64,000 nucleotides of DNA from a bacterium. GTDB lineage: Bacteria > Desulfobacterota > DSWW01. The stretch is taken from NCBI GenBank assembly GCA_015486285.1, contig WFRX01000140.1, forward strand, positions 1,621 to 65,620, in the 5' to 3' direction. The translations under genes were made by a program, and so were the position numbers. The notes below the pieces were generated by a model. The model made no database searches. It saw nothing but the letters and a program-made list of their open reading frames with translations, and was not told the DNA's origin. Within the stretch, counting starts at the first letter, position 1, and each line of letters begins with the position of its first letter. Below are positions 1-64,000 of the stretch, piece after piece.

Positions 1-380
1 ATAGCAGTCGTCGAAGATGACATCCCAGTCGTGGAGCTCCGTGTCCAGATCAAAGCCGAGATCGAGAAAGCGCGGGGTCCTTTCCGCATCCAGGGCGATC
101 CGGAACAATCGGGTCACCAGCTCCCGGTAGAGACCGCGGCCTATCCTGGGTCTCCCGGCAATCGAGTGTATGCGCGACCAGTCCCAGCCCGGCGGCAGGA
201 AGAATGCATACAGCTTGTCCAGGGTTTCTTCATAATCGCAAAGGTCGTTCCGACAGGAGCCCGAGACATCGAGGACCGTTTCGATGAATCGCCTGATGAA
301 GACCTCTTTGGCATCTTCTATTTTTTGGCTCATCCATTTCTCCTTCTCGTCCGACCGATCGTACGGACCGCCGGTCGCGC

Positions 381-1172
381 TCAGTCCAGACGGAACTCGG
401 CGACCACGGGCGTGTGGTCCGAGGGCTTGGGCTTGAGGCGGGGGGCGAGGTCGATGTAGGCGGCCGTGGACTTGTCCGCGAGGGGGCGGGTGGCCAGGAT
501 GTGGTCGATCCGCCAGCCGAGGCCCCGCTTCACACTGCTGGGCAGGCGGTAGTCGTAAAAGGAGTACTGCTTCGGCTCGGGGCGGTGCATGCGGAACACG
601 TCCACGAGGCCCCATTCCAGAACTTTCCGGTACACGCGGTCCACTTCCGGGTGAAAACAGACGTGTCCCAAAAGCCTCTTGGGATCGTACACATCGATCG
701 GCTCGGGCGCGTGGTTCAGGTCGCCGCACCAGAGCACGAGGTCCTCGGGCCGGTACAGGGCCTCGAAGTGTTCGCGAAGCCGTTCGAACCATCCGATCTT
801 GTACCGGAACTGCTCGTCCTCCTCGGAACGCCCCTGGGGGATGTAGGTGTTGACGATGGCGACACCCGACAGGACCCCGCGGATCATCCGGGGGCCCTCT
901 TCCGCGGGGCCGCCCTCGAAGCCGAAGGCGACCTGTTCGAGGGGGGCCCTGCTCACGATGGCCACGCCGTTCCACCGCTTCTGGCCCCGAAAGGCGACGT
1001 GAAAGCCCGCGGCCTCGAACTCGCCCGCCGGGAAATCCTTGTCCTCCACCTTGGTCTCCTGCAGGCAGAGCGCGTCCGGTTCGTGCTCCCGCAGCCAGTC
1101 GAGGAGGATCGGCATCCGGGACCGGACCGAGTTGACGTTGAAGGTGGCGACCTTGAAGGGTGCGGCGCTCAT
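381..1172 (-). CDS. xthA: Exodeoxyribonuclease III (AP endonuclease, EEP family)
   Basis: C-terminal 263 aa of ORF 381..1994 (MSAAPFKVATFNVNS...DHTPVVAEFRLD) matches exonuclease III throughout. The ATG at 1170-1172 overlaps the upstream gene's stop (ATGA). Confidence 0.85.
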   Translation of the reverse strand: MSAAPFKVATFNVNSVRSRMPILLDWLREHEPDALCLQETKVEDKDFPAGEFEAAGFHVAFRGQKRWNGVAIVSRAPLEQVAFGFEGGPAEEGPRMIRGVLSGVAIVNTYIPQGRSEEDEQFRYKIGWFERLREHFEALYRPEDLVLWCGDLNHAPEPIDVYDPKRLLGHVCFHPEVDRVYRKVLEWGLVDVFRMHRPEPKQYSFYDYRLPSSVKRGLGWRIDHILATRPLADKSTAAYIDLAPRLKPKPSDHTPVVAEFRLD

Positions 1173-2305
1173 GCTTCCTCGAGCTTCTGTTTCACTTCGG
1201 TCCGCTTTTCCTTGGGCCAGGCGGCGCAGATCACGCTCCGGCCGCCCATCACCTGGGTCATGCAGGCGTCGCAGTTGGTCCTGCAATGGATGATCTCCGC
1301 CTCCCTGCCCTCGCGCGCCTTGCGAACCCAGTCCGGGTCGGCCAGGATGACACGGGCCAGCCCGATCAGGTCGGCCCGGCCCTCCTCGAGGATCTTCTCC
1401 GCCAACGCCGGGTGGCTGATCCGGCCGGCGGTCATGACCGGTATCGACACGGCCTCCTTGATTCTTGCGGTCGGTTCCGCCATGTAGCCGTCCTGAGACG
1501 TCCGCTCGACCACCTCGGGCAGGAAAAAGGACTCGTAGGTGCCGCCCATGACGGAGAGATAGGCAACCCCTCCCTTCTCCAGGGCCTGCGCAACGGGCTG
1601 GTCCTCCGGGGGGCCGAACCCGCCGGGAAGCCATTCGTTCACAAGAAACCGGTATCCGACCGGGAAGCCCTCGCCGACCGCCTGCCGCGTGGCCTCGAGT
1701 ACCTCCAGGGGAAACCGGAGGCGCGCCTCCAGGGATCCCCCGTAGGCATCGGTGCGCTGATTGGTGCGCGGGGAGACGAAGGAGGCGAGCAGATACCCGG
1801 TGCCCCCGTGAAGCTCGACCATGTCGAAGCCCGCCTCCTTCACCCTGCGGGCCGCGGCGGCGTAAGCCTGGACGAATTCCCGGATTTCGGGGGCGGTCAG
1901 CTCCCGCGGCACCATGCCCGACACGTCGACCGGCGACGGCCCGACCGGCCCGCCGAGCATGTCGAACCGGCCCGGGTGGTTGATCTGGCAGCATGCCAGG
2001 GCCCCGCCCGCATGGACGGCCTCGGCGATCCGGGCGAGATCCTCGGTCGAGCCGTCTTGGTCGGCCCGGAGCATTCGGTGTGATCCCGCTTCCGAAACCT
2101 TGACCGCAACGCTCTCGACCACGACCATGGCCAGGCCGCTCGCCCCCATCATTCTATAATGCTCGATCAGGTAAGGGCTGGGACGGCCCCCTTCGGCGGC
2201 ATAGCCGGTATACAAGGGGGCCATGACAAGGCGGTTGGCGAGTTTCCCGCCGCCGACTTCGATGGGTGAAAACAGCTTGGGGTAACCTTCCTGTGCGGCC
2301 GCCAT
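1169..2305 (-). CDS. Old Yellow Enzyme-family NADH:flavin oxidoreductase (2,4-dienoyl-CoA-reductase-like N-domain) with C-terminal Cys cluster (HCRTNCDAC)
   Basis: MAAAQEGYPKLFSPIEVGGGKLANRLVMAPL... is a typical OYE N-terminus and FMN-barrel. Start chosen at the internal Met (cat at 2303-2305) with an AGGAG SD 8 nt upstream. Confidence 0.8.
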   Translation of the reverse strand: MAAAQEGYPKLFSPIEVGGGKLANRLVMAPLYTGYAAEGGRPSPYLIEHYRMMGASGLAMVVVESVAVKVSEAGSHRMLRADQDGSTEDLARIAEAVHAGGALACCQINHPGRFDMLGGPVGPSPVDVSGMVPRELTAPEIREFVQAYAAAARRVKEAGFDMVELHGGTGYLLASFVSPRTNQRTDAYGGSLEARLRFPLEVLEATRQAVGEGFPVGYRFLVNEWLPGGFGPPEDQPVAQALEKGGVAYLSVMGGTYESFFLPEVVERTSQDGYMAEPTARIKEAVSIPVMTAGRISHPALAEKILEEGRADLIGLARVILADPDWVRKAREGREAEIIHCRTNCDACMTQVMGGRSVICAAWPKEKRTEVKQKLEEA

Positions 2306-2591
2306 GACAGAACTCCTGTGGTGGATTTTCGTGGAAGATACGGGGCACACCATGCAGATGATTCACCCTAGCACCGACGTGAAGGCATGACAAGAAGCTT
2401 GTGCCCGCCTGCCGACCCAAGGCGATGCGCCAGGCAGGCCCCCGTGGGGAACAACGCCCCGCGGACGCCGAAGGAGTCTTCTCCCGGAACGGCCCTTGCT
2501 TCTGTCTATCCTATCGGATAATAATGAACGGGTTCGAAAACGGCGATGGTGCCGGTTGGCTGACTCTATCTTGGAGAAGGAGGGACATGCC

Positions 2592-3344
2592 ATGGCTGAA
2601 CCGAGCCTGCAGGACAGGACGTTCCATATCATCATGAAACGGATGGTGGAGACGGGGCAGGCGCCTCACTTCACGGAGATCGCGGCCGAACTGGGCGTGT
2701 CGCCCAAGGAAGGCCGAGATGCCCTTCACAAGCTCTTCTCCCTCCGGGGCGTTCCCGGCTGGCTCTACCCGAAGGGCGATACCGTCGTTTCCTTCGCCCC
2801 CTTCAACAACCTGCCGACCCAATACCGGATTACCATCGACGGGGAGCAGAAATGGTTCGGCCAGTGAGCTTTCGAGTCGCTGGCGGTCTGCTGGCTCTTT
2901 CCCGGTAAGACGGTACAGATCGATACGGTGTGCCTCGATTGCGGCGAGCCCATCCAGGTGAAGGTAAAGGACGGAAAGATCGAGTCCGCGGATCCGGAAG
3001 GGCTCGTGGGCTATGTCGCCCTCCCGGTCGGAAAGTGGATGCTCAACGCCCCCTACGCATGAAGCACCATGAACTTCTTCCGGTCGGAAGAACACGTTCG
3101 CAGGTGGGAAGGCTTCAACGAGAAGAAGATGGGCGGGGTCATCGCCCTGGGCGATCTGATGCGCGTCTTCTCCGGGCGCTACTTCAAGAGACGGCTCGAC
3201 CCGGACTGGGTCTCGCACATGAGCGAGTACATGGCCGAGATGCTCGCCTCCCTCGATACCCTCGAGAACGCGGGGGACTACTGGCGGATGTCGCGCCTGG
3301 AAAAAATTCTGTTTTCCCTGGCCATGAAGCTGGGGCTCGTGTAG
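2592..3344 (+). CDS. MerB-like (organomercurial lyase family) protein with two in-frame UGA codons (2865-2867, 3060-3062) at the positions of catalytic Cys96 and Cys159; putative double selenoprotein
   Basis: One continuous frame (phase 0) joins ORFs 2496..2867, the untracked stretch AFESLAVCWLFPGKTVQIDTVCLDCGEPIQVKV...NAPYA, and 3069..3344. By remembered MerB sequence, YRITIDGEQKWFGQ-U-AFESL aligns with YVFEIDDRRLYAW-C96-ALD (Asp99 becomes Glu), VCLDCGEPIQVKV with HCAATGAPVSLTV, PYA-U-STMNFFRS with FCC159HVHFFAS, and VRRWEGF with AEDWASK. SD GGAGAAGGAGGG precedes the ATG at 2592. Confidence 0.7.
2868..2895 (+). promoter_or_regulatory. SECIS-like hairpin after UGA-1: 11-nt spacer, stem GCUGGC/GCUGGC (6 bp, 2 G-U), apical loop GGUCU
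   Basis: Read directly: 2879-2884 GCTGGC, 2885-2889 GGTCT, 2890-2895 GCTGGC. Spacing and loop match the remembered E. coli fdhF minimal SECIS (11 nt after UGA, loop GGUCU). Confidence 0.55.
3063..3099 (+). promoter_or_regulatory. SECIS-like hairpin after UGA-2: 12-nt spacer, stem UUCUUCC/GGAAGAA (7 bp), loop GGUC, lower stem GAAC/GUUC with CAC bulge
   Basis: 3075-3081 TTCTTCC, 3082-3085 GGTC, 3086-3092 GGAAGAA; 3071-3074 GAAC pairs with 3096-3099 GTTC. Confidence 0.55.
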
Positions 3345-3409
3345 CACCCTGCCGGCGGGGTCGACGGCCGTCCCCGATTCCGCCGGCAGATATATACGAT
3401 ATTTTGTGT

Positions 3410-3427
3410 TCTCCTCCAAAATAATGG
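3410..3427 (+). promoter_or_regulatory. Putative activator site (imperfect palindrome CTCCAAAATAATGGATG) about 100 bp upstream of a sigma-54-type promoter
   Basis: Shares the CTCCAAAAT half-site with the perfect palindrome at 12902-12917, at the same distance from a near-identical promoter. Confidence 0.4.
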
Positions 3428-3524
3428 ATGTATTCTGGCCAGGCATATCTGAAATCTCCTCCCGCCGATTCGAGAAAAAACAGATCTTCCAGTCCCTTAC
3501 CGTCTCCTTGCCTTTGCGCGCCCT

Positions 3525-3540
3525 CTGGTATGAATCTTGA
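3525..3540 (+). promoter_or_regulatory. Sigma-54-type promoter candidate (CTCTGGTATGAATCTTGATAA; GG-N10-TTGA)
   Basis: -24 TGG and -12 TTG correctly spaced, -12 C replaced by A. 19 of 22 positions identical to the promoter at 13011-13032. Lies 45 bp upstream of the ABM gene. Confidence 0.45.
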
Positions 3541-3582
3541 TAATGCCCTGTCCCATGGGTCGGGAATGAAAGGGGCGCTGCG

Positions 3583-3966
3583 ATGATGGTACTGGCACTC
3601 CGCATGCGCGTGCAGCAGGGAAAGCGTGACGATCTGCTCCAAGTGGTGCGGCGCATGCTGGAACCGGACAGGCTGGCAAAGGGCTGCTTGAGCTACCACT
3701 TCTACCAGGACATTGAAGACCGTAATGCCTTCGTTTTCGTGGAGGAATGGGAGTCGCGGACGGATCTCGAGGACTACATCCGCACGGAGAGCTTCAGAAG
3801 GCTCCTGGCCGTGATGGATGTTTTGCGAGAGGCCCCGAAGCTCGATATCTACAAGGTATCCGAGACGGTCGGGATGGATTTCGTCGAGGCCGTGCTCGAA
3901 GATACGGCGGCAGGCAGGGGGACATTGCCGATTGAACCGACGACACAAGGGGGGCGCCGCGCATGA
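3583..3966 (+). CDS. ABM (antibiotic-biosynthesis-monooxygenase / Dabb-fold) domain protein
   Basis: LSYHFYQDIEDRNAFVFVEEWESRTDLEDYIRTESFRRLL resembles ABM/YgiN-like proteins. Its stop overlaps the next start (ATGA at 3963). Confidence 0.5.
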   Translation: MMVLALRMRVQQGKRDDLLQVVRRMLEPDRLAKGCLSYHFYQDIEDRNAFVFVEEWESRTDLEDYIRTESFRRLLAVMDVLREAPKLDIYKVSETVGMDFVEAVLEDTAAGRGTLPIEPTTQGGRRA

Positions 3967-5627
3967 GGATCAGGCTCAGAAGATGGGTGTTATGGCTGCT
4001 TGGGATCATTTTTCCCTGTCTCTTGTTCTCCCCGTTCCAGCGGGAAGCGGGGGCATTCTTCATCGATGACAAGGGCACGCTGCAGGTTTCGGCCAAGGTA
4101 CAGACCCGGGCGAGTTTTCGGCTCCAGGACGCGGACGGCTTTACCTCTCCGGACACGAAGGCGGGCGACCTGGTCCAATGGCGCAACCTGGGCCTCATCG
4201 AGATCAATCACGATCTGAGAGAGCTTACGAAGACGCTGGACATCCTTTGGCCGCTGAAAAAACTGGAGATTGACGCCCGCTACCATCTGGTGGGCCGGTT
4301 CATGTACGATGCCGTCTACGATATCGGCAGCGGCGGCTTCGGCGACGTCAAAGACGCGGATCCCGACAACATCGACAAATTCAAGCAGTCTTACGACCTG
4401 TGGGAATGCTATGCCGATTTTGTCCGAGGTCGCTGGTTTTTCCGCCTGGGCCGACAGAATCTCGCCTGGGGTGAAACCGACATCTTCCGCCTTCTCGACG
4501 GGATCAACCCGCTGGACAACACCTTCGGCGGCCCTTTCGAGGACCTGGACGACCGTCGGATTCCCCTCTGGATGCTGAAGGGTTCCTTCGATGTGGGGGA
4601 CGTAGGACCCTTTTCTTCCGTGGCGCTGGAAGGATTCTGGGTCCCCGGGTTCTGGGACGCCCGGGTAGCCCCTTTCGCGCCCCCGGGCACGCCTTACGCC
4701 GTGCCCTTGCCCGAGCTGTTCGTTCCCGCGCTTCGTATCGATACGCCGGACAAGAAGGGGTCCAACAGCAGGTGGGGGGTGCGCCTCTCAGGGATGGCGG
4801 GGCCCAACCTGAACTGGTCCATAGCCCATTACAAGACCTTCCTGGACCAGCCGGCCCTGCGGGCGGTGGTGGACCAGGGCCAGCTCACAGAAGTGGGGGG
4901 CGAAAAGCTGCTCACAAGCCTGGACGCCCTCACCCTGGAAGGCTCCTTCCCGAGCGTGCAGGTCACGGGCGCGAGCATGAGCTATTTTGACGCGGTGACC
5001 AACACGGTGTTTCGAGGGGAAGTCGCCTGGTTCTGGGACGAACCCGTCTTCATCCCGCAGGAGAATATGTCGCTTTTCTGGGGGCCTACCGTACCCTTGC
5101 CGCCCCCGGTGCTGGATCTGGCCGCCGAGTTGCTCGGGGTGGACATCCGGGATCTGGGCCTGGACGGGCTGCCCCTGAACCCGCAAAGCGGCCGGATCCC
5201 CGAGAAGGACATCCTGCGGTTCATGATCGGGCTGGACAAGCAAATCTGGATCCGGCCCTTGAACAAGGCGAGCATGTTTTTCCTGTCCATGCAGTACTTC
5301 GGCCAGTGGATTTCCGACTACGACGGTCGGATGGCACAGGCCGCCCCGATCTACCCGGATTATGTCGTGTTTCCCAAGGTGAAAGAGTACGAGAACACCA
5401 TCACCGCCATTGTGAACACGTATTACATGCAGGGAAATCTCGTGCCCCAACTGGCCGTGGCCTATGACCCGCGGGGAGCCTGGCTTGTGATGCCCCAGGT
5501 GAATGTCATCCACGGCCCGTGGCGGTTCATGGTTCAGTACAGCGCCATCGCAGGAAACTTCACCAACTTCGGCGTCCTGCGGGACCGAGACCAGATCAGC
5601 TTCATCCTGACGTACCTGCTGAGCTAG
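3963..5627 (+). CDS. DUF1302-family outer-membrane protein
   Basis: 554 aa with a signal-peptide-like N-terminus, an aromatic-rich beta-barrel-like sequence, and a DUF1329 partner immediately downstream. Confidence 0.6.
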   Translation: MRIRLRRWVLWLLGIIFPCLLFSPFQREAGAFFIDDKGTLQVSAKVQTRASFRLQDADGFTSPDTKAGDLVQWRNLGLIEINHDLRELTKTLDILWPLKKLEIDARYHLVGRFMYDAVYDIGSGGFGDVKDADPDNIDKFKQSYDLWECYADFVRGRWFFRLGRQNLAWGETDIFRLLDGINPLDNTFGGPFEDLDDRRIPLWMLKGSFDVGDVGPFSSVALEGFWVPGFWDARVAPFAPPGTPYAVPLPELFVPALRIDTPDKKGSNSRWGVRLSGMAGPNLNWSIAHYKTFLDQPALRAVVDQGQLTEVGGEKLLTSLDALTLEGSFPSVQVTGASMSYFDAVTNTVFRGEVAWFWDEPVFIPQENMSLFWGPTVPLPPPVLDLAAELLGVDIRDLGLDGLPLNPQSGRIPEKDILRFMIGLDKQIWIRPLNKASMFFLSMQYFGQWISDYDGRMAQAAPIYPDYVVFPKVKEYENTITAIVNTYYMQGNLVPQLAVAYDPRGAWLVMPQVNVIHGPWRFMVQYSAIAGNFTNFGVLRDRDQISFILTYLLS

Positions 5628-5682
5628 CCCGGCGGCGTACAAGGGAACGGAAATGACCCTGAAAATCCATCAGGAGGGAATC

Positions 5683-6996
5683 ATGAGGTTCGGAACGTAT
5701 GGGATCCGGTTTCTTGCATGCCTTTGCGCGCTCTTGTGTCTGGCCGCCTCCGCTTCCGCCGACGTGGCGCCGGGCGACACTGTGGACAAGACGAACTGGG
5801 AGAAGGTCCAGGGGATGGTGCCGGAGCCGGTCCTCAACTACGTGAAGAAAGGGGACCTGACCATCCATGTGGTCAATCTGGAATACGACCCCGCGGACTA
5901 CATGAGCATCTACGCCAAAGAATCCTTGGAGCCGAACAGGGGCAAATATGATCTGAACGACGACGGGATCGTCGTGGACGTCCAGAGCAGGAAGCTCCCG
6001 GATTTCATCGGGGGCATTCCCTTTCCGGAGATCGACCTGAACGATCCGAAGGCAGGGGCCAAGATCGTGACCAACCACTTCTACCAGACCTTTTCCCAGG
6101 GGAATGTAAAAATCCGAGACCAATTCCGCTGGATCGGCCGCGGCGGGCTGGAGCGGGTGGTCGAATCCAATTTCTGGCAGTATCCCATGGACGGCTATCC
6201 TCCCCGGAAGGCGGCGAAAAACAAGAACAAGGTGGAGCGGTATTCGATCATTCAGATCTTGGCCCCTTACGACATTGCAGGCACGAACATTCTGCTCTGG
6301 CGGTATCGTGACGCTCGTCCGGACAGCACCTTCGGGTACATCCCGGCCATTCGGAGGGTGCGCCGTATGAGCCCGTCGAACCGCTCCGATGCGTTCATCG
6401 GGTCCGACCTCTGTGTGGATGACGCCTGGACCTTCGACGGCAAGGTGTCCTCCTTCACGTGGAAGCTGGTGGGAAAGAAAGAAGGCCTGATCCCGTACGT
6501 GTTCAAGAAGGCCCAGCCGATTGTCAAGATCAGCGACGAAGCCGTTCAAACCACGAGACAAACCCATCGTTTGCAAATGAACTACGACGTGAAAGACGCG
6601 CAGAATGCACCCTGGTTTCCCTCGGAGAAGAACCCGCTGGCCTGGGTGAAACGGCCGGTGTATGTCGTCGAATTGACGGCCAAGGACCCCTACTACAATT
6701 ACGGGAAGATGTTTCTTTGGCTGGATGCGGGGAATCCCACCGCCGCCGTGTTCAAGACGATCTATGACCGTGCCGGCAAGTACTGGAAAAACGTATGGAT
6801 GGCCTGGACCGCCCTCGCAACGGAAGACAAGAGCGTGAAGTTGCTGGTTCCCGCGTACATGCTTGCTGCGGATGATCGCACGGACCATGCCACGATGCTC
6901 CAGGGTTTGTGCGAAGACTTCATCTATACCTACTTTGACGACTCCCAGACTGAAAGGGACTATTCCCTGGCCGGATTCCAGCGTCTGTCGAAATAG
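5683..6996 (+). CDS. DUF1329-family (LolA-like) outer-membrane/periplasmic protein
   Basis: Signal peptide MRFGTYGIRFLACLCALLCLAASASA; family resemblance and the usual pairing with DUF1302. Start at the internal ATG 5683 with a CAGGAGGG SD (the ORF track starts at 5653). Confidence 0.6.
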   Translation: MRFGTYGIRFLACLCALLCLAASASADVAPGDTVDKTNWEKVQGMVPEPVLNYVKKGDLTIHVVNLEYDPADYMSIYAKESLEPNRGKYDLNDDGIVVDVQSRKLPDFIGGIPFPEIDLNDPKAGAKIVTNHFYQTFSQGNVKIRDQFRWIGRGGLERVVESNFWQYPMDGYPPRKAAKNKNKVERYSIIQILAPYDIAGTNILLWRYRDARPDSTFGYIPAIRRVRRMSPSNRSDAFIGSDLCVDDAWTFDGKVSSFTWKLVGKKEGLIPYVFKKAQPIVKISDEAVQTTRQTHRLQMNYDVKDAQNAPWFPSEKNPLAWVKRPVYVVELTAKDPYYNYGKMFLWLDAGNPTAAVFKTIYDRAGKYWKNVWMAWTALATEDKSVKLLVPAYMLAADDRTDHATMLQGLCEDFIYTYFDDSQTERDYSLAGFQRLSK

Positions 6997-7023
6997 ATGG
7001 GAACCCGCGGAGGGGGCCAAGAC

Positions 7024-7368
7024 ATGGCTACCGTACGGATCGCGCCTGGAAACTGTAATTTTGAAACGCGGGTTTCCGTCGCGAAGATCGATAAACGGAG
7101 CTACAAGGTCGAGATCGAGAGCGCGTGCGAGCAGGTGAGCAGGCTGGGCGAAGGGATCCGCGAGTTGACGCTTCGCGATGTGCTTTGCCCCCCTTCGCTC
7201 TCCCCTTTGCTGGAGAAGGCGGGTGAGTGCAGGTTGCACGCCTCTTGTCCGGTTCCGGTGGGGATCCTCAAGGCCATGGAAGTGGAGGCCGGCCTCGCTT
7301 TGCCCATGGATGTCGTTATCCGGTTCGAGCGGTCCGCCGGGAAAGACGATCCCCCAAAAAAGAGCTGA
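7024..7368 (+). CDS. Small (114 aa) Cys-containing hypothetical protein immediately upstream of RACo
   Basis: ORF 6997..7368 has protein-like composition (MATVRIAPGNCNFETRVSVAKIDKRSYKVEIESACEQ...) and a GGAGGGGG SD 8 nt before the ATG at 7024. Confidence 0.45.
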   Translation: MATVRIAPGNCNFETRVSVAKIDKRSYKVEIESACEQVSRLGEGIRELTLRDVLCPPSLSPLLEKAGECRLHASCPVPVGILKAMEVEAGLALPMDVVIRFERSAGKDDPPKKS

Positions 7369-7399
7369 TCCGGAGCTGTGGAATAGAAGGAGGCGGAGC

Positions 7400-9358
7400 G
7401 TGGCGCACGACAAAGGAGAGGCAACCGTCATCTTTCAGCCTTCCGGCCGTAGAGGCCGGGTGGAGAAAGGAAAGAACCTCAAGGAGATCTCCGTCGGCCT
7501 CGGCGTGGACATCGAAGGGCTTTGCGGCGAGCAGGGGGTCTGCGGCAAGTGCAAGGTTCGCGTGGAGCAGGGATTCTTCGAGAAGTACGGGATCCAATCC
7601 GGCCCGGAGGCCCTCTCTCCCCTCACGGACACCGAGAGAGAGGCCCTGACGGCGCGCGAGTGCGAGCAGGGTTTCCGGCTGGCCTGTGTGGCCCAGGTCC
7701 TGGGCGACGTGGTGGTGTTCGTGCCGGAGGAGAGCCGCCTGGGCAAACAGGTGGTCCGCAAGGCGGGCCGGAAGCTGGACATCGCCCTCGACCCTGCTCT
7801 TCGGAAGTACACGGTGGAACTGCCCAAGGCGACCCTGGAGGACACGCTGGGCGACTGGGAGAGGCTGCAGGCGGCACTGCGGAAGACGCACGGCCTCGAT
7901 GGCGTAACGATCGACTACACTGCCCTCACCAGCCTGCAGGGCGCCATCCGGGAGGGCGACTGGCGGGCCACGGCCACGGTCTGGAGGGACCGGGAAGTCA
8001 TCCGGGTGACTCCCGGGGGGGAGGAGAAGGCCTACGGCGTGGCTGTCGATATCGGTACGACCACGGTCGCCGCCTATCTGTGCGATCTGTCGACCGGGGA
8101 GTTGACGGTTACCTCTTCCGCGATGAACCCCCAGGTGTCGTACGGCGAAGACGTGATGTCCCGCATCAGTTACACCCTCACCAACCCGGAGGGACTCGCG
8201 CAACTCAACCGGGCGATCATCCAGGGCCTGAACAGCCTGCTCGAGGAGCTGGCGGGGGAGGGCGGCATCCGCGCGGAAGACATCGAAGACCTGGTTGTCG
8301 TGGGCAACACCTGCATGCATCACCTCCTGCTGGGAATCGATCCCCGCTATATCGGCAAGGCGCCGTTTCCGCCGGCGCTGCACCACTCCATCGACTTGAA
8401 GGCGCGCGATCTCGGCTTGAAGATATGCCCCGGCGCCTATCTGCACGTCCTTCCGATCGAAGCGGGATTCGTCGGCGCGGACAATGTGGGCGTGCTCATC
8501 GCAGAGACGCCTTACGAGGAGGAGCAGGTCCGTCTCATCATCGACATCGGCACGAACGGAGAATTGATCCTGGGCAACCGGGAAAAGCTGGTCTCCTCCT
8601 CCTGTGCCACGGGGCCCGCCTTCGAGGGCGCCGAGATCAAGTACGGGATGCGGGCGGCTCCGGGCGCCATCGAGAAGATCGTAATCGACCGGGAGACCAA
8701 GGAGGTCCGCTTCCGGGTCATCGACAACGAAGCGTGGAACGATGAGGCGGACCATATCGGCGCCAAGGGGATCTGCGGCTCGGGCATCATCGATGCGGTC
8801 CCTCAGCTCTTCCTGGCCGGGATCATCGACCGCACGGGACGGTTCTCCAAGGACCTGGACACGCCCCGGTATCGCGTTACCGAGGAGGGCCCCGCCTTCG
8901 TCATCGCCTGGGCCCGGGAGACATCCATCGGCCAGGACATCGTGATCACCCAGGACGACATCCGGGCGATCCAGCTGGCCAAGGGCGCCATGTACGCAGG
9001 TGCGGTCATCATGATGCGGGCCTTCGGGGTCGAAAGGGTGGACGAAGTCATTCTGGCCGGCGCCTTCGGCAGCTACATCGACAGGGAATCGGCGGCCCTG
9101 CTGGGCCTGTTTCCGGACTGCCCCCTGGAGAAAATCCGTTCCGTGGGCAATGCCGCCGGCGACGGCGCGCGCATGGCGCTCCTGAACGTCGGGAAAAGGG
9201 CCGAGGCGGATGAATGGGCCAGACAGGTGGAATACCTCGAGCTGACCCTGGAAGCGGATTTCGAAAAACGCTTTACCCAGGCCATGTGGATTCCCCACAT
9301 GAAGGACAAGTTCCCCTCCTTGGAGCACCTGCTGCCCGGCAAGGGGAGAGGCAAGTAG
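7400..9358 (+). CDS. RACo-type reductive activator of corrinoid proteins (N-terminal 2Fe-2S ferredoxin + ASKHA/DUF4445 ATPase domain)
   Basis: CGEQGVCGKCKV...C ferredoxin motif, then ASKHA-like VDIGTTTVAAY..., IDIGTNGEL..., GSGIIDA motifs. GTG start at 7400 preceded by an AGGAGG SD; the ORF-track N-terminal extension is ignored. Confidence 0.8.
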   Translation: MAHDKGEATVIFQPSGRRGRVEKGKNLKEISVGLGVDIEGLCGEQGVCGKCKVRVEQGFFEKYGIQSGPEALSPLTDTEREALTARECEQGFRLACVAQVLGDVVVFVPEESRLGKQVVRKAGRKLDIALDPALRKYTVELPKATLEDTLGDWERLQAALRKTHGLDGVTIDYTALTSLQGAIREGDWRATATVWRDREVIRVTPGGEEKAYGVAVDIGTTTVAAYLCDLSTGELTVTSSAMNPQVSYGEDVMSRISYTLTNPEGLAQLNRAIIQGLNSLLEELAGEGGIRAEDIEDLVVVGNTCMHHLLLGIDPRYIGKAPFPPALHHSIDLKARDLGLKICPGAYLHVLPIEAGFVGADNVGVLIAETPYEEEQVRLIIDIGTNGELILGNREKLVSSSCATGPAFEGAEIKYGMRAAPGAIEKIVIDRETKEVRFRVIDNEAWNDEADHIGAKGICGSGIIDAVPQLFLAGIIDRTGRFSKDLDTPRYRVTEEGPAFVIAWARETSIGQDIVITQDDIRAIQLAKGAMYAGAVIMMRAFGVERVDEVILAGAFGSYIDRESAALLGLFPDCPLEKIRSVGNAAGDGARMALLNVGKRAEADEWARQVEYLELTLEADFEKRFTQAMWIPHMKDKFPSLEHLLPGKGRGK

Positions 9359-9423
9359 CAGCCGGGTATGCCCAACGGCTGGAAAGTAGACCGACATGAT
9401 CAGGATGAACTGCTTTCTTCGCC

Positions 9424-9460
9424 GACTTCCCAAAAAGTCCCATTTGCGGCGTTCGGCTTC
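9424..9460 (+). repeat. Copy 1 of a short intergenic repeat family (CCCAAAAAGTCCCATTTGCGGCGTTCGGCTTCATCC)
   Basis: Related copies at 18430-18463 and 24263-24296. Confidence 0.5.
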
Positions 9461-9737
9461 ATCCGTCGTCATTCAACGTACGGGAGGTACGCTTCACCGT
9501 TACATGGATCCCCTTATCCTGCGGAATTGTCGCCTGCGTTGCACCCGGAACTTTTTGAACAGCCTCCAAGAGCCACCTTGTGAACAGGCTCTCAGGCAGG
9601 TCCGGGGGGCCGCGCCCCGTGCTGATGACAACGGCACATGGATATGCCAGACTGCAAGGAGGTCGGGTTTGTAGGTTTGTATCGGTCGTCCGGCACGAAG
9701 GCGGCCTGCGACACCGGAAGACGAAAGCGCCACGGCC

Positions 9738-11333
9738 ATGGATGAGAACGCCGGTCACCTGCTCGAGGAACGACTGCGTTTCGAGCAATTGCTTTCCAAT
9801 CTTTCCGCGAAATTCGTCAACCTCCCTGCACATCGGGTGGACGCAGAGATCTCGAGCGGACTCCAGGAAATCGCGGTTTTTCTCAACGTAGACCGGGCTA
9901 TCTTGTGGGAGCGATCTCCTGAGGATGGACGCTTCCGTCCCATTCATTGGTGGGCCATACCGGGGGTTGATACGTTTCTTCCCGGTACAACGGAAGAAAA
10001 CTTCCCGTGGATTCTCGAACGTGTTTATCGAGGTGAGGCCACGATCATTACCCGGGTGGAAGACTTCCCGGCAGAGGCGGAAAAAGAGAGGCGTTGGGTG
10101 GAGGGGACAGGTGTGAAGTCGGGCATCGTGGTGCCGCTCATGGTAGAGGGATCCGTGGTCTCCCTGCTGGCGCTGCACGTCCATCGGAGCGGGCGGCACT
10201 GGACCCCTGAAATCGTACAGCGACTGCGCATGTTCGGGGAGGTGCTTCTCAACGCCCGGGAACGCAAGCGGGGAGAAGAAAGGCTCCGGCAGGCCTTCTC
10301 CGAGATCGAGCGGCTGAAACATCAGCTCGAGGTGGAAAACCGTTACCTCCGCGAAGAAATCGACCTCACCCACGAGCACAAGGAAATCGTCGGCAAGAGC
10401 CGGGCCATCCGGAGGGTCTTGCGCTCCGTGGAAAGGGTGGCCGGTACGGAATCCACGGTTCTCATCCTCGGTGAGACCGGCGCCGGGAAGGAAATGATCG
10501 CCTTTGCGATTCACAACATGAGTCCCAGAAGAGGCAGGCCTCTCGTAAAGGTGAATTGCGGCTCTTTGCCCACTACCTTGGTGGAGAGCGAACTGTTCGG
10601 CAGAGAAAAGGGGGCGTTCACGGGCGCCGTTTCGAGACAAACGGGGCGGTTCGAGGTCGCGGACGGCTCGTCGATTTTTCTCGACGAGATCGGGGAAATG
10701 CCCCTCGAGGCACAGACCAAGCTCCTGCGGGTGATCGAGGATGGTGAATTCGAGCGTTTGGGCAGCACGAAGACCATCAAAGTGGATGTCCGCGTCATCG
10801 CCTCCACGAACCGGGACCTGCTCCAGGCGGTTCGGAAAGGCGTCTTTCGGGAGGACCTCTATTATCGTTTGAATGTCTTCCCCATTGTCGTCCCCCCTCT
10901 TCGGGAACGCAGGGAAGACATCCCCCGGCTGGTGTGGCACTTCGTGAGAAGTTACGAGAAGAAAATGGGGAAGTCTATCGAGAAGATCCCGGAGAAAGAT
11001 ATGCAGGCCCTGCAAAGGCATGACTGGCCGGGCAACGTCCGGGAGCTGAAGAACGTGGTGGAACGGGCGATGATCCTGAACCGGGGGCCCATCTTCCGGT
11101 TGGAAATGGATGAGGCCAGAGCCCACACGGGGGGCCTGGGGAGAACCCTCCGGGAGATCGAGAAGCGGCACATCATGGACGTGTTGGTGGAGACCGGTTG
11201 GCGGGTGAGGGGCAAAGGCGGCGCGGCGGAGATTCTGGGCCTCAAGCCTACGACCCTGGAAGCCAGGATGCAGAAGCTCGGCATCCGGAGAAAGCGCGAA
11301 TCCTTGTCTTCCGCTGTGGAGACGCCCCGGTGA
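9738..11333 (+). CDS. Sigma-54-dependent transcriptional activator (GAF sensor domain + AAA+ sigma-54 interaction domain + Fis-type HTH)
   Basis: GAFTGA motif ([10 protein letters not shown]), Walker A GETGAGKE, the ESELFG motif, and a C-terminal HTH ([21 protein letters not shown]). Confidence 0.9.
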
Positions 11334-11429
11334 GGCCCCGGAAGCCAGGGGACAAGGCCCGCCAAAGCACTTGAGAGGGAGTCGAGTCCGGTCCGGAAGA
11401 CAGAAGGGCACTCAATAGGGGGAAAAGAG

Positions 11430-12779
11430 ATGGGCACACAGCCGACGAAAACCTTGCAAGCGGATGTGGTGATTGCAGGGTCCGGGCCGGGCGGGGCCAC
11501 CGTGGCCCGGGAGCTTTCCCGAAAGGGCAAGCGGGTGATCGTGTGCGAGGCGGGAAAGTACAGCAAGTGGCTCGGACACACCCTTTCCACCTTTTTCATG
11601 CTGGATCGGAAGGGGTTGAGCTTTTCCGAACAGGGGCAGTGGATCGTCTCGGGCCGGACGGCCGGCGGAGGCACGGTCGTCTATGGCGGTATGGCCTGGA
11701 AGCCTCCTGCCTGGTTCAAGGAGAAGTACGGCATCGACCTCTCCGCGGAGACCGATGAGTTCTACCAGGAGGTTTCAGCCGGTCCCCTGCCGGATTCACA
11801 CATCGGTCCCGCGTCCCGGAGGATCATGGAGGCGGCCCGCAAGACGGGCCTTGACTGGAAGCCGGCCGACCGCTTGATCCGTGCGGACAAGTGTAAGCCC
11901 GACTGTGATGCGTGTATGTCCGGATGTACGCGGGGCGCCAAGTGGACGGCCCGCGAGTTCCTGGACGAGGCCGTCGGCAACGGCGCGACCCTCCTGCTGC
12001 AAACAGAGGTGGAGCGGGTTCTGACAGAGTCCGGCGAGGCGATCGGTGTGCGGGCAATGGGGCCCGAGGGGCCGGTGGAGATCCTGGCGGATACGGTGGT
12101 CGTCTCGGCGGGCGGGTTCGGAACGCCCCGCATTCTGCAGAGGTCCGGGCTCTACGAGGCCGGCCGGGGATTTGCCGTCGATTTCGGGCGCTACGTGGGC
12201 GGTCTCTGTCCCGACCACACCCCGCGGACCGAGGTTCCCGCAACGACGGGTGTCGAGCTGTCCAAGGAAGGCATCATCCTGCTTGCAGGCACGCTCAAGG
12301 GGATCATGTACGGAGGGATGCTCGCCATTACCGGGCCCCGGGCCTGGGGCCGGTTGCCCGACGCTTTCCGGGCCGGGAAGGCCCTGGGAATCCTGATGAT
12401 GGTCCGAGACCGGGTCGAGGGGAGGATCAACCCGGAGGGCACCTTTTCCAAGCCGATCGACGAGGATTGCCGGGCCAAGCTCAACCAGGGGACCCTGATC
12501 GCCCAGGAGGTGCTCGAGGAGGCCGGCGTGAGGCGCAAGCAACAGACGGCCATGACCGTTTTCGCCGCCCACCAGGTGGCTTCCGTTCGAATCGGGGAGT
12601 TGCTGGACCAGAACTGCCAGACACCCATCAAGCGATGCTACTGCATGGATGCCAGCGTGATCCCCGAGGACTGGGGCCAGCCGCCCGTGGTCACCATCGT
12701 CGCCCTGGCCAAGAGGCTCGCCAAACATCTTGCCGTGGCCGTTGAGACGGAAGTCGCCGTACAAGAACCTGCTTCCTGA
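11430..12779 (+). CDS. GMC-family FAD-dependent oxidoreductase (short form)
   Basis: N-terminal Rossmann ADVVIAGSGPGGATVAREL and a GMC-like C-terminal region. Confidence 0.65.
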   Translation: MGTQPTKTLQADVVIAGSGPGGATVARELSRKGKRVIVCEAGKYSKWLGHTLSTFFMLDRKGLSFSEQGQWIVSGRTAGGGTVVYGGMAWKPPAWFKEKYGIDLSAETDEFYQEVSAGPLPDSHIGPASRRIMEAARKTGLDWKPADRLIRADKCKPDCDACMSGCTRGAKWTAREFLDEAVGNGATLLLQTEVERVLTESGEAIGVRAMGPEGPVEILADTVVVSAGGFGTPRILQRSGLYEAGRGFAVDFGRYVGGLCPDHTPRTEVPATTGVELSKEGIILLAGTLKGIMYGGMLAITGPRAWGRLPDAFRAGKALGILMMVRDRVEGRINPEGTFSKPIDEDCRAKLNQGTLIAQEVLEEAGVRRKQQTAMTVFAAHQVASVRIGELLDQNCQTPIKRCYCMDASVIPEDWGQPPVVTIVALAKRLAKHLAVAVETEVAVQEPAS

Positions 12780-12901
12780 GGAATCCCCGGCGGGTCATTT
12801 CCGTGAGCCTGCAGAGGGGGTTTGCGTGTCATGTTGGCTTCTTTTTCAAGCCATAGCGGGGACGGGTGTGTGGCGCGGGAACTCCAAGATGTTGGGACGG
12901 G

Positions 12902-12917
12902 CTCCAAAATTTTGGAG
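12902..12917 (+). promoter_or_regulatory. Perfect 16-bp palindrome CTCCAAAATTTTGGAG; putative sigma-54 activator site (UAS)
   Basis: Read directly. Lies about 100 bp upstream of the TGGCAC promoter. Confidence 0.5.
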
Positions 12918-13010
12918 GCCGTGCTTCCTTCCTGATCATCCCTTGCCGCGGGGGGCTGAAAAATACCGTATTGTTTTCGGCAGGTTAGGTCTTCATCCGC
13001 CTTGTCGCTT

Positions 13011-13032
13011 CTCTGGCACGACTCTTGAGAAG
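13011..13032 (+). promoter_or_regulatory. Sigma-54 promoter candidate (CTCTGGCACGACTCTTGAGAAGG; TGGCACG-N4-TTGA)
   Basis: -24 TGGCACG is perfect; -12 is TTGA instead of TTGC. Sits 90-110 bp upstream of the first methyltransferase gene; a sigma-54 activator gene is adjacent. Confidence 0.55.
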
Positions 13033-13120
13033 GAAGAATGGCCGGCAGCCGACCTTGTCCCGTTTCGGATGGAGCGGGAAGGTCGGGAATGAAACGGACT
13101 TTCATGGGGAGGGCTTACGG

Positions 13121-14203
13121 ATGGTCAGTTCAAGAGGGGGCATGAGTGAACTGGAACGGCTGGAGGCGCTGTTGAACCGGGAGCGGCCGGACCGGGTACC
13201 TATCTGGCCTCTATCCGCAGGATTCAGCATGCTGAACGGAGGGTATACGATCAATGACGTCTACACCGACGTCAGGATCTGCACGGATGCGCAGATTTGG
13301 GCCAACGAACAGTACGGCTGGGCCCCTGTCGTGCTCATTCCGGGCGCCCTTTCGGCATGGCCCGCCCTGGAATTCGGCGGGGACGTCAAGTTCCCCACCG
13401 GAGACTTTTCCCAGGCCCCGACGGTTGTGCGGCATCCGGTTCAGAGCGACGAGGAGATCCTCAACCTGAAGATTCCGGATCCCCTGGAAAATGCGGGCAC
13501 CATCCCCATGCAGCTTGCCGCGGTAGCCTATGCGCTGGAGCGCCAGCCAAGGGGTCTGCTGGTGGGCCTTCTTGTAGGCGGGCCCATGGAGATCGGCAGG
13601 GCGCTCGTCAGCATCGAGATGTTGGGCCGGATGATGTACAAAAAGCCGGACATGGTGCACAAGCTTTTCCGGTTTGCCACCGACTTCTCGATCGCCGTGG
13701 CCAAGCTGTGGACCGAGAAGTTCGACCCGGCGAGGATCTGCCCCTTCGTCGGAGGGCCCACCCACTCGAACCAGGTCATCTCGCCGAAGCATTTCAAGGA
13801 ATTTTGCCTCCCCTACGTCAAGGAAACGCATGCGGCCCTGCGGGAATTGGGCTACAAGCATTTCATGTTTCATCCCTGCGGGGAGCAGAACGAGAACCTC
13901 CCCTACTGGGCCGAGGCGGAGATGGGCGACCCCGGGATCATCAGCGTGGGGCACGAGATCGACCTGAGCAAGGTGGCCGAGTACTTCCCGGATCACATCG
14001 CCTTCGGGAACCTGGAGCCGGCCATCGTACAGACCCACAAGCCTCCCGAGGTCTACGAGGCGGTCCGGGATCTGGTGGCCAGGCACAAGGACATTCCCGG
14101 CGGCTACATCTTTTCGGTGGGCTGCGAGCTGCCGCCGAAGGCCTCGCCGGGCAGTGTCTGGGCCATGACCAAGGCGGTGGAAGATGCCGGCTGGTATACG
14201 TGA
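13121..14203 (+). CDS. Uroporphyrinogen-decarboxylase (URO-D/MtaA) family methyltransferase (corrinoid-dependent MT, copy 1)
   Basis: MtaA/CmuA-like TIM-barrel sequence (RVPIWP..., HPCGEQNENLPYW). Start at ATG 13121 with a GGGGAGGG SD; ATG 13142 is the alternative. Confidence 0.75.
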   Translation: MVSSRGGMSELERLEALLNRERPDRVPIWPLSAGFSMLNGGYTINDVYTDVRICTDAQIWANEQYGWAPVVLIPGALSAWPALEFGGDVKFPTGDFSQAPTVVRHPVQSDEEILNLKIPDPLENAGTIPMQLAAVAYALERQPRGLLVGLLVGGPMEIGRALVSIEMLGRMMYKKPDMVHKLFRFATDFSIAVAKLWTEKFDPARICPFVGGPTHSNQVISPKHFKEFCLPYVKETHAALRELGYKHFMFHPCGEQNENLPYWAEAEMGDPGIISVGHEIDLSKVAEYFPDHIAFGNLEPAIVQTHKPPEVYEAVRDLVARHKDIPGGYIFSVGCELPPKASPGSVWAMTKAVEDAGWYT

Positions 14204-14274
14204 CGAGCGAGCAGTTTCTGAGGAATAGACGTAAAGAACCCAACAAGCACCCGACAAGAAGAAGGAGACCGTTC

Positions 14275-14964
14275 ATGGCGAGCGAGGAGCGAACCAGGGA
14301 GATCCTGGAGGCACTGAAGGACTCGGTCAAGGATTTCGAGGAGGAAGAGGCGGTCAAGTGGGCCAAGATCGCGCTGGAAGAAGGAGTGGATCCCTTTCAG
14401 GCGACCATGGAGGGGCTGGCGGAAGGCATGATCATCGCGGGCGATCTTTACAACCAGAAGGAGTACTTCGTGCCGGAGCTGCTCATGTGCTCCGATGCCC
14501 TGTACGCGGGGCTGGAGGTGCTCAAGCCGGCCATCGAGGCCTCGGACCGGCAATCGGAGGTAAAGGGTTCGATTGTCGTGGGGGTGGTGGAAGGGGATGT
14601 GCATGACATCGGCAAGAATCTGGTGAAGATCATGTTCGAGGTGGCGGGCTGGACGGTGCACGATCTCGGCAAGGACGTGCCCCTGGAGAAGTTCGTGGAA
14701 GAGCAGATCCGGACCGACTGCGATGTGGTGGGGCTCTCCGCGCTGATGACCACCAGCATGCTGGGTATGCCGGAGGTGATCCGGAAGCTCAGGGAGAAGA
14801 ACCCGAAGGTGCGGATCCTGATCGGGGGCGCCCCGATCAACCCGGAGGTGGCCGAGAAGTACGGGGCCGACGGCTACGCCAAGACGGCCGGGACGGCGGT
14901 GGATGAGGCGATCCGGCTGCTGAAGATGTTGCGGGACGAGGAACAGGGCAAGCAGGCGGTCTGA
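14275..14964 (+). CDS. Corrinoid (B12-binding) protein, MtaC/MtbC-like
   Basis: B12-binding DxHxxG motif (GDVHDIGKN), a helical cap domain and a Rossmann-like B12 domain; GAAGGAGA SD. Confidence 0.85.
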   Translation: MASEERTREILEALKDSVKDFEEEEAVKWAKIALEEGVDPFQATMEGLAEGMIIAGDLYNQKEYFVPELLMCSDALYAGLEVLKPAIEASDRQSEVKGSIVVGVVEGDVHDIGKNLVKIMFEVAGWTVHDLGKDVPLEKFVEEQIRTDCDVVGLSALMTTSMLGMPEVIRKLREKNPKVRILIGGAPINPEVAEKYGADGYAKTAGTAVDEAIRLLKMLRDEEQGKQAV

Positions 14965-14994
14965 CAGGGCACGAGCAGGAGGGAGGTGTTTTCG

Positions 14995-16020
14995 ATGAAT
15001 TCCAGGGAACGGGCCTTGAAGGTCTTCAAGCGCGAGCCGGTCGACCGCATACCGGTCTTCAGCGGCTACGGGAACATTACGCTGCACGGGCTTGAGCAAC
15101 ATGGCTGGAATTTCTGCGAGATCCACACGGACGCGGAGAAGATGGCGCGGGTGGCCGCCACGAGCTACGAACTCTTCGGGTTCGAGTGTGCGGTGGTGCC
15201 TTTCGACATGGGGGTGGAGGCCGAGGTCCTCGGCAGCAAGGTCAACTATTACCCGCACCGTACGGATGTGGTCTACCCGACGATCGAGCAGCCGGCCGCG
15301 GAAACGGTGGACGATCTCCGGGTGGAGATGCCCGCCGACCTGGCCCATGCGGGACGGGTTCCCGTGGTCCGGGAGGCATTGGGCAAATTGAAGGAGCGGT
15401 TGGGTGAGGATGTGGTGATCGGCGCCTGGGTGCTGGGTCCTTACACGCAGACCGGCCAACTGGTGGACCTTTCCAATCTCTCCCGGGCGGCCTACAAGAA
15501 GCAGGGGCTGATGAACGAGATCCTGGAGAAGGTCTCTACCTTCCTGATCGAAGTGATCCGGCTCTACCGGGAGGCCGGGGCGGACTACATCACGATCCGC
15601 GAGATGGGGGCGGGGCCGGACATCCTGAGCCCGGCCATCTTCCGGAAACTGGTCAAGCCCCACTTGGAGCGTATCTTCTCGGAGATCGACTCACCGAAGG
15701 TGCTGCACATGTGCGGCGACACGAACATGATCATCGAACTTCTGGGGGACTGCGGGGCGGACGCGGTGAGTGTGGAGAACAAGAACGACGTGGCCGCGTC
15801 CCGGGCGAAGCTGGGTCCGGATGCGCTGATCTTCGGCGACATCGACGCTTACAACGTGCTGGTCAACGGCACGCCGGAGCAGGTGGCGGAAGCGGTCAAG
15901 GCCGCGATCGACAAGAGCGTCAACGCCCTCTGGCCCAGTTGCGACATCTGGCCCACGGCCCCCCCGGAAAACATGCGGGCCCTTATGGAAGCCGCGAGGC
16001 AATATGGAAAACGCGGCTGA
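14995..16020 (+). CDS. URO-D/MtaA-family methyltransferase (copy 2)
   Basis: RIPVFSGYGNITLHGLEQHG..., HMCGDTNMIIELL. ATG 14995 is 9 nt after an AGGAGGGAGG SD. Confidence 0.75.
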   Translation: MNSRERALKVFKREPVDRIPVFSGYGNITLHGLEQHGWNFCEIHTDAEKMARVAATSYELFGFECAVVPFDMGVEAEVLGSKVNYYPHRTDVVYPTIEQPAAETVDDLRVEMPADLAHAGRVPVVREALGKLKERLGEDVVIGAWVLGPYTQTGQLVDLSNLSRAAYKKQGLMNEILEKVSTFLIEVIRLYREAGADYITIREMGAGPDILSPAIFRKLVKPHLERIFSEIDSPKVLHMCGDTNMIIELLGDCGADAVSVENKNDVAASRAKLGPDALIFGDIDAYNVLVNGTPEQVAEAVKAAIDKSVNALWPSCDIWPTAPPENMRALMEAARQYGKRG

Positions 16021-16093
16021 GCTTCTGTAAGGAGGGTCCGAGGATCTGGATGGGTTTGGTGTGGATCACTTGACCATTGCGAAGGAAAACCAA

Positions 16094-17035
16094 ATGCTTC
16101 GATACCCGAAAGTGCAGCAAGTGGCCGAGATCGGGGGTCTCCGGGTCGGCGGCCAGCCGGGCGAGAATCCTCCCCTCCTGGTGGGAAACATGTTCCAGAA
16201 GGGGGATGCCCTGTTGAAGAGCCGGAAACAGGGCGAGTTTGACAGGGCCCGGGCGGAAGAACGTATCCGGGAGCTGGAAAGCGTTTCCCGTGAGACGGGC
16301 ATACCCGGTATGGTGGCGCTGGTGGCGAACACGGAAGAAGAAATCAAGGGCTACATCGACTTTGTCACCGACGTGACGGACATGCCCTTTGCCGTGGACA
16401 TCTGGCAGCAGGATGTCCGGCTCGCCGCGGCGCGCTATGTGGCCGAGATGGGCATGCAGGACAGGGTCCTGTACAACAGCATCACGCCCTGGGACAAAGA
16501 CATCGCGTCCCAGGTGTCGGAACTCAAGGAACTGGGCATCCGGCATGTGGTGATCCAGGCCTTTGACACGAACGACAAGACCTCCTCGGGCAGACTCACC
16601 TCCCTGGAGGCCCTGCTGCCTTCGGCTCAGAAGGGCGGATTCGCGAGCATCCTGGTGGATACGGCCGCCATGAACCTGCCCGCCATGGGGCTGTCGCTGA
16701 AGGCCAATCATCTCATCAAGGAGCGGCTCGGCCTGCCCGTGGGGTTCGCCCCGTCCAACGGAAGCTACATGTGGCGGAAGTCCGCGGAAGGGGATGCGAA
16801 AAAGAGGTTTCCCGCCGTGGATGCGGCGGCGCATGCCGTCTGCGCGCTCCTGAGCGATTTCCTCTTCTACGGGCCCATGTCCGGGACGTCCCGGGTGTTC
16901 GCCGCCGTCGGGGCGGCAAGCGCCATGACGGCCGCGTTGGCCTACGAGGAGACGGGCGCCCTGCCGGCGGGCGCGCATCCGCTCGGCGAGATGTTTCCGG
17001 ACGTCCTCGAACAGTTCCGTCAGGACTCTGCCTGA
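16094..17035 (+). CDS. MtrH-family (pterin-binding) methyltransferase: methyl-corrinoid:tetrahydrofolate/pterin methyltransferase
   Basis: VAEIGGLRVGGQPGENPPLLVGNMF is a typical MtrH/MT-II N-terminus. ATG 16094 has a GAAGGA SD; the track's GTG at 16061 is the alternative. Confidence 0.75.
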   Translation: MLRYPKVQQVAEIGGLRVGGQPGENPPLLVGNMFQKGDALLKSRKQGEFDRARAEERIRELESVSRETGIPGMVALVANTEEEIKGYIDFVTDVTDMPFAVDIWQQDVRLAAARYVAEMGMQDRVLYNSITPWDKDIASQVSELKELGIRHVVIQAFDTNDKTSSGRLTSLEALLPSAQKGGFASILVDTAAMNLPAMGLSLKANHLIKERLGLPVGFAPSNGSYMWRKSAEGDAKKRFPAVDAAAHAVCALLSDFLFYGPMSGTSRVFAAVGAASAMTAALAYEETGALPAGAHPLGEMFPDVLEQFRQDSA

Positions 17036-17196
17036 GGAACGAAATGTTCCTGCGTATATGACGGGGCTTTGCGTGCGTGCGCGTGTTGCTCGAGGATTGC
17101 AACGCCTTCAGGATATGTGTTAAACGCATGCATGCCGCTCACATTCCGGCAGCGGTTTCAAAACATCCGGAAGAGAGACGAAGGAGGATGGATCCA

Positions 17197-18420
17197 ATGA
17201 GAGAGTTACCCCCCCGCATGCAGGATCGACTTTACCACGATATGATTCTTCCCGAGGAAACCCTGGAGATTCGGGCCAAGGCGAGGGAGTTCGCGATCCG
17301 GGAGATCGCCCCGCGGGCCTACGAGATCGCCCACACCGAGGAAAGCCGGGAGAGCTTCGCCTGGGACATCTTCCGAAAATTGGCGGAAGAGGACTTCTTC
17401 AAGATCCCCTACCCGGCCGAGGTGGGGGGGCTCGGCTTGAAATATCCGTGCTGTGCGACGGTTGTCACGGTCGAGGAACTCGCCTACATGTCGAACAGCA
17501 TTGCAGCCGTCTATGACGTGCACTGCATCCTGGCCGGCCACGCCCTGGAATACGGCTCGGAACACATCCGGGAAAACTTCCTCCGGCCCATGACCACGGC
17601 CGAAAAGATCGGCTGCTTTGCCACCACCGAACCGATGGCCAGTTCCGACCTCTCCGCCCGCTCGGTGCAGACTCGGGGCAGACGAGAGGGAGACGTGTTC
17701 ATCGTCAGCGGACAGAAGCGCTTCATCACGAATTCCTGTGTGGCCGATTTCGTCACCGCCCTGGTCAACGTCGAGGGCAAGCTCTGCATGATGGTCATCG
17801 ATCTCCACACCGACGGCTGCCGCGTGGGGGAGCCGGATCGCAAGATGGGGAACAAGGGGCAGCTCACCTCGGATATCTACTTCGACGAGGTCGCTGTTCC
17901 CGTGGAGAACCTCATCAGCGACATGGGCAAAGGCCTTCACGTGGCCCTGGGCACACTCACGTACGGCCGCGTCGGGATTGCCGCCACAGGCGTCGGCATG
18001 GCCCAGTCCGCCTTCGACGAGTCGGTGGCCTACATGAAGGAGCGGGAGGCCTTCGGCAGGAAGATCGGCCAATACCAGTACTGGCAGTTCCGTATTGCGG
18101 AGCGGGCGATTCAGATCGAGAACGCCCGGAATCTCTATCTCAAGGCCGCTCTCAGGATGGATCAGGGGGTCGAGTTCCCCGAGCCGGAGGCCGGCGGAGC
18201 CAAGTACTATGCCACCGAATGCGCCGGCGACATGGCCAGGGATGCGGTCCAGATCTTCGGCGGGTACGGATTCATGCAGGAGTTGAGCCACGACAAATCC
18301 CATTACAAGGTCCAGGAGATCTTCCGGGATTTCAAGATCGCCGAGATCTACGAAGGAACGAACGAGATTCAACGCATGATCCTCGCCCGCACGATCTTCG
18401 GCAAGGACTTGACAGGTTAG
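17197..18420 (+). CDS. Acyl-CoA dehydrogenase
   Basis: Full-length ACAD fold: FFKIPYPAEVGGLGL, TEPMASSDLS, QIFGGYGFMQELSHDKSHYKVQEIFRDFKIAEIYEGTNEIQRMI. ATG 17197 is 9 nt after an AGGAGG SD. Confidence 0.9.
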   Translation: MRELPPRMQDRLYHDMILPEETLEIRAKAREFAIREIAPRAYEIAHTEESRESFAWDIFRKLAEEDFFKIPYPAEVGGLGLKYPCCATVVTVEELAYMSNSIAAVYDVHCILAGHALEYGSEHIRENFLRPMTTAEKIGCFATTEPMASSDLSARSVQTRGRREGDVFIVSGQKRFITNSCVADFVTALVNVEGKLCMMVIDLHTDGCRVGEPDRKMGNKGQLTSDIYFDEVAVPVENLISDMGKGLHVALGTLTYGRVGIAATGVGMAQSAFDESVAYMKEREAFGRKIGQYQYWQFRIAERAIQIENARNLYLKAALRMDQGVEFPEPEAGGAKYYATECAGDMARDAVQIFGGYGFMQELSHDKSHYKVQEIFRDFKIAEIYEGTNEIQRMILARTIFGKDLTG

Positions 18421-18429
18421 CAGACTGCC

Positions 18430-18463
18430 TCGAGAGCCCAATCCGCGGCGTTCGACTTCATCC
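18430..18463 (+). repeat. Copy 2 of the short repeat family (GAGCCCAATCCGCGGCGTTCGACTTCATCC)
   Basis: Shares GCGGCGTTCGNCTTCATCC with copy 1; about 25 bp upstream of the DUF1254 gene start. Confidence 0.45.
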
Positions 18464-18486
18464 CGCCGGCATGAGGAGAGAATGGT

Positions 18487-19578
18487 ATGCATAGAAAACT
18501 CAAGCAGACGGCACTGTGCCTCCTTGCCTGCGGAGCATTGGCGGGAGGACCGGTCTATGCCGCGGAATGCGAGAAGAGCTACTACAGCCCGAAATGGGAT
18601 GCGCAGCCGCCCACAGTCGATGTCTACAACTATGCAAGGGCGGAGACGGATACGCAATTCAAGGGATATGCGGACAAGTACAAGGCCTTTGGCAGGTTCG
18701 TACACGGCAGACAACCATACAGCGTAGAAAAACAGGTCACCCATAGCGGCAACAGGGATACCATTTACTCTTTCGGCCTCTTCGACCTTTCCAAGTCGCC
18801 GCTGACGATCACACTGCCCGAGCCCCATGGACGCTACATGTCCCTGATGCCGCTCTCTGAGAACCATGATGTCTATCCCGCTCTTTATGGACCCGGAACA
18901 TGGACATTCACCCGGGATGAAATCGGTACCCGGTACGCCATGTTCGCCCTCCGGACCTTTGCCGATCCCAACAGTGAAGAGGACATGAAGACAGCGCATA
19001 AGCTCCAGGATCTTGTCAAAGTGGAGCAGCGGGACAAGGGCGACCTGTCTGGTTTGAAAGATTGGGATCGCGAGGAAATGCTGAAACTTCGAAGGGCATT
19101 CAATACCCTCGGGAGTTCACTGTCGGACAGCTCCACCTTCTTCGGCGTCAAATGCGACAGGTCCTATCTGATGAATTGCATGGGGATCGCGGTGGGCTGG
19201 GGCGGCATGCAAAGGCGGGATGCTCTTTATATCCCCTCTCAAGTGCCCAAGAACGACGGAAAGACCGCGTATGTGCTGAATGTTCCGAAAGATGTCCCGG
19301 TGGACGGGTTCTGGTCCGTGACGGTTTACAACAAAGACCGTTTCATGGTTCCCAACAAGTACAACGCATACTCCTTCAACAACGTCACGGCCAAGAAGAA
19401 CCCGGACGGCGGCATCACGATCCATTTCGGAGGCGATCCCGCAGCGGGCAACTTCCTGCCGATCGTGGATGGATGGGTCTATATCGTAAGACTCTACAGG
19501 CCACGAAAATCGGTCTTGGACGGGACCTGGAAATTTCCTGCGGCAGTGCAAGCGAAGGGGCGGGAAGGACCCCGCTAA
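18487..19578 (+). CDS. Secreted DUF1254/DUF1214-domain protein
   Basis: Signal peptide MHRKLKQTALCLLACGALAGGPVYA and resemblance to the DUF1254+DUF1214 two-domain family. Codon usage is noticeably lower-GC than flanking genes. Confidence 0.5.
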   Translation: MHRKLKQTALCLLACGALAGGPVYAAECEKSYYSPKWDAQPPTVDVYNYARAETDTQFKGYADKYKAFGRFVHGRQPYSVEKQVTHSGNRDTIYSFGLFDLSKSPLTITLPEPHGRYMSLMPLSENHDVYPALYGPGTWTFTRDEIGTRYAMFALRTFADPNSEEDMKTAHKLQDLVKVEQRDKGDLSGLKDWDREEMLKLRRAFNTLGSSLSDSSTFFGVKCDRSYLMNCMGIAVGWGGMQRRDALYIPSQVPKNDGKTAYVLNVPKDVPVDGFWSVTVYNKDRFMVPNKYNAYSFNNVTAKKNPDGGITIHFGGDPAAGNFLPIVDGWVYIVRLYRPRKSVLDGTWKFPAAVQAKGREGPR

Positions 19579-19693
19579 GACGACGTCGGCGCGAAGAGTC
19601 TGCCCTGAGCCGAGTTTCTTCATTCGACGGTTGAGGGCGGACCGTTTCATTTTCAGGCTTTCGGCCGCCCGTCTTGTCGAGGACCTGCAGGGG

Positions 19694-20878
19694 TTACAGC
19701 CGCATCAGCAAGAGGGCCCGGATCTCCTCCCGGCTCAAGGGGACCGGGTTGTTCTTGTTGCCCGCGGTCCGGGCGATTGCGTCCAGGTCGGAGACGCGGA
19801 TCCCGTACCGGCTCAACCGGGGGATCGTGAGCGTCTCGGTCCACATGTCGATGGTCTCCATCAACCGATCGCAGAGGGAATCGAGGTCTTCCGGCCGGTA
19901 GTCCCTGCCGGTCACGAGGGCGCCGATCCGCGCATACTTCTCGAGGGCTGCAGCGTCTCCCTCGCCCTGCCCGCGAAGCTTTTTGACGGTGATCCGGGTC
20001 GCCGCGCCGACCAGTGTGCCGCAGACGACCCCGTGGGGAATGGAGAAGGCGCCGCCGATCGGCGAGGCGAGGCCGTGCACGATGCCCAGGCCCGCGTTGG
20101 CCAGGGTCACTCCCGACACGAGGGAGGCATACGCCATGGCCGCCCTCGTGTCGATGCTGTCCCCGCGTGTCGTGCAGGCCGGAATCAGGCTGTCCTTCAG
20201 ATGGGCGATCCCGCTGAAGGCCAGGGCATCGGTGACCGGCCCGGCCCGGGTGGACACGTAGGATTCGAGCAGCTGCGTAAATGCATCCATCCCGCAGGCC
20301 GCGGAGACCTCAGGAGGGCACGAAACCGCCAGCTCCGGGTCGACGACCGCCACGTCCGGGACGAAGCGATCATGGCGGATCGATTTCTTGAACCCCTGCG
20401 GGCCGACCTGGCTCAGCACCGCATTCTTGGTGGCCTCGCTGCCCGTGCCCGAGGTGGTCGGGACCGCCACGAAGGGGACCTTTTCTCCGTTGTGCGTTGC
20501 GGTTCCGATGCCTTCGAGAAAATCGTATACAGAAGCGTTCTGAGGCAGCATGGCGGAAACCGCCTTGCCCGCGTCTACAACGCTTCCCCCGCCCACAGCC
20601 AGGACGACCCGGATCCCCCGGTCCCGGAACCGGGATACGGTCTGATCCACGAAATCAGGAGAGGGCTCCCCCTTTACGGTTACGCGGGAAAAACGGATGG
20701 ATTCCTGTGCGAGCCCCTTGACGAGGGCGTCCCATTTCCCCGATCTCTCCAGGGAGGAGGCCCCCGTGACGACCAGGATGGGGTCGCCCATCTCCCTGAT
20801 GATCGCGCTGAGGCGACGGAACTCGCCGGCTCCGAATCGTATGGCGGGTACTCCGGAAAAGGTGAACGGTTGGATCAT
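19694..20878 (-). CDS. Iron-containing (group III) alcohol dehydrogenase
   Basis: GGGSVVDAGKA, a His-rich metal site (GIVHGLASPIGGAFSIPHGV); start at the internal ATG (cat 20876-20878) with a GGGAGAAG SD. Confidence 0.85.
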   Translation of the reverse strand: MIQPFTFSGVPAIRFGAGEFRRLSAIIREMGDPILVVTGASSLERSGKWDALVKGLAQESIRFSRVTVKGEPSPDFVDQTVSRFRDRGIRVVLAVGGGSVVDAGKAVSAMLPQNASVYDFLEGIGTATHNGEKVPFVAVPTTSGTGSEATKNAVLSQVGPQGFKKSIRHDRFVPDVAVVDPELAVSCPPEVSAACGMDAFTQLLESYVSTRAGPVTDALAFSGIAHLKDSLIPACTTRGDSIDTRAAMAYASLVSGVTLANAGLGIVHGLASPIGGAFSIPHGVVCGTLVGAATRITVKKLRGQGEGDAAALEKYARIGALVTGRDYRPEDLDSLCDRLMETIDMWTETLTIPRLSRYGIRVSDLDAIARTAGNKNNPVPLSREEIRALLLMRL

Positions 20879-21095
20879 GGCCGCTTCTCCCTGAACGAGG
20901 CTGTCGACAGATGGGTGCTTCCATAGTAGCGTCCTTGAAACAGATCGCAAACAGCCCGTTCTCGCCCGATATCCCTATCCTGTTTGCCATCCCCCCGGCG
21001 GACGGATATTCTGGTGCCGTCGCCTTTTTCGCTTTCCCTTGCGGGAAGAGTGCGGCACCGGATCCATCCGTTTGCAGCCCCACGAGGAGCCCCGT

Positions 21096-22325
21096 ATGCA
21101 GGTTACACCCGCCCACCGGACCCTGGCCGAGAAATTCGTGTTCCAGCAGGGCCGCCGGGACGCCTTCGTACCCGACTCGCTCCTGGACCTGGTCACCTTT
21201 CTGTATACCGAAGAAGAGGCGGAGATCGTCTCCGCCCTGGGGTTTGTCGGCCTTCCGGCGCGGGCCGTCGCGCGCAGGCTGAGGCGCCCTGTCCGGGAGG
21301 TGAGGCCGATCCTGGAATCCCTTGCCGACCGGTTCCTGATCGCGGGCCTTTCGTTGAAGGGCATCCAGGTCTACGGCCGCATGCCCCTTGCCCCGGGGGT
21401 CTTCGAGGCCCAGATGATCCGCAGCAAAGGGGAATTCGGCGAGTACTACAAGGAATTTTCCCGCCTCTTCGAGGCCTTCTACGAAGAGATCTGCACGTGG
21501 CTCAAGCCCAGGCTGGAGGGGAAAGACGTGCGCTTCGGCCGGATCATTCCGGTCCAGCAGTCCCTCGAGCATTCGCCCGGCATCAGCGTGATGGCCCTTG
21601 CCTCGGACAAATTTCTGGAGACGGTCGATCGGAACCACAGTTTCGCCCTGGTTCATGTGTGCAGCTGCCGGCACGAGGCGGATCTGCTCGGAAAGGGGTG
21701 CGGTAAGCCGAAGGACGTGTGCGCGGCCATGGGCCGGCTGGCGGACCTGGTCGTTGACAAGGGGATGGGCCGGAGGGTCTCGAAGGAGGAGTTCGTCGAC
21801 GCGAAGGTGCGAGCGGCCGACGCGGGGCTGGTGAACCTGGTCGACAACCTGGAAAACCCGCTCCAGGTGTGCTCGTGCTGCGGGTGCTGTTGCGGTGCCC
21901 TTCGCATCCTCAGCCGGTTCAACATCCCTACCATCATCGCGAAAAGCCACTTCGAGGCGGCGATCGACCCGGGCAAGTGCGTCGGCTGTGGTATCTGCGC
22001 GGAGGTCTGCCCCATGGACGCGATCACCCTGCAGAAGGCGACGCCGAGGGCGAGAAAGAAGAAAACGGCGGTGATCGATCCGGCCCGCTGCATCGGCTGC
22101 GGCCTGTGCGTGGTCAAGTGCGACAAACAGAGGGCGGTCTCACTTCGTGCGCGCGAAGACTACAAGCCGCCCGCAAAGAGCGTGGTGGAGTACACCTTGA
22201 ACCGGTATCTGGAGGTGAAAGGTGTCGAAAACCCGATCCTGGACAGGGTCGGGCTGGGCGTGAGCCGCCTGCTCGAAAAATACTCCCCCCTTCACGTTTC
22301 AGGGCCCGGGTACCGGCCGAAATAG
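21096..22325 (+). CDS. Fe-S cluster protein: two CxxCxxCxxxCP ferredoxin motifs plus an unusual Cys-rich CSCCGCCCG motif
   Basis: KCVGCGICAEVCP and RCIGCGLCVVKC dicluster motifs; VCSCCGCCCGALR upstream. ATG 21096 with a GAGGAG SD. Confidence 0.55.
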   Translation: MQVTPAHRTLAEKFVFQQGRRDAFVPDSLLDLVTFLYTEEEAEIVSALGFVGLPARAVARRLRRPVREVRPILESLADRFLIAGLSLKGIQVYGRMPLAPGVFEAQMIRSKGEFGEYYKEFSRLFEAFYEEICTWLKPRLEGKDVRFGRIIPVQQSLEHSPGISVMALASDKFLETVDRNHSFALVHVCSCRHEADLLGKGCGKPKDVCAAMGRLADLVVDKGMGRRVSKEEFVDAKVRAADAGLVNLVDNLENPLQVCSCCGCCCGALRILSRFNIPTIIAKSHFEAAIDPGKCVGCGICAEVCPMDAITLQKATPRARKKKTAVIDPARCIGCGLCVVKCDKQRAVSLRAREDYKPPAKSVVEYTLNRYLEVKGVENPILDRVGLGVSRLLEKYSPLHVSGPGYRPK

Positions 22326-22393
22326 GATCCGGCGGCCGGCTTCGGGAAGCATGCCGCGCAAAAGATGGATCGGCCGGAACACCTGCCCGCCGG

Positions 22394-23551
22394 TCAGGAA
22401 GGCCGGCTATAGAATTCCTGCACGGAGGCGACCACCCTGCCCGCGTCTTCGTCCGACATCTCGTAATAGAGCGGCAGCCTCAGCAGTCGGCCGCTCAAGT
22501 CTTCGGTTACGGCCAGATGTCCGGCCGTCCGCCCGTATCTTCTCCCGGCCGGCGAAGAATGAAGGGGCACATAGTGGATCACGGCCAGGATTCCGCAGGC
22601 GTCGAGGTGCTTGATGAGCCGCGTCCGCTCCTCCGTGGTGCGGGCAATCAGGTAGAAAAGATGGCCGTTGGCCACACTGTCGTTTTCCACCCATGGAAGC
22701 CGAACGAGCCCTGCCTCCTCGAGGGGGCGCAGGGAGCGGTGGTACAGGTCGAAGATGCGGCGCCTGGCGGCGATGATCTTTTCCGCCTGCTCGAGCTGGG
22801 CGAACAGGAAGGCCCCCACCAGTTCGCCGGGCAGGAAAGAGGATCCGATATCCACCCACGTGTAATGGTCCACCTCGCCCGCGAAGAACCGGCTCCGGTT
22901 CGTTCCCTTCTCGCGGATGACCTCGGCCCTTTCGACCAGCCGCGTATCGTTGACGAGCAGGGCCCCCCCTTCGCCGCTGATGATGTTTTTCGTCTCGTGG
23001 AAGCTCAGGCAGCCCAGGTGCCCGATGGTGCCGAGGCATCGACCCTGGTAGGTGGACAGCAGCGCCTGCGCCGCATCCTCGACCACCCACAAGCCGTGCC
23101 TCTCGGCGATTTCCATGATCACGTCCATGGCGCACGGTCCGCCCGCGTAATGCATGGGCACGACCGCCTTCGTCTTCGGCGTGATCGCCTTCTCCACCTG
23201 CTGCTCGTCCATGTTGAGGGTGTCGGGCCGGATGTCCACGAAAACGGGACACGCCCCGCGCAACACGAAGGCGTTGGCCGTGGAGACGAAGGTGAAAGAA
23301 GGCACGATGACTTCATCGCCGGGCTGGATGTCGCAGAGGATGGCGGCCATTTCGAGCGCGGCCGTGCATGAATGGGTCAGCAAGGCCCTGGCGCAGCCCA
23401 GGGTTCGCTCCAGCCATGCCTGGCATTGCTTCGAAAAGGGGCCGTCCCCGGCGAGGTGCGAGGAGGCCATGACCGCCTGGGCGATATAGTGCAGCTCCTT
23501 GCCGACCAGGAACGGTTTGTTGAAGGGGATCCTCGTTTCGTTCTTTTTCAG
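22394..23551 (-). CDS. DegT/DnrJ/EryC1/StrS-family sugar aminotransferase (WecE/ArnB-like, makes a nucleotide-4-amino-4,6-dideoxy- or 4-amino-pentose sugar)
   Basis: Near-colinear match to remembered E. coli WecE (IPFNKPF..., LLTHSCTAALEMAA, GDEVIVPSFTFVSTANAFVLRGA, HETKNIISGEGGALLVND, REKGTNRS). No in-frame ATG/GTG/TTG before IPFNKPF; a CTG at 23549-23551 sits 5 nt after a GGGAGGA SD (start uncertain). Confidence 0.75.
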   Translation of the reverse strand: MKKNETRIPFNKPFLVGKELHYIAQAVMASSHLAGDGPFSKQCQAWLERTLGCARALLTHSCTAALEMAAILCDIQPGDEVIVPSFTFVSTANAFVLRGACPVFVDIRPDTLNMDEQQVEKAITPKTKAVVPMHYAGGPCAMDVIMEIAERHGLWVVEDAAQALLSTYQGRCLGTIGHLGCLSFHETKNIISGEGGALLVNDTRLVERAEVIREKGTNRSRFFAGEVDHYTWVDIGSSFLPGELVGAFLFAQLEQAEKIIAARRRIFDLYHRSLRPLEEAGLVRLPWVENDSVANGHLFYLIARTTEERTRLIKHLDACGILAVIHYVPLHSSPAGRRYGRTAGHLAVTEDLSGRLLRLPLYYEMSDEDAGRVVASVQEFYSRPS

Positions 23552-23583
23552 GGTGTCCTCCCGGTCTCCTCGATACGCGGATT

Positions 23584-24237
23584 TCAGTCGTCGAAGGACA
23601 GCGTCTTCTTGACGACGGCCGGAACACCGGCGATCAGCGCATGGTCCGGCACGTCTTTCGTAACGACGGATCCCGCGGCGGTCTGCACGTTCATGCCGAC
23701 GCGGACCCCGTCGATGCAGGTCGTGTTGATGCCGAGAAAACAACACGGACCGATTTCGGTATGTCCGGCAAGGTTTACGGCCGGTGCGCAGAATGTATGG
23801 GCCCCGATCGTCACATGATGCGAGACGAAGCACCGGGAAGACAGGAGCACGTTCTCCCCGACACGGGCATGCATGTCGATCGTGCAGTCGACCAGCACGA
23901 TCGATCCCTCCTTGAGAAGGGCGGACTTCTCCACGTACGAGCTTGGGTGTACGAATGTGGCGATCGGAACGCCCCGTTCCTTCAGGGCCGCATAGATCTC
24001 CCTGCGGAATTTCCTCTGTTTGTATCCGACAGCGATCGCCACGGCGTCGAAGGCCCCTTTCCCGAACGCCGCCGGGATGTCTTTCGCCCCGCCGAGGACG
24101 GGCCTGTCATGCTTGAGCGCGCCCGCTGCCTCGAAATCGTCGAACATGCCGACGATGCTCGCGAATCCGGTCTCTTCAAAATAGTAGATCAGGCGATCAC
24201 TCAGCTCGCCCGACCCCACCATGGCAATCTTCTGCAT
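23584..24237 (-). CDS. Hexapeptide-repeat (left-handed beta-helix) sugar N-acetyltransferase, NeuD/PglD family
   Basis: N-terminal Rossmann-like MVGSGELSDRL plus C-terminal hexapeptide repeats, in a sugar-modification context. Confidence 0.7.
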   Translation of the reverse strand: MQKIAMVGSGELSDRLIYYFEETGFASIVGMFDDFEAAGALKHDRPVLGGAKDIPAAFGKGAFDAVAIAVGYKQRKFRREIYAALKERGVPIATFVHPSSYVEKSALLKEGSIVLVDCTIDMHARVGENVLLSSRCFVSHHVTIGAHTFCAPAVNLAGHTEIGPCCFLGINTTCIDGVRVGMNVQTAAGSVVTKDVPDHALIAGVPAVVKKTLSFDD

Positions 24238-24262
24238 ACGTTCCCTGCTTTACGAGGCCGCC

Positions 24263-24296
24263 CCAAAAGTCCCATCTGCGGCTGAATCGGCTTGGA
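24263..24296 (+). repeat. Copy 3 of the short repeat family (CCCCAAAAGTCCCATCTGCGGCTGAATCGGCTTGG), fused to the left arm of the palindromic element
   Basis: 19-nt identity (CAAAAGTCCCATYTGCGGC) with copy 1. Confidence 0.45.
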
Positions 24297-24475
24297 AAGA
24301 TCGCTGTGGTTCCATGCGGTACTCGAGTGATTCCGTGCAGTCCGGGGTGCCGTCGGAGATTTGCGCCGGGCGACTTCGGGGGAGGGAGAGACGGAGCCCA
24401 AGCAAATCGGAGACGGGATCCCGGACTGCACGGAACGGCAAGCTTCCTGTGAAACATAGCGATCTTTCCAAGCCG
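24286..24475. repeat. About 190-bp nested palindromic (long-hairpin) intergenic element between the GT2 and acetyltransferase genes
   Basis: Outer arms ATCGGCTTGGAAAGATCGCT (24286-24305) / TAGCGATCTTTCCAAGCCGCGAT (24453-24475). Inner arms TTCCGTGCAGTCCGGG (24338-24353) / CCCGGACTGCACGGAA (24417-24432). Further partial symmetry around 24380. Small artefactual ORFs on both strands in the track reflect the symmetry. Confidence 0.6.
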
Positions 24476-24480
24476 CGATG

Positions 24481-25410
24481 CTAGACATCTTTTTCCCGGA
24501 TCAGGTACTGCGGCGCCTGGTTCACCTCCTGAATGATGCGCAGAAGATACTCTCCGATGATGCCGAGCGAAAACATGACGGCCCCCGAAAAGAACAGGAG
24601 GAGAAGAACAAGGGTCATCCACCCGGGCACGGTGATGCGCCCCAGGAAGAAGAGCGTCAAGTAATATCCGCCGAGGGCGAAGGCGATGAACATGCTCAGA
24701 AGCCCCATGAAAAACACCCCTTTCAGGGGAAGGGTGCTGTGATACAGCACGCCGTGAAGGAAGTGCCGGGCGAGCTTTCCCGCCGTGTAGGTCGTTCTTC
24801 CGTGGGGGCGCGGGAGATGCTCTACGGTGATGTTTCCGATCTTGTCCGTTATTTGCAGGATCAGCAGGCCCACCGCGGGGTTCGGTGTGCGCATGTGGAG
24901 GAGGTTTTCGATCACGGCCCGCCGAATGATCCGGAAATTGCTCATTTGAAACACCGGATCCTGCTTGAACATCATGGAAACGAGTCGGCGGTACGCAAAG
25001 CTCCCCGCATTTCTCACCCGGGACTGTTTCCTGGTTGCCGGTGTTCCGCAGACCATGTCGAGCCCTGTCCGGCGAATCTCCTCGATCAATCTCGGGATCT
25101 CCTCGGGCGGGTTCTGAAGGTCATCATCGATCGTGACGACATACTCTCCGGAAGCGAAAGAAAAGCCGCACATGAGGGCGTTGTGCTGCCCGAAATTTCT
25201 CGTGAGCCTGACGATTTTCACCCGCTTGTCCTGCTCACGCAGCGATTGCATGACCTCCCAGCTCGAGTCCCCGCCCCCGTCCTCCACGAGGATCAGCTCG
25301 TAATCGCCCCGCACGCCTTCCAGCGCCTTGTCGATGCGTTCATAGAGTTCCCGCAAGGACCGTTCGCTCTTGTAAACCGGTACAACGATGGAATAGAGCG
25401 CTTCGCTCAC
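24481..25410 (-). CDS. GT2-family polyprenyl-phosphate sugar transferase (ArnC/GtrB/DPM1-like) with C-terminal TM helices
   Basis: YSIVVPVYKSE...LVEDGGGD...TIDDDLQNPPEEI GT-A motifs plus two C-terminal TM segments. GTG start overlapping the Kce stop. Confidence 0.8.
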   Translation of the reverse strand: MSEALYSIVVPVYKSERSLRELYERIDKALEGVRGDYELILVEDGGGDSSWEVMQSLREQDKRVKIVRLTRNFGQHNALMCGFSFASGEYVVTIDDDLQNPPEEIPRLIEEIRRTGLDMVCGTPATRKQSRVRNAGSFAYRRLVSMMFKQDPVFQMSNFRIIRRAVIENLLHMRTPNPAVGLLILQITDKIGNITVEHLPRPHGRTTYTAGKLARHFLHGVLYHSTLPLKGVFFMGLLSMFIAFALGGYYLTLFFLGRITVPGWMTLVLLLLFFSGAVMFSLGIIGEYLLRIIQEVNQAPQYLIREKDV

Positions 25411-26246
25411 GATGCCAACCCCAGGCGTTCTCTTGTCGTTCTTATGCCGGCGGGCCGCCTCCCCATGGCTTTCGCGATGTCGAGCACCCGTTCGATGAGA
25501 TCCCGGTTGGAAGCCGGCCGCGTCCGATCTTCATCGTACCATATGTTGTCTTCCAGCCCCACCCGTACACCGCCGCCCGCGACGATGGCCATGGCGTTCA
25601 TTCGCAGCTGCGAATCGCCCACACCCCCTACGGACCAGATCGCGCCTTCCGGCAGATCATTGATCATAAGGCCCAGAGAAAGCATGTTGGCCTGCGCACA
25701 CGCGATGTTCCCCAAAATCAAATTGAAATAATAGGGCGGTTTGAGCCATCCCTTCCGGATCAGGTACTTCGCATAATTGATCATCCCGAGATCGAAAACT
25801 TCCAGCTCCGGTCGGATGCCCTTGTCCATCATCTTCCTGGCCAGGGCCTGAATCATCTCCGGGCTGTTCACGCTCGCCTGCTTGTTGAAATTGAGCGAAC
25901 TGAGCGTCAGGCTTCCGAAATCCGGCTTCAACCCGCCCGCCAGGTCCAGGGCCTCGGAGCGCTGCTCGAACTCGAAGAAATTCCTGCCGCTCGTCGAAAC
26001 GCTGATCACCAGGTCCTTGTGGCTGGAACGAATGCCGCTGATGATCGCGGCGTACACCTCTTTCTTGTAGGTCGGAAGGCCGGTTGCCGGGTCCCGGGCA
26101 TGAAGGTGAACCATGTTCACGCCCATCTCCGCGACCTCGTTCACCTGCTCGACGATTTCTTCGGGCGTAACCGGCACCTTGGATGTCGTCTCCTTGGTCG
26201 GGATCATGCCCGTGGGCGTGAAATTGATGATCAGATCTTTCTTCAT
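25407..26246 (-). CDS. BKACE-family (3-keto-5-aminohexanoate cleavage enzyme-like, DUF849) protein
   Basis: TIM-barrel Kce-like sequence (MKKDLIINFTPTGM..., VHLHARDP, GVRVGLEDN). Start at internal ATG 26246 overlapping the WbqC stop. Confidence 0.6.
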   Translation of the reverse strand: MKKDLIINFTPTGMIPTKETTSKVPVTPEEIVEQVNEVAEMGVNMVHLHARDPATGLPTYKKEVYAAIISGIRSSHKDLVISVSTSGRNFFEFEQRSEALDLAGGLKPDFGSLTLSSLNFNKQASVNSPEMIQALARKMMDKGIRPELEVFDLGMINYAKYLIRKGWLKPPYYFNLILGNIACAQANMLSLGLMINDLPEGAIWSVGGVGDSQLRMNAMAIVAGGGVRVGLEDNIWYDEDRTRPASNRDLIERVLDIAKAMGRRPAGIRTTRERLGLAS

Positions 26247-26986
26247 GCCCGAGCGCCTCCTTCCCGGCCCCTCGAGGGGGATGGAAAACTCAACATGCAC
26301 TCCTTCGCCCCTTCCGGCCCCTTGTTCAGGATCAGATCGAGGATGCTCACCTCATGGATGAAAGGGGGAGAGAAGAGCTGATCATATTCCGGATATCCTC
26401 CGTAGTCCATCCAGTTCACGCGGATCCCCTGCTCCCGGAACAGGCCTTCGTCCAGGTAGGCCTTTGCCGCGGGGCCGGAAAGATACTCCGTAGCTCCGGC
26501 CTGCAGGCAGAGGTGGACCAGGCGCCCGGTCTTCCCCTCCACCGCCGGCCCGTAGTCCATGGACCAGCTCAACCGTGTTCGTATGCCGAGCAGGTCGGCG
26601 ATGGCCCGCAGGAAGAGAGCGTTGATCCTGCTCAGGTGCGTTTCCTCTTCGCATTCCGAGTACAGGCTTTGCAGCAGGGGGCGCAAGGGCTCGAAATGGG
26701 GGGCCCGCGCATAATTCCTGCAAAGGGACTTCCAGTGCCTGACGGGCCACCTCCTGTCGCTCACCACGACGTCCCGGATCTCCTGACCGTACCGGCCTTT
26801 CGTCTTCACGGGGATGGTCAACCAGACGGCGCCCCCCGGCGTCTTGATCCGATTTCGGTTCCGCCATCCGCGCGGAGAGTATTGGACATCATCGTAGAGG
26901 ATAAACTCGTCTACTTTGTTGATGAGGTCGAAATATCCCTTCCATGGGATATAGCATGATTGAACGATCGCTACACATTTTCCCAT
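26243..26986 (-). CDS. WbqC-like family protein (polysaccharide-cluster protein of unknown function)
   Basis: MGKCVAIVQSCYIPWKGYFDLI... resembles WbqC. The long GC-rich N-terminal extension in the track is ignored; the ATG is at 26984-26986. Confidence 0.6.
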   Translation of the reverse strand: MGKCVAIVQSCYIPWKGYFDLINKVDEFILYDDVQYSPRGWRNRNRIKTPGGAVWLTIPVKTKGRYGQEIRDVVVSDRRWPVRHWKSLCRNYARAPHFEPLRPLLQSLYSECEEETHLSRINALFLRAIADLLGIRTRLSWSMDYGPAVEGKTGRLVHLCLQAGATEYLSGPAAKAYLDEGLFREQGIRVNWMDYGGYPEYDQLFSPPFIHEVSILDLILNKGPEGAKECMLSFPSPSRGREGGARA

Positions 26987-26997
26987 CCGTTCGCCTG

Positions 26998-28785
26998 TCA
27001 GTCTTTTCCGTCCCGTTGGAGATGCGGCGGCCCGAGCCGCCTGTCCAGCCAGGCGGAAGCATCCTGAACCCTGGTTCGCTGATTCGGGCATTTGAATCGT
27101 TCCCGCATGCCCGCCAGTATCCTGCGGGCGCTCCGCCAGTCCCGGATCCTTGCAGCGAAGTCGAAAACGAACAGGGCCTGTGTGATATTCCGGACTTTTT
27201 CCAGGCCCCGTCCCCTGCGAGGAACGCCCCGCGGCAGGGTCACATCCTTGCGGGCAAAGACCGCGGCCGCGGGGCCGTAGAAAGCGAGCTTCCAGTCCGG
27301 GGCGTGCAGAAACCAGCCGATCAGGCCCCGGCACTCATAGCGTACACAGCAGACCTGAAAGGGGAAGTCCCGCAAGAAGGCCCGGACCCTGACCCCCGAA
27401 TGAAAGGCCCCGTACCGGTCGAGCCACGCCTTGAACGGAAACTGGCGGGGATCGATCATCACCTTCTCTTCAGGCCACAGCGCCCAGAGCAGGTAGCCCC
27501 CGCTGCCGTAATCGTTTCCCAGCCGGTAGCGGGGGAGGTGGCTCCGGATGAAGTCCGCCGCTTCCACCGGATTCTGGTAGGAGATACCGAAGCCGCACCA
27601 TCTCGAACCGTAGGGTTTGCAGACGGCGTCGAAGCATGCGCGGGCTCCGAAAAAGACGCACGCCAGAAGGATCAAACCGCCCAGGGCGGAGGCCGGGAGG
27701 CGGCCGTCCGGCCGGAATCCCCGAGGCCTGCGAGCCAGGAGATGGACCGCGCTCAGGGAAAAGACCGGCGCCCAGTAATAGGTCGCCCGCAGGAAGCGGG
27801 TGAACAGGAAGGCGAAGGCCAGGTTGGTCAGGAGGATCGCGTAGTCGGGACGCGGATGTTTCGTCCTGTGCGCCATCAGGCTCAGCAGGATCAGACCGGC
27901 CGCGGCCAGGTAGCTCGCGTAATGAAAGTGTGCCGCCCGCGGGTCCAGCGTGGACATATAGGCCTCGATGACCTTGAAGTATCCTTCCTGTGTATGGACG
28001 AGCAGGGAGGAGACGAGATGGGCGGGATATCGCCAGCCATAGGGGGTTACGAATATCGCGAGGCCGCTCAGGACAAGGGCGGAGAAGAACGGGGGCCGCA
28101 CGGCGGCCGGGATGGCCGCTTCGGGCGTGAAAAGCAGGTTCAGCGCCTCCCCGATCCCCATCACGAGGAAAAAGACCGCACCGAAAATGAAGCCGCCGTG
28201 GCTGTTGACCCACAGGAGCATGAGAGCGGGCAAGAGCCAGCAGGTACGCCGGGCCCTGTTTCCGCCCCCTTTGATCCGCAGCCAGGCGAGCACGGTAAGG
28301 GTCATGAATACATAGGAAAAGATCTCCGGCTTGATGTAGGCCGCGTTCTGCGACATGAGCACGCCGAGCAGGCAGATCAACCACGTCAGGGGATGTCCGG
28401 CAACCCCGAGCCGCCGGGCCAGGAGGTAGACGGCCAGCACAAAGATCAAGAGGCATGCATACCGGAAGGCAAACAGGGCGGGAAGGCCTCCCGCCGCGTG
28501 GAGGAGATACAGGAAGATCTCGGAAAGCCATGCGCAATAGACGGCGGCATTCTCGGCGGGCGTCCAGGTGAATGCGGTGTGGTCCGGGATGAGGGTCCGA
28601 TGCTCGATCAGGTAGCGCCCATACGCCATCTGCCACCAGAGATCCCCGTCCCGCACAGGCTCCGCATAGCGTATGCCCAGGGTCAACAGCACCACCAACC
28701 CGAGGGCCCAGGGCCAGACCCGGTGCCACTGTCTCTTGTCTGCCCGCGCCACGCCGTCCGCGGAGGCCGCCGGAATTCGCTTCAT
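26998..28785 (-). CDS. Multi-pass membrane glycosyltransferase, GT-C fold (ArnT/PMT, COG1807-like)
   Basis: 595 aa with about 11-13 TM segments; sits next to ArnC-like and ArnB-like genes. Start ATG 28783-28785 overlaps the stop of the upstream antiporter gene (ATGA). ORF 26998..30195 in the track is a fusion artefact across three genes. Confidence 0.55.
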   Translation of the reverse strand: MKRIPAASADGVARADKRQWHRVWPWALGLVVLLTLGIRYAEPVRDGDLWWQMAYGRYLIEHRTLIPDHTAFTWTPAENAAVYCAWLSEIFLYLLHAAGGLPALFAFRYACLLIFVLAVYLLARRLGVAGHPLTWLICLLGVLMSQNAAYIKPEIFSYVFMTLTVLAWLRIKGGGNRARRTCWLLPALMLLWVNSHGGFIFGAVFFLVMGIGEALNLLFTPEAAIPAAVRPPFFSALVLSGLAIFVTPYGWRYPAHLVSSLLVHTQEGYFKVIEAYMSTLDPRAAHFHYASYLAAAGLILLSLMAHRTKHPRPDYAILLTNLAFAFLFTRFLRATYYWAPVFSLSAVHLLARRPRGFRPDGRLPASALGGLILLACVFFGARACFDAVCKPYGSRWCGFGISYQNPVEAADFIRSHLPRYRLGNDYGSGGYLLWALWPEEKVMIDPRQFPFKAWLDRYGAFHSGVRVRAFLRDFPFQVCCVRYECRGLIGWFLHAPDWKLAFYGPAAAVFARKDVTLPRGVPRRGRGLEKVRNITQALFVFDFAARIRDWRSARRILAGMRERFKCPNQRTRVQDASAWLDRRLGPPHLQRDGKD

Positions 28786-30134
28786 CAACGCCCTCCGCCT
28801 GGAAGCTTCTGTGCCGTCCCCCTTGCCTCCCCGCTCTGCTCGAGAGCGAACTTGAACGCGATGGGGCCGATGATCTGATTGATCACAATGACCGCGAGCA
28901 GAAGGGTGAACAGGATCTCGCCCCCTTCCGGAAACCGCCGGGGAATGAGGCCGGCCAGGCCGATCGAGACGCCCGCCTGGGTAATGAAGCTCATGCCGTA
29001 GAGATTGCGCGTCTTGAAGGGGGCCCGGAGAAGCGCGAGCACGGAATGACACGCGATGAAGACGCCTGCGATCCGAATGCCCGCATAGAGTATCGCCACC
29101 TTCCACATCGCCCTGAGGGCATCCAGATCGAGATCCGTGCCGGCCAGGGCGAAGAAGACGACAAAGATCGGCAGGAAGGAGCGGTTGATGGTTGTCTCGT
29201 AGAAGGCTCCCTTTCCGAAAAGGTTCCGGAGAAAGAAGCCCGCGCTCATGCAGATCAGAAGCGGCTCCAGGTGCAGGGGGAGGCCGGCCATGATCGCGGA
29301 CTGCTCGGACAGGGCCTGCGAGAGCCTCGTGACCAGGAAGGCGACGCACAACAGGAAAAAGATTCCCTCCCTGCGGATCACCGTGACGTAGCCGCTCATG
29401 AACCACGCCAGGAAGAGGCCGAGCAGAAGAGAAAGGAAGAACTCGGCGGGTATCCGGAGCCAGAGGCCGCCGGTGTGGGCGGGCACGCCGGCTTCGGCGG
29501 CGCCCGCCAGGGCGAGAAACAGGGAAAAGAGCATGATGACCAGGATGTCCATGACCACCGTCACGCACAGTACGGACTCGGAGAAGTCCCCTGCCGCCCT
29601 GCACTCCTTGATGACCGCCAGGGTCGACGACGGAGAGCGTGCGATCGCCAGCGTGCCGAGCAGCGCCGCCAGGACGATCTTTTGCGCCGCCGGCAGGGCC
29701 GGCAGAGACCCGACGCGGGGAAGGGCGAAATAGAGAAAGGCGAAGATCGCACAGAAGACCGTTAACGGCACGACGACGATCAGGCCGGACAGGAGCCTCC
29801 ACTGCCGTTTCAGATTCTGTGTGCGGAGTTCGAGGCCCGCCGAAAGGGCGATAAAGGCCAGGGCGAGTTCGTCGATGAAACGGAGGGACGCCACCGACTC
29901 GGGAGAGAAGTATCCCAGGACATCGGGCCCGAGGAGGATGCCGGCGAAAAGGTATCCGGTAAGCCTCGGCAATCGGATCCTCGCCGTCCACTCGCCGAAG
30001 AGGTACGCGGCAAGCAGCAGAAAGCCGAAGTTCAAGGTGAGCTGTACTTCCGTGAGCGAGAAGGCGTGCGGAAAGGCCTTCAAGAGAAGTCCCTGCAGCA
30101 GCACCAGAACGGACAATACGAACAGATGGGTCAT
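28785..30134 (-). CDS. Cation:proton antiporter (CPA/Na+-H+ exchanger family), copy 2
   Basis: Polytopic membrane protein with a CPA-like fold and a GxxLGPxxLG-like N-terminus (LFAGILLGPDVLG). ATG at 30132-30134. Confidence 0.7.
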   Translation of the reverse strand: MTHLFVLSVLVLLQGLLLKAFPHAFSLTEVQLTLNFGFLLLAAYLFGEWTARIRLPRLTGYLFAGILLGPDVLGYFSPESVASLRFIDELALAFIALSAGLELRTQNLKRQWRLLSGLIVVVPLTVFCAIFAFLYFALPRVGSLPALPAAQKIVLAALLGTLAIARSPSSTLAVIKECRAAGDFSESVLCVTVVMDILVIMLFSLFLALAGAAEAGVPAHTGGLWLRIPAEFFLSLLLGLFLAWFMSGYVTVIRREGIFFLLCVAFLVTRLSQALSEQSAIMAGLPLHLEPLLICMSAGFFLRNLFGKGAFYETTINRSFLPIFVVFFALAGTDLDLDALRAMWKVAILYAGIRIAGVFIACHSVLALLRAPFKTRNLYGMSFITQAGVSIGLAGLIPRRFPEGGEILFTLLLAVIVINQIIGPIAFKFALEQSGEARGTAQKLPGGGR

Positions 30135-31339
30135 GTTTCTTTCGTGACATAGGCCAGCCCGAAGGGGCTGAGCACTTCGTTGAAAAGGATGGCAAGGAGC
30201 AGCACGGAAAAGGTCATGTTCAACAGGAGCGGAGGCGAAGGCCCTGCAATCCACAGATGAAAGTGAACGGCCAGTGCCGCCCCGATGCCCGCCTGGGAGG
30301 TGAGGCCCCAGCCGAGCGCATGAGCGCGCGGGTACGCCGGGTCGCGGAAGACCCGTCCGAGGAACATCGCCCCGGCGGCGCCCTGCGAAAGGGCGCGTAT
30401 CGCGACGTAGGCCAGGGCAAGCAGGACGGCAAGAGGGGCGCCGATCCTGAGATAGGCGCCCGCGATCATCAGGAAGATCAGATACAGGGGCCGCTCGATG
30501 CGCATCAGCAGATGGAAGGTCTCATCGCTTTTCAGGCTGAAATTGGCCAGAACCGCCCCGGCGATGAGGTGGATGAGAAGCGGTGAGACGCCGAGCAGGT
30601 AGGCCGCGCCGCCTCCGAACAGGACCAGCCCGATGACGATCAGGACCTTGTCCGCCTCCCCGAGGCGAGCCCGAAAGAGCATCAGCAGCAGGAGCCCCAT
30701 GAGGGTCCCGAGCAGGAGGCTGAAGGCCAGTTTTTCGAGAGGCGGGAGCGAAAGGCCGAATCCCCCCCCGGCGGGCTGGTGGAACCCGATGAGAACGCCG
30801 AAAAGAACGATGGCGATTACGTCGTTGATGCTGGCGACGAACTGCAGCACGATGCCCAGGGGACGCTTCTGTTTCGATGCCTGCTGCATCCAGAGCGCCA
30901 TCGACGTTTGGCCGGTACAGAGGGCCGTCACGGCGAGCACGGAAACGGCGAGGCCGAGATGCGGATCGGCCGGAAACCAGACACGCAGCAGGGCGTGGAG
31001 CCCTGCCGACACGAACAGGAGGAGGAAGCATCCGTACAGGAGGATCCAGAGATAGCTCGCTCGTCCGAACATCCGGAGGGCCTTCCCCTCCAGCTGAATG
31101 CCTGCGAGCAGCCCGATCCACCCGAGTCCGACGATCAGGAAAGGGCGCGCCCGCTCGAGGGTGGCGGGGTCCAGAACGCCGAGAAAGGAGTCGCCCAGCA
31201 GATAGCCCACCAGGAGGAACTCCGTTCCGGTCAGGAAGAAAAACCTCCCGGCCCGGGAAGGGAGGAGCTTCACAAAGCTCTTCCGATGGCCCGCGAGGGC
31301 GAGGATGGCGAGGAACAGGATGCCTGCTATCGTCTTCAA
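30131..31339 (-). CDS. Cation:proton antiporter (CPA family), copy 1
   Basis: 402-aa polytopic membrane protein resembling Na+/H+ exchangers. TTG start at 31337-31339 with a GAGGTGG SD. Confidence 0.65.
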   Translation of the reverse strand: MKTIAGILFLAILALAGHRKSFVKLLPSRAGRFFFLTGTEFLLVGYLLGDSFLGVLDPATLERARPFLIVGLGWIGLLAGIQLEGKALRMFGRASYLWILLYGCFLLLFVSAGLHALLRVWFPADPHLGLAVSVLAVTALCTGQTSMALWMQQASKQKRPLGIVLQFVASINDVIAIVLFGVLIGFHQPAGGGFGLSLPPLEKLAFSLLLGTLMGLLLLMLFRARLGEADKVLIVIGLVLFGGGAAYLLGVSPLLIHLIAGAVLANFSLKSDETFHLLMRIERPLYLIFLMIAGAYLRIGAPLAVLLALAYVAIRALSQGAAGAMFLGRVFRDPAYPRAHALGWGLTSQAGIGAALAVHFHLWIAGPSPPLLLNMTFSVLLLAILFNEVLSPFGLAYVTKET

Positions 31340-31385
31340 ACCGCCACCTCTCGAGGCACACGAATGGACTCGCCGGGAGGGGTTC

Positions 31386-31733
31386 TCAATCCCCCAACGT
31401 CTCCGGTCCCGGACCGATGAGATGTTCCACAGGCAACGTGAAAAGAATCCCTCGTTTCCCGTTCTCGATCCCCCCCACGGTCAGATCGATGGTGGCCAGG
31501 GCCTGTTGGAGCAACTCTTGGTCCCTGATTACGGAGAGGATGATCTTGTTGTAAGGCTTCGATCCCTTCAAGATGGAACGAAACCCGGCGAAGATCGGTA
31601 TTTCCTGGCTCAGGAACTGCAACATGCCGACGCTATCCAGGATGGATGCCCCGGGAACGCCGATCTCCAGGAGCGCCTCGAGCACTTCCGTGAGATACCG
31701 GTCTTCATTCAGGATGTATACGAGGGCCCACAT
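31386..31733 (-). CDS. PII-like (GlnB-fold, DUF190/COG1993-type) small regulatory protein
   Basis: 115 aa with a ferredoxin-like PII fold signature (ILNEDRYLTEVLEALLEIGVPGASILDSVG...); found with transporters. Confidence 0.5.
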   Translation of the reverse strand: MWALVYILNEDRYLTEVLEALLEIGVPGASILDSVGMLQFLSQEIPIFAGFRSILKGSKPYNKIILSVIRDQELLQQALATIDLTVGGIENGKRGILFTLPVEHLIGPGPETLGD

Positions 31734-31738
31734 GCCGC

Positions 31739-32206
31739 CTACGACTCCCTCTTGCCTTCTCTTTCACGCAGGAGCCGGTAGACCTGTTCCTTCGTGGATG
31801 CCTTCCAGAGGGCGTCGACGAAACGCTCATCCCGCAGGATGCGCCCGAGGGTGGCCAGGGCGCCGAGGGAAAGCCCGGGCGTGTCCGGATCGCCGAACAG
31901 ACCGATGAGCACCACGACCGGCTTGCCGTCCACGGAGTCGAAGGGGATCGGTTGCTTGAGGGTGGCGACGTAGACGTGCAGGCCCTTGATCCCCGGGACG
32001 AGGGTGTGGGGAACCCCGACGGCGTTTCCGATGCCGGTACTCATCGTCTCCTCCCGCTCGAAAAGCTTGTCCCGAAGGGTCTCCTGCGGGATGCCGATAC
32101 CGCTTTGGGCGACCGCCAGGGCAAGCCACTCCAGGGCCGCCTCCTTCGAGTCGAGGGGACAGCGGATGTAGATGTGTTCCGGATTCAGATACCGGACGAG
32201 CGCCAA
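31739..32206 (-). CDS. PTS EIIA(Ntr)-type (fructose/mannitol-family EIIA, PtsN-like) regulatory protein
   Basis: EIIA-2 fold with a conserved His region (GIGNAVGVPH). TTG start with a GGGAGGA SD. Confidence 0.65.
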   Translation of the reverse strand: MALVRYLNPEHIYIRCPLDSKEAALEWLALAVAQSGIGIPQETLRDKLFEREETMSTGIGNAVGVPHTLVPGIKGLHVYVATLKQPIPFDSVDGKPVVVLIGLFGDPDTPGLSLGALATLGRILRDERFVDALWKASTKEQVYRLLREREGKRES

Positions 32207-32218
32207 GCCGGTCCTCCC

Positions 32219-32728
32219 TCAATCCTCGACGAGAATGAACTGCTCGATATCCCGAACCGAGCCAATGCGTTTTTCCCTCCAGACGGGTTCGAATTTGAGT
32301 CCGATCCTGATCTTGGACTCGTCGTCGATCGGGAAATAATGCTGAAACACGGTGTCCGCCCCTTCGAACTGGAAGAAACCGTATCCGAAAGGAACAGGCC
32401 TCAGGTCCCCGGTCTCGGGATCGATGTAAGGGAACCGGATGATGGTGTAGGTTTCCAGGGTGGCGCGCGGGCCTACCTCGACCTCTTCCTCCATCTTGGT
32501 GAAGCACGGCGCGCAAACCTCGCGGGGCGGAACGTAGACCTTGCCGCATTTCGGGCAGCGGATCCCGACAAACCGCTTGTTCTTCTGCATCTCCTCCAGG
32601 AATCGGCTCCCGTAACGACCGACACTGTACAGGAACGGCTGTACCGCCTCCTTTGCCGAGTGAATGGTCAGGAGATCTTCTTTTTGAAGCTCTTGTTCCT
32701 TTGAGCTTTTCTTTTCCGTCGGGCTCAT
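32219..32728 (-). CDS. DUF35 Zn-ribbon/OB-fold protein (thiolase-associated scaffold)
   Basis: CPKCGKVYVPPREVCAPC zinc ribbon followed by an OB fold. Confidence 0.75.
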   Translation of the reverse strand: MSPTEKKSSKEQELQKEDLLTIHSAKEAVQPFLYSVGRYGSRFLEEMQKNKRFVGIRCPKCGKVYVPPREVCAPCFTKMEEEVEVGPRATLETYTIIRFPYIDPETGDLRPVPFGYGFFQFEGADTVFQHYFPIDDESKIRIGLKFEPVWREKRIGSVRDIEQFILVED

Positions 32729-32742
32729 GGTCCACCCCTCCT

Positions 32743-33906
32743 CTATTCAGGCTTCTTCTTTCCGTAAGCCAGCGTATCCGTCCACAGGCAGCCTCCAAAC
32801 CCGGTCGCGACCCCCAGGTTCACGTCCGGCACCTGCCTGTCCCCGGCCTTCCCCTGGATCTGCAGGGCGATCTCCGCGGACCGGATCAGGGCGGTAGCGC
32901 CGATGCAGTTCGTGGAGATCACACCCCCTGACGGGTTGATCGGAAGCGCCCCTCCCAGATCGGTCACGCCGTCCCAGACCAGCCGGGGGCCTTCCCCCTT
33001 CTTGGCGAGCCCCATGTCCTCGATCCAGATCAGGCCCGCCCAGGAAAAGGGCTGGTACAGCTCGATCACGTCGATTTCCTTGAGCGGCTCCTTGATGCCC
33101 ACCTTTCTGTAAAGCTCCTGAGAGGCCCGTGCCATGGAGAACAGGGCGCCTCCGGAAAAGTCGGCATCACTTACATAGCTGTACATGTGGCGGCTTGCCA
33201 CGCCGAGCACCCAGGCCGGCTGAGGGCAGAGCTTTTCGGCGATTCCCTCGGCGGCATAGACAACGGCGCAGGCGCCGTCCGTTCTCGGACACATGTCCAG
33301 CAGGCAGACCGGGTCCGCCAGCATGGGGGAAGCGAGCACCTCTTCGATGGTGACCTCCTTGCGCAGGTGTGCGTGCGGATTCAGGCAGGCGTGGCGCCGG
33401 TCCCTCACCGAAACGCGGGCGGCGTCCTTGGGCGTGGCCCCGTACATGTCCATATAGGACTGTGCCGTAACGGCCAGGCCGGCGATGGCCCCCGCGAAAA
33501 AGGGCCGGTCCCAGATCGGGTCGAAGGCGGTGTTGATGGCGCCCGTGGTATCGGACTCGGAGTTCTTCTCCCAACCGATGACGAGCACCTTGTCAAAGGC
33601 GCCCGAGGCGACCATGTGGTATCCCGCGATCGCCAGGGTGCTTCCGGTGGTTCCGCCCGTTGTAAGCTTCATGGTGGGCTTCATGAACCCGCCGGACCCG
33701 TCCACGCTCCAGCAGTCCACATAGTTGATCCCTTCGAAGTGGTCCATGTTTCCGATGACCACGGCATCGATGTCGTCGATCGTGAGTTCCCCGTCCTCCA
33801 GACAGCGGGTCACCGCCTCGTTGATGATCTCCTGACCGTTCACGTCCCGCCGAATCGAACGGTGGTGGGTTTGACCAGTTGCTACGATTGCCGCTCTTCT
33901 TGCCAT
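32743..33906 (-). CDS. Thiolase-like protein (SCP-x/DUF35-associated thiolase), copy 2
   Basis: MARRAAIVATGQT..., NPSGG..., and a thiolase C-terminal domain. ATG at 33904-33906. Confidence 0.75.
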   Translation of the reverse strand: MARRAAIVATGQTHHRSIRRDVNGQEIINEAVTRCLEDGELTIDDIDAVVIGNMDHFEGINYVDCWSVDGSGGFMKPTMKLTTGGTTGSTLAIAGYHMVASGAFDKVLVIGWEKNSESDTTGAINTAFDPIWDRPFFAGAIAGLAVTAQSYMDMYGATPKDAARVSVRDRRHACLNPHAHLRKEVTIEEVLASPMLADPVCLLDMCPRTDGACAVVYAAEGIAEKLCPQPAWVLGVASRHMYSYVSDADFSGGALFSMARASQELYRKVGIKEPLKEIDVIELYQPFSWAGLIWIEDMGLAKKGEGPRLVWDGVTDLGGALPINPSGGVISTNCIGATALIRSAEIALQIQGKAGDRQVPDVNLGVATGFGGCLWTDTLAYGKKKPE

Positions 33907-33917
33907 ATCGTCACCCC

Positions 33918-35063
33918 CTATTCTTTCCCGAGGATCCAGACGCAGTGCGACTGGCCGGCGACCCCGTTGACGCCGTGCGCCAGGGCCGTCCGCACGTCCT
34001 TGTCCACCTGCATGTCTCCCGCCTCCCCACGTATCTGGCGGACCGCCTCCGCGATCCGGATGAGTCCCGCAGCGATCACCGGATGAGATGCCAGGAGCCC
34101 GCCGGAAGGGTTGACCGGGATATCGCCCGTTTTCCCGGTGGCCCCGGATTCGGCAAGCTTTCCGCCTCCTCCCTGCTCGCACAGCCCGAGGCCCTCGGTC
34201 CACATGAGCTCCTGATACGAAAACGCGTCGTAGACCTCGGCCACATCGATCTCCTTGCGGGGGTCCGAGATGCCCGCCGCGGCATAGGCCTTTTTCGCCG
34301 CTTTTTCCAGGGCGGAGTATTCGGCCAGATCGCGGTCGCCCAGGAGATAGTTGTCCATGCAGAAGGAAACGCCCTTGATCCATGCCGGCTTCCCGCCGAT
34401 CTTCCTGGCTCTGTCTTCGTTGGCAATGACGACCGCCACGGCTCCGTCCGAAACGGGAGAGCAGTCGTAGAGCTTCAGGGGATCGCAGATCATCCGGGAG
34501 CCCATCACATCCTCGACCGACAGGTCCAGATGCAGGTGCGCGTTCGGGTTGCCCAAAGCGTTTCGATGGTTCTTCGAGCTTACGACCGCGCATTGTTCCT
34601 CGGAGATGTTGTGTCGGTCCATGTACCTCCGGGCTTGCAGCGCACAGGCGGAAACCATGTCGAGGCCGAGGCTGCGCACATAGATCGGGTCGAAGGCGGC
34701 ATTCGTGATGTAGGCGGAGATGCTCTCCGAGCCCTTTGAGTAGGCAGTGACCAGGGTCGTACCGTAGTGTCCGGACAGGCAGCGGCACATCCCGTAAAAC
34801 GCCCCGAACGCTCCGTCTCCCTCGACACAGGAGATGTTCCGGTCCCAGCAGCCGCTCACATCTCCTGTGGCCATGGAGGCGATGGTGCGGCCGTCCCAGA
34901 AATCGTTCGAGGTCGTGATGACGTTGTCGATGTCGTCGATCGTGATGCCGGCATCCTCCAGGGCGGCGACGACGGCGGGATACACCAGCTCAGGGTAATT
35001 GAACTCCTTGAACCGGCCTGCTGCCTTGGTCTGCCCGATGCCGACGATAGCGGCTCTTTCCAT
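33918..35063 (-). CDS. Thiolase-like protein (SCP-x type), copy 1
   Basis: MERAAIVGIGQTK..., VNPSGGLLASHPVIAAGL. ATG at 35061-35063. Confidence 0.75.
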   Translation of the reverse strand: MERAAIVGIGQTKAAGRFKEFNYPELVYPAVVAALEDAGITIDDIDNVITTSNDFWDGRTIASMATGDVSGCWDRNISCVEGDGAFGAFYGMCRCLSGHYGTTLVTAYSKGSESISAYITNAAFDPIYVRSLGLDMVSACALQARRYMDRHNISEEQCAVVSSKNHRNALGNPNAHLHLDLSVEDVMGSRMICDPLKLYDCSPVSDGAVAVVIANEDRARKIGGKPAWIKGVSFCMDNYLLGDRDLAEYSALEKAAKKAYAAAGISDPRKEIDVAEVYDAFSYQELMWTEGLGLCEQGGGGKLAESGATGKTGDIPVNPSGGLLASHPVIAAGLIRIAEAVRQIRGEAGDMQVDKDVRTALAHGVNGVAGQSHCVWILGKE

Positions 35064-35128
35064 TTGGCACCTCACTGTTCGTTCGTTGGTCGATGGCGTG
35101 AAGCGGTTCCGGCGATTCCCCGGGGGAC

Positions 35129-35587
35129 TCAAACCGGCTTGAAGTGCTCGACATCCAGAATCTTGCCCGTTCGCTCTTCGGCGAAGACGGCCTTCACCCG
35201 CATGCCCGCGCGGACCGCGCCGGGCTCGATCTCGCCCAGGAGGTGAACCAGTCCCGTGTCCGCGCCGTCGAGCCTGATCACGGCATACACAAAGGGCGGT
35301 TTCAGCGGCATGATGCCCGTATCCCGCCTCGCGACCGTGAAGGTTTCTATGACTCCCTCGTCGGAGACGTCCACCCAGTCTCCGGTCTCCACGAAGCAGT
35401 ACGGGCAGACCTTCCGGGGAGGCATGAGCACCTTGGCGCACTTGGGACATTTCTTGCCCAGGAATTTCTTCTCGTTTTTCAAGGTGAGCAGGAAACGACT
35501 GGCGGTCTCGCCCGCCTGCCAGGCATAGGGCACCTTGATCTGGCTCTCGTAGACCCGTGGTTCCACACTTTCCCAGACGTTCGACAT
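35129..35587 (-). CDS. DUF35 Zn-ribbon/OB-fold protein
   Basis: CPKCAKVLMPPRKVCPYC zinc ribbon followed by an OB fold. Confidence 0.75.
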   Translation of the reverse strand: MSNVWESVEPRVYESQIKVPYAWQAGETASRFLLTLKNEKKFLGKKCPKCAKVLMPPRKVCPYCFVETGDWVDVSDEGVIETFTVARRDTGIMPLKPPFVYAVIRLDGADTGLVHLLGEIEPGAVRAGMRVKAVFAEERTGKILDVEHFKPV

Positions 35588-35798
35588 CTCTACCCTCCGC
35601 TCGGTTGGTTTTGTATTGCAGGGATATTTCTATTTGAAAGCACTGTAACAAATGGAATAGGTTATCGAGGAACGAGGGAGTCGGCACACGGATGCTTAGG
35701 GTTAGTGTTACTTACCCAAGCTACACCCTTTTCCGGGTTTTTTCAAGAAGAACAAACGGAACAGTGAAGGGCGAAACCCCTGCTCGCAGGCCGTCGCG

Positions 35799-36572
35799 TC
35801 ACGGAGCGTTGGTGTTCCCGCTGAAATCGAATCGAAGGGCGATCTCGACGAATACGAAGGGCTCCGTTCCGGTGAAGAACGAGTTGTCCGACCCCACCGA
35901 CTCTCCGTTGACCTTGAGGTTCATGTCCTCGTAATACCCGAAAAAGTTGTAATGGAAGCCGGTGCTGAAATCCAGGGACACATCGGAAGCGATGTCGTAG
36001 CGAATTCCGCCCTCGATCCCGCCCCCCACGGACATGATGATTCCCCAGGGGTCCATGTCGACCGAGAGGGCCTCCTGTTGGAACGATTCGGATTTCTGGT
36101 CGACGTAGTCGACGTTGAGGCGTACGGAAGGCCCCACCCAGACCCGCATCCTGTCGGTTCGGACGATGCCGAACCCATAGGCATATTTGGCGGCGAAGCC
36201 GTATCCGGTCGCGTCGTACAGGTTGGAAGCCATGTCATCGAACCCGACACCGATTCCGCCCAGGTCCGGGGCGCCGCTCATGCCGTCAAAATGGGTGACC
36301 GCAATGTCCACCCCGAAGTTGAACCGCCAGCCGAAGCGGTCTTCCGGAGTCGATGCGCTGTCGTATAGATACCCGAAGGTGAAGTGGTCGTGCATGAGGT
36401 CGATATCCAGGCCCTTGAACTCGGGCGCGATGTCTTTCACGGCATCGGGCACCCCGATCGAAGGCCATCCCCGCCCCCACCCGTAGAATCCGTAGCCCTC
36501 GCCGGAGGCCCCGGCCGGGAGCAGCAGGAGCGCTGCGATCACCCCCCAAACCCAGCGTGTTCGTCTTTTCAT
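35799..36572 (-). CDS. Outer-membrane beta-barrel protein (porin-like, signal peptide)
   Basis: Signal peptide plus alternating aromatic/Gly beta-strand pattern, ending in F/Y-rich strands. Confidence 0.55.
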   Translation of the reverse strand: MKRRTRWVWGVIAALLLLPAGASGEGYGFYGWGRGWPSIGVPDAVKDIAPEFKGLDIDLMHDHFTFGYLYDSASTPEDRFGWRFNFGVDIAVTHFDGMSGAPDLGGIGVGFDDMASNLYDATGYGFAAKYAYGFGIVRTDRMRVWVGPSVRLNVDYVDQKSESFQQEALSVDMDPWGIIMSVGGGIEGGIRYDIASDVSLDFSTGFHYNFFGYYEDMNLKVNGESVGSDNSFFTGTEPFVFVEIALRFDFSGNTNAP

Positions 36573-36651
36573 CTCGGGTTTCCTCGCATGGTGACGCTCG
36601 CATTATTCATGCCCTCTGACGGCCTGTCAATCCCGCATGGCCGGGCTCCTT

Positions 36652-38082
36652 TCAGCCCTGTTCGCCGATGGTGTGCAGCTTCAACAGGTTGGCGATGCCT
36701 CCGATCCCCAGCGGGATCCCGGCCACGACAGCGACCTGTCCCCCTTTCTTCACCAGCCGTTCCCGAAGGAGCTGTTCCTCCATGGCTTGTATCATGGCCT
36801 CCGTGTGCTTCTTGAGCGGCAGGATCCTTGCGATGACCCCCCAGTACAGGCAGAGCCGCCTTTGCACCGCGGGATCGTGCGTGAAGGCGATGATGGGCAC
36901 CGAAGGCCTGTGCTTGGAGACCAGGCCGGCGGTAAAGCCGGACTGGGTGAAGGCGCAGATCGCCGTGAGCCCGAGGCTGTCCGCGGCGGTACACGCCGCG
37001 AGGCTGATCGCATCCGGCATCCCGGTGGCCGGCTTGTACCGGGAAGGGGCCGTGTGGACGCCCGACGGGAAGGCCTTCTCGGTCTCCCGGGCGATCCGGT
37101 CCATCATCCGGACGGCACCGAGCGGATACCGGCCCACGGAGGTCTCCTCCGAGAGCATGATCGCATCGGTTCCGTCGAGGATGGCGTTGGCCACGTCCGA
37201 GGTCTCGGCCCGGGTGGGCCGTGCGTGCTCGGTCATGGACTCGAGCATCTGCGTGGCCGTGATGACCCATTTGTTTCGTTCGTTCGCCATCCGGATGATC
37301 CGTTTCTGGGCCATGGGTACCTTCTCCGGCGAAAGCTCGACGCCCAGATCCCCACGGGCGACCATGACGCCGTCGGAGGCGTCCAGGATCGCCTCGAGAT
37401 CTTCAAGGGCCTGCGGCTTTTCGATCTTCGAGATGACCGGTATGTCCGTGCCCCGGGCCTTCAGCCTCTTCTTCAATGCGCGGACATCCTTCCCGCTCCG
37501 GACGAAGGAGAGGGCCATGTAGTCGACCCCCATCTCGATTCCGAATTCGAGGTCTTCCCGGTCCTTCCTGGTCAGGCTCGGCAGGGCGGTTTTCACGCCG
37601 GGAAGGTTGACCCCCTTGTGCTCGCCCAGGGTGCCTCCCGTGATGACCCGGCAGAGCAGGTCCGACCCCTTCCTGGATAGCACCTCGAGTTCCATTTCGC
37701 CGTCCGCGAGCAGGATCCGTTGGCCCCGGGTCAATTCTTCCGCGATCCGCCGGTAGCTCACCGGGATGATCCCCTGCTTTCCGAGGACCTTGCCGGGGGT
37801 TACGATCCACTCCTCCCGGGCCCCCAGAACCACGGATCCTCCCTCGAAGCGTCCCGTCCGGATCTTCGGGCCCTGCAGGTCCTGGAGGACGGCCACGGGC
37901 CTCGCGAGCCTTTCCGACAGGGAGCGGATCGCGAGGAGAACCTTCTTGTGCTCTTCGTGCGTTCCGTGTGAGAAGTTCAGTCGCGCCACGTTCATCCCGG
38001 CGAGGATGAGCCTTTTGAGCATGTCCCGGGAAGCGCTGGCCGGGCCGATGGTACAGACGATCTTGGTCTTCCGTGTTTTCAT
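36652..38082 (-). CDS. pyk: Pyruvate kinase
   Basis: MKTRKTKIVCTIGPAS...NVARLNFSHG...; full-length match. Confidence 0.95.
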   Translation of the reverse strand: MKTRKTKIVCTIGPASASRDMLKRLILAGMNVARLNFSHGTHEEHKKVLLAIRSLSERLARPVAVLQDLQGPKIRTGRFEGGSVVLGAREEWIVTPGKVLGKQGIIPVSYRRIAEELTRGQRILLADGEMELEVLSRKGSDLLCRVITGGTLGEHKGVNLPGVKTALPSLTRKDREDLEFGIEMGVDYMALSFVRSGKDVRALKKRLKARGTDIPVISKIEKPQALEDLEAILDASDGVMVARGDLGVELSPEKVPMAQKRIIRMANERNKWVITATQMLESMTEHARPTRAETSDVANAILDGTDAIMLSEETSVGRYPLGAVRMMDRIARETEKAFPSGVHTAPSRYKPATGMPDAISLAACTAADSLGLTAICAFTQSGFTAGLVSKHRPSVPIIAFTHDPAVQRRLCLYWGVIARILPLKKHTEAMIQAMEEQLLRERLVKKGGQVAVVAGIPLGIGGIANLLKLHTIGEQG

Positions 38083-38094
38083 GAGAACCTCCTA

Positions 38095-40743
38095 TCAGGG
38101 CAGGACCGTTTCCGGGAATCCGGGCGGGTAGGCCCGGTGGCTCTCCGCATGGGCCTCCACGTCCTTCCGGAGTACCCAGAGCGGGTGGTTTCGATTGGCG
38201 AGCCAGAGCGGGAGCTGGTCCGCGAAGTGCGCGTCCCCGGCGTGCCCGCTCTGTCCTCCGGCGAGGACGTTATAGGTCCTCCACTCGCCCTCTTTCATCT
38301 CCACGCAGAACCGAAAGGCCGGTCCGTCCCCCTGGTTGTATGGCAGGGTCTGTATTTCGCCGTCGGCAGTGACGATCGGGTATTCCGCCGGGTCCACACT
38401 GTGCTGCCCGCCGTCGTTCTCGAAATAGCCCTGGCTCAGGTCGTCCCAGACCGCGTGCGTGAATTTCTTCCGGTGCACCGCTCCCCACCGCCAGGATTCC
38501 ATCGGGCGGTCCGGTCCGAAGAAGGCGGCGAGCTGCCCCACGGCCCCTTCCAGGGAGGCGACCATCTGGTCGTCCGCCGTCTCCACCCGGTTCGGGGTCT
38601 TGACGTCATCGAAGTAGTCCTTCCCGTTGTGCGGCCCTCGCCCGGCCAGCCAGGCGCTCAGGTCGCGCCCCACGAGCTGCGAGAGGAAAGGGGCGGTGAG
38701 CCCGAGAAACAGGGAAGGGATGTCGTCGTGAATCGTATTGTATGCCAGGTGTGTGTACCAGACGCTGAACAGGGTCGAGGCCGGGCTGTCCAGGTCGAAA
38801 CGCTTGTTCCAGGACTCGAGGATTTCGAGGGCTCGGCAGGAGGGGGAATCCGGTTGTCCGCAGATTCGGTCCCGGTTTTCAAAAAGGCGGGGAAGCAGGT
38901 CATCTGCCAGCACCGCGTAATCGTCCGTCTGCAGTTCGATCAGGTCCTCCAGCCGGATCGGCCCGTCCGCCTTCATCGCCTCGATCCGCTGCGTGATTCG
39001 CCAGGCCCTGGTGCCCAGGTCGAAAAAATGCCCGTAATAGGCATCGTCGTTCAGCGGATCGTTGTCCAGGGTCTGGTCGCTGATCGTGTTGTTCGCGGTG
39101 ACCACATAGCCCTTGGGCGGATTCAGGGTTTGGGGCTGGGCCGACAAGGGAAGGAATCCCTGCCATTCATGGGCGCCGTTGCCGGGCAGGGGGAGATAGG
39201 GCGGGAAGGCCTTGACGCTGTCGGCCCGGATCGGGTAGGGCCCCGCGGTCATGTGGCCGATGTTCCCGGAGGAGTCGGCAAACACCCAGTTCATCACCCC
39301 GCTGTTGAAGTACCGCAGCGCCTCCATGGCCTCCTGGACGGTTCCGGCCTCGAAAACGCCCCTCAGGGCCAAAAGGTCCGTGGTCTGCTCTGAGAAACCG
39401 GGCCAGCGGGCCGAGTAGACCAGCCCGAAGAACTCCATGAGAGACGCGATATCCTCGGGCAGAAGGTCGATCAGGATCGGCCCGTGATGGGGCACCCACC
39501 GTACCGTCCGGGTGACCTCGGACGTGTCATCCAGGCCCCCGCCCTCGGCGCGGACGAGGATCTTCTCCGGGTAGATGTCGAGGGGAACCCACTTGTCCCT
39601 GAACAGCACGCTCTTCCTGTCCCGCGACAGCTTTTCCCGGTACAGGTCGGTCACGTCGCCGAATCCGTTCGTCAGGCCCCAGGCCACCCTGGCGGTGTGG
39701 CCGATCAGGACCAGCGGCGCCCCGGGGACGGTGTTTCCGATCGCCCCGACTTCATCCCGGCTGAGGTCCACGATGTGGGTGGACACCATGGTGGAGGGAT
39801 AGTCCAGGTTCATGTGCGGGTCGTTGCACAGGATGCACGCGCCGCTGTCGGTCAGGTCGTCGTCGACCACCCAATTGTTGCTTCCCTGGGTCATGCCCCA
39901 GTCGGGTCCGCCGAAGGCGCGCCCGAGACGGTCCGCCATCATCCTGAGGCCCTCGGCAATCCTCCGGCGCGTTGTCTCGTCCGGGGGCGCGCCGGCCAGC
40001 AGGTCCCGGGCCTCTTGCAGCCGGGCGCTCCGGGCCGTTGCGCCGCCGAAATCCAGTGTGGGAGAAGGCTCGAGGATGTACGTCGGCCGCATGGGCTGAA
40101 ACCGCATCAGCTCGTCAAAGTCGTCGGCCATCAGGATCCGGCCCAGGAAGATGAACATCTCCAGCTCGCCCTGGAAGCTCTGCAGGAAGATTTGCGCCTT
40201 GGCCACGGCGACCACGTCCCGCGCCTCCCACGGGGCGGGCCAGTAGCCCGGGTCGATCCGGTCGAACTCGAGGGGGCGAACCGCGCCGTTCCGGCCCGCC
40301 TTCATGTCCTCTATGTAGGCGTTCACCCCGTTGCAGAAGGACTGGATCAGGACCATGCTTTCCGGGAATCGCCTTTCCAGCCAGGCCAGGTTGGCCTCGG
40401 CGAGCCGCCGGAAGCCGAAGATCCGCTTCGTCATGTCGTCTTCCAGGAACGCCTTGCCGTACACCTCCGCCTGGGTTCCATAGATGAAGCGCCGCAGGTG
40501 ATCCATGTGGAAGATGCGGTCCCGGGCCATTTCGTAGCCCTGCATGAAGACCATGTCTCCCCGGTTCCGGGCATAGATATGGGGGATGCCCCACTCGTCG
40601 CGGTATACATCCACCGATTGACCGAGGGCCTCCACCGGCCGGTCGGAGATCCCGGTGTCCTTCGTTTTGTCATCGTCGGAACACCCGAGCACAAAGATAC
40701 AGGCCAGGAGAGTCAAGGCAGTGAACAGACTTCTTCCTTTCAT
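38095..40743 (-). CDS. Penicillin-amidase (S45, Ntn-hydrolase) family acylase lipoprotein (PvdQ/AHL-acylase-like)
   Basis: Lipoprotein signal MKGRSLFTALTLLACIFVLGC|SDD; an S45-family sequence with the nucleophile region GSNNWVV. Confidence 0.8.
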   Translation of the reverse strand: MKGRSLFTALTLLACIFVLGCSDDDKTKDTGISDRPVEALGQSVDVYRDEWGIPHIYARNRGDMVFMQGYEMARDRIFHMDHLRRFIYGTQAEVYGKAFLEDDMTKRIFGFRRLAEANLAWLERRFPESMVLIQSFCNGVNAYIEDMKAGRNGAVRPLEFDRIDPGYWPAPWEARDVVAVAKAQIFLQSFQGELEMFIFLGRILMADDFDELMRFQPMRPTYILEPSPTLDFGGATARSARLQEARDLLAGAPPDETTRRRIAEGLRMMADRLGRAFGGPDWGMTQGSNNWVVDDDLTDSGACILCNDPHMNLDYPSTMVSTHIVDLSRDEVGAIGNTVPGAPLVLIGHTARVAWGLTNGFGDVTDLYREKLSRDRKSVLFRDKWVPLDIYPEKILVRAEGGGLDDTSEVTRTVRWVPHHGPILIDLLPEDIASLMEFFGLVYSARWPGFSEQTTDLLALRGVFEAGTVQEAMEALRYFNSGVMNWVFADSSGNIGHMTAGPYPIRADSVKAFPPYLPLPGNGAHEWQGFLPLSAQPQTLNPPKGYVVTANNTISDQTLDNDPLNDDAYYGHFFDLGTRAWRITQRIEAMKADGPIRLEDLIELQTDDYAVLADDLLPRLFENRDRICGQPDSPSCRALEILESWNKRFDLDSPASTLFSVWYTHLAYNTIHDDIPSLFLGLTAPFLSQLVGRDLSAWLAGRGPHNGKDYFDDVKTPNRVETADDQMVASLEGAVGQLAAFFGPDRPMESWRWGAVHRKKFTHAVWDDLSQGYFENDGGQHSVDPAEYPIVTADGEIQTLPYNQGDGPAFRFCVEMKEGEWRTYNVLAGGQSGHAGDAHFADQLPLWLANRNHPLWVLRKDVEAHAESHRAYPPGFPETVLP

Positions 40744-41600
40744 CCCGGCACCCCCTGCACGTAATGTTCGGTCAATGCCTCTTTCAGGTATTCGAAGGCG
40801 GCATCCACATCGTCGAAGAACCGGAAGATGCCCAGATCGTCCTCGCTGATGGTGCCTGCCTCGACGAGGGCCTCGAAGTTGATGACCCGGCGCCAGTATT
40901 CGGTCCCATAGATGATGATGGGCATGAACTTCTTCGTTTTTTTCGTCTGCACGAGGGTGAGCAGCTCGAACAGCTCGTCCAGGGTTCCGAAGCCGCCGGG
41001 GAAGGCGACCAGGGCCTTGGCCAGGTAGAAGAGCCAGAACTTCCGGATAAAGAAATAGTGAAACTCGAACGACAGGTCCCGGCTCTGGTAGTGGTTCGGC
41101 ACTTGTTCCATCGGGAGGCTGATGTTCAGCCCGATCGAGGTGCCCCCGGCCTTCCTGGCCCCCCGGTTCGCGGCCTCCATGATGCCGCCGCCTCCTCCCG
41201 AGCAGATCAGGAAGCGCTTCTTCTTGTCTCGAAGACCCAGCGACCAGCGGGTGAGCTTTTCCGCCAGCTTCACGGCGTCCTCGTAATAGTGCGACATCTT
41301 GAGATCCCTTCTCGCCCGTTCGCATTGCCGGAGGAGGGTTCGGGGAGGCCTTTCCTTCTGTGCGGCCCGCTTCTCCAGTTCTCGCAGGTTCTTTCGCGCC
41401 TCCGCGCGCGGCAGGGTGCGGGCGGATCCGAAAAACACGATCGTGTTGCGGACGTGATTCTTTTCGAAACGGGAGGCCGGTTCCAGGAACTCGGACAGTA
41501 CGCGCACGATCCGTCCCTCGGGCGAGGTCAGGAAGTCGAGATTCTTGTAGGCCTTCTGCGGCCAACCCACAGATCTTTGTGACGAGCGCTTCTTTGCCAT
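40740..41600 (-). CDS. LOG-family (TIGR00730, Rossmann-fold nucleotide-binding, cytokinin-riboside-5'-monophosphate phosphoribohydrolase-like) protein
   Basis: PGGFGTLDELFE and GGGGIMEAANRGA motifs. Stop overlaps the acylase start (ATGA). Confidence 0.7.
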   Translation of the reverse strand: MAKKRSSQRSVGWPQKAYKNLDFLTSPEGRIVRVLSEFLEPASRFEKNHVRNTIVFFGSARTLPRAEARKNLRELEKRAAQKERPPRTLLRQCERARRDLKMSHYYEDAVKLAEKLTRWSLGLRDKKKRFLICSGGGGGIMEAANRGARKAGGTSIGLNISLPMEQVPNHYQSRDLSFEFHYFFIRKFWLFYLAKALVAFPGGFGTLDELFELLTLVQTKKTKKFMPIIIYGTEYWRRVINFEALVEAGTISEDDLGIFRFFDDVDAAFEYLKEALTEHYVQGVPG

Positions 41601-41816
41601 TTGTTTTCCTTACGGGCTCGCCCGCCGGGCGGAGAGGTTCTGTCGAGAAAAGGCTCGGGCCGTGATGGGCAGTGACGGGTGCGGCTTCAAATCGGTGACG
41701 CCCGGCTTGGAATGATTGTGAGAAAACGGTATGAATGGAAGTGTACTATATGAGTTTTACGGGCGACGCGCAACCCGGTACGCTCCTGAACCGCACATTC
41801 CTCTCCCTGGATCCGC

Positions 41817-42929
41817 ATGAAGAATACCCGCCCCCGGGAAACGACCGAGCGCCGCATCCTTCATGGTCTTGCCCTTGAATGGGAGACAGCGCTGTGGGTC
41901 CTGGACGATGCGCGCAGCCGGCGGATGCGTGCCCCCCTGTTCAGCCTCCGGGACTACCGCAGGACCTGGGGCGCCTGGTCCCGGGAGAGGCGCGAAATCT
42001 CCTTGAGCCGGGACCTCGTCCTTCATCACTCCTGGGATGCGGTGCGCGAGGTGCTTCACCACGAGATGGCCCATCAGCTTGCCGAAGAGGTCCTGGGCGC
42101 CGGACGGGAGGTCCCCCACGGCCCTGTCTTCCGTGAGGCCTGCCGCCTGTTGCGGGCCAATCCGAAGGCGTCGGGAAGCTATGCGCCCCTGGATGAGCGG
42201 AAGGACCGGGACCCTTGCGCCGCGGAAGACAGGACGGCCCGCCGGGTCCGAAAGCTTCTGGCCCTGGCGCAGAGCCCGAATCGCCACGAGGCCGAGATCT
42301 CGATGGCCAAGGCCCATGAGCTGATCGAGCGACACAACCTCCAGGTACTCGACCAGGATCGAAGCAGGGATTTTGCGAGCGTCTTCCTGGGGCGGCCGGC
42401 CCTGCGCCACCCGCGTGAGGAATACGCCCTCGCCGACCTGCTGCAGGAGTTCTATTTCGTGCAGGGGATCTGGGTCCCCGCCTGTGTGCTGGACAAGGGC
42501 AAGATGGGGAGGGTGCTCGAGATCAGCGGCACATGGCAGAACGTCAGGCTTGCCTCCTATGTCTATGATTTCGTATGCCGGTTCATCGAGGCGAGGTGGG
42601 GGGCATACAACGAGGGGAAGGGGAGGAGGCGACGCCGGAAGAGCGACTACGCAGTGGGCGTCATCGAGGGCTTCCGATCGAAGCTCGTCTCAGGAAGCGC
42701 ACGAAAGAAGCCGGGCAGCAGGGCGAAGGAGGTCATCCGGCTGCGGGACCCTCTTCTGGAGAAATACGTGGCCCGCCGGTACCCGCGTACCGTGAACGTA
42801 AAACGAAATATATCCGGGGGGGACGAAAAGGTGGTGTCCGACGGAAGGGAGGCGGGCAGAAGGCTCGTGATTCACAAGGGCATCAGCGAGCGAAGAGGCA
42901 GCCGGACCCGGCTGCTCCCGGACCGTTGA
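41817..42929 (+). CDS. SprT-like zinc-metallopeptidase domain protein with DUF2786-like region
   Basis: HEMAHQ zincin motif; RKLLALAQSPNRHEAEISMAKAHELIERHNL resembles DUF2786. Confidence 0.5.
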   Translation: MKNTRPRETTERRILHGLALEWETALWVLDDARSRRMRAPLFSLRDYRRTWGAWSRERREISLSRDLVLHHSWDAVREVLHHEMAHQLAEEVLGAGREVPHGPVFREACRLLRANPKASGSYAPLDERKDRDPCAAEDRTARRVRKLLALAQSPNRHEAEISMAKAHELIERHNLQVLDQDRSRDFASVFLGRPALRHPREEYALADLLQEFYFVQGIWVPACVLDKGKMGRVLEISGTWQNVRLASYVYDFVCRFIEARWGAYNEGKGRRRRRKSDYAVGVIEGFRSKLVSGSARKKPGSRAKEVIRLRDPLLEKYVARRYPRTVNVKRNISGGDEKVVSDGREAGRRLVIHKGISERRGSRTRLLPDR

Positions 42930-43001
42930 CATCCTTCCTGGCCCACCGTATGTTTTGTAATGACCGGTTGGTCCTAAAATAGACGGGGAAGGGAACAGGC
43001 T

Positions 43002-45242
43002 GTGAGCGACTGGAAAAAGACGAGCTGTGTGCTGTGTGCGCAGAACTGCGGGCTGGAGGTCAGGGTCGAGGCGGGCCGCATCGTCAAGGTGCGGCCGGAC
43101 AGGGAGAACCCGAGGAGCCGGGGCTATGCGTGCCGCAAGGGGATGAACGTAGCCTACTACCAGCACCACGCGCAGCGGCTCACCCATCCCCTCAAGCGCG
43201 TGGGGGATGCCTTCCGGGCGGTTTCCTGGGACCAGGCCCTCGATGAGATCGCCTCCCGGCTGATCCGGATCGTGGACGAACATGGGCCGCGCGCCTTCGC
43301 CTACATGGGCGGCGGCGGGCAGGGGTGCCATTTCGAGGCCGCCTTCGGGGCGGCCCTGCTGCGGGGGATGGGCTCCCGGTACCACTACAATCCGATCGCC
43401 CAGGAGTTGACCGGCCTGTTCTGGGTGAACGGCCGGGGCCTCGGAAAGCAGTACCTCAGCACCATCCCGGACGATCGTGAGACCGACATGCTCCTGGCCA
43501 TCGGGTGGAACGGATGGATGAGTCACCAGATGCCCCAGGCCCGGAGACACCTGAAGCGGATATCGGACGATCCGGGCAAGCTCCTCGTGGTCGTCGACCC
43601 CCGGAAGAGCGAGACCGCCCGGCGGGCCGACATCCACTTGCCCATACGGGTCGGTACCGACGCCCTCTTCACCCGCGCCGTGATCGCCATCGTCCTGCAG
43701 GAAGGGTGGGAGAATCGGGAGTACCTCGCGAACCATGTGAGCGGGTTCGAGGCCATCCGCTCCTGGTTCGCCGATTTCGACGCGAAGGCCGCCCTCGAGG
43801 TGTGCGAACTCGACTATGAAACGGTCCGCGAGGTGGCCCGTCTCTTCGCGACGAGGAAGTCCTCGATGCACGCCGACCTCGGCATCCTCATGAACCGGCA
43901 CAGCACGGTCACCTCCTACCTGGAGCTGATCCTGATGGCCGTCTGCGGCCGGATCGGGGTGCCGGGCGGCAACGTCATCCCCGGTACGATCATGGCCATG
44001 GGATCGCACTCGGACGAGCGGGATCCGAAGACCTGGCGCACCGCCACCACGGACATTCCCGCCATCATGGGCTACTTCCCGCCGAACGTCATGCCCGAGG
44101 AGATCCTGGCGGACGCCCCGGACCGGCTGCGGGCGGTCCTGGTGAGCGGGGCGAATCCGCTTCGCTCTTACGCGGATACCACGGCATACGAGAAGGCCTT
44201 CGCCGGGCTCGACCTGCTGGTGACCTTCGAGGTCGCCATGTCCGAAACGGCCGCCCTGTCTCACTACGTCCTGCCGGTGCGGAGCGGGTTCGAGAAATGG
44301 GACGGCACCTTCTTCCCGTGGACCTATCCGGAGGTCTATTTCCAGATGCGCCGCCCCGTGGTCGACCCGGTGGGAGAGCCCCTGGAAGAGGGCGAGGTTT
44401 ATACCGGCCTGGCCGAGAGGCTCGGCCTGCTGCCCAGGATCCCGGCCTCCCTCACGGCGGCCGCCGGGGGCGAGCGATCCGAATTTCTCGCCGCCCTGAT
44501 GGCCCTTCTGCAGGAACATCCGGAGGCGGCGACGGTGACCCCCTTCATCCTGGCGAAGACCCTCGGGCCCCGGCTGGGCTCGACCCATCTGGCGGCCCTC
44601 TGGGGGCTGCTGCAGACCGCCCCGCCCGTCTTTCGCGAGAACGCGGCCCGTGCCGGGTTTCAGCCGGGGCCGAACATGGTGGAGGAGATCTTTCAGGCGG
44701 TTCTGGATCATCCGGAGGGGCTCTGGGTCGGCAAGGTCGATCCGGCGGACAACCTGAAGTCCCTGAAGACCGGGGACGGCAGGGTGCAGGTGCACATCCC
44801 GGAGCTGGCCGATTGGGTGCGGAGCATCCGGCCGGAGACCGAGATCGAGGCGTTGCGCCGGGATGAGCAGTACCCGCTGATCCTGATGGCGGGCAGGCAC
44901 ATGGACATGAACGCCAACACGTTGATGAGGGACCCGGCCTGGAACGAGGGCCGCCGGGCCTGCACCCTGGCCATGCATCCGGAGGATGCCTCGGCCCTGG
45001 ACCTCGAAGACGGACAGATGGCCCGGGTGACGACCGAAGCCGGCAGCGGGATCGTGGAAGTCGAGGTGACGGAGACGGCCAAGGCGGGCCATGTGGTCAT
45101 CCCCCATGGCTTCGGCCTCGACTACGGAGGCGAAACCTACGGGATCAACGTGAACCGCCTGGCCAAGGGCACCCACCGGGACCGCCTGGCCGCCACGCCC
45201 CTCCACCGGTATGTGCCCTGCCGGGTGGAGCCTGCGAGCTGA
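43002..45242 (+). CDS. Molybdopterin (bis-MGD) oxidoreductase, DMSO-reductase superfamily catalytic subunit (Cys-type, no in-frame stop)
   Basis: N-terminal 4Fe-4S motif CVLCAQNCGLEV...C, MopB domains and a C-terminal MopB_CT-like barrel. Confidence 0.8.
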   Translation: MSDWKKTSCVLCAQNCGLEVRVEAGRIVKVRPDRENPRSRGYACRKGMNVAYYQHHAQRLTHPLKRVGDAFRAVSWDQALDEIASRLIRIVDEHGPRAFAYMGGGGQGCHFEAAFGAALLRGMGSRYHYNPIAQELTGLFWVNGRGLGKQYLSTIPDDRETDMLLAIGWNGWMSHQMPQARRHLKRISDDPGKLLVVVDPRKSETARRADIHLPIRVGTDALFTRAVIAIVLQEGWENREYLANHVSGFEAIRSWFADFDAKAALEVCELDYETVREVARLFATRKSSMHADLGILMNRHSTVTSYLELILMAVCGRIGVPGGNVIPGTIMAMGSHSDERDPKTWRTATTDIPAIMGYFPPNVMPEEILADAPDRLRAVLVSGANPLRSYADTTAYEKAFAGLDLLVTFEVAMSETAALSHYVLPVRSGFEKWDGTFFPWTYPEVYFQMRRPVVDPVGEPLEEGEVYTGLAERLGLLPRIPASLTAAAGGERSEFLAALMALLQEHPEAATVTPFILAKTLGPRLGSTHLAALWGLLQTAPPVFRENAARAGFQPGPNMVEEIFQAVLDHPEGLWVGKVDPADNLKSLKTGDGRVQVHIPELADWVRSIRPETEIEALRRDEQYPLILMAGRHMDMNANTLMRDPAWNEGRRACTLAMHPEDASALDLEDGQMARVTTEAGSGIVEVEVTETAKAGHVVIPHGFGLDYGGETYGINVNRLAKGTHRDRLAATPLHRYVPCRVEPAS

Positions 45243-45292
45243 ACCGACCGTCCGGCGGAATGGCCTGTTTTTGACGGGAAGAGGGGGACAGG

Positions 45293-45814
45293 ATGAGCGA
45301 ATGGGATTTTCAAGAAGAATTCAGGGAATTGAAGAAGATGATTCCTCCGGAATCGATCTTGTCGGTCATACGGTCCCTGTATTTTCAAACCGCGTGGGAG
45401 CTTCCCGGGGAATTGATCCGGGCAGGCGTGGACCCGGATCTCGTCTGGGGCCTGCAATTGAAAATCGCCGGGAGGACGGGCATCCAGGGCGGCAAAGCGG
45501 TCAAGGCCTTTGCGTTGCCGGGGAAAAACGAGCTGGAACGGCTTGTTAAAGGCATGATGTTTGCGGCCTTCAACATGGGCCAGGCATCTTCCGTGCGGTT
45601 CCTGGACGAACACGAATGCGAGCTGACGTTCAAGGATAACTGTGGACACGGCTTGAGGATGAAGAAGTATGGCCTGCCCTTTGTCTGCAGCCAGTGGTGT
45701 GAGGTCCATTTCACGGCGGAATTGAACGAACTGGATCCGAGGGCGCGACTGACCTTTGTAGAGGGGCTGCCGCAGGGAAAAGATTGCTGCAGGTTCCGGA
45801 TTGGTTTGAAATAA
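45293..45814 (+). CDS. Hypothetical Cys-containing protein (possibly ATC-hydrolase-like, PF14196-like)
   Basis: Protein-like composition, lower GC. Its 3' end overlaps the convergent gene by about 100 bp, so the extent is uncertain. Confidence 0.35.
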   Translation: MSEWDFQEEFRELKKMIPPESILSVIRSLYFQTAWELPGELIRAGVDPDLVWGLQLKIAGRTGIQGGKAVKAFALPGKNELERLVKGMMFAAFNMGQASSVRFLDEHECELTFKDNCGHGLRMKKYGLPFVCSQWCEVHFTAELNELDPRARLTFVEGLPQGKDCCRFRIGLK

Positions 45815-47021
45815 CCGTGGGCACGAAGTCCGCCCATTCGGCGTTCCCCTCAACGAAGTCTCCAAGCCATTGGGCAAGATCCGCGTTCGGGGCGCCGGAA
45901 ACCCGGATCCGGGGATTTCCCGGCATGGTTTTCCAGAATACGTGCCAGGTGCGGTAATTCACCCAGTCGAGCCGGCCCAGCCTCTCGAAGGTTCCATCCA
46001 CATAAAAAACGCGGGCATTGGAGACCTGGCGGAGGTCGTCGGCCACCTCGGCCAGGCCTTCCATAAACCGGCTCTCCGGAATCGTGAGCGGCAACAGGCC
46101 CGGAAACCCGAAGGAGAGCATGGAGCGCACGACCGAGTCGGCCACGCTGGAATCCAGGGCGAACCGGCCCGCCGGATGCCTTTCCAGATCAAACCGGAAC
46201 ACGCTGTCGAAACGACCGTCGCCGCACGCATTCCCGCAATCCGGCGGCGTGTTGCGGTCGTGCTTCCAGGCCTGGAGCCAGAGCTGCTGGAGTCGGTCGG
46301 TCATCGTGTCCGGCCCGAAGGGGACAGCCGAGTCGGCGTACAGGTATACCGGCGTGGCCCCGAAGGCGGACTGTGTCCGGTCATAGTTCCAGATGGCCCC
46401 GTACCCGCCTGCGCTGCTCCCGGCAAGGATGACGTGGCCGGGTTCGGGGAAGGCCTCGACAATCCTGTCCAGGAAGAGGCCGTAGTTCCTGTAGCCCACA
46501 TGGAACATCCGGTGACCGTCCGCGTATGTCGCCACTGTGTCCCCTGTATGCATGTCGCCGGTGCAGTAGGGGACGAAAACCATGTCATGGTTCCGGAAGG
46601 GATTGGCCGCGATGTGCCGGTCGAAGTAGCCGAAGTGTCCTGCTTCCGCGGCAGAGGCCGCGATTGCCGCCCAGTCCGGCGGACCGAAGCCATCGATATA
46701 GCCGGCCAATATGCCGCTCTCGCAGGTCAACTGGTTCCAGCACGCCCCGCCTCCGGTCATGAAGATCAGAAGACCTTCAGGATCTCGAGCGGCCTTATTC
46801 ACGACCAGGCCGGTCGCCTCCGGGTTCTGACCGCACCGGGTCCCGTCTACGGTCACCCACGTCCAGGCTTCATCCCTGGGCACGGCCTGGATGGAAGGGC
46901 TCGAGCGGACAGGCCCGTTTGGGGTGGAAATCTCCTCCAGCGAATCAGGCCCGTGATCCGAACCGCAACCCAGGGGGCACAAGAGGAGCCAGAAAAGGGA
47001 GATAAACAGGATACGCTTCAT
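45711..47021 (-). CDS. Pectin-acetylesterase/Notum-like (PAE family) lipoprotein hydrolase
   Basis: Lipobox LLLCPLGC|GSD; GGGACW, CTGDMHTGD, SAGG motifs. C-terminal extent uncertain. Confidence 0.55.
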   Translation of the reverse strand: MKRILFISLFWLLLCPLGCGSDHGPDSLEEISTPNGPVRSSPSIQAVPRDEAWTWVTVDGTRCGQNPEATGLVVNKAARDPEGLLIFMTGGGACWNQLTCESGILAGYIDGFGPPDWAAIAASAAEAGHFGYFDRHIAANPFRNHDMVFVPYCTGDMHTGDTVATYADGHRMFHVGYRNYGLFLDRIVEAFPEPGHVILAGSSAGGYGAIWNYDRTQSAFGATPVYLYADSAVPFGPDTMTDRLQQLWLQAWKHDRNTPPDCGNACGDGRFDSVFRFDLERHPAGRFALDSSVADSVVRSMLSFGFPGLLPLTIPESRFMEGLAEVADDLRQVSNARVFYVDGTFERLGRLDWVNYRTWHVFWKTMPGNPRIRVSGAPNADLAQWLGDFVEGNAEWADFVPTVISNQSGTCSNLFPAAAPLQRSVAPSDPVRSIPP

Positions 47022-47223
47022 AAACCTCCCTCTATCGTTTCCGCAACATCTTAGCCCACCGGCCCCGGAAGGGGCAACCGACAGGGTGGGCAGGGAGTCG
47101 TTGACGGAGGGGTGGGCAGAGGTGGTATGGTTCGAAAGAATCTCTTCGGGAGACGACCGATGGGCGAGAACGAGCCGGGGGCATCCTTGTGCCCGGTGGA
47201 GATTGTGAAGAAGGAGGAATGCG

Positions 47224-48117
47224 ATGAAAGCGGCCGCAAGACGGCAAGGCCCGACGAACCCGGCTGACAGCCGATCCCGCAGTCCACGGCGGTTCCCCGC
47301 CGCGGGCCCCGGCGGATCCGCCCGCCCCGGAAACCGCCCGATCAGGCCATGGACCCTTTGCCCGGGCCGGCCCCGGGTCCGGATCCTCGATCCCTGGGCC
47401 TGGGTCCTGTTCCTTGCGGTGATCCTCTCCCCGCTCTCCTCGCGGGCCGGGGAACCCGCTTTCCTCTCCTTCGATCACCCCCGGATGGTCGATTTCGACC
47501 TCTCTTTCAAGCGGTACATCAAGGCCCTCAAGGGTAAGCCGGACGCGGCCAAGTCCCTGGCCGCCCTGGAGACGGCCGAGGCCAAGTGGAATGCCCTTGC
47601 GGACCGGATCCCGAAGGGGGCGGAGAGGGTGCGGGCGAGGGCGGAGGCGGTCCGGGCAATGCTCCTGCTCGCCGAGGCCCGGCTCCGGCTGGACGAGACG
47701 GGCGAGGCCCTGGAACTCTCCGTCCCCATCCGTTCGGAGATCTACCTGCTCCACGAAGAGACCGGCACGCTCACCGCGGAAGACCGGATGATCTATTTCC
47801 ACAACGGGCTCCTCCACCGGGCCGAGCCCCTCATCGCCGCGGGAAGATACGCGGAGTTGGAGGCGTTGATTCCACGGATGGAGAAGGCCGCGGCCGGCTT
47901 CGAGAAGCCGCCGGCGGGGGTCGGCGACGGGAAAGAGGAATACCGCCTCCGATACCATGCCTTGCGGGAGGCCTTGAGCGCCTATGCCGCCGCGATTCGT
48001 GAGGCCAACCGGTACGTGGACCCGGAATTCGGTTCCGCCATGCTGCGCAGGAGGCTCGAAGGGGCTCAGCGGGCCGTGCATCAGAGGTTCGGGGCCCTCT
48101 ACCTCGGTTTCCCCTGA
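47224..48117 (+). CDS. Hypothetical (probably secreted) protein; true start likely downstream of 47224
   Basis: Second half has protein-like composition (KRYIKALKGKPDAAKSLAALETAEAKW...). The N-terminal part of the ORF is GC-rich and probably non-coding; no clear start codon. Confidence 0.35.
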   Translation: MKAAARRQGPTNPADSRSRSPRRFPAAGPGGSARPGNRPIRPWTLCPGRPRVRILDPWAWVLFLAVILSPLSSRAGEPAFLSFDHPRMVDFDLSFKRYIKALKGKPDAAKSLAALETAEAKWNALADRIPKGAERVRARAEAVRAMLLLAEARLRLDETGEALELSVPIRSEIYLLHEETGTLTAEDRMIYFHNGLLHRAEPLIAAGRYAELEALIPRMEKAAAGFEKPPAGVGDGKEEYRLRYHALREALSAYAAAIREANRYVDPEFGSAMLRRRLEGAQRAVHQRFGALYLGFP

Positions 48118-48200
48118 GGCACCGTCCCGGGAGGGCGATCCCTTATTTCTTCAGCCCTTTGTTCCGATGATGAAGGGAAACAGGCTACGGGAGATGTGCA

Positions 48201-48362
48201 ATGCAAAGGCTCTGCATTCTCGTCGGCATGACGCTCCTGGGCTGGGTGGGCTGGTGGCTTGGGGCGCATGAGGGGTTCATGACCGCCTTCCTTGTGAGCG
48301 GCGCAGGCAGCTTTCTGGGGGTTTACCTCGGTTGGCGTGTCCACCGCGATTACCTGGACTGA
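48201..48362 (+). CDS. Small (53 aa) putative membrane protein MQRLCILVGMTLLGWVGWWLGAHEGFMTAFLVSGAGSFLGVYLGWRVHRDYLD
   Basis: Not in the ORF track (under 60 aa). GGGAGA SD 7 nt upstream; two hydrophobic helices. Confidence 0.4.
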   Translation: MQRLCILVGMTLLGWVGWWLGAHEGFMTAFLVSGAGSFLGVYLGWRVHRDYLD

Positions 48363-48414
48363 CATTCGTCATGGGTCGGCGAACCCCGCCGGGGAGGAGG
48401 CGTCAGAGCAGAAG

Positions 48415-49152
48415 ATGAAGACGAAGAACTGTCGGCGGTTCGCCGTCCTGAAAGCGGGGACGGCCAACCCCGGGACCCGAGCGAGGCTGGGCGACTATGG
48501 CGAACGGTTCATCTCCCTGCTCTCGGAGCCGGGGGAGACCTGGCATGTCTACGACGTGGAACACGGGATCTTTCCCGAGAATGTCTCCCGGTACGACGGG
48601 TTTGTGGTTACGGGGAGCCGCTATTCGGCGTATGAGGACAGGCCGTGGATCCGGCGGCTTCTCGACCTGGTGCGCGGAATTCACGAGCGCTCGATTCGGC
48701 TGGTCGGGGTATGTTTCGGCCACCAGGCCATCGCTCTGGCACTGGGGGGAGATGTCGGACTCAACCCGAAGGGCTGGGACATCGGACTGATAGAATGGAC
48801 GCTCACCGAGGCGGCAAGGGGGCTGGCGTCCTTCCGGCAGGCACCGGACCCGGTCCGGATCCTGGTGAGCCACATGGATGTGGTCACACGCCTGCCGGAG
48901 GGGGCCGTGCGCCTTGCCTGGAGTGATCGGACGGAAGTTGAGGCCTTCGCCGTCGGCTCGTCCGTGCTCTCCATGCAGGGGCACCCGGAATACGACAGCG
49001 GCGCCGTCGAGGAGATCATTGAGCTGCTGAGCGGCCAATCGGTCCTGCCGGCCGATCGGGCCGAGGAGGGGCGGGCGTCCCTCGCCGGGGAGCCCCACAA
49101 CGCCTTTTTGCGAAATCTGTTGAAGCGATGCCTTCGGGGAGCCGGCTTGTGA
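48415..49152 (+). CDS. Class-I glutamine amidotransferase-like (GATase1) protein
   Basis: LVGVCFGHQAIA (Cys nucleophile elbow) and a GHPEYD His region. ATG 48415 with a GGAGGAGG SD. Confidence 0.7.
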   Translation: MKTKNCRRFAVLKAGTANPGTRARLGDYGERFISLLSEPGETWHVYDVEHGIFPENVSRYDGFVVTGSRYSAYEDRPWIRRLLDLVRGIHERSIRLVGVCFGHQAIALALGGDVGLNPKGWDIGLIEWTLTEAARGLASFRQAPDPVRILVSHMDVVTRLPEGAVRLAWSDRTEVEAFAVGSSVLSMQGHPEYDSGAVEEIIELLSGQSVLPADRAEEGRASLAGEPHNAFLRNLLKRCLRGAGL

Positions 49153-49244
49153 CGGGCAGGGCGGCGGCTCTCTTCCTGTCTTGAAAGCAGCGGAGCGATC
49201 TCCTATATTCGTGAAAAGGATCGGATCCGCGTGGAGCTTTTTCG

Positions 49245-49877
49245 ATGTTGATGGAAGAACTCAGGAATATGCTGAAGAAGCGGAAGTACCGGGGCTACAG
49301 CTACGGGTACGTTCTCAGATCGTTTCTGCATATCTTCCTGTATGACTGTGTGCGCTTTATCCCGTCGCCCATCGGGGAACTTTTTCGCTACCTGGAGCTG
49401 AAGATCTTCTGCAAGAAGATCGAGTCGATCTGGATTCGGGCGGGTACGGCCTTCTTCTTCCCGGAGAACATCTCCATCGGCCGGGGCGTCTCGATCAACG
49501 ACAATGTCTTCATCAACGGCGCAGGCGGCTTCGAGATCCAGGACGGCAGCGGTATCGCTTACGGGACGGCCGTTATTTCCGAGGATCACGAGATAGGCGA
49601 CCCGCGTATTCCGATCCGGGAGCAGCCGAAGATCCCGGCAAAGGTCACCATCGAGAAGCAGGTCTGGGTGGCGGCGAACTGCACCATCCTGAAGGGGGTG
49701 ACCATCGGAGAGGGCAGCGTGGTGGCGGCGGGATCGGTAGTGACGAGATCGGTGCCGCCTTACAGCATCGTGGGCGGAAACCCTGCCCGGGTCATGCGGA
49801 AGCGAAAGCTGCCGGAAGGCGAAGACGGTGGGCCCGGCCCAGGGATCGGGGATCGGGATTCCGCCCCCGACCCCTGA
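49245..49877 (+). CDS. Hexapeptide-repeat acetyltransferase (WcaF/maltose-O-acetyltransferase-like)
   Basis: Left-handed beta-helix repeats (IGRGVSINDNVFI, VWVAANCTILKGVTIGEGSVVAAGSVV); AT-richer codon usage. Confidence 0.7.
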   Translation: MLMEELRNMLKKRKYRGYSYGYVLRSFLHIFLYDCVRFIPSPIGELFRYLELKIFCKKIESIWIRAGTAFFFPENISIGRGVSINDNVFINGAGGFEIQDGSGIAYGTAVISEDHEIGDPRIPIREQPKIPAKVTIEKQVWVAANCTILKGVTIGEGSVVAAGSVVTRSVPPYSIVGGNPARVMRKRKLPEGEDGGPGPGIGDRDSAPDP

Positions 49878-49888
49878 GGAGGGTTCCG

Positions 49889-50707
49889 TTACGCGGATGC
49901 CATGTGGACCGTGGTCTGCGGGAACGGGATCTCGATGCCCTTTTCGTCGAAGACTTCTTTGATCTTGCGTGTCACATCGAATTTCACATTCCAGTAATCC
50001 GCCGCCTTGACCCAGGGGCGAACCACGAAATTGACGCTGGAATCGGCCAGCTCGGACACGGCAATCTGCGGGGGCGGATCGGCCAGGACCCTCTCGTCCT
50101 GTTTCAGGATCTCCGCAATGGTTTCATAGGCCAGCTGGATCGATGAGCCGTAACCGATCCCGATGACGAGATCCACCCGTCGGGTTTCGTTGGCCGAGAA
50201 GTTCTTGATAATGTCTCCGTAGAGCTTGCTGTTGGGCACGATGATCTGAACGTTGTCCGGGGTGGCCAGGATGGTGGTGAACAGATGGATGTCTTTCACC
50301 GCGCCGAGGACGCCTGCCGCGTCGATTACGTCGCCGACTCGAAAGGGGCGGAACGCGAGGATCAGGACGCCGGCGGCGAAGTTGGATAGGGACCCCTGCA
50401 GGGCAAAGCCGACGGCGAAGCCTGCGGCGCCTAGAACGGCTACGAAGGAAGCGGTCTGGATGCCGAATTTCGCCAGCGCGGCCAGGACGGCGAAGGTCAG
50501 TACCAGGATGTAGGTCAGACTGCCTGCGAACGAGACGATGGCCGGGTCCGCCTTCCCTTTCTCGAGCAGCCTCTTTACCACGCTGCGGAAAATCCCGGCG
50601 GCGATCCGTCCGACGATGAGGATGATGATTGCGCCGATGATCTGCAGACCGTAAGTGGTGGCGAAGTTCAACAGTTGATCGATAACGGGCTTTATCTCCA
50701 TTTCCAT
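49889..50707 (-). CDS. Small-conductance mechanosensitive channel (MscS family)
   Basis: Three TM helices plus an MscS beta-domain (FRVGDVID...DNVQIIVPNSKL). Confidence 0.85.
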   Translation of the reverse strand: MEMEIKPVIDQLLNFATTYGLQIIGAIIILIVGRIAAGIFRSVVKRLLEKGKADPAIVSFAGSLTYILVLTFAVLAALAKFGIQTASFVAVLGAAGFAVGFALQGSLSNFAAGVLILAFRPFRVGDVIDAAGVLGAVKDIHLFTTILATPDNVQIIVPNSKLYGDIIKNFSANETRRVDLVIGIGYGSSIQLAYETIAEILKQDERVLADPPPQIAVSELADSSVNFVVRPWVKAADYWNVKFDVTRKIKEVFDEKGIEIPFPQTTVHMASA

Positions 50708-50728
50708 GACGAGCCTCCTTGGGAACGG

Positions 50729-51832
50729 TTACAGGTTGAAATTGTAGCCCAGGCCGAAGATAAGCGCCGTGTCGGTCTTGTCGAATCCGGGAGACGGCTT
50801 GTTGTCGTAGGTGACGTTTGCCTGGAAGCTGGTGTAGAAGTCCTTCAGGACCGTAAACCGAATGCCCTGCTCGGTACGCAGATTCATGTCCGCAAAGTCC
50901 TCGAGGCTGAAGTAGCCCTCCTGGTAGTGGAACAGGGAAATCTTGTCCGGGATGACCTGGTAGTCGAAATTGATGGACCAGCGGCCGCCGGCGTAGCTGT
51001 TGTCGTCGGCGATCCGGAAATTCTCGTCCACGTACGAGATGCCGAGTTCAGTACTCAGCTTTGTCCGGTCGCTGTGGAAGAACTGGTAACCGACTCCCCC
51101 GCCGATCGTGCTTCGCAGGTTCAGGTCCTTGAACGGATTGTATTCGAAGTATGTATTGGCATACACATAGAGCTTCTCCGTGGTGAAGAAGTCGTACTTG
51201 ACAGACCCGCCGGCCTCCCGTGCGGTGACATCGTCGTCGTTCTCCGCGTAGTACCATCTTCCCCGGACGGTCAGGCGCTGTCGTTTGCTCCTTGCCACGA
51301 AATAGCCCGAAAGGTTCCCGCTCGTCGTGTCCGTGTTCCCGGTCAGGTAGGAAACGCCCGCCTGGACGTTCCCCTCATAGGTGACGGCCGGCACCACGGC
51401 CGGGTTGATGTCCGTGATCAGGGCCGTTTCCTCTACCGGGACGGGCCCTGCCGATTGCGTCACGACCTGCAGCGTCCCCTCTTCATTCACCTGGAGGTTT
51501 CCCTTCAGGCGCGTGCCGTCCGACAAGACCACCTCCACCGGGGCATCGGACCGGAGGGTCTTGACGGCGCTCCAGTCGATCTCCAGGGCGGCGTTGTACG
51601 GGGTTTTGATGGTGAGCTTGCCTTCCTTGAGGGTGAGGATTGTTCCGGTGATCACATCCCCGTTTGCCATGGTCACTTCATCCGCCTGTGCCGCCAGGCA
51701 GGGAGCCAGGAAAAGCAAGAGGATGCCGAGGGTGACGACGGCTCGGATGTGCCCCTCCCCTTTTCCCGTGCTCCCGTGGGCGAGGCAGACGCTGCCCCTC
51801 CGTACGTTCCCCGGTCTCGCTGCTCTTGCCAT
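50729..51832 (-). CDS. DUF481-family outer-membrane beta-barrel protein (start uncertain)
   Basis: Signal-peptide-like LGILLLFLAPCLAAQA and a DUF481-like beta-strand repeat pattern ending in YNFNL. Confidence 0.55.
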   Translation of the reverse strand: MARAARPGNVRRGSVCLAHGSTGKGEGHIRAVVTLGILLLFLAPCLAAQADEVTMANGDVITGTILTLKEGKLTIKTPYNAALEIDWSAVKTLRSDAPVEVVLSDGTRLKGNLQVNEEGTLQVVTQSAGPVPVEETALITDINPAVVPAVTYEGNVQAGVSYLTGNTDTTSGNLSGYFVARSKRQRLTVRGRWYYAENDDDVTAREAGGSVKYDFFTTEKLYVYANTYFEYNPFKDLNLRSTIGGGVGYQFFHSDRTKLSTELGISYVDENFRIADDNSYAGGRWSINFDYQVIPDKISLFHYQEGYFSLEDFADMNLRTEQGIRFTVLKDFYTSFQANVTYDNKPSPGFDKTDTALIFGLGYNFNL

Positions 51833-52185
51833 CTTTTTCCCCCTTTCCCTTGTTGCAGCCTCTATTTGCCATTCTCCTTTTTACCGCAGTATGCCGGGTC
51901 CTGCGGGCCCGGCCTTACGATCCCTGCCGAATGCGGCGGCGGACAGGCTACAACAAGCTGAAAAATTAGTAAAGAATACTGTTACTGATCTGTATCCGTA
52001 TGCCCAATGAGGGTGTCGATAAACGGAGCATCTCCCCCTTTCCGTCGTCCCCGAGCAGGCGGGGACCCCTTGGCTTCCGGGGCTCAGGGATGACGGCAAA
52101 CAGGCATTTTTCGACATCCTCCAATTGGGGGCCGGTTACATGGAAGCGGGAAGGATCGAGCCCGTAACAGAAGACACACTCAGGC

Positions 52186-52225
52186 AATAAAAAAGCGGTG
52201 AAACCGTCCCTCCCGGTTTCACCGC
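52186..52225 (-). terminator. Rho-independent terminator downstream of tRNA-Glu
   Basis: Perfect 12-bp stem GCGGTGAAACCG / CGGTTTCACCGC (52195-52206 / 52214-52225), loop TCCCTCC, followed on the minus strand by UUUUUUAUU (plus 52186-52194 AATAAAAAA). Confidence 0.8.
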
Positions 52226-52241
52226 CTGATCCTGCAAAAAA

Positions 52242-52319
52242 TGGCGTCCCCAACCGGATTCGAACCGGTGTTGCCGCCGTGAAAGGGCGGTGTCCTTGGC
52301 CAGGCTAGACGATGGGGAC
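52242..52319 (-). tRNA. tRNA-Glu (anticodon UUC)
   Basis: Minus-strand sequence GTCCCCATCGTCTAGCCTGGCC...CCGCC-CTTTCAC-GGCGG...GGTTCGAATCCGGTTGGGGACGCCA; 7-bp acceptor stem, loop CUUUCAC. Confidence 0.85.
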
Positions 52320-52383
52320 GTCTGGTGACTGCGCTATACGAAAAAGATGGAGTGCTCGACCCCTGTTTTCCCTGAGGTCCGGC

Positions 52384-52459
52384 TGGTGGGCCGTGCTGGA
52401 CTCGAACCAGCGGCTCTCTGCTTAAAAGGCAGATACTCTACCGACTGAGTTAACGGCCC
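52384..52459 (-). tRNA. tRNA-Lys (anticodon UUU)
   Basis: GGGCCGTTAACTCAGTCGGTAGAG...TCTGC-CTTTTAA-GCAGA...GGTTCGAGTCCAGCACGGCCCACCA. Confidence 0.85.
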
Positions 52460-52532
52460 TGTCCCTTAAACTTTTACATTGTACGGCTTTGGGTGGTGAA
52501 TTGCAAGGTTCGACCGGACAGCCGCTTTCAGC

Positions 52533-53831
52533 TCACGTTTCGAAAGGATTTTCGACGATGATGCTCTGCTCTCTCTGCGGCCCTACGGACATGAGAAAGA
52601 ACGGAACCCCCAGGAGCGTTTCGAGCCTCCGGACGTACCGGATCGCGTTTCCCGGCAGGTCTTCCAGGCGGCGGGCGTCCCGGATATCCTCTTGCCACCC
52701 CGGCATCTCTTCGTAGATCGGCTTTGCCCGTTCCACCTGCCGGATGTCCGCCGGAAATTCCGTGAGCCGCTTCCTGCCCACCCGGTAGCCTGTGCAGATC
52801 CGGAGCGGATCGAGGCCCGTGAGGGTGTCGAGCTTGGTCAGGGCGAGACCGGTGAATCCGTTGACCCTCACTCCATACCGTCCTACCACGGCGTCGAACC
52901 AGCCGCACCGCCTGGGCCTGCCCGTTGTGGCGCCGTATTCCGCGCCCTCGCGGCGAAGGTGCCCGCCCACCGCATCCTGGAGCTCCGTGGGAAACGGCCC
53001 TCCCCCGACACGGGTCGTATACGCCTTGATTACGCCGACGATTTCCTGGAGGAAGTAGGGCGCGATGCCGCAGCCGGCCAGCACGCCCCCAACCCCTGCG
53101 TTGGAAGAGGTAACAAACGGGTACGTGCCGTGATCGATGTCGAGCATAATGCCCTGGGCCCCCTCGAAGAGGATCTTTTTCCCCTTCAGCAGCAGGTCCT
53201 CCAAGAGCAGGGAGACGTCCGTTACGTAACGTTTCAGGCGCTTCGCATACCCGAGATACTCCTTCCGGACGGCGGCGAAAGAGAAGCCCGGCTGCTTCAA
53301 AACGTGTTTCAGGTAGGCGTTCTTTTCCTTGAGCACGGCCCGAAGCCTTTCCGCGAAGACCTCCTCGTCGAGGAGATCGACGAACCGGATACCGGCGCGG
53401 GTCGCCTTGTCTTCATAGGCCGGTCCGATACCCCTTCCGGTGGTCCCGATCTTGCCCTGCTTGCTCTTCGCCCCCTCCCGGGCGGAGTCGATCCTGCGAT
53501 GGTAGGGCATGATGATGTGCGCCCTCTCGCTGATAAAGAAATTTTTCGACGTAAGCTTGATGCCCCTCCCGGCAAGGCCTTCCATTTCCTGCAGGAGTAC
53601 CGCCGGGTCCACAACCATGCCGTTCCCGAGAACCCCCACTTTATCCTTGTGGAGGATGCCGGATGGAATCAGATGCAGGATCGTTTTTTCGCCTCGAACG
53701 ACGATCGTGTGGCCTGCATTGTTGCCGCCTGCGTAGCGGACGATAACGTTCGCCTGCTGCGCAAAAAAATCGACCACCTTCCCCTTGCCTTCATCTCCCC
53801 ACTGGGCACCTGCGACGACAACACTGTTCAT
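52533..53831 (-). CDS. purA: Adenylosuccinate synthetase
   Basis: MNSVVVAGAQWGDEGKGKVVD...; full-length match. Confidence 0.95.
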   Translation of the reverse strand: MNSVVVAGAQWGDEGKGKVVDFFAQQANVIVRYAGGNNAGHTIVVRGEKTILHLIPSGILHKDKVGVLGNGMVVDPAVLLQEMEGLAGRGIKLTSKNFFISERAHIIMPYHRRIDSAREGAKSKQGKIGTTGRGIGPAYEDKATRAGIRFVDLLDEEVFAERLRAVLKEKNAYLKHVLKQPGFSFAAVRKEYLGYAKRLKRYVTDVSLLLEDLLLKGKKILFEGAQGIMLDIDHGTYPFVTSSNAGVGGVLAGCGIAPYFLQEIVGVIKAYTTRVGGGPFPTELQDAVGGHLRREGAEYGATTGRPRRCGWFDAVVGRYGVRVNGFTGLALTKLDTLTGLDPLRICTGYRVGRKRLTEFPADIRQVERAKPIYEEMPGWQEDIRDARRLEDLPGNAIRYVRRLETLLGVPFFLMSVGPQREQSIIVENPFET

Positions 53832-53929
53832 TCGATTTTCTCCTGCGAGTCGTGGAGACTTCCCATGTCTCAGACGTTTGGGCGCAAAGGGTGCGGATCC
53901 TTCTGAAGAGGCCGGCTGGAAACGAGGGC

Positions 53930-55528
53930 CTAGTCCAGGGTAATCTGCTTGATGGAAAGAATATTCGGAAGCCGTACGGCCTGTTCCAGGACCTCCCTGG
54001 GGACCGACGCGTCCACGTTGATCAGGGCAACCGCCCTTCCCCCCGCCTGGTCCCGGCCGAGATGGAACCCTGCGATGTTGATATCGTTCTTTCCAAGCAG
54101 GACGCCGAGAGATCCGATGATGCCCGGCTTGTCCAGGTTTTCCATAATGAGCATGTGGCCCTCGAGGACGGCCTCCACAAAGTACTGGTTCATGCGCACC
54201 AGCCGCGGCGGACCGTCTTTTCCGAAGACGGCGCCTGTGAGGTTGTACTCGTCCGAACCGGATCGGAAGGTAATACTCACCTTGTTCGTGAAGTTCACGT
54301 CCCGCCTGGACGTCCCCTCCGTGACGTGAATGCCTTGGGCCTCCGCGATCAGAGGCGCATTGACGTAGTTGACCGTTTCCTCTTCGCGCATCGGTTCGAG
54401 GATGCCCTTCAAGAGGGCCACGGTCAGCGGCTTCGATTCATAATCGGCCAGCCCGCCGGAGTACTCCACGCGCACCTCTTCCAGGGGCCCGGGAACCATC
54501 TGGCTGTACAGGCTGCCGAGCCTCTCGCACAGCCGGATGTATGGACGCAGCAGGGGCAGGCTCTCCCTGCTCACGGACGGGACATTGACCGCATTGCGGA
54601 TCAGGCCCCTGGTCAGATAATCGGTGATCTGTTCGGCCACGGCTACGGCCACGTTCTCCTGCGCCTCCGCCGTGGACGCCCCCAGGTGGGGCGTGCAGAT
54701 CACGTTGTCGAGGGCCAGGAGGGGGTTTCCCTTCGGCGGTTCGGTCTCGAAGACGTCCAGGGCGGCGCCGGCCACCTTCCTGCTTTCCAGCGCCTCGAGC
54801 AGTGCCTGCTCATTCACGATTCCGCCCCGGGCGCAGTGAACCAGCATGACCCCGGCCTTCATCTTGGAGAAGGCCTCCTTGTCGACCAGATGGTGCGTAC
54901 TCTCGTTGAGCGGCACATGTACCGTGATGTAATCGGAGCGGGCGAGCAATTCATCGAGGGAGACGGCCTCCACCCCCTTCTTCTGGGCCTGTTCGGCCGT
55001 GAGATAGGGATCGTACGCGATGACGTCCATTTTCATGCCCTTGGCCCGGTCCGCGACCACGCTGCCGATCTGGCCGAGGCCGAGGACGCCCAAGGTCTTG
55101 TGGTAGAGTTCCCGCCCCTGAAACTTCTTCTTTTCCCACTTGCCCGCCTTCAGCGAGGCACACGCCTGGGGAATGTTGCGGGCCAGGGAGCAGAGCATGG
55201 AAAGGGCGTGCTCGGCGGTGGTGACCGTGTTGCCTCCCGGTGTGTTCATGACGGCGATCCCCCGCCGGGTCGCCGCCTCGATGTCGATATTATCCAGGCC
55301 GGTCCCCGCTCTGCCGACCACCTTCAGGCGATCGGCCTTCTCGATCAGATCCGCCGTAACCTTGGTCCGGCTCCTGACGACAAGGGCGTCGAAGTCCTTC
55401 AGGGACTCCGCAAGCCCTTCGGCCGTGATTTCATGGTCCACCACGGTCTCGATTTCCGGTGTCTTCTGGAAGATTTCGACTCCCCTGGGGGAGAGGTTGT
55501 CGGTGACCAGTACGCGATAGCTGCTCAT
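53930..55528 (-). CDS. serA: D-3-phosphoglycerate dehydrogenase (with ASB and ACT domains)
   Basis: 2-hydroxyacid dehydrogenase core GLGQIGSVVADRA..., a catalytic His/Glu region, and a C-terminal ACT domain (IAGFHLGRDQAGG). Confidence 0.9.
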   Translation of the reverse strand: MSSYRVLVTDNLSPRGVEIFQKTPEIETVVDHEITAEGLAESLKDFDALVVRSRTKVTADLIEKADRLKVVGRAGTGLDNIDIEAATRRGIAVMNTPGGNTVTTAEHALSMLCSLARNIPQACASLKAGKWEKKKFQGRELYHKTLGVLGLGQIGSVVADRAKGMKMDVIAYDPYLTAEQAQKKGVEAVSLDELLARSDYITVHVPLNESTHHLVDKEAFSKMKAGVMLVHCARGGIVNEQALLEALESRKVAGAALDVFETEPPKGNPLLALDNVICTPHLGASTAEAQENVAVAVAEQITDYLTRGLIRNAVNVPSVSRESLPLLRPYIRLCERLGSLYSQMVPGPLEEVRVEYSGGLADYESKPLTVALLKGILEPMREEETVNYVNAPLIAEAQGIHVTEGTSRRDVNFTNKVSITFRSGSDEYNLTGAVFGKDGPPRLVRMNQYFVEAVLEGHMLIMENLDKPGIIGSLGVLLGKNDINIAGFHLGRDQAGGRAVALINVDASVPREVLEQAVRLPNILSIKQITLD

Positions 55529-55548
55529 GTTCAGTCCTTTTTTACCCG

Positions 55549-56688
55549 CTACGAAGCCAGAATCTCCAAGGCGGCCTTGACCGATGCGCCCGTCTCGACG
55601 GGAAAGCCCAGATCCCGGAGAACGAACTCGAGGGCCGCCAATCCGCTGATGATGTCATACGTGTTCACGTACCCCATGTGTGAGATACGGATGATCTTTC
55701 CCTTGAGGTGGGCCTGGCCGCCGGCGACGGCCACGCCGTATTTCTCGCGGATCAGCGAGGGGATCTTCGCCCCGTCGATCCCTTCCGGGACCTTGATCGC
55801 CGTACACGCATCACTCGGTGCTTCCGGGGCGAGCAGCTCGAGGCCCAGGGCCCTTACGCCCGCCCGGGTGGCGCGGGCAAGCTTGTCGGTTCGGGCAAAC
55901 AGATTTTCGAGGCCTTCTTCTTTGATCCGCGCCAGGGATGCCTGCAACCCGATGATCAACGAGACGGAAGATGTGTAGGCGGTCTGGTTCTTGGCGAGAT
56001 TCTTTTTCTCCTTGGCGAAATCGAAATAGTACTTCGGAAGGTTCGACTCTTTTACGAAGCGCCAGGCCTTTTCGCTCAGAGACGCGAAGGCGAGCCCGGG
56101 GGGCAGCATCAGCGCCTTCTGGGATCCGGTGACGACCACATCGAGGTTCCACGCGTCTGTCGGGAGGTCGAATACACCGAGAGCGGTGATTGCATCCACG
56201 ACAATGACCGTATTTTCCCGCGCGGCGACAAGCGCGGCGATCTCACGGACCGGATGGCGAACGCCGGTGGAGGTCTCTGAGGCCTGGAGGAAGACCGCCC
56301 GGGCGTCCGGGTTCCGATCCAGCACGGTTCGCACCTCTTCTGGATCCACGGCCTTGCCCCATTCCACGTCGATGGGGATCGCCTCCACGCCGTAAGCCTC
56401 GCAGATTTCGGTCCACCGCTCGCCGAATTTCCCCGCCTGCACCACGATCGCCTTGTCGCCTCTTGAAAGAAGATTGACGACAGAGCCTTCCATGGCGCCT
56501 GTGCCGGTGGAGGCCAGGATCAGTACATCGTTCCCGGTCTGAAAAAGGTATTTCAGGTCTTCCTTGACCTCCTCGACAACGGCCCGGAAAGGCTCGTGCC
56601 GATGGTGGATGATGGGCCTGGCCATGGCCTCGAGCACATCTTCCGGGACCGGTGTGGGGCCGGGCGTGAGCAGCAGTGTTTTCTTCAT
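55549..56688 (-). CDS. Class-V aminotransferase (serine-pyruvate/phosphoserine aminotransferase type)
   Basis: PLP-dependent fold-type I with TGSQKAL (Lys); adjacent to serA, suggesting a role in serine biosynthesis. Confidence 0.75.
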   Translation of the reverse strand: MKKTLLLTPGPTPVPEDVLEAMARPIIHHRHEPFRAVVEEVKEDLKYLFQTGNDVLILASTGTGAMEGSVVNLLSRGDKAIVVQAGKFGERWTEICEAYGVEAIPIDVEWGKAVDPEEVRTVLDRNPDARAVFLQASETSTGVRHPVREIAALVAARENTVIVVDAITALGVFDLPTDAWNLDVVVTGSQKALMLPPGLAFASLSEKAWRFVKESNLPKYYFDFAKEKKNLAKNQTAYTSSVSLIIGLQASLARIKEEGLENLFARTDKLARATRAGVRALGLELLAPEAPSDACTAIKVPEGIDGAKIPSLIREKYGVAVAGGQAHLKGKIIRISHMGYVNTYDIISGLAALEFVLRDLGFPVETGASVKAALEILAS

Positions 56689-56842
56689 GGCATTTCCTTT
56701 ATCGCCTTACCGGGGGGGCTGATAAACGTGGGGACGGGGCCTCACGAGGGCCGAGCTTTATAGCTTTAGCACGGGTCGCAGAAATTGTCAATTATACAGC
56801 GCAGTTAGCCCCAGTTACCCCGTTCCGGAGAAGAAAAAGATT

Positions 56843-56871
56843 TGACATGGGCGTCGAGATTCTGGAAAATG
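56843..56871 (+). promoter_or_regulatory. Sigma-70-like promoter candidate TTGACA-N17-GAAAAT
   Basis: In the AT-rich region upstream of the roadblock gene. Confidence 0.35.
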
Positions 56872-56927
56872 GAATCGTATTTGTTTGGTTAAAATTCGAA
56901 AGGTCTGCCCGAGCAAGGAGAAATGCC

Positions 56928-57290
56928 ATGCGAAGCGAAGAGATTCAACAAGCCCTGGAGAAGCTCAAGGCCTCTTCCTCGGACATCGAGGCCGCCGCAC
57001 TGGTCAGCCAGGAGGGATTCATCATCGCCTCGGTTCTGTCTGAAAATCTGGACGAGGAGCGCGTTGCAGCCCTCACCGCGGCGTTTCAGGGCCTCGCCGA
57101 ACGCTGTGGCGAGGAACTGGGCAAAGGAAAACCCCGCCAGTTCTTCCTGCAAGCGGATCTGGGCTACATCGTCGTGATGGAAGTGAGTCAGGATGCCTGC
57201 CTCACGGTACTCTCCAGCCGGTTCGGCAAGCCGGGCATGCTGTTGCTCGATATGCGAAAAGGCGCGGAGCAGGTGCGCGCGCTGCTTTAG
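56928..57290 (+). CDS. Roadblock/LC7 (MglB-like) domain protein
   Basis: 120 aa; IEAAALVSQEGFIIASV... roadblock signature. AAGGAG SD. Confidence 0.65.
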   Translation: MRSEEIQQALEKLKASSSDIEAAALVSQEGFIIASVLSENLDEERVAALTAAFQGLAERCGEELGKGKPRQFFLQADLGYIVVMEVSQDACLTVLSSRFGKPGMLLLDMRKGAEQVRALL

Positions 57291-57745
57291 AGAACGAGGC
57301 GCTGGAGCCCCCTTTTTTTTCGCGTCCTCACGAGGCGGGAAGGGTGTGACGAAACCGGTCGATTTTGCGCTCCCTCAAGGGACTTCCGGCCCCTGAGGAG
57401 GCACATCCTCCGTTTCCTCAGGGCCGGTCGACTGCTGCCGCCGGGCCCGAAAATAAAGAAAGGCGGCGGTCGAGCCGTAGACCAGGACCAGCAGCAAGAG
57501 GATGACATACCCCTTATCCATCGCGTCCACTCCTTTGGCCAGGTATCTGAACCATTGGTACATGCCCCTTGTGCAAAGCCTGCAGGCCCCGGAACAGGAT
57601 GAGCCGCGGCACCCGGCTTGTTCCCCTGTTCAATAGCCCAACCGACCCGGGGAGGTCAACTCGGCGGCCTTCCCTGCCGGCCCGGGTTCAGCGGTCGCCC
57701 CTTTCTTGCTGTTGTGCTAGATTCGGAGAAGAGGGGGGAATTTCG

Positions 57746-58222
57746 GTGAAGGCGGCTCGCCTGCACGATCCTTCATGGCTCGAGCGAACCATGCACGAGG
57801 CCCTGCGCCTGGCGTCCCGGGCCGAACAGCTCGGCGAAGTGCCTGTCGGGGCCGTCGTGGTCCGCGAGGGACGAATCATCGGACGAGGGCACAATCATCC
57901 TCTAGGGACCGGGGACCCGACGGCCCATGCGGAGATCATCGCACTCCGGGAGGCGGCCCGGACGGAGGGCAACTACCGACTCCCGGGGGCGCACCTCTTC
58001 GTTACCCTGGAGCCCTGCCTGATGTGCGCGGGAGCATGTCTGCATGCAAGGATTCAGACCCTTGTGTTCGGGGCGAGGGACCCCAAGACGGGCGCGGTCC
58101 GCTCCCTGTCGCGGGTGCTCGACGACCCGAGGCACAACCACCGGATCGAAATCGTGGAGGGCGTCCTCGCAGGAGAGTGCGGCGAGAAGGTCCGGGCGTT
58201 TTTCCGGAAGCGAAGGGCTTGA
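57746..58222 (+). CDS. tadA: tRNA-specific adenosine deaminase
   Basis: HAEIIALREAA, PCLMCAGA (CDA zinc motifs). GTG start 57746 with a GAGGGGGG SD. Confidence 0.85.
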   Translation: MKAARLHDPSWLERTMHEALRLASRAEQLGEVPVGAVVVREGRIIGRGHNHPLGTGDPTAHAEIIALREAARTEGNYRLPGAHLFVTLEPCLMCAGACLHARIQTLVFGARDPKTGAVRSLSRVLDDPRHNHRIEIVEGVLAGECGEKVRAFFRKRRA

Positions 58223-58303
58223 GGGCGGTCTGCTTGCAGATGTCGGCGCATTCTTGTACATATTGAGGAGTGTCGAAAAACACCCTGGACAGCCGATCCG
58301 TGC

Positions 58304-58393
58304 GGAGAGATGGCCGAGAGGTCGAAGGCGGCTGACTCGAAATCAGCTGTACCGCTTGCGGTACCGGGGGTTCGAATCCCTCTCTCTCCGCCA
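58304..58393 (+). tRNA. tRNA-Ser (anticodon CGA)
   Basis: GGAGAGATGGCCGAG...GCTGA-CTCGAAA-TCAGC, long variable arm, ...GGTTCGAATCCCTCTCTCTCCGCCA. Confidence 0.85.
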
Positions 58394-58396
58394 ATT

Positions 58397-58960
58397 TCAC
58401 CCATCCGAACCCATAACGCATGATTCGATTGCTGCGGCCAGGGTTTCCGGAGACGGCGTATCGCTGACATGTTTTCCGTAGTACGAGAACGCAATGGTCT
58501 GATTCGCGGCAACAATAAAAGCAGCCGGTAGCTGTGTTTCCTTGCCTTCGAATCTTCCATGAGCAAACCCACGGAAGGTTGCCTTTATCGCTGCGATCAA
58601 ACCAGCCGGATGCAGATATTTGAAGACCCCGCCGGGCTCGACATGATACAGCTTGAATACATCCGCATCGGGATCACACACGATGGTGAAAGGCCAGTCT
58701 TCCTGTTCACAAAGAGAAGCAATGGTGGCGGGAGGGCTTTGTAAAACAACAAAAACCGTTGCTTTCTTCTGATCGAAGAGTTCGATTTTCTTTTTGAGAT
58801 CGACCATCTCCATCCGGCAGACCGGACACCCGAAATAACGCAAAAAAACCACCGCCGCCGGCCTGTTCCCTATGGTTTCATAAAAAACCTGGTCGCTTTT
58901 CCAGGGGGAGTCATAGCGAAAATCCGGGGCCTTGTCTCCAGGCTTCAATTTCTGATTCAT
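58397..58960 (-). CDS. Peroxiredoxin/redoxin (AhpC-TSA family, CxxC type)
   Basis: FLRYFGCPVCRME motif and a thioredoxin fold. Lower-GC region. ATG at 58958-58960 with a GAGAGAGGA SD. Confidence 0.8.
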   Translation of the reverse strand: MNQKLKPGDKAPDFRYDSPWKSDQVFYETIGNRPAAVVFLRYFGCPVCRMEMVDLKKKIELFDQKKATVFVVLQSPPATIASLCEQEDWPFTIVCDPDADVFKLYHVEPGGVFKYLHPAGLIAAIKATFRGFAHGRFEGKETQLPAAFIVAANQTIAFSYYGKHVSDTPSPETLAAAIESCVMGSDG

Positions 58961-59164
58961 TGGGCTGTTTCCTCTCTCGCTCTTCAACGAAGCTTCATTG
59001 ATCGTATATATATTATATGAGCCGGCATCAGCAATTGCTACAGGCCCCCTGGAAAAGTCGGTTTTTGTCAAACTTGTCACGAAACGGTAGAATAACCCAG
59101 GATTTTTATGAGTTGGCCGCTTAGCTGTTTCCGTCTTCGCCCGGGATTTCAGGAGTAAGACGAT

Positions 59165-59323
59165 ATGGAGAGACAATCCACGATCTCCGAGCTCTGGGAG
59201 TTCCTGAGGACCCGAAAACGCTTCTGGCTGGCCCCGATCGTCCTGGTGCTTATCCTTTTGAGCGCGCTCATTTTCTTCACCGAGGGCAGCTCTGTTGCCC
59301 CCTTCATCTACGCCCTGTTCTAG
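59165..59323 (+). CDS. Conserved 52-aa mini-protein MERQSTISELWEFLRTRKRFWLAPIVLVLILLSALIFFTEGSSVAPFIYALF (single TM, C-terminal APFIYxLF)
   Basis: Not in the ORF track; AGGAG SD 9 nt upstream. I recognise the motif as a widespread tiny-protein family (name not recalled). Confidence 0.5.
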   Translation: MERQSTISELWEFLRTRKRFWLAPIVLVLILLSALIFFTEGSSVAPFIYALF

Positions 59324-59719
59324 GGATTGAACTTTTTGCGGCCGCGGATGTCTCACTATTGCAAGATGCCGCAAAATCAGGTTTTTCCCTCTCCCTGCAC
59401 CGAACATCCTTGCTGAATCCATCGTGCTTTGTGTAGGGAGAGGGGATTCTTTCTCTACTTGAGACCTCCCGGCAGGACTTCCTCCACAGTCGCTCCCAGG
59501 TACATTTCCAGTCAGAATCCTGACGCGGGCCATACAAATTTGTAACCTCGATCGGAAACGGTGCCGCCGGAGAACTTCCGAGAGACCAAAAAACGTTTGA
59601 AAAACACAGGGATACATATTGGCCCTTCCCCGGGATGTCGAATCCTCCCCGTGGCATAGCCCTTGCACAAAAGGCAGGCGCAAGAAAGAACCCCCCAACG
59701 CCAGGTGAGGGCCCTCTAG

Positions 59720-61600
59720 ATGAATACACCGAAGAAACGCTCCGGGATCCGCCACCTTCTGTTGTATGGTATTCTCGGGATTTTTCTCCTGACAGGCGCT
59801 GCACAGGTCCAATCCGCCATCTATACGAATCACCCGCGGCTTTCGTTCGCGTGGGGCGAAGCGTCCGGCTCGGTGGATCACTATAACGTCTATCTTTCCG
59901 TGGACGGTCAGCCTTTCGAGTTGCTCGAGCAGGCCGACGAATGCGGTTGCCAGGTGGCCGCGGACGACGCAAGCACCTATGTAATCCAGGTTGAGGCGGA
60001 GGATGCCGCCGGCCGGGTGGGGCCCATGTCCGACCCCTCGGAGCCGATCGTGGTATTCCTGAACGGGAGCGCGGATGACACCGATGGGGACGGGATGTCG
60101 AATGACTGGGAGGCCTTGTACGGCCTGAATCCCTTTGCCCCGAACGATGCGGACGGAGACCTGGATCACGACGGCTCCACGAACCGCGACGAATTCGACC
60201 GTCAGACCGATCCGACGGACGCGGATTCTGATGATGACGGGGTTTCGGACGGCCAGGACCCCTACCCCCTCGATCCTCTCGACGGGAACAGCAGGCCGGT
60301 GGCCGACGCGGGTGACGATCAAGAGCTGGACCCCACGGTGGTAACCCTGGACGGCTCCGGCAGCCGTGATCCGGACGGCGACCTCTTGAGCTATACCTGG
60401 ACCCGGAAAGAGGGGCCGGAAGTGGCCCTCTCCGACGATCACGCCCCGCAGCCCTCCTTCCTGGGAAGGGAATCGGGCGCATATCGATTCGCACTCGTTG
60501 TCCACGATGGACACCTTGCCAGCCTCCCCGATGAGGTGACCGTGACGATCCGGAATGTAGCCCCTGCCGCCGATGCGGGCGAGGACCTCGAAGGGGTGGT
60601 TGGAGCCGAGGCGACCCTGGACGGAAGCGGGTCGGTGGACCCGAACGGGGATCCGCTCAGTTTTGCCTGGACCCAGACCGAGGGCGTTCCGGTCTCCCTG
60701 AGGGGCGCGCATAACGAAACGGCCGCGTTTACCCCCGAGACGCAGGGCGTATATGTCTTCCAGCTCGTCACCTTTGACGGCCGCCTCTACAGCTCCCCCG
60801 ACGAGGTCCGCGTAACCGTGAACGGCCCTTCCAACCACGTGCCGATCGCGGATGCGGGTGCGGACCGGACCGTGACCGCAGGGGATGCGGTCGAGTTGAA
60901 CGGATCGGACAGTTCGGATCCCGACGGGGATGCCCTGTCGTATACATGGTCACAGGTTGGCGGGCCCAGCCCGGTCGTACTCAAAGGGGCCGGCAGCCCG
61001 CAGGCCCGCTTCAAGGCCCCCGGTCCCGGCCTCTATGAATTCGAGCTTGTCGTTAGTGACGGCCAGGTTGCAAGCCTGCCGGACCGTGTGACGGTGACCG
61101 TGGAAAGCCCGGCAAATCAGGCGCCTGTGGCCGTTATCGCGGGGTTGGACCCCGTACATGCAGGAGACTGGGTCACCCTGGACGGGACGGACAGCTTTGA
61201 TCCGGACCAGGATACGTTGACCTACAGATGGTCGCAGACAGGCGGTCCCCAGGTTATGCTGGAAGACGCGGATCAGGCTATGGCGGGATTCTACGCCGTG
61301 GCCGAGGGAACCGTGACGTTCGAACTCGTGGTCGACGACGGCAGAGCTTCCAGCGTTCCCGCATCTATCGGGGTGCAGGTACTCCCCGGCAACCCCAGTG
61401 GGGCGAAGGCCCCGGCCGGGTCTTCCGAGAGGCAGGCCGATTCGGGCGGCGGGGGAGGCGGTTGTTCCGTCGGCCTGGGGGGAAGCCCTCAACATGAGGT
61501 GAACGCGACGGATATCGGATACCTGCTCACCCTCTTCCTGCCGGCCATCGGCGCCCTGATGTACCAGAAGAGGAAATACGGGAGAGGCAGGAGGGGATGA
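59720..61600 (+). CDS. Secreted repeat protein: signal peptide, Ca-binding TSP3-like Asp repeats, four PKD/REJ-like repeats of about 85-90 aa, and a C-terminal Gly-rich-Cys + TM + basic-tail anchor
   Basis: Repeats ADAG-D...TLDGSGS-DPDGD-LSYTWTQ..G..V.L...F....G.Y.F.LVV.DG...S.PD.V.V occur four times. C-terminus SGGGGGGCSVGLGG...IGYLLTLFLPAIGALMYQKRKYGRGRRG. Confidence 0.7.
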   Translation: MNTPKKRSGIRHLLLYGILGIFLLTGAAQVQSAIYTNHPRLSFAWGEASGSVDHYNVYLSVDGQPFELLEQADECGCQVAADDASTYVIQVEAEDAAGRVGPMSDPSEPIVVFLNGSADDTDGDGMSNDWEALYGLNPFAPNDADGDLDHDGSTNRDEFDRQTDPTDADSDDDGVSDGQDPYPLDPLDGNSRPVADAGDDQELDPTVVTLDGSGSRDPDGDLLSYTWTRKEGPEVALSDDHAPQPSFLGRESGAYRFALVVHDGHLASLPDEVTVTIRNVAPAADAGEDLEGVVGAEATLDGSGSVDPNGDPLSFAWTQTEGVPVSLRGAHNETAAFTPETQGVYVFQLVTFDGRLYSSPDEVRVTVNGPSNHVPIADAGADRTVTAGDAVELNGSDSSDPDGDALSYTWSQVGGPSPVVLKGAGSPQARFKAPGPGLYEFELVVSDGQVASLPDRVTVTVESPANQAPVAVIAGLDPVHAGDWVTLDGTDSFDPDQDTLTYRWSQTGGPQVMLEDADQAMAGFYAVAEGTVTFELVVDDGRASSVPASIGVQVLPGNPSGAKAPAGSSERQADSGGGGGGCSVGLGGSPQHEVNATDIGYLLTLFLPAIGALMYQKRKYGRGRRG

Positions 61601-61798
61601 AGGGATAAGGTTCGTTTTCAAAAGGGGACAGGATGCTCAAGGGCCTGCCGGTATGCGATTCCGGCGGGCCTCGTTTTTGGATCCGCCCGCAACTCCTCCC
61701 GTTCGAGCACCCTCCGCCGGCCGCCCCGCGGTTGTCTTTTCCCCTGCGGCCGAATAGAATTCTCCTGAGAAGGGACCACGCTGCAGCAGGAGGGGAGG

Positions 61799-62431
61799 AT
61801 GGCCTTTCGGTGCTACCACCATCCGGACAGGGAAGCCGCGGGAACTTGCTGTTACTGCGACCGTGCGTTGTGCGGGGAATGTCTCGCCACGAACAAAGAA
61901 GGCAAGGTCTTCTGCAGGAGAGAAGAGGAGTGTCTCGATTACCAGGACGGGCTCTTGTCTGCAGGCGAGGCGGTGTCTCCGATCGTCGCCCTTCTGGTCG
62001 ACGAGCGCACTCTCGACGCGCAGATGAAAAGGCTCGCGGATATTCTGGACGAACTCGGTGAACTCGAGGGCGTGCTCGCTGATTTGGAAGCGGATGGGGA
62101 GAGCGGGGGGGTGTCCCCGGCTATGGCAGAGGGCCCCCCACCCTTCGAAAGGGACCCGAGAATTCCAGGTTTTTGTGCCTGCAAACTGGCGGAAGAGGCC
62201 GCCGCACTCTTGAACCTGATCTCGTTTCGGGCGGATTTTCTGTGTGCGGAGTCGGCGCTCTCCGGGGGGGATGCGCTGCAGGAGAGGGCCCGGGAAGTAC
62301 AGGCCTTTCTCGAGCGGGAAGCGGCGCCGAAGATCCGCGGGCATCTGGATCGAGCCGGGCCGTACGTCGGCGGGGATGGGGCGGAACTCCTGGCGTCCCT
62401 GGAGCGGCGGAACCGCCAAAACGAGCCCTGA
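61799..62431 (+). CDS. Hypothetical protein with N-terminal B-box-like zinc ribbon (CYHHPDREAAGTCCYCDRALCGEC)
   Basis: Cys/His pattern typical of a small zinc finger, then a Glu/Ala-rich helical region. Confidence 0.5.
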   Translation: MAFRCYHHPDREAAGTCCYCDRALCGECLATNKEGKVFCRREEECLDYQDGLLSAGEAVSPIVALLVDERTLDAQMKRLADILDELGELEGVLADLEADGESGGVSPAMAEGPPPFERDPRIPGFCACKLAEEAAALLNLISFRADFLCAESALSGGDALQERAREVQAFLEREAAPKIRGHLDRAGPYVGGDGAELLASLERRNRQNEP

Positions 62432-62443
62432 GCGGGCAAGGAG

Positions 62444-62998
62444 GTGGAACCCATGTCTTCCGAGGCCGGCCGCAAGGATCCGGCGGAGGAATCGTTCGTT
62501 GTCCAGGACGGTGTGCGCTGCCCGACCCGGGCGCCCTGGTCCGCCCGGGTCAGTACGCTGACGAGCTTGACGTTTGTCCCGCTTATCCTGCTTGGGTTCT
62601 ACGTCCTCGTCCAGACAAGCGTGGTCAAGCTGCTCGTCTGGCTGCTGCTGTTTGGATGTGTCGCTTATCCGCTTCGATATCTGGTCTGTGCCCGATGCCC
62701 CTATTACGGCCAGAGGTGTTCGACCCTGTTTGGAGTGACCGTACCCAGGATGTTTAAAAAACAAGAGGGGAAATCGATGCGTCTGGGCCTGTGGCTCGAT
62801 GTAGTTTTTTCCCTCCTGCTTCTGCTCATTCCACTGCCGGATGTCTGGCGGCTTGGAGGTTTTCTGCTGCTCCTCCTCTGGGTGGGGACTTTCGCCTTGC
62901 TTATGGGCACGATTACGCGCATAGCCTGCTCGGTCTGTCCCCTCACCTTCTGCCCGATCGGCCGCGCGGGACGAGCCCTCTGGAGCAGGGTGCCGTGA
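62444..62998 (+). CDS. Hypothetical 4-TM membrane protein with two Cys clusters (CARCPYYGQRC; CSVCPLTFCP)
   Basis: Hydrophobic segments and Cys motifs; no confident family assignment. Confidence 0.45.
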   Translation: MEPMSSEAGRKDPAEESFVVQDGVRCPTRAPWSARVSTLTSLTFVPLILLGFYVLVQTSVVKLLVWLLLFGCVAYPLRYLVCARCPYYGQRCSTLFGVTVPRMFKKQEGKSMRLGLWLDVVFSLLLLLIPLPDVWRLGGFLLLLLWVGTFALLMGTITRIACSVCPLTFCPIGRAGRALWSRVP

Positions 62999-63066
62999 CT
63001 CTGGGTCCATGGCTCGGGCCGTGCTCTTTACAAGAGCGGCCCGAATCTCTTAACATAGCGCCAAGT

Positions 63067-63161
63067 GGAGAGATGTCCGAGCTGGCCGAAGGAGCACGAT
63101 TGGAAATCGTGTAGGCGGCCTCAAAGCCGCCTCGAGGGTTCGAATCCCTCTCTCTCCGCCA
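63067..63161 (+). tRNA. tRNA-Ser (anticodon GGA)
   Basis: GGAGAGATGTCCGAG...CACGA-TTGGAAA-TCGTG, long variable arm, ...GGTTCGAATCCCTCTCTCTCCGCCA. Confidence 0.85.
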
Positions 63162-63182
63162 CTCTCTTTGGTTTCAAGGAAA

Positions 63183-63465
63183 AGCTTGGCCGTGCTAGAC
63201 GGGGAATTAGCGGTGCCCTTTACCCGAAATCCGCTTATGCGGGGTCGAATCCCCTTTTGAGGCGCCTGTCTGGTAGGGGCCTGAGCGCAAAGGGCAAAGT
63301 TGAGAACCGGGACCCACGCAACAGATGGCTGCCGAACCCCGCCAGGTCCGGAAGGAAGCAACGGTAGGCAGTTTCGTCTGTGTGCCGTGGAATCTCCTGG
63401 TTTGATTTGTCCTTCTCGTTTCCGCCCTGTTGGACGGTGTCGAAATCGGGTGCATGGCCAAGCCC
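63183..63465 (+). ncRNA. ffs: Signal recognition particle RNA, long (Bacillus-type) form with 5' Alu domain
   Basis: Domain-IV core CCAGGTCCGGAAGGAAGCAACGG at 63342-63364. The 5' region GCCGTGCTAGACGGGGAATTAGCGGTGCCC...GGGGTCGAATCCCC resembles the Bacillus scRNA Alu domain as I remember it. Terminal helix 63184-63191 GCTTGGCC pairs with 63456-63463 GGCCAAGC, followed by TTTTTTT. The gene lies immediately upstream of dnaX. Confidence 0.75.
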
Positions 63466-63703
63466 TTTTTTTGTCCGGAGCAAGCCCGCGGAGGGAGTCT
63501 GATGCAGTCGGCGCCGTGCGGGCGACGGCGAAGGGATCAGTTTGAAAGGACAAAGGGCGCAGGCCCCGTGCCCGCTGGCGGGCCCGGGTTCGAGTAAGCA
63601 GCGTTTCTCCCACGTTCCCCGTTCGCCTCGTTCGATTTTGCCGAACCGGTGATTCTTCCAGGCTTGACGCAGGGAACATAGATGTTCTGATGAAAGGGGC
63701 TCA

Positions 63704-64000
63704 ATGTCCTATCTTGTCCTGGCCCGAAAGTGGCGGCCCCGAACCTTTGACAAGATGGTGGGCCAGGAGTTTATCGCCCGCACACTCAAGAACGCGGTCA
63801 AGACCGACCACGTGGCCCATGCCTTCCTGTTTTCCGGCTCCCGCGGCGTGGGCAAGACGTCGGCGGCGCGCATCCTGGCCAAATGCCTGAATTGTGACGG
63901 AGGTCCCAAACCGGAGCCCTGCAACGAATGTTCCTCGTGCCGGGAGATCGACGAGGGCCGGAGCCTGGATGTCTACGAGATCGACGGGGCCTCGAATACG
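63704..64000 (+). CDS. dnaX: DNA polymerase III subunit gamma/tau (5' partial; continues beyond window)
   Basis: MSYLVLARKWRPRTFDKMVGQEF...HAFLFSGSRGVGKTSAARILAKCLNC (Walker A and clamp-loader Zn-module start). Confidence 0.9.
   Translation, partial: MSYLVLARKWRPRTFDKMVGQEFIARTLKNAVKTDHVAHAFLFSGSRGVGKTSAARILAKCLNCDGGPKPEPCNECSSCREIDEGRSLDVYEIDGASNT

Follow-up and report, generated by a model that had tools for sequence, protein, structure and literature searches.

The window, by which we mean the whole 64-kb stretch of DNA that was analysed, carries on its forward strand a MerB-like gene at positions 2592-3344 that translates as a single 250-codon frame, whose sole interruptions are TGA triplets at codons 92 and 157 and whose stop is the TAG at 3342-3344 (Table 1). 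The two ORFs from which a sequence-only reading had pieced this gene together, 2496..2867 and 3069..3344, are both present and share a common frame; public gene calls render the locus as two separate unannotated 91-residue ORFs. The G+C content at the three codon positions is 0.59/0.40/0.83 over the entire frame, resembling that of the other genes in the window, and the GC3 of 0.83 compares with 0.60 for a long antisense ORF (2511-3656). The start Met, which follows a Shine-Dalgarno-like stretch, matches the equivalent Met start in homologues. The inverted repeat downstream begins 5 nt past the stop codon and is followed by an A/T-rich stretch; since a strict terminator scan did not call it, its reading as a terminator is tentative.

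The gene is solitary and lies outside any mer or SAO operon. Its neighbours are an OYE flavin oxidoreductase, an ABM protein, DUF1302 and DUF1329, and neither comparison of these neighbours with 80 related loci nor de novo clustering of neighbour ORFs revealed a conserved neighbourhood: the commonest neighbour among the 80 loci is a generic acyl-CoA dehydrogenase (10/80), and no family exceeds 10. We found no mer operon, merR/T/P/A context or metal-chaperone neighbours at the window locus, none of the genes of the nine-gene SAO neighbourhood in the window, and neither the HgcA cap-helix motif nor the GMTCxxC metal-binding motif in the window or the flanks of the 80 loci.

Table 1. Features of the MerB-like gene and its flanks, in window coordinates
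Feature	Position	Strand	Basis
Shine-Dalgarno-like purine-rich GGAGAAGGAGGG	2573..2584	+	read from sequence; AAGGAGG ends 8 nt 5' of the ATG
CDS of predicted MerB-superfamily selenoprotein, 250 residues, Sec92 and Sec157	2592..3344	+	translation, Pfam, alignment, conservation
Winged-helix-like N-terminal domain	about residues 1-55 of the 2592..3344 product		
MerB catalytic domain	residues 73-184 of the 2592..3344 product		Pfam match
UGA-1, predicted Sec92, MerB Cys96 position	2865..2867	+	TGA in 80/80 related genomes; alignment
Glu95 codon, position of MerB proton donor Asp99	2874..2876	+	alignment; all 78 aligned genomes have Glu
Candidate SECIS-1 hairpin, 6-bp stem GCUGGC/GCUGGC, loop GGUCU	2879..2895	+	RNAalifold consensus of 81 sequences
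Cys114-x-x-Cys117, TGC at 2931-2933 and 2940-2942	2931..2942	+	invariant columns among relatives
UGA-2, predicted Sec157, MerB Cys159 position	3060..3062	+	TGA in 80/80 related genomes; alignment
Candidate SECIS-2 hairpin, 7-bp stem UUCUUCC/GGAAGAA, loop GGUC	3075..3092	+	RNAalifold consensus
Helical C-terminal extension	about residues 185-250 of the 2592..3344 product		
G+C-rich inverted repeat, possible transcription terminator	3349..3389	+	15-nt arms, 87% complementary

Conservation of the TGA codons and their hairpins

Relatives of the product are encoded in 492 species genomes, and we compared the window gene with the 80 closest of these, each from a different species genome and 58-75% identical (the best 80 of 492). 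Both codons are TGA in 80/80 of these best relatives and TAA, TAG or a frameshift in none (0/80); in a single relative (L026) UGA-2 is shifted by one codon. All 77 loci that could be aligned contain exactly two in-frame stops, both of them TGA, while their terminal stops are mixed (TAG 32, TAA 27, TGA 18). Mean identity to the window gene is 0.67 for the N-terminal segment, 0.67 for the middle segment and 0.60 for the C-terminal segment. The argument of the sequence-only reading that a pseudogene would not keep its phase and downstream motifs across two stops is thus borne out, both TGAs being retained throughout and the middle segment being as conserved as the N-terminus. The family as a whole occurs mainly in Thermodesulfobacteriota that live anaerobically, and other lineages have Cys/Sec and Cys/Cys versions of the protein. 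Carriers of the gene include GCA_027077695.1 and the closed chromosomes CP070652.1 and CP070746.1.

Both hairpins that had been proposed were recovered with the described stems and loops, 11 and 12 nt past their respective UGAs. The first pairs 2879-2884 with 2890-2895 around a loop at 2885-2889, and the second pairs 3075-3081 with 3086-3092 around a loop at 3082-3085; as minimal hairpins they fold at -7.9 kcal/mol (z = -2.1) and -8.1 kcal/mol (z = -2.5). When longer stretches of the window are folded as single sequences, hairpin 1 falls outside the minimum-energy structure. A search of 2800-3200 against Rfam at permissive E-values gave 0 matches, which is uninformative for elements so small.

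Judging from codon usage among the aligned relatives, where frozen synonymous sites are confined to the two hairpins, both candidate SECIS elements are under RNA-level selection. Codons 96-100, in SECIS-1, are frozen as TCG (0.97), CTG (0.90), GCG (0.79), GTC (0.91) and TGC (1.00); codons 163-166, in SECIS-2 (TTC CGG TCG GAA), each have one codon in 78/78 genomes, and codon 162, which specifies Phe in 56% of genomes, is TTC in every one of those. Because the stems hardly vary, only one pair shows classical covariation, the basal pair of SECIS-2 (U-A 36, C-G 29, U-G 10).

The likeness to the E. coli fdhF SECIS, also put forward at the outset, extends to a short hairpin immediately after the UGA, within the coding sequence, and to a GGUC apical loop lying within 1 nt of its place in fdhF: counted from the U of UGA, GGUC occupies +22..25 in fdhF vs +21..24 and +23..26 here (the fdhF string used for comparison occurs in fdhF of 5419/5426 E. 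coli genomes). The window gene differs in having two such elements, 195 nt apart, and in upper stems that are fully paired over 6-7 bp, whereas the stem of the E. coli fdhF element contains a bulged U.

Homologues with Cys in place of the TGA codons, whose existence had been a suggested check, provide a further line of evidence. Site 1 (the UGA-1 position) is Cys in 69/120 protein clusters: three full-length Cys/Cys clusters (P0028, P0040 and P0053) and 66 that have Cys at site 1 and end exactly at site 2, the truncated ones proving to be Cys/TGA when their DNA was checked. Both the Cys/Sec and the Cys/Cys forms were confirmed at the DNA level, with TGC where the window gene has UGA-1. One Cys/Sec form (L081, from Sulfotelmatobacter) has no site-1 hairpin and one Cys/Cys form (L084) has a destroyed site-2 hairpin, so hairpin loss tracks Sec loss, and Cys/Sec forms of other phyla keep the site-2 GGUC hairpin. 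Sec/Sec, Cys/Sec and Cys/Cys forms thus exist side by side, relic hairpins surviving in some of them, and offer a ready series for studies of Sec/Cys exchange. Taken across relatives, the comparison shows UGA recoding, predicted to yield selenocysteine, at both sites.

Relation to MerB and SaoL

Translated with U as C, the product matches the MerB family in Pfam (PF03243) at 81.6 bits (cut-off 27; E=6.3e-23), and the U-containing translation matches the PDB chains of MerB2 and MerB (HMMER, E=4e-9 to 2e-5). The colinear MerB alignment proposed in the sequence-only reading is reproduced block by block in the HMMER alignments to MerB structures, which pair U92-A-F-E95 with MerB C96-A-L-D99, VCLDCGEP with HCAATGAP and VRRWEGF with AEDWASK. 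Sec92 accordingly aligns with Cys96, and the second U, Sec157, aligns with Cys159 in the chain of a C160S mutant; the claim that the TGAs fall on the two MerB thiolate ligands therefore stands, except that the second Sec corresponds to the first Cys of Cys159-Cys160 and not to the second, as the original notation implied. The replacement of the proton donor, Asp99, by Glu (Glu95) is likewise upheld. Cys114 aligns with MerB Cys117, and Cys117 of the CxxC has no MerB counterpart. By these alignments the product is shown to place predicted selenolates at both metal-ligand positions of MerB.

A structure model was made with AF2 for the natural Cys/Cys homologue P0028. It has a pLDDT of 93.8 and matches MerB chains only (Foldseek, E down to 1e-10, TM 0.49-0.67). 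The product shares with MerB and MerB2 (EC 4.99.1.2; PF03243; PDB 3F0P, 1S6L and 5C17) the same domain, the same predicted fold and colinear catalytic positions (Cys96/Asp99/Cys159), with the buried Cys117 kept as Cys114. It differs from them in its selenolate ligands and Glu proton donor, in an additional invariant Cys (forming the CxxC) and a C-terminal helical extension, in its identity of about 20%, and in having no merR/T/P/A context. Christakis et al. 2021 (PMC8261052) identify MerB by Cys96, Asp99, Cys117 and Cys159; the product has Sec, Glu, Cys and Sec at these positions, residues that are chemically analogous without being the defining ones, and it scores far below the NCBIfam MerB cut-offs (42.5 bits vs 193 for NF009710; 36.5 vs 200 for NF033555).

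The sequence-only reading left open whether a Sec-containing MerB was already catalogued, and one is. SaoL (NF040728; Haft and Gwadz 2022, bioRxiv 10.1101/2022.07.06.499078), the one MerB-like selenoprotein described so far, has only one Sec, placed in a CU motif; it keeps Cys99 and Asp102 and marks a nine-gene SAO locus comprising the ABC transporter SaoX/B/P, SaoC, SaoE and others. A 2026 review equates the 'alkylmercury lyase MerB-like' selenoprotein with SaoL, and the main text of PMC2398784 and PMC5029168, two papers that the reviews cite, contains no mention of a selenoprotein under that name. The double-Sec family is separate: a MerB active site with two Sec was not found in the selenoprotein catalogues consulted, and the family may be mentioned in Haft and Tolstoy 2025 (mSystems).

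SaoL and the window family have much in common: a MerB-superfamily fold, hosts that are strict anaerobes, a Sec encoded by UGA where MerB has Cys159, a site at which database entries are routinely truncated, and no tie to classical mer resistance operons. They differ at the second site, where SaoL has a C-U dipeptide and the window protein A-U-S (its relatives mostly A-U or S-U); at the first, where the Thermodesulfobacteriota branch of the window family has its other Sec at the Cys96-equivalent site; at Asp102 of SaoL, which is Glu in the window family; and in setting, a conserved nine-gene locus as opposed to a solitary gene with variable neighbours. By its scores, motifs and setting the window family is distinct from both the SaoL and the MerB families.

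Candidate function and significance

We consider it highly probable that 2592-3344 constitutes one functional gene, encoding a double-Sec protein of the MerB superfamily, with an fdhF-type SECIS element for each UGA and a presumed organometal function. The central proposal of the sequence-only reading, a MerB homologue with two UGA-encoded Sec residues and fdhF-like hairpins, gains support from the MerB match, the Cys homologues and the conservation of the hairpins across 80 species. Each UGA would be passed by the standard bacterial route using its own GGUC hairpin, as in E. coli fdhF, with SelB and Sec-tRNA(Sec) binding the hairpin and selenocysteine being inserted. In the finished protein, the two selenolates could clamp an organometallic compound, for instance methylmercury, by its soft metal centre, and Glu95 would protonate the carbon, breaking the metal-carbon bond in the manner of MerB; alternatively, the site might do no more than capture Hg(II) or RHg+, and do so very tightly.

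At neutral pH selenolates carry no proton, and their hold on Hg is far tighter than that of thiolates, from which efficient activation or capture of organomercurials would be expected, but with a problem of product release. On general chemical grounds a bis-selenolate-Hg(II) product would leave the site only with great difficulty, and this points to slow turnover, another metal or a capture role.

It is possible, if short of probable, that the product is a true double-Sec protein of the MerB fold and yet no mercury lyase, acting instead on another organometal(loid) (tin, lead, arsenic or cobalt-methyl), as a trap or chaperone for Hg or soft metals, or in redox chemistry as a selenenyl-selenide. 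The absence of mer, hgcAB and metal-transport neighbours, with nothing conserved around the 80 loci, is consistent with such a role, as are the exchange of the catalytic Asp for Glu, the invariant CxxC and the 65-residue C-terminal extension, both missing from MerB, and scores below the MerB equivalog cut-offs; Haft and Gwadz also argue that, given the Sec at its metal site, SaoL may plausibly act on substrates other than mercury compounds. Against it, both ligand positions and an acid one helical turn away are retained, which chemically amounts to the MerB catalytic triad, the fold matches MerB alone, and no neighbouring gene hints at another substrate.

That the product is a plain member of the described SaoL family appears very improbable. 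SaoL is its top NCBIfam match (E=1.7e-12), and the two share the MerB-like selenoprotein character, the anaerobic hosts and the Sec at the Cys159-equivalent site. The match to the SaoL profile, however, reaches 47.5 bits where the curated cut-off is 140, A-U or S-U takes the place of the C-U motif, a second Sec and a Glu stand where SaoL has Cys99 and Asp102, and the SAO genes are absent from the window, the relatives having no conserved neighbourhood.

If the product is, as we prefer, a double-Sec MerB-superfamily protein, it could further represent an uncatalogued class of bis-selenolate organometal lyase, by which anaerobes degrade or sequester methylmercury independently of the mer operon, or which cleaves a physiological non-mercury organometallic; we regard this extension as speculative and rather unlikely. 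If true, such a class would perform chemistry beyond the reach of the thiolate MerB. A MerB-type site with two predicted selenolates would in itself be a natural experiment on the chemistry of metal-carbon bonds. Sulfate-reducing and syntrophic Thermodesulfobacteriota, in which the family is widespread, belong to the guilds that also make methylmercury, and the anaerobic side of methylmercury turnover is poorly understood; being common in mercury-methylating anaerobes and having no tie to mer, the family is a testable candidate for a part in it.

Probable selenocysteine decoding and other readings of the TGA codons

The 64-kb window and the flanks of the 80 loci yielded neither selA, selB, selC or selD nor a tRNA-Sec gene. 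A GC3-based scan of the window for in-frame TGA returned these two sites and three others, which we take to be ordinary gene ends followed by in-frame coding sequence, and revealed no other selenoprotein gene in the window. As neither selA/selB/selC/selD nor a further selenoprotein gene turned up in the 64 kb, we can only infer that this organism decodes Sec; Desulfobacterota are among the bacteria richest in selenoproteins according to BSepDB.

It is scarcely credible that the locus represents a MerB gene decayed to a pseudogene, or a mistake of assembly or sequencing, producing only short fragments, if any, such as the 91-residue N-terminal ORF. Public gene calls do yield two unannotated 91-residue ORFs, and the Sec machinery is not seen in the 64-kb window, but TGA holds both positions in 80/80 species genomes, never giving way to TAA, TAG or a frameshift; the uncalled middle segment averages 67% identity, matching the N-terminus; Cys homologues exist at both sites; and the hairpins appear to be selected as RNA. 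The joint conservation of both TGAs, the middle segment and the hairpin codons excludes a pseudogene.

Reassignment of TGA to Trp or Gly in the organism, which would make the protein Trp/Trp, has practically no chance of being correct and is refuted for the window: the W at both positions in 49 database protein clusters arises where gene callers applied table 4 to TGA codons of short contigs, TGA is the commonest ordinary stop in the window (ending 24/38 long genes), no further in-frame TGA lies inside any coding frame of the 64 kb, and TGA-free relatives have Cys, not Trp or Gly, at the homologous residue.

The family is widespread among anaerobic bacteria and is split by public annotation into unnamed fragments. 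Cys/Sec lineages are annotated as a truncated 155-residue 'organomercurial lyase', and as a result of fragment, truncated and Trp/Trp annotation, surveys of merB and of selenoproteomes miss or misread the family.

A MerB-like frame interrupted by two UGA codons

Translation of window positions 2592-3344 (+) gives a single 250-codon frame whose only interruptions are TGA codons at 2865-2867 (codon 92, site 1) and 3060-3062 (codon 157, site 2), and which terminates with TAG at 3342-3344. An ORF scan recovers both open reading frames from which the sequence-only reading had assembled the gene (2496..2867 and 3069..3344), in one phase. Codon-position GC of the full frame (0.59/0.40/0.83) resembles that of other genes in the window (G+C, 62%). 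A 381-codon antisense ORF spanning the whole gene (2511-3656, -) has a GC3 of only 0.60 and a GC1 of 0.71, typical of a high-GC shadow ORF, and was rejected as an artefact. In public data the gene appears only as two unannotated 91-residue ORFs (2592-2867 and 3069-3344), neither with a Pfam match, and the 64-codon segment between them is uncalled in this organism and its close relatives.

Scanning a single genome for each species, we identified 492 that encode a relative, and TGA occupies both sites in all of the best 80 loci (58-75% identity), mostly from Thermodesulfobacteriota MAGs (Syntrophobacteria, Desulfobacterales, Syntrophales, Desulfarculales, and Desulfomonilaceae). In 77/77 gap-free alignments the frame contains two internal stops and no more, both of them TGA, whereas the true terminal stops are of all three kinds (TAG 32, TAA 27, TGA 18). 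Measured against the window sequence, identity is 0.67 in the N-terminal segment, 0.67 between the UGAs, and 0.60 after the second. Reassignment of TGA in this organism is rejected because TGA ends 24 of 38 long window genes; no other coding frame of the 64 kb was found to contain an internal TGA.

A protein search retrieved 293 relatives, and we tallied the residues at the two sites in the best 120 clusters. Homologues with Cys at the UGA positions do exist: 66 clusters have Cys at site 1 and end exactly one residue before site 2, and three are full-length with Cys at both. A further 49 appear "full-length" and show Trp at each site, which we reject as genuine Trp, the gene callers having translated TGA with genetic code 4 on short contigs. 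Full-length calls of this kind, made under a TGA=Trp table, come from short metagenome contigs; the gene calls compared were those for the window and loci L087-L089. The remaining two clusters are Ser/truncated and Trp/Pro. Checked in the DNA, the 155-residue entries prove to be genes of the Cys/TGA type, with a frame that runs on for ~78 conserved codons past the TGA, and one, from a Candidatus Sulfotelmatobacter MAG, is carried by NCBI as a truncated "organomercurial lyase." An exhaustive profile search gave 1345 matches (E <= 0.001), most of the top ones being fragments that end at position 90 or 154-155 or begin at 159, boundaries set by the two UGAs. One homologue (P0051) has Ser at site 1 and ends at site 2, a Ser/Sec form that, if real, would have one metal ligand fewer.

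SECIS-type hairpins and their conservation

RNAalifold on 81 sequences reproduces both hairpins as first described: SECIS-1 (2879-2895), whose 6-bp stem is capped by GGUCU and begins 11 nt downstream of the first UGA, and SECIS-2 (3075-3092), whose 7-bp stem is capped by GGUC and begins 12 nt downstream of the second. The minimal hairpins fold at -7.9 (z = -2.1) and -8.1 kcal/mol (z = -2.5), respectively; for the mini-hairpin of Escherichia coli fdhF the same tool gives -5.7 kcal/mol. The likeness to fdhF in loop spacing also stands, GGUC, counted from the U of UGA, occupying +22..25 in fdhF vs. +21..24 and +23..26 here; the comparison sequence was confirmed within fdhF of 5419/5426 E. coli genomes. 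No Rfam family matches either hairpin.

The strongest evidence for the SECIS elements is constraint at synonymous sites. Codons 96-100, in SECIS-1, are nearly fixed (TCG 0.97, CTG 0.90, GCG 0.79, GTC 0.91, TGC 1.00), and codons 163-166, in SECIS-2, read TTC-CGG-TCG-GAA in 78/78 genomes, with codon 162 being TTC wherever Phe is encoded (56% of genomes); in contrast, the invariant Ser67, Pro70, and Gly128 each use four codons, the commonest at about 0.37 or less. Furthermore, the basal pair of SECIS-2 covaries (U-A 36, C-G 29, U-G 10), coupling the first position of a Phe/Leu codon with the third position of a Glu codon. Where Cys replaces Sec the hairpin is often gone, as at site 1 in the Cys/Sec locus L081 and site 2 in the Cys/Cys locus L084, and elsewhere relics persist: GCUGGC-AGUUU-GCUGGC after the site-1 TGC of a Cys/Sec locus (L083:6271-6320), and CUCUUCC-GGUC-GGGAGA after the TGT aligned with codon 157 in a Cys/Cys locus (L086). 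This pattern points to recent replacement of Sec by Cys (or of Cys by Sec) among family members.

Comparative sequence evidence establishes the locus as one gene in which each of two predicted Sec codons is followed by a SECIS-type hairpin of its own, and we consider that it very probably encodes a selenoprotein and contains two SECIS elements, as the sequence-only reading proposed.

Every genome with Cys at residue 100 (87%) encodes it by TGC; this codon (2889-2891) lies within the SECIS-1 3' arm. Residue 100 varies (Thr, Ser, Cys) in Cys/Sec and Cys/Cys forms, so selection on the RNA, and not on the protein, may be what keeps it conserved in the Sec/Sec branch.

A probable second MerB-like selenoprotein family

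Translated with C in place of U, the gene product matches Pfam MerB (PF03243; E=6.3e-23, 81.6 bits, cut-off 27) and, among solved structures, MerB2 5C17 (E=4e-9) and MerB 1S6L and 3F2G (E about 1e-5). Alignments to MerB structures bear out the proposed pairing of Sec92-A-F-Glu95 with Cys96-A-L-Asp99, which puts Glu in place of the proton donor, and of Sec157 with Cys159; Cys114 pairs with Cys117. A confident AlphaFold2 model (pLDDT 93.8, pTM 0.89) of a natural full-length Cys/Cys homologue (P0028, 54% identical) retrieved only MerB chains in Foldseek at E <= 0.001 (11/11; E 1e-10 to 1e-7, TM 0.49-0.67), further matches being winged-helix only, to its N-terminal domain. By alignment and fold, both Sec and Glu95 thus occupy the catalytic triad positions of MerB.

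All NCBIfam matches are subthreshold (SaoL 47.5 bits, cut-off 140; MerB 42.5 and 36.5, cut-offs 193 and 200), which marks the family as distinct within the MerB superfamily, and release 20 has no model for it. SaoL (NF040728) is the only MerB-type selenoprotein in its describing preprint (Haft and Gwadz, bioRxiv 10.1101/2022.07.06.499078) and in selenoproteome reviews of 2022 and 2026, the latter counting 119 families or subfamilies, of which the majority have a single Sec; an earlier mention of the present family elsewhere is possible. Whereas SaoL has its only Sec within a C-U motif, at the place of Cys159, retains Cys99 and Asp102, and lies in the nine-gene SAO locus, the present family falls outside SaoL by every membership test. 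It is a second, separate MerB-like selenoprotein family, with a Thermodesulfobacteriota branch carrying Sec at both catalytic ligand positions. In a large mer-gene survey (PMC8261052), the residues used to define MerB were Cys96/Asp99/Cys117/Cys159, and Sec was left out of account.

Genomic surroundings and possible function

Features around the MerB-like gene and elsewhere in the window
Feature	Position	Strand	Remark
Exonuclease III; Old Yellow Enzyme-type flavin oxidoreductase	upstream of MerB-like gene	opposite	
Shine-Dalgarno-like AAGGAGG	ends 8 nt upstream of ATG at 2592	+	read from sequence
ABM-domain protein, DUF1302, DUF1329, DUF6951	downstream of MerB-like gene		then corrinoid cluster
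DUF1302 (554 aa) and DUF1329/LolA-like (447 aa) pair	3963-6996	+	
DUF6951 protein	6997-7368	+	follows DUF pair, which lies between MerB-like gene and corrinoid cluster
Corrinoid-dependent methyltransferase cluster	7430-17035	+	sigma-54-regulated; 4 kb downstream of MerB-like gene
RACo-type reductive activase	7430-9358	+	corrinoid cluster
Sigma-54 activator with GAF domain	9738-11333	+	corrinoid cluster
GMC/FAD oxidoreductase	11430-12779	+	corrinoid cluster
Two URO-D/MtaA-type methyltransferases	13025-14203; 14986-16020	+	corrinoid cluster
B12-binding corrinoid protein	about 14200-14964	+	corrinoid cluster
MtrH-like methyltransferase	16061-17035	+	corrinoid cluster
tRNAs Glu-UUC, Lys-UUU, Ser-CGA, Ser-GGA	52242-52459; 58304-58393; 63067-63161	-; +; +	
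Bacterial large SRP RNA	63190-63457	+	176 bits

The closeness of a corrinoid cluster to an organometal-lyase homologue is suggestive; the linkage is absent as a conserved feature in the 80 related loci, across which the gene's neighbors show no conservation. Near the gene we found no mer or SAO genes and neither an HgcA nor a heavy-metal-associated motif, and within the 64-kb window no Sec-machinery genes or tRNA-Sec, the 95-nt tRNA at 63067 being tRNA-Ser(GGA).

In the established MerB mechanism, RHg+ is bound by two thiolates and the leaving carbanion is protonated by Asp99. By analogy, an organometallic would have its soft metal bound by two selenolates, with Glu95 delivering the proton; lyase function and substrate we infer on this basis, and mercury-carbon cleavage itself seems a nearly, if not quite, even prospect. 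Mercury binds Se more strongly than S, so product release may be limiting, which makes a role in capture or sequestration, or a non-mercury substrate, a serious alternative.

Cys114-Leu-Asp-Cys117 (2931-2942) is invariant or nearly so across Sec/Sec, Cys/Sec, and Cys/Cys forms, whereas MerB has just the first Cys of this CxxC (its buried Cys117). The protein also carries a C-terminal extension that MerB lacks. The CxxC could form a second metal site or, given a proposed origin of MerB from duplicated treble-clef zinc fingers (PMC4999995), be a zinc-knuckle that has been retained.

Follow-up and report, generated by a model that had tools for sequence, protein, structure and literature searches.

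In the nif systems, NifA acts from a UAS (TGT-N10-ACA) on a sigma-54 promoter, with IHF-assisted looping of the DNA (PMC7057263). The available parts of two other reports present NorR as a GAF-regulated activator that needs several neighbouring enhancer sites ahead of a sigma-54 promoter (PMC2831303, PMC2941729), and the accessible text on Aromatoleum anaerobium describes RedR1 and RedR2, enhancer-binding proteins that control several sigma-54 promoters in anaerobic resorcinol degradation (PMC10084136). Corrinoid methyltransferase systems of the O-demethylase, Mto and Mtv kind are the subject of a further report, available in part (PMC8630106); a search of the available library gave no paper in which systems of this kind are under sigma-54 control.

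Here we analyze a stretch of bacterial DNA of 64,000 nucleotides (64 kb, 'the window'). Our comparisons indicate that an operon for outer-membrane proteins and an operon for B12-type methyl transfer very probably share one switch, run by an activator encoded between them. The switch itself is of an ordinary, well-understood type; judged by its sites and promoters in relatives, it belongs to a widespread, apparently undescribed family.

Like NifA, the activator is a one-component protein with GAF, AAA+ and Fis-type HTH domains and a GAFTGA motif, and, as in nif, palindromic enhancers precede the -24/-12 elements by about 100 bp or more, with one activator for several operons. Unlike in nif, the sites read CTCCRAAATnTYGGAG and always come in pairs, spaced by 20 bp, whose distance to the promoter is fixed (114 +/- 2 bp), there is no NifL-like partner, the cargo is catabolic and methyl-transferring, and the -12 element is TTGA. 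The PDB homologues of the activator are NtrC1, NifA and FleQ, and NifA is among its best matches there and in NCBIfam; identity with NifA was rejected, the NCBIfam score being 376 bits against a cut-off of 529. As far as the available text on NorR goes, norVW is similar in combining a GAF activator with several adjacent enhancer sites. NorR has three sites of different sequence and senses NO, in contrast to the two 16-bp palindromes found here, and the activator scores 335 bits against the NorR cut-off of 476. Its best NCBIfam match is FhlA (394 bits), covering the AAA+ and HTH part only (residues 186-519); FhlA was also rejected as an identity, since this score is far under the equivalog cut-off of 830 and no hyc, hyp or fdhF gene lies nearby. 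JGI names orthologues 'formate hydrogenlyase transcriptional activator', an FhlA-type label that is a generic COG name and not a function.

The RedR system, in the portion of its description that is accessible, is alike in placing several sigma-54 promoters under an enhancer-binding protein, and differs in its two near-identical regulators and its cargo; the likeness is one of description only. Within what the available source text covers, the O-demethylase, Mto and Mtv systems, with their substrate methyltransferase, corrinoid protein, methyl-corrinoid:pterin methyltransferase and RACo-type activase, resemble the present set of URO-D/MtaA-family methyltransferases, B12-binding protein, MtrH-family protein and RACo. 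Unlike in those systems, the first methyltransferase has diverged strongly (it matches MtaA at E = 6.7e-9), and the genes are coupled to DUF1302/DUF1329 proteins, a GMC oxidoreductase and an acyl-CoA dehydrogenase.

Tandem palindromes and promoters in the window

Both enhancers consist of two 16-bp palindromes in tandem, spanning 3394-3429 at P1 and 12882-12917 at P2 (Table 1). The first-pass annotation had missed this pairing; its perfect 16-mer at 12902-12917 was correct as given, and its P1 palindrome CTCCAAAATAATGGATG, placed from 3411, begins at 3414. The family consensus of the site is CTCCGAAATnTCGGAG, and the type in this genome is CTCCAAAATTTTGGAG. Within each pair, as in all orthologues, the sites start exactly 20 bp apart, so that they lie on about the same helix face. 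From the pair centre to the TGG of the promoter, the distance is 114.5 bp at both P1 and P2, and its rigidity (114 +/- 2 bp) argues for a phasing constraint.

Table 1. Features of the locus (positions in the window)
Feature	Position	Strand	Basis or remark
P1 distal site ATACGATATTTTGTGT	3394-3409	.	inner 10-mer CGATATTTTG fits family core; flanks degenerate
P1 proximal site CTCCAAAATAATGGAT	3414-3429	.	imperfect palindrome; homologous to second site of every orthologous P1
P1, sigma-54-type promoter TGGTATGAATCTTGA	3526-3540	+	GG 3527-3528, GA 3539-3540
ABM-domain protein, first gene of operon 1	3583-3966	+	Pfam PF03992, E = 3.7e-16
DUF1302 protein	3963-5627	+	Pfam PF06980, E = 1.4e-31; start overlaps ABM stop by 4 nt
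DUF1329/LolA-like protein	5653-6996	+	Pfam PF07044, E = 1.4e-40
DUF6951 small protein	6997-7368	+	Pfam PF22263, E = 1.6e-26
RACo-type reductive activator of corrinoid proteins	7400-9358	+	Pfam RACo_C_ter, Raco_middle, RACo_linker, Fer2
Conserved block ATGACA-N17-CAGACT upstream of activator gene	9625-9653	+	8-locus alignment
GAF/AAA+ (GAFTGA)/Fis-type HTH enhancer-binding protein	9738-11333	+	Pfam PF00158, GAF, HTH_8
GMC-family FAD oxidoreductase	11430-12779	+	Pfam; 96 bp past activator gene
P2 distal site CTCCAAGATGTTGGGA	12882-12897	.	palindrome scan and orthologue comparison
P2 proximal site CTCCAAAATTTTGGAG	12902-12917	.	perfect 16-mer palindrome
P2, sigma-54-type promoter TGGCACGACTCTTGA	13014-13028	+	GG 13015-13016, GA 13027-13028
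Diverged URO-D/MtaA-family methyltransferase	13121-14203	+	Pfam PF01208; NCBIfam below cut-offs; PDB 4ay7, E = 6.7e-9
Corrinoid (B12-binding) protein	14276-14964	+	NCBIfam TIGR02370, 192 bits; orthologues with B12-binding domains
MtaA-like methylcobamide methyltransferase	14986-16020	+	NF004889, 265 bits (cut-off 244); PDB 4ay7, E = 6e-50
MtrH-family methyltransferase (corrinoid <-> pterin)	16061-17035	+	NF002142, 331 bits (cut-off 287); Pfam PF02007
Acyl-CoA dehydrogenase	17077-18420	+	Pfam
DUF1254/DUF1214 protein	18487-19578	+	Pfam

The two promoters share the form TGGYAY-N5-TTGA, with GG-N10-GA spacing, and are identical at 17 of 21 positions when aligned in register, rather than at 19 of 22 as first counted. 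The P1 string used in that count occupies 3522-3543, not 3521-3542, and the P2 string CTCTGGCACGACTCTTGAGAAG, which contains the core TGGCACGACTCTTGA, lies exactly at 13011-13032. Transcription is predicted to start near 13040 from P2 and, by the -24/-12 rule, near 3552 from P1. P2 has a -24 element (TGGCACG) and spacing that are near-perfect; P1 is the weakest of its class, with TGGTAT at -24 and one degenerate and one imperfect site. The -12 element of both is TTGA and lacks the consensus C, which in the textbook sigma-54 consensus TGGCAC-N5-TTGC belongs to the -12 GC (PMC12316311). A consensus scan for the alternative of sigma-70 promoters, admittedly a crude tool, gave none in either intergenic region, and no Rfam family or conserved leader fold was found. 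IHF-like matches between enhancer and promoter are weak, and rpoN is absent from the window.

The likeness of P1 and P2 might be accidental in 64 kb of DNA, as short motifs taken singly do occur at about the chance rate: perfect 16-bp palindromes alone are not significant (2 in the window against 1.2 expected), and the generic TGG-N8-TTGM pattern shows no excess (20 against 15). The 12-mer family core, for its part, is confined to the P2 pair (2 found against 0.19 expected). When the whole window is scanned for tandem sites, these two places alone stand out, one with 2 and one with 7 mismatches in 28, the next-best match being at chance level with 9, and both places have the same offset to the promoter. 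The combination of paired sites and promoter is far beyond chance; as 10 distinct orthologous loci, and dozens that are more distant, also keep the arrangement, a chance likeness seems extremely improbable, and may be taken as refuted for practical purposes by these comparative data.

Conservation in syntenic loci and in metagenomes

The footprint comparison covered 10 distinct syntenic metagenomic loci; activators P0002-P0011 are 68-73% identical, and synteny extends over L083-L094, L187 and L192. All 10 keep the site pair, the distance (113.5-115.5 bp) and a TGGCAC-N5-TTGA promoter, while the DNA between them has drifted: majority-base fractions are 0.93-0.97 in the promoter and 0.81-0.88 in the enhancer, against 0.64-0.72 in between, and when the intergenic regions are aligned, the columns that never vary are those of the site cores and the promoter. 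In each of the 15 P1/P2 regions measured, the tandem pair lies 113.5-115.5 bp from TGGCA(C/T)-N5-TTGA. Orthologous P1 stands at the same place upstream of the ABM gene, and upstream of RACo in L088. This conservation supports the original reading of P1 and P2 as sigma-54-type promoters and bears out that of the palindromes as enhancer sites, amended to tandem pairs.

The TTGA sites could nevertheless be poor or non-functional for sigma-54, the operons using unrecognised promoters of another type or read-through. We hold this to be very unlikely: the C missing from the -12 GC, the further deviation of P1 at -24 and the crudeness of the sigma-70 scanner would fit it, but TTGA is retained in 17 of 17 distinct clade promoters while the flanking DNA drifts, which points to selection and not decay, the -24 element and spacing of P2 are those of a good promoter, and in the wider family, the homologous promoters have canonical TTGC although their sites and the spacing to them are unchanged. 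Because of these homologues, we assume that sigma-54 uses the TTGA promoters; for the same reason, TTGA is a trait of this clade and not of the wider module.

That wider family emerged from a metagenome scan in which at least 120 loci matched the site pattern; as the loci were chosen by this pattern, the extent of the family is unevenly sampled, a bias that leaves the helix comparison below unaffected. Among the matches listed, 38 of 61 class I loci have TGG-N8-TTGN 80-150 bp from the pair centre, 32 of these 38 at 114-118 bp; often such an element is present on each side of one pair, and ABM homologues adjoin the tandem sites in 27 of the 61. In many soil loci, an activator and tandem sites stand together with a promoter at 114-118 bp, ABM being the first gene; these modules have the canonical TTGC at -12, and their cargo consists of sulfatases. 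The ABM protein of operon 1 belongs to a subfamily, aligned here, whose members come first behind such promoters in many unrelated loci.

The activator and its link to the sites

The recognition helix of the activator is KPTTLEARM, with Ala509 at position 7. Across loci, Ala at this position occurs with the half-site CCAA (4/4) and Ser with CCGA (21/21; Fisher p = 8e-5), half-site position 5 being A in the former and G in the latter; in a neighbour-joining tree, itself crude, the four Ala lineages fall on separate branches. Helix position 3 (Thr/Ser) co-varies as well, with half-site position 2 (T/C; p = 2e-4). On computational grounds, the covariation of helix and site argues strongly for binding of these palindromes by the adjacent GAF activator, and supports the earlier proposal that it is their regulator.

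Slightly less probable even than non-functional TTGA sites is that the sigma-54 promoters are real while the palindromes are bound by another protein, or are RNA hairpins or terminators, the activator acting elsewhere. In orthologues the P2 pair starts within a few bases of the activator stop codon, a place that terminators can also occupy, and in L085 the pair has no promoter behind it. The same pair, however, is found upstream of P1 in quite different contexts, its stems are AT-rich without a U-run, a separate strong terminator-like hairpin lies further downstream in orthologues, and the promoter distance is fixed within 1-2 bp, which a terminator does not need; co-variation with the activator helix at two half-site positions speaks against another binder. 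Binding by the activator is thus the reading that we retain.

Upstream of the activator gene, the block at 9625-9653 has invariant GACA and A..CT columns in an otherwise diverged 8-locus alignment and scores under the consensus scanner threshold; it is probably the gene's own weak sigma-70-type promoter.

The two operons and a model of the regulon

The content first assigned to the P1 operon (ABM, DUF1302, DUF1329, a small Cys protein and RACo) was confirmed with Pfam and NCBIfam, the small protein being DUF6951. The RACo protein, AcsV-like in NCBIfam but under the cut-off, has a refined start, GTG 7400 downstream of GAAGGAGG, and with it the orthologue length of 652 aa. The same databases agree with the proposed MtaA/corrinoid protein/MtaA/MtrH order behind P2, where the first methyltransferase now starts at ATG 13121 behind GGGGAGGG (360 aa, as in aligned orthologues). 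Judged by spacing, this operon probably runs on to about 19578, with the acyl-CoA dehydrogenase and DUF1254/DUF1214 genes as its tail (gaps of 41 and 66 bp); the next gene, for an Fe-ADH, is convergent. In the window, P2 is immediately preceded by the GMC gene rather than by that of the activator; most orthologous loci that extend far enough have the GMC gene as the distal end of the second operon (positions from L083, L084, L090 and L091). DUF1302/DUF1329 genes invariably follow one of the two promoters, P1 or P2 depending on the locus, which supports the suggestion that outer-membrane proteins would be co-induced with the methyltransferase system.

We consider it highly likely that the activator, the two tandem enhancer pairs and the P1 and P2 operons form a small sigma-54 regulon. 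By analogy with the established sigma-54 mechanism, a small molecule sensed by the GAF domain would release the AAA+ domain of an activator probably expressed constitutively from its own weak promoter; the activator would assemble on the paired sites and, as the DNA loops, its GAFTGA loops would touch the sigma-54 holoenzyme at -24/-12, ATP hydrolysis opening the promoter. Proteins of uptake or of the outer membrane would in this way be switched on together with the corrinoid reactivase and the enzymes of methyl transfer.

Two sigma-54-type promoters and their paired upstream sites

Both promoter-like strings proposed by the first-pass annotation are present in the window, one (P1) ahead of the ABM/DUF1302/DUF1329/DUF6951/RACo operon and the other (P2) ahead of the operon encoding MtaA-like, corrinoid and MtrH proteins. 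The 22-mer of P2 lies at 13011-13032, exactly as proposed; that of P1 lies at 3522-3543 and had been placed one base too early (3521-3542), and the identity between the two, given as 19 of 22, amounts to 17 of 21 when they are aligned in register. The GG-N10-GA spacing holds for both. The invariant GG of the -24 element is kept in each (TGGCACG in P2 and TGGTATG in P1; consensus TGGCAC), and transcription starts are predicted near 3552 (P1) and 13040 (P2).

Upstream of P2, the perfect palindrome CTCCAAAATTTTGGAG was found at 12902-12917, where it had been reported, with a second palindrome, CTCCAAGATGTTGGGA, at 12882-12897, that is, starting exactly 20 bp ahead of it. The imperfect palindrome of P1, CTCCAAAATAATGGATG, begins at 3414 rather than 3411, and its partner 20 bp ahead, ATACGATATTTTGTGT at 3394-3409, has an intact inner 10-mer and degenerate flanks. 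The distance from the centre of the pair to the T of TGG is 114.5 bp at both promoters, inside the interval of roughly 80-150 bp used here for an upstream activating sequence; a range of 100-150 bp is documented for such sequences (PMC7057263). Taken singly, these elements are unremarkable in the window: TGG-N8-TTGM strings number 20 (15 expected), and perfect 16-bp palindromes number 2 (1.2 expected). The 12-mer family core occurs only in the P2 pair (2 found for 0.19 expected in the window), and a scan of the 64 kb for the tandem arrangement singled out only the P1 and P2 places, with nothing above chance that would indicate a third regulated promoter in the window.

Alternative signals were also considered, namely sigma-70 promoters, RNAs of Rfam families and a conserved fold of the leader. 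A consensus scan of both intergenic regions yielded no sigma-70 promoter; Rfam matches in the whole window were confined to four tRNA genes and the large SRP RNA (52245-52459, 58304-58390 and 63067-63457), which are unrelated to the regulon, with no riboswitch in the leaders; and RNAalifold predicted no leader fold that was convincingly conserved (-4.9 kcal/mol). A site for IHF or another bending protein between enhancer and promoter is a frequent but optional feature of sigma-54 promoters; here the IHF-like matches are weak (1-2 mismatches to WATCAANNNNTTR) and recur at -39/-40 for P1 and -50 for P2. No RpoN-box protein is encoded within the 64-kb window. An antisense sigma-54-like string inside the activator genes was rejected as a promoter, since on the opposite strand it is made up of the codons of the conserved GKSDA motif.

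The gene list of the first-pass annotation was borne out by Pfam and NCBIfam, including RACo, two URO-D/MtaA-family proteins, the corrinoid protein and the MtrH-family protein. Three starts were refined from ribosome-binding sites and orthologue lengths: GTG 7400 for RACo, ATG 14276 for the corrinoid protein and ATG 13121 for the first methyltransferase. The second operon is probably longer than proposed and takes in the acyl-CoA dehydrogenase and DUF1254/DUF1214 genes, since the gaps ahead of these are short (see the table) and the next gene, for an alcohol dehydrogenase, is convergent. The corrinoid methyltransferase set is complete, with clear Pfam domains in all four of its members (corrinoid protein, methyl-corrinoid:pterin methyltransferase, substrate methyltransferase and reductive activase). 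Scores exceed the NCBIfam cut-offs for the MtrH family (331 vs 287 bits) and the MtaA-like subfamily (265 vs 244), and fall below them for the corrinoid protein (192 vs 215) and the AcsV-like RACo (478 vs 800).

The 380-bp spacer between the RACo and activator genes (9359-9737) has a single conserved part, ATGACA-N17-CAGACT at 9625-9653, present in all 8 aligned loci, which is probably the activator gene's own weak sigma-70-type promoter. In the window this spacer contains about 250 extra bases (9359-9600) that are absent from the orthologues and hold no recognisable gene.

Positions of genes and sequence elements in the window and in comparison loci (L numbers)
Feature	Locus	Position	Strand	Remark
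ABM gene	window	3583-3966		
DUF1302 gene	window	3963-5627		
DUF1329 gene	window	5653-6996		
DUF6951 gene	window	6997-7368		
GAF / sigma-54-interaction / HTH_8 activator gene	window	9738-11333		with GAFTGA
GMC oxidoreductase gene	window	11430-12779		
GMC gene	L083	15361-16707		
GMC gene	L084	17341-18687		
GMC gene	L090	from 14254		
Acyl-CoA dehydrogenase gene	window	17077-18420		41-bp gap after MtrH gene
DUF1254/DUF1214 gene	window	18487-19578		preceded by 66-bp gap
P1 core	window	3526-3540	+	TGGTATGAATCTTGA
P2 core	window	13014-13028	+	TGGCACGACTCTTGA
Antisense sigma-54-like string	window	10393-10407	-	TGGCATCGCTCTTGCC; almost certainly no promoter
Antisense sigma-54-like string	L083	9605	-	as in window
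Antisense sigma-54-like string	L084	10670	-	as in window
Antisense sigma-54-like string	L088	8852	-	as in window
Terminator-like hairpin	L089	6314-6343		
Terminator-like hairpin	L088	9846-9873		
Terminator-like hairpin	L093	4591-4618		
Terminator-like hairpin	L083	10599-10626		
Equivalent of hairpin	window	~12978-13007		

Syntenic loci and the -12 element

The exact activator sequence is also present in the fragmented MAG assembly GCA_027077695.1, and the nearest named homologues belong to MAGs labelled Thermodesulfobacteriota or Deltaproteobacteria. A protein search delimited a tight group of orthologues (P0002-P0011, 68-73% identity). Eight of their loci were fetched and, together with L187 and L192 from a metagenome scan, gave 10 distinct syntenic loci (L083, L084, L085=L086=L087=L187, L088, L089, L090/L091, L092, L093, L094 and L192). 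A scan of a genome collection with the activator was dominated by generic AAA+ motifs; only L003, from a Desulfobulbus MAG, was loosely related. The activator of this locus is longer and 54% identical; behind it come two CAATATATTG cores in inverted orientation, at a different spacing of 17 bp (2345-2395), and an ABM gene, but no clear promoter was recognised.

The order of genes in the syntenic loci is ABM, (DUF1302, DUF1329), RACo, activator, methyltransferase, corrinoid protein, methyltransferase, (flavin reductase), MtrH and GMC. In all loci covering the regions, TGGCA(C/T)-N5-TTGA lies about 57-60 bp ahead of ABM and about 100 bp ahead of the first methyltransferase gene; every covering locus has tandem palindromes, whose starts are 20 bp apart (19 bp once) and whose centre is 113.5-115.5 bp from TGG. 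The -24 element is TGGCAC in all orthologous promoters except P1 of L083 (TGGCAT), and GG and the G(A) doublet are 10 bases apart in the two promoters of the window as well as in each of the 15 orthologous ones. Invariant alignment columns are those of the site cores (CC.A.AT.T.GG, twice) and of the promoter, the fraction of the majority base being 0.93-0.97 in promoters, 0.81-0.88 in sites and 0.64-0.72 in the DNA between them. At the level of alignment, this intergenic conservation is clearly a phylogenetic footprint, one that includes a constraint to a fixed distance, and such comparative data exclude a chance resemblance of the P1 and P2 regions. DUF1302 and DUF1329 follow P1 in the window, L083, L084, L085 and L092, and come last in the P2 operon of L088-L091. 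As they are always inside the regulon, the proposal that the outer-membrane proteins and the methyltransferase system are co-induced gains support.

At -12, the two window promoters do not match the consensus TTGC with its GC doublet: TTG is kept and C is replaced by A. TTGA occurs in 17/17 distinct promoters of the window's clade; outside this clade, all credible promoters of the module (at 114-118 bp) among the matches listed have the canonical TTGC. The rarity of GA at this place is judged from the consensus quoted in PMC12316311 and from our own comparison set. Because wider-family homologues have TTGC at an equal distance from the enhancer, and because natural sigma-54 promoters deviating at -12 are on record (PMC12316311), we read TTGA as a -12 variant rather than as a reason to exclude P1 and P2 from the predicted sigma-54 promoters. 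That TTGA makes them non-functional is contradicted by its strict conservation while the flanks drift, and is the main experimental uncertainty. A canonical-looking sigma-54-type promoter, TGGCATAGCCCTTGCA, is found in an intergenic region of the window at 59652-59666 (+), 54 bp before a PKD/TSP3-repeat gene (59720-61600). It suggests that the organism also uses ordinary TTGC promoters and, as a single example, makes the variant look like a property of the regulon rather than of the organism.

Some features differ among the loci. In orthologues, a strong terminator-like hairpin (GCAACTTGGGA...TCCCGAGTTGC; z = -2.9 to -6.6) with a U-run abuts the TGG of P2, which puts the activator gene's terminator downstream of the enhancer and upstream of the promoter; an IHF-like reading of the conserved block at this place was rejected in favour of this hairpin. 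Its counterpart has decayed (z = -0.24) in the window, which is also where the GMC gene has moved in upstream. In the window this gene separates the activator gene from P2, and in the orthologues it lies at the far end of the second operon, a local rearrangement out of the predicted sigma-54 unit. L085 has a tandem pair (11567-11602) directly after the activator stop with no sigma-54 promoter behind it, and an SDR gene starts 22 bp past the end of the pair. The pair may have been left behind when a P2 was lost, or may serve another function. The split or fused genes seen on the long ENA contigs of L084 (4465-5676 and 13097-13714) and L083 (3772-6613), for example an ABM-DUF1302 fusion and a truncated methyltransferase, are probably assembly frameshift errors and not biology.

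The activator and its recognition helix

The activator has GAF (residues 42-169), Sigma54_activat (217-383), AAA_lid_14 and HTH_8 (470-514) domains in Pfam. It matches PF00158 with E = 1.8e-69, its GAFTGA motif is encoded from window position 10611, and it is the sole such protein in the window. The domains run from an N-terminal GAF sensor through a central AAA+ domain with Walker A/B and GAFTGA, motifs seen in its alignment, to a C-terminal Fis-type HTH, and its PDB matches include NtrC1, NifA and FleQ. It is a bona fide one-component GAF enhancer-binding protein. Since its scores fall below the NCBIfam equivalog cut-offs (FhlA 394 vs 830, NifA 376 vs 529, NorR 335 vs 476), it belongs to none of these named equivalogs, and the label 'formate hydrogenlyase activator' that some sources give it is generic. 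In architecture the system follows the classic NifA and NorR examples. Its own features are the site sequence, a tandem pair that is obligatory and stands at a fixed 114 bp, an ABM gene in first position, the cargo and GA at -12.

Half-sites have the form CCGA...TCGG in all orthologues, whereas 7/8 of those in the window are CCAA...TTGG; the recognition helices differ at one place only, reading KPTTLESRM in the orthologues and KPTTLEARM in the window. Metagenome contigs were scanned for the tandem core with either base permitted, which gave at least 120 loci, and the helix was read for each activator gene adjoining a site pair. Among the matches listed, Ala at helix position 7 goes with mostly A at half-site position 5 in 4/4 cases (the window and three metagenome loci, L124, L132 and L143), and Ser with mostly G in 21/21 (Fisher p = 8e-5 for Ala/Ser). 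Similarly, C is found at half-site position 2 (CCCCGA) in 5/5 of the listed matches with Ser at helix position 3, and in 1/17 of the listed loci with Thr there (Fisher p = 2e-4). Where helix position 6 has Gln in place of Glu, half-site position 2 is A or G. The four Ala lineages fall on separate branches of a neighbour-joining tree, each beside Ser relatives.

The collecting pattern put no constraint on the protein, and the covariation is therefore independent evidence, drawn from sequence, that the activator family would read the palindromes with the third HTH helix, which is the recognition helix in NtrC/Fis-type domains (PMC11407668). It is this covariation that argues for the adjacent activator as the putative binder, as the first-pass annotation had proposed. 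Together with the fixed distance, it contradicts the view that the palindromes bind another protein or act as a terminator; moreover, orthologues have a separate strong terminator-like hairpin. By comparison of the loci, promoter, site pair and their distance show the marks of selection, helix and site co-vary, and the two promoters keep the same genes behind them.

As a general rule, the Ser/Ala correspondence fails for a second activator of L083 (helix KRTTLQAKM), and is thus limited to the CTCC/Glu508 class. The gene for this second activator is called as 391 aa without a GAF domain; the HTH with its helix is encoded just past the called stop, and the gene may be frameshifted. Behind it stand two palindromes, TGCCGAAATAACAGCT and TGCCTATATATGGGCA, then at a distance of 117 bp a CGGCACGCATTTGGCA promoter, and then another ABM gene. 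This stretch of L083 (17893-19800) thus repeats the module in a different version inside a single genome.

On the established sigma-54 mechanism (PMC7057263), a ligand on the GAF domain would free the AAA+ domain, and the activator would oligomerise on the paired sites; the DNA would then loop, the GAFTGA loops would touch the holoenzyme, and ATP hydrolysis would open the promoter.

A family-wide module and its significance

Tandem pairs of the CTCC/CCCC type were found in 61/120 of the metagenome loci listed. A TGG-N8-TTGN string lies 80-150 bp from the pair centre in 38/61 of them, and in 32 of these 38 listed loci the distance is 114-118 bp (chance about 3% per locus). The activator gene often ends just ahead of the pair in the loci listed, and an ABM homologue is found within 700 bp of the pair in 27/61 (17/36 of those whose flanks measure 500 bp or more on each side, again among the matches listed). 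Outside the window's clade these homologues are 25-36% identical to the window ABM; as judged by the shared pattern G-C...Y.D...EEWES, module-linked ABM proteins form a coherent subfamily. The cargo varies by branch: sulfatases, formylglycine-generating enzyme and an HdeA-like protein in the soil loci L104 and L202, SDR and EthD genes in L085, and the corrinoid system in the window.

Among the matches listed, 15 soil loci have promoter strings at 114-118 bp on both sides of the pair, that is, divergent promoters. In L104 (2812-2847), L202 (5137-5172) and about 13 similar loci, one CTCCGAAATTTCGGAG pair is flanked by two divergent sigma-54 promoters (TGGCCCGnTTCTTGC) 114-118 bp to either side; ABM/HdeA-like/sulfatase genes follow one of them, and sulfatase/FGE/HAD genes the opposite one. 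Near activators with helix KRTTFYSKM (for example in L126, L140, L145, L180 and L153) there is a second family of tandem palindromes, TGCCGAnATnTCGGCA, likewise with 20-bp spacing and sometimes in threes; by the pattern used, most have no TGG-N8-TTG string within 150 bp.

A broader reading, which is speculative and in our estimation unlikely, is that the window represents one branch of a widespread, undescribed four-part cassette composed of a GAF enhancer-binding protein, a tandem CTCCGAAATnTCGGAG pair, a sigma-54 promoter phased at 114-118 bp and a dedicated ABM-subfamily protein whose gene invariably comes first. The ABM protein would belong to the sensing circuit, not to the cargo enzymes, and the clade-wide change from GC to GA at -12 in both promoters would be a selected tuning of basal versus induced output, not drift. 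The ABM protein could, for instance, make, destroy or present the GAF ligand. Such a role would explain why ABM stays while the cargo swaps (sulfatases in soil bacteria; corrinoid demethylases with DUF1302/DUF1329 in the window; SDR/EthD in L085).

In the literature searched, which is an incomplete collection, we found neither the site sequence in a relevant context, nor a description of sigma-54 control of corrinoid demethylase-type systems, nor, within its sigma-54/GAF part, the pairing of an ABM protein with an enhancer-binding protein. A Rhodopirellula transcriptome study reportedly names sulfatase, sigma-54 and enhancer-binding protein together, and was not counted as relevant. The mlp gene cluster (PMC10418091) proved unrelated.

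The promoters and regulon themselves are ordinary biology, and these findings leave the understanding of sigma-54 control unchanged. The family-wide geometry, readable recognition code, invariant ABM gene and clade-wide -12 variant are useful, testable additions. The two-position Fis-type HTH code, in which Ser/Ala at position 7 would read G/A and Thr/Ser at position 3 would read T/C, is directly testable, and the -12 GA promoters offer a naturally occurring set in which the contribution of the -12 C to the function of sigma-54 promoters can be studied. The DUF1302/DUF1329 outer-membrane proteins, the RACo activase and the corrinoid methyl-transfer system become one predicted induction unit, which gives a functional context to genes without a known substrate. 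Finally, the search rule is precise and transferable: two 16-bp palindromes 20 bp apart with a promoter at 114 +/- 2 bp. It should find the regulons of a large uncharacterised family of GAF activators in sediment and soil bacteria.

Follow-up and report, generated by a model that had tools for sequence, protein, structure and literature searches.

A candidate sigma-54 regulon joining a corrinoid methyltransferase gene set to DUF1302 and DUF1329 proteins

Why should genes for DUF1302 and DUF1329 proteins be found with those of a corrinoid-dependent methyltransferase system, and on what kind of methyl group would such a system act? We have addressed both questions for a locus in a 64-kb stretch of DNA (the window), for which a preliminary description had proposed an O-demethylase-type system. 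In our reading, to which we give an even chance of being right as a whole, the region is one sigma-54 regulon of an uncultured, Syntrophobacteria-like anaerobe, in which two operons, with a GAF-domain activator gene between them, supply a methyl-transfer core, a divergent methyltransferase (MT1) and outer-membrane companions acting by the mechanism proposed below.

Two operons and their promoter elements

All gene families in the preliminary description were recovered at the same positions on the + strand with strong profile matches (Table 1), and six of the listed proteins are called identically in public annotation. The list was incomplete, however, having overlooked the sigma-54 activator and the DUF6951 protein. 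Family matches and coordinates likewise support its separation of the RACo activase, encoded together with DUF1302/DUF1329, from the operon of corrinoid methyltransferase genes. The GMC-like and acyl-CoA dehydrogenase genes, described as flanking the cluster, are both present, but the former sits between the operons.

Table 1. Genes and putative promoter elements of the locus, by position in the window
Feature	Position	Strand	Evidence and remarks
Upstream activator-like palindrome TCCAAAATAATGGA	3415-3428	+	111 bp 5' of the operon 1 promoter
Sigma-54-type -24/-12 element TGGTATGAATCTTGA	3526-3540	+	5' of the ABM gene
ABM-family small protein	3583-3966	+	59.5 bits; first gene of operon 1
DUF1302 outer-membrane beta-barrel protein	3963-5627	+	Pfam, 110.6 bits; N-terminal signal peptide
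DUF1329/LolA_like periplasmic partner of DUF1302	5653-6996	+	Pfam, 140 bits; signal peptide
DUF6951 small Cys3-His protein	7024-7368	+	Family match; weak IscU-like fold match
RACo-type ATP-dependent reductive activase of corrinoid protein	7400-9358	+	2Fe-2S and ASKHA
Sigma-54 enhancer-binding protein	9738-11333	+	GAF sensor, AAA+ with GAFTGA, HTH_8
Divergent GMC-like FAD oxidoreductase, cytoplasmic	11430-12779	+	Family match; Cys-rich insert
Two palindromes, TCCAAGATGTTGGG and TCCAAAATTTTGGA	12883-12916	+	20 bp apart; 131 and 111 bp 5' of the operon 2 promoter
Sigma-54-type -24/-12 element TGGCACGACTCTTGA	13014-13028	+	5' of MT1
Divergent URO-D-family methyltransferase (MT1)	13121-14203	+	150 bits; triad His251/Cys253/Cys335
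Corrinoid protein	14275-14964	+	B12-binding_2 and B12-binding; DVHDIG fits DxHxxG
MtaA-like Zn (His-Cys-Cys) methyltransferase	14995-16020	+	URO-D, 232 bits
MtrH-family methyl-corrinoid:pterin (tetrahydrofolate) methyltransferase	16061-17035	+	202 bits
Acyl-CoA dehydrogenase	17077-18420	+	Family match; co-directional, 41 bp 3' of MtrH
DUF1254/DUF1214 protein	18487-19578	+	Family match; last co-directional gene

The motif TGGYAYGRNTCTTGA has exactly two matches in the 64 kb, with none expected by chance, and each lies 40-90 bp 5' of the first gene of an operon. It is kept at orthologous sites in four related loci (L001, L002, L005 and L088), in three of these (L001, L005 and L088) before the ABM gene. 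The -12 element reads TTGA, whereas the canonical form is TTGC, a departure which we count against our preferred reading. TCCAAAATAATGGA lies at the same distance from its promoter as does the proximal member of the operon 2 pair; a second palindrome was not found in the window 5' of the ABM gene, and palindrome pairs occupy the corresponding sites of L001, L005 and L088. The operon 2 pair is kept in L001 and L002, and an equivalent pair was seen by eye in L005. Orthologues of the activator are found at the same position in L001, L002, L005 and L088, and this protein is the candidate regulator of both operons.

The ABM orthologues of L001, L005 and L088 likewise stand first in this operon. A DUF6951 gene adjoins RACo or MT1 in 17 loci and in the window lies just 5' of RACo, the product of which has the domains Fer2, linker, middle and ASKHA (C-terminal domain, 320 bits) and a visible CX5CX2C...C motif. 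In L001 and L005 the cluster includes an orthologue of the GMC-like gene. The acyl-CoA dehydrogenase gene is probably co-transcribed with MtrH in the window, its conservation with methyltransferase genes being absent in relatives, and it is uncertain whether the DUF1254/DUF1214 protein belongs to the system. Acyl-CoA dehydrogenase homologues are also frequent companions of DUF1302/DUF1329 pairs that lack methyltransferase neighbours.

Conserved core and variable methyltransferase

If both URO-D proteins were HemE, the cluster would not be a methyltransferase system. The Pfam URO-D family matches both proteins and HemE structures are among the near fold matches (TM ~0.75), but with the NCBIfam hemE model they reach only 37 and 59 bits, the cut-off being 303, the MtaA-like protein passes the MtaA subfamily model NF004889 (265 against 244), the MtaA zinc triad is present and the genes are set among those for the corrinoid protein, MtrH and RACo. 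HemE identity was rejected on the model scores and gene context, its probability being negligible. The MtaA-like protein matches Methanosarcina mazei MtaA (PDB 4ay7) with E = 6e-50 and shares zinc ligands with the soluble coenzyme M methyltransferases MtaA, MtbA and MtsA of methanogens. It differs in three respects: its score with the MtaA equivalog model (257) is below the cut-off of 400, its host is bacterial, with no coenzyme M pathway evident here, and its partner is MtrH, not MtaB/MtaC.

This pairing is constant, the MtrH and MtaA-like genes adjoining or lying one gene apart in 11 of the 11 MT1-seeded loci that have MtrH and in three loci seeded with the MtaA-like protein. Across seven distant loci, mean bits per residue were 1.54 for the corrinoid protein, 1.49 for RACo, 1.34 for the MtaA-like protein and 1.32 for MtrH, compared to 0.91 for MT1, which is present in one to three copies per locus. 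In two loci (L132 and L133) the corrinoid protein, RACo, MtrH and MtaA-like genes form a full set that has no divergent MT1 in its vicinity, only 2 nt separating the MtrH stop from the MtaA-like start. The conserved core is the corrinoid protein, RACo with the IscU-like DUF6951, MtrH and the MtaA-type zinc methyltransferase, while the divergent MT1 is the lineage-variable and probably substrate-specific component. Two substrate-to-corrinoid methyltransferases had been proposed; only the divergent URO-D protein behaves as such, the MtaA-like protein being part of the core.

A core complete without MT1, as in L132 and L133, would also suit a system working mainly in the methylating direction, in which MtrH would load the corrinoid protein from methyl-tetrahydrofolate, the MtaA-like protein and possibly MT1 would methylate thiols, sulfide or selenide, and the outer-membrane proteins would deal with a hydrophobic thiol or carry the product outwards. 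Such a system would be a split-up soluble analogue of methionine synthase (MetH) or the methanogen Mtr complex, and its four functions do parallel the four MetH modules: pterin-methyl binding by MtrH, a corrinoid carrier, a zinc-thiol acceptor site on the MtaA-like protein and reactivation by RACo. This analogy would be functional, as the activities here are divided among separate soluble proteins, the acceptor domain is of the URO-D type rather than the MetH Hcy domain or MtrE, and reactivation is ATP-dependent, not SAM-dependent. Methyl transfer from pterin to thiol is, as established, exergonic by ~30 kJ/mol, and in vitro methylation of selenide and sulfide has been reported for a related Mlp enzyme (PMC10418091). 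We nevertheless consider a methylating role improbable. An island that is sigma-54-inducible and encodes a flavoprotein, an acyl-CoA dehydrogenase and outer-membrane proteins of the uptake type has the look of a catabolic locus, no acceptor thiol can be identified, and variation in MT1 copy number suits diversity of substrates better than of products.

The zinc triad and the methyl group

In both URO-D proteins the MtaA His-x-Cys...Cys triad aligns with His246/Cys248/Cys325 of 4ay7, and it is retained in 113 of 115 MT1-family and 11 of 12 MtaA-like open reading frames. Only one other relative of MT1 has a solved structure, CdmB, which has no zinc site and in our alignment does not carry the triad. 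The MT1 profile scores 66 bits against MtaA and 50 bits against CdmB, and the predicted MT1 structure (pLDDT 91) has MtaA as its nearest match (TM 0.78/0.83). CdmB is grouped with the O-demethylases, nearest MtoB, in the CdmBCA paper, and a preprint gives the triad, as a correlative rule, as diagnostic of UroD-superfamily S- and Se-methyltransferases and altered in O-demethylases (Kountz & Balskus, PMC10418091). Because both URO-D enzymes keep the site, their sequences make a sulfur (thioether or thiol) or selenium group a likelier methyl partner than a methoxy group. The preliminary label therefore appears only partly right, the enzymes looking suited to S-linked and not O-linked methyl groups: a corrinoid-protein methyltransferase system is present, but with the triad kept in both proteins the term O-demethylase is doubtful. 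Transfer from thioether to pterin is reportedly uphill by ~30 kJ/mol (Thauer's value, for the Mtr reaction), and a simple catabolic flow from thioether to tetrahydrofolate would therefore be unfavourable.

The corresponding transfer from a methoxy group is known to be thermodynamically easy, as would befit a classical O-demethylase of four components acting on methoxylated and perhaps aromatic compounds, with both URO-D proteins as substrate-specific MT1, MtrH delivering to tetrahydrofolate and DUF1302/DUF1329 importing the substrate. The layout of MT1, corrinoid protein, MtrH-type MT2 and RACo is that of the Mto system, Syntrophorhabdus and its relatives are aromatics degraders, and DUF1302/DUF1329 have been reported in aromatic and terpene catabolic clusters. 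In other phyla, MT1 homologues are encoded near SDRs and transporters of the TRAP and ABC types; aromatic acids would suit such neighbours too, which counts against a sulfur-linked substrate; furthermore, the MtaA-like protein, as the sole URO-D gene product of L132 and L133, could itself be MT1. We still regard an O-demethylase as unlikely, given a triad almost invariant in both families though reportedly replaced in O-demethylases (PMC10418091) and absent from CdmB, the closer score of MT1 to MtaA than to CdmB, and a degree of MtaA-like conservation expected of a core component rather than of a substrate-specific enzyme. Four components of the locus have counterparts in the Odm/Vdm systems of Acetobacterium dehalogenans, Mtv of Moorella and MtoABCD of Methermicoccus: the MT1 of the URO-D superfamily, the corrinoid protein with its DxHxxG motif, the methyl-corrinoid:pterin methyltransferase, which like MtoA is of the MtrH type, and the ATP-dependent activase of the RACo type. 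Those systems differ from the locus in that the MT1 described here keeps His-Cys-Cys, MtrH has an additional partner in the highly conserved MtaA-like enzyme, the activase lies in a second operon with outer-membrane proteins and control is by sigma-54.

CmuB of the chloromethane system is described as MtrH-like. Like the locus, CmuAB and CdmBCA combine a URO-D-family methyltransferase, a corrinoid carrier and a pterin methyltransferase; CmuA, however, is fused to its corrinoid domain whereas the components are separate here, and MT1 keeps the triad that CdmB lacks. Type 1 mlp clusters, for which S/Se-methyl transfer is the proposed chemistry (PMC10418091), also occur in strict anaerobes and, like the locus, combine several MtaA-like His-Cys-Cys proteins, a corrinoid protein and an activase (RACE/RACo). 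These clusters are mostly from Firmicutes, characteristically lack the tetrahydrofolate methyltransferase that is represented here by MtrH, and have no reported outer-membrane genes.

Outer-membrane companions and proposed mechanism

The genes of the locus reappear, rearranged, in at least six related loci. Gene order in L001 is that of the window, the DUF1302/DUF1329 pair is directly 3' of MtrH in L002 and L005, and it lies between MT1 genes in L006 and L087; DUF1329 always accompanies DUF1302 in the related loci. An independent association with methyltransferase genes, including BNR and MMPL genes, occurs in Syntrophorhabdus (L004), and a looser one, at ~6 kb from MT1, in a Pseudomonadota MAG (L016), while L088 has an ABM-DUF1302-DUF1329-activator cassette with no methyltransferase genes nearby. 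Linkage is confined to DUF1302 homologues of at least 72% identity, those at 72-78% adjoining genes of the system; 42 more distant homologues are unlinked. The promoter and upstream-site layout common to both operons, together with the gene set kept in shuffled order, supports the coupling noted in the preliminary description, and this coupling is functional, not accidental.

What the pair does is a separate matter. DUF1302/DUF1329 have been linked to hydrophobic substrates in the literature, and in sets such as AmeABCD of Castellaniella defragrans and PP_0765/0766 of Pseudomonas, which likewise comprise a signal-peptide DUF1302 barrel and a LolA-like DUF1329 protein, the genes are co-transcribed and induced along with hydrophobic-compound catabolism. 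Here, by contrast, the pair is tied to a corrinoid methyltransferase system and a sigma-54/GAF activator instead of LuxR/AraC regulators, and the BNR and RND partners of those sets are absent from the window, as is MMPL, although partners are present in L004. Rather than importing a substrate, the two proteins may maintain the envelope, or else provide efflux of a toxic hydrophobic compound or tolerance towards it, and share with the methyltransferase system no more than its induction. RB-TnSeq work has proposed export of a cell-envelope component with BNR/RND proteins, the monoterpene-induced ame cluster has an RND transporter gene besides those for the DUF1302/DUF1329 proteins AmeA and AmeB, and distant DUF1302 homologues occur without methyltransferase genes; yet the missing partners in the window, and the position of the pair within the methyltransferase operon itself in several genomes, make this role possible but doubtful. 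It concerns DUF1302/DUF1329 only and is compatible with the rest of our preferred reading.

In that reading, DUF1302/DUF1329 would handle a hydrophobic methylated compound at the outer membrane, and the GAF domain of the activator would sense the compound or a derivative and switch on both operons. MT1 would then exchange the methyl group with Co(I) of the corrinoid protein, the MtrH/MtaA-like pair would link methyl-Co(III) to tetrahydrofolate and a thiol, and corrinoid oxidised to Co(II) would be re-reduced by RACo. The DUF1302 barrel, its periplasmic partner DUF1329, the ABM protein and the GMC-like flavoprotein are companions travelling with the system. One jointly regulated gene set would link B12-dependent methyl transfer to two poorly understood outer-membrane proteins.

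Gene content of the island

The genes assigned to the island in the preliminary description were recovered by family searches on the + strand, in the positions and families it had named, and six window proteins are matched exactly by public gene calls. That parts list was incomplete, having overlooked the sigma-54 enhancer-binding protein (the activator) and the small DUF6951 protein. The island is bordered upstream by an OYE-like gene and xth, both on the opposite strand, and downstream by a convergent Fe-alcohol dehydrogenase gene. Its first operon is headed by the ABM gene and its second by the gene for the divergent URO-D protein, MT1.

Features of the window, with coordinates counted within the window
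Feature	Coordinates	Strand	Basis or remark
ABM	3583-3966	+	family match
DUF1302	3963-5627	+	family match, signal peptide
DUF1329/LolA-like	5653-6996	+	family match, signal peptide
DUF6951, small protein	7024-7368	+	family match
RACo, ATP-dependent reductive activase	7400-9358	+	Pfam 2Fe-2S, linker, middle and ASKHA domains
Sigma-54 enhancer-binding protein (activator)	9738-11333	+	GAF sensor, AAA+ Sigma54_activat, GAFTGA motif, HTH_8
GMC-like flavoprotein	11430-12779	+	family match
MT1, divergent URO-D protein	13121-14203	+	family match
Corrinoid protein	14275-14964	+	DVHDIG, fits DxHxxG
MtaA-like URO-D protein	14995-16020	+	match to M. mazei MtaA
MtrH	16061-17035	+	202 bits
Acyl-CoA dehydrogenase	17077-18420	+	family match
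537-aa ORF	381-1994	-	not one gene; exodeoxyribonuclease III is the C-terminal part only
OYE-type flavin oxidoreductase	1169-2353	-	other frame; overlaps upstream part of the 537-aa ORF
Penicillin-amidase-family protein, 1156 aa	38095-41565	-
Bis-MGD molybdo/tungsto-enzyme, 746 aa, cytoplasmic	43002-45242	+
PKD-repeat protein	59720-61600	+
Large (Alu-domain) bacterial SRP RNA and four tRNA genes	63190-63457; 52245-52459; 58304-58390; 63067-63158

The DUF1302 and DUF1329 genes adjoin one another. RACo carries all four domains of its family, the 2Fe-2S domain being an N-terminal ferredoxin and the ASKHA domain an ATPase, together with a visible Cys motif; as it scores below the AcsV equivalog cut-off (478 vs 800), its sequence places it as a RACo/RamA-type family member and not AcsV itself. 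With the DVHDIG corrinoid protein and the MtrH match, these domains uphold the earlier assignment of the island as a corrinoid methyltransferase system. Gaps of only 41 bp between MtrH and the acyl-CoA dehydrogenase and 66 bp between the latter and a DUF1254/DUF1214 gene suggest that both genes are probably co-transcribed with the methyltransferase genes in the window; conservation of either gene with methyltransferase genes was not found in the MT1-seeded loci. The GMC-like flavoprotein and the ABM protein are kept with the system in its closest relatives, and PDB sequence searches with the two returned generic family matches only. The window OYE is similar to the N-terminal domain of a larger OYE, of 673 aa, that adjoins ETF genes beside the methyltransferase cluster of L002, one of the related loci (contigs or pieces of metagenome-assembled genomes, designated L) fetched by homology to window proteins. 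The penicillin-amidase-family and PKD-repeat proteins appear to have no relation to the island.

Candidate promoters of the two operons

Two copies of the 15-mer TGGYAYGRNTCTTGA, and no more, are present in the 64-kb window, at 3526 before the ABM gene and at 13014 before MT1, and 100 shuffles gave none. Its spacing, TGGCAC-N5-TTG, is that of a sigma-54 -24/-12 element, the -12 element reading GA, not GC, with a final A at all sites; it is described here as a candidate sigma-54 promoter. The same element is present at orthologous positions in L001 (two sites), L002, L005 (two sites) and L088/L089, and the TGGCAC-N5-TTGA spacing is kept at 8 orthologous sites. Paired palindromes, TCCRA-N4-TYGGA, lie 20 bp apart, approximately 111 and 131 bp upstream of the promoter; in the window both members are found before operon 2 (12883 and 12903), and only the proximal member (3415) upstream of ABM. 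Pairs are observed at the equivalent sites of L001, L002 and L088, while in L005 one match was scanned and a second recognized by eye. The activator gene, whose product combines an AAA+ Sigma54_activat domain bearing GAFTGA with an HTH, lies between the operons. The common promoter and palindrome architecture, together with a GAFTGA activator encoded between the operons, is good, if indirect, evidence for their joint activation. Scans for sigma-70 promoters and terminators performed no better than on shuffled sequence, an Rfam scan found no riboswitch in the region, and a generic repeat search over 3.2-13.2 kb returned chance-level matches only.

The window molybdo/tungsto-enzyme is 84% identical to a protein encoded at 5775-8012 of L088, two genes upstream of an ABM-DUF1302-DUF1329-SDR-EthD-activator series. 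Upstream of each gene lie a sigma-70-like promoter and the palindrome GACCGGTTGGTC, and the two thus appear to belong to a separate regulon.

Two URO-D proteins and a recurrent methyltransferase module

Identity with HemE, raised in the preliminary description as grounds for rejecting its reading, was ruled out for both URO-D proteins, which score 37.1 and 58.9 bits on the hemE model TIGR01464, far below the cut-off of 303. The MtaA-like protein and M. mazei MtaA align over their full lengths (E = 6e-50), the LHMCG and PSCD motifs of the former falling on the zinc ligands His246, Cys248 and Cys325 of structure 4ay7; the MtaA-like protein exceeds the cut-off of subfamily NF004889 (265 vs 244) and remains under the equivalog cut-offs of MtaA_Meth (257 vs 400) and MtbA (176 vs 600). 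MT1 is much more divergent, scoring at most 96 bits on the NCBIfam models of CoM methyltransferases and failing every cut-off. The MT1 family profile nevertheless contains invariant His251, Cys253 and Cys335, which align onto the same three ligands, and the nearest structure to its AlphaFold model (pLDDT 91) is MtaA (4ay7; TM 0.78/0.83). Both window proteins thus resemble the CoM methyltransferases MtaA/MtbA/MtsA in having a URO-D TIM-barrel fold and His-x-Cys...Cys zinc ligands, in MT1 by alignment and model. Across all fetched loci, the His-Cys-Cys triad is kept in 113/115 MT1-family and 11/12 MtaA-like ORFs.

The state of the zinc site bears directly on the O-demethylase-type label given to the island previously. 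In the UroD superfamily, His-Cys-Cys has been described as the mark of S-methyltransferases, one or both Cys being replaced in O-demethylases, whose zinc site has carboxylate or missing ligands (Kountz & Balskus, PMC10418091). The window proteins, both retaining the triad, do not match an O-demethylase-type site. CdmB (PDB 9rui), which groups with O-demethylases in published work and is the sole proxy for that branch compared, has none of the three residues in the profile alignment, and MtaA scores higher than CdmB with the MT1 profile (66.1 vs 50.5 bits). By this rule, a correlative one for which O-demethylases are represented here by CdmB only, the O-demethylase label is unlikely and was not upheld. 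The island shares with the O-demethylases Odm/Vdm/Mtv/Mto a DxHxxG corrinoid protein, a pterin methyltransferase and an ATP-dependent activase, but differs in its zinc site and in possessing an additional, MtaA-like core enzyme. More generally, its architecture is common to the three- and four-component corrinoid methyltransferases Mto, Odm, Vdm, Mtv, Mtg, Cmu and Cdm, although its methyltransferase and corrinoid proteins are separate, unlike those of Cmu. The type 1 mlp cluster similarly combines at least two MtaA-like proteins with a corrinoid protein and a RACE/RACo activase but is without a tetrahydrofolate methyltransferase, whereas the window cluster has MtrH. The estrogen methyltransferase EmtABCD was rejected as a relative, EmtA being MtmB-like and not URO-D.

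A module found repeatedly among the 84 MT1-seeded loci (L014, L017, L038, L052, L068, L072, L076 and L085), in Dehalococcoidia and Thermodesulfobacteriota as well as other groups, comprises the corrinoid protein, RACo, MtrH, the MtaA-like protein and between one and three copies of MT1, frequently with DUF6951. In 11/11 MtrH-bearing MT1-seeded loci, and in 14/14 when MtaA-like-seeded loci are included, at most one gene separates MtrH from the MtaA-like gene. Measured over seven distant loci as bits per residue against the window proteins, conservation is 1.54 for the corrinoid protein, 1.49 for RACo, 1.34 for MtaA-like, 1.32 for MtrH and 0.91 for MT1; within the MtaA-like family, more than 120 sequence clusters keep 62-84% identity, while MT1 homologues drop to approximately 44%. 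Two loci, L132 and L133, encode a unit of GntR, corrinoid protein, RACo (in fusion with an NAD(P)H iron-sulfur flavoprotein), MtrH and MtaA-like, the last two genes being 2 nt apart, with the divergent MT1 absent within 8 kb. The MtrH pairing, conservation scores, MT1 copy number and L132/L133 units together suggest that the MtaA-like protein behaves as constant machinery and MT1 as the exchangeable, substrate-specific element. One of the URO-D proteins, MtaA-like, being conserved like the core, probably does not fit the earlier view of two substrate-to-corrinoid methyltransferases.

RACo reaches approximately 1150 aa in many loci (including L017, L052, L068, L085 and L132-L134) through fusion with a Fer4_20/Pyr_redox_2 NAD(P)H flavoprotein, and a separate FAD_binding_6 (FNR-like) gene lies instead between MtaA-like and MtrH in the closest relatives, L001 and L002, a position occupied by an unannotated ORF in L005. 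As the window contains neither the fused flavoprotein nor a FAD_binding_6 gene, the electron donor for RACo reactivation is, judging from gene content, not encoded locally; homologues of the ETF, CCG, BNR and MMPL proteins of related loci are likewise absent from the window. L085 (3480-5030) encodes a fusion of an MtaA-like URO-D domain with a CobA/CobO/BtuR (corrinoid adenosyltransferase-like) domain, adjoining MtrH and RACo. The commonest non-core neighbour of MT1 is a cytoplasmic bis-MGD molybdopterin oxidoreductase of approximately 680-726 aa that has an Fe4S4 domain but lacks a Tat signal, present in 16 loci (L003, L009, L010, L019, L022, L027, L028, L030, L033, L036, L044, L050, L057, L066, L075 and L084). 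It is most closely related to FdhA, PhsA and acetylene hydratase; falling below every NCBIfam cut-off, with no subfamily assignable, it was dropped as a clue to sulfur versus oxygen chemistry. The window molybdoenzyme, only 24-28% identical, was rejected as a member of this family.

Linkage to the outer-membrane pair and direction of methyl flow

Relatives of MT1 at 74-79% identity are encoded with the same gene set in differing orders: ABM, fragmented DUF1302/DUF1329, RACo, activator, MT1, corrinoid protein, MtaA-like, FAD_binding_6, MtrH, GMC (L001); RACo, activator, MT1, corrinoid protein, MtaA-like, FAD_binding_6, MtrH, DUF1302, DUF1329, MT1 (L002); ABM, RACo, activator, MT1, corrinoid protein, MtaA-like, MtrH, DUF1302, DUF1329, GMC (L005); and corrinoid protein, MT1, DUF1302, DUF1329, MT1 (L006). 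A Syntrophobacteria MAG at 79% and Syntrophorhabdus at 57% are the nearest relatives, and hint at the lineage of the host. In L001, a 246-kb contig, DUF1302 and DUF1329 are split into many short ORFs (3001-5860), which could be a frameshift-type assembly error or pseudogenisation. A reciprocal search of metagenomes with DUF1302 as seed returned 45 loci. L087 (DUF1302 78% identity) has the order corrinoid protein, MT1, DUF1302, DUF1329, DUF6951, MT1, and L088/L089 (72%) the order ABM, DUF1302, DUF1329, SDR, EthD and the orthologous activator, with no methyltransferase genes nearby. The L088/L089 segment (9584-17278) constitutes a variant cassette with the same promoter and upstream palindrome pair, in which SDR and EthD stand in place of RACo and the methyltransferase genes. 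Methyltransferase genes are absent from the loci of 42 DUF1302 homologues at 42-63% identity, where an acyl-CoA dehydrogenase neighbours the pair in 11 and a Fer4 protein like that at 21039-22325 of the window in 6. In a more distant case, Syntrophorhabdus sp. PtaU1.Bin058 (L004) interleaves four URO-D genes and a corrinoid protein with a full BNR, MMPL, DUF1302 and DUF1329 set, and in L016, a Pseudomonadota MAG, the pair lies approximately 6 kb from MT1. The reordered gene sets in relatives, the 42 distant loci and the Syntrophorhabdus case indicate, at the level of gene neighbourhoods, that the link between methyltransferases and DUF1302/DUF1329 is real and specific to a single DUF1302 sub-branch, with independent acquisition at least once besides. 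In this lineage, DUF1302/DUF1329 pairs serve generally as accessories of catabolic clusters of the hydrophobic-acid type. The DUF1302/DUF1329/BNR/RND four-gene system shares with the window an adjacent, secreted DUF1302 and DUF1329 but differs in its BNR (COG4447) and RND/MMPL partners: both BNR and MMPL are present in L004, and neither has a homologue in the 64-kb window.

The preliminary description is thus partly supported: its observation is confirmed, and the coupling of the methyltransferase system to DUF1302/DUF1329, in common regulatory architecture and in linkage conserved among relatives, holds along with the system type, while the O-demethylase label does not. In the literature, the pair is associated with growth on Tween and fatty esters, monoterpene use, and p-cresol, phenanthrene and steroid clusters, its role being contested between uptake, export and esterase activity.

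The observed parts list, common regulatory architecture, conserved outer-membrane-pair linkage and zinc triad form the basis of a scheme in which a hydrophobic methylated compound would be handled by DUF1302/DUF1329 and sensed via the GAF activator. MT1 would exchange the methyl group of this compound with the Co(I) corrinoid protein, and the resulting methyl-Co(III) would be linked to tetrahydrofolate by MtrH and to a thiol by the MtaA-like protein, Co(I) being restored by RACo, perhaps with DUF6951. The reaction of methyl-H4MPT with HS-CoM to methyl-CoM proceeds with about -30 kJ/mol, and plain thioether-to-folate flow would therefore be uphill. This leaves three options: an activated or oxygen-linked donor, a reaction drawn forward by removal of its product, or net flow towards thiols. 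Because of this energetic constraint, the O-demethylase reading, disfavoured by the zinc site, is considered unlikely but retains appreciable weight, and a methylating direction with net flow towards thiols, in the manner of a split MetH or soluble Mtr, is also kept, as a quite improbable one. A further proposal, also unlikely, is that the corrinoid protein, RACo, MtrH and MtaA-like would form a widespread soluble bacterial methyl-tetrahydrofolate:thiol methyl-exchange machine (a disaggregated MetH/Mtr analogue), into which variable His-Cys-Cys MT1 paralogues plug different methyl-sulfur (or methyl-selenium) compounds; in this lineage, an outer-membrane gate, DUF1302/DUF1329, would have been added for a hydrophobic methylthio substrate.

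In the literature searched, no paper was found on the corrinoid protein/RACo/MtrH/MtaA-like module or its DUF1302/DUF1329 link, no description of MtrH/MtaA-like as a constant pair of Dehalococcoidia, Thermodesulfobacteriota and their relatives, and nothing on 8Z9U or Holophaga sulfide methylation. Corrinoid methyltransferase systems set the range of methylated compounds usable by anaerobes, and DUF1302/DUF1329 is among the commonest uncharacterised outer-membrane pairs of Gram-negative bacteria, for whose role the conserved, co-regulated methyltransferase link offers a concrete setting for testing. If the methyl-exchange machine exists, it would supply candidate genes for DMS, methanethiol and methylthio degradation by sulfate reducers and syntrophs and for corrinoid-dependent methylation of sulfide to methanethiol, two processes unresolved in anoxic sediments. 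The nearly invariant thiol-type zinc site suggests that abundant sediment gene clusters of this type may perform methyl-sulfur rather than methoxy chemistry, which, if true, would change their metagenome annotation.
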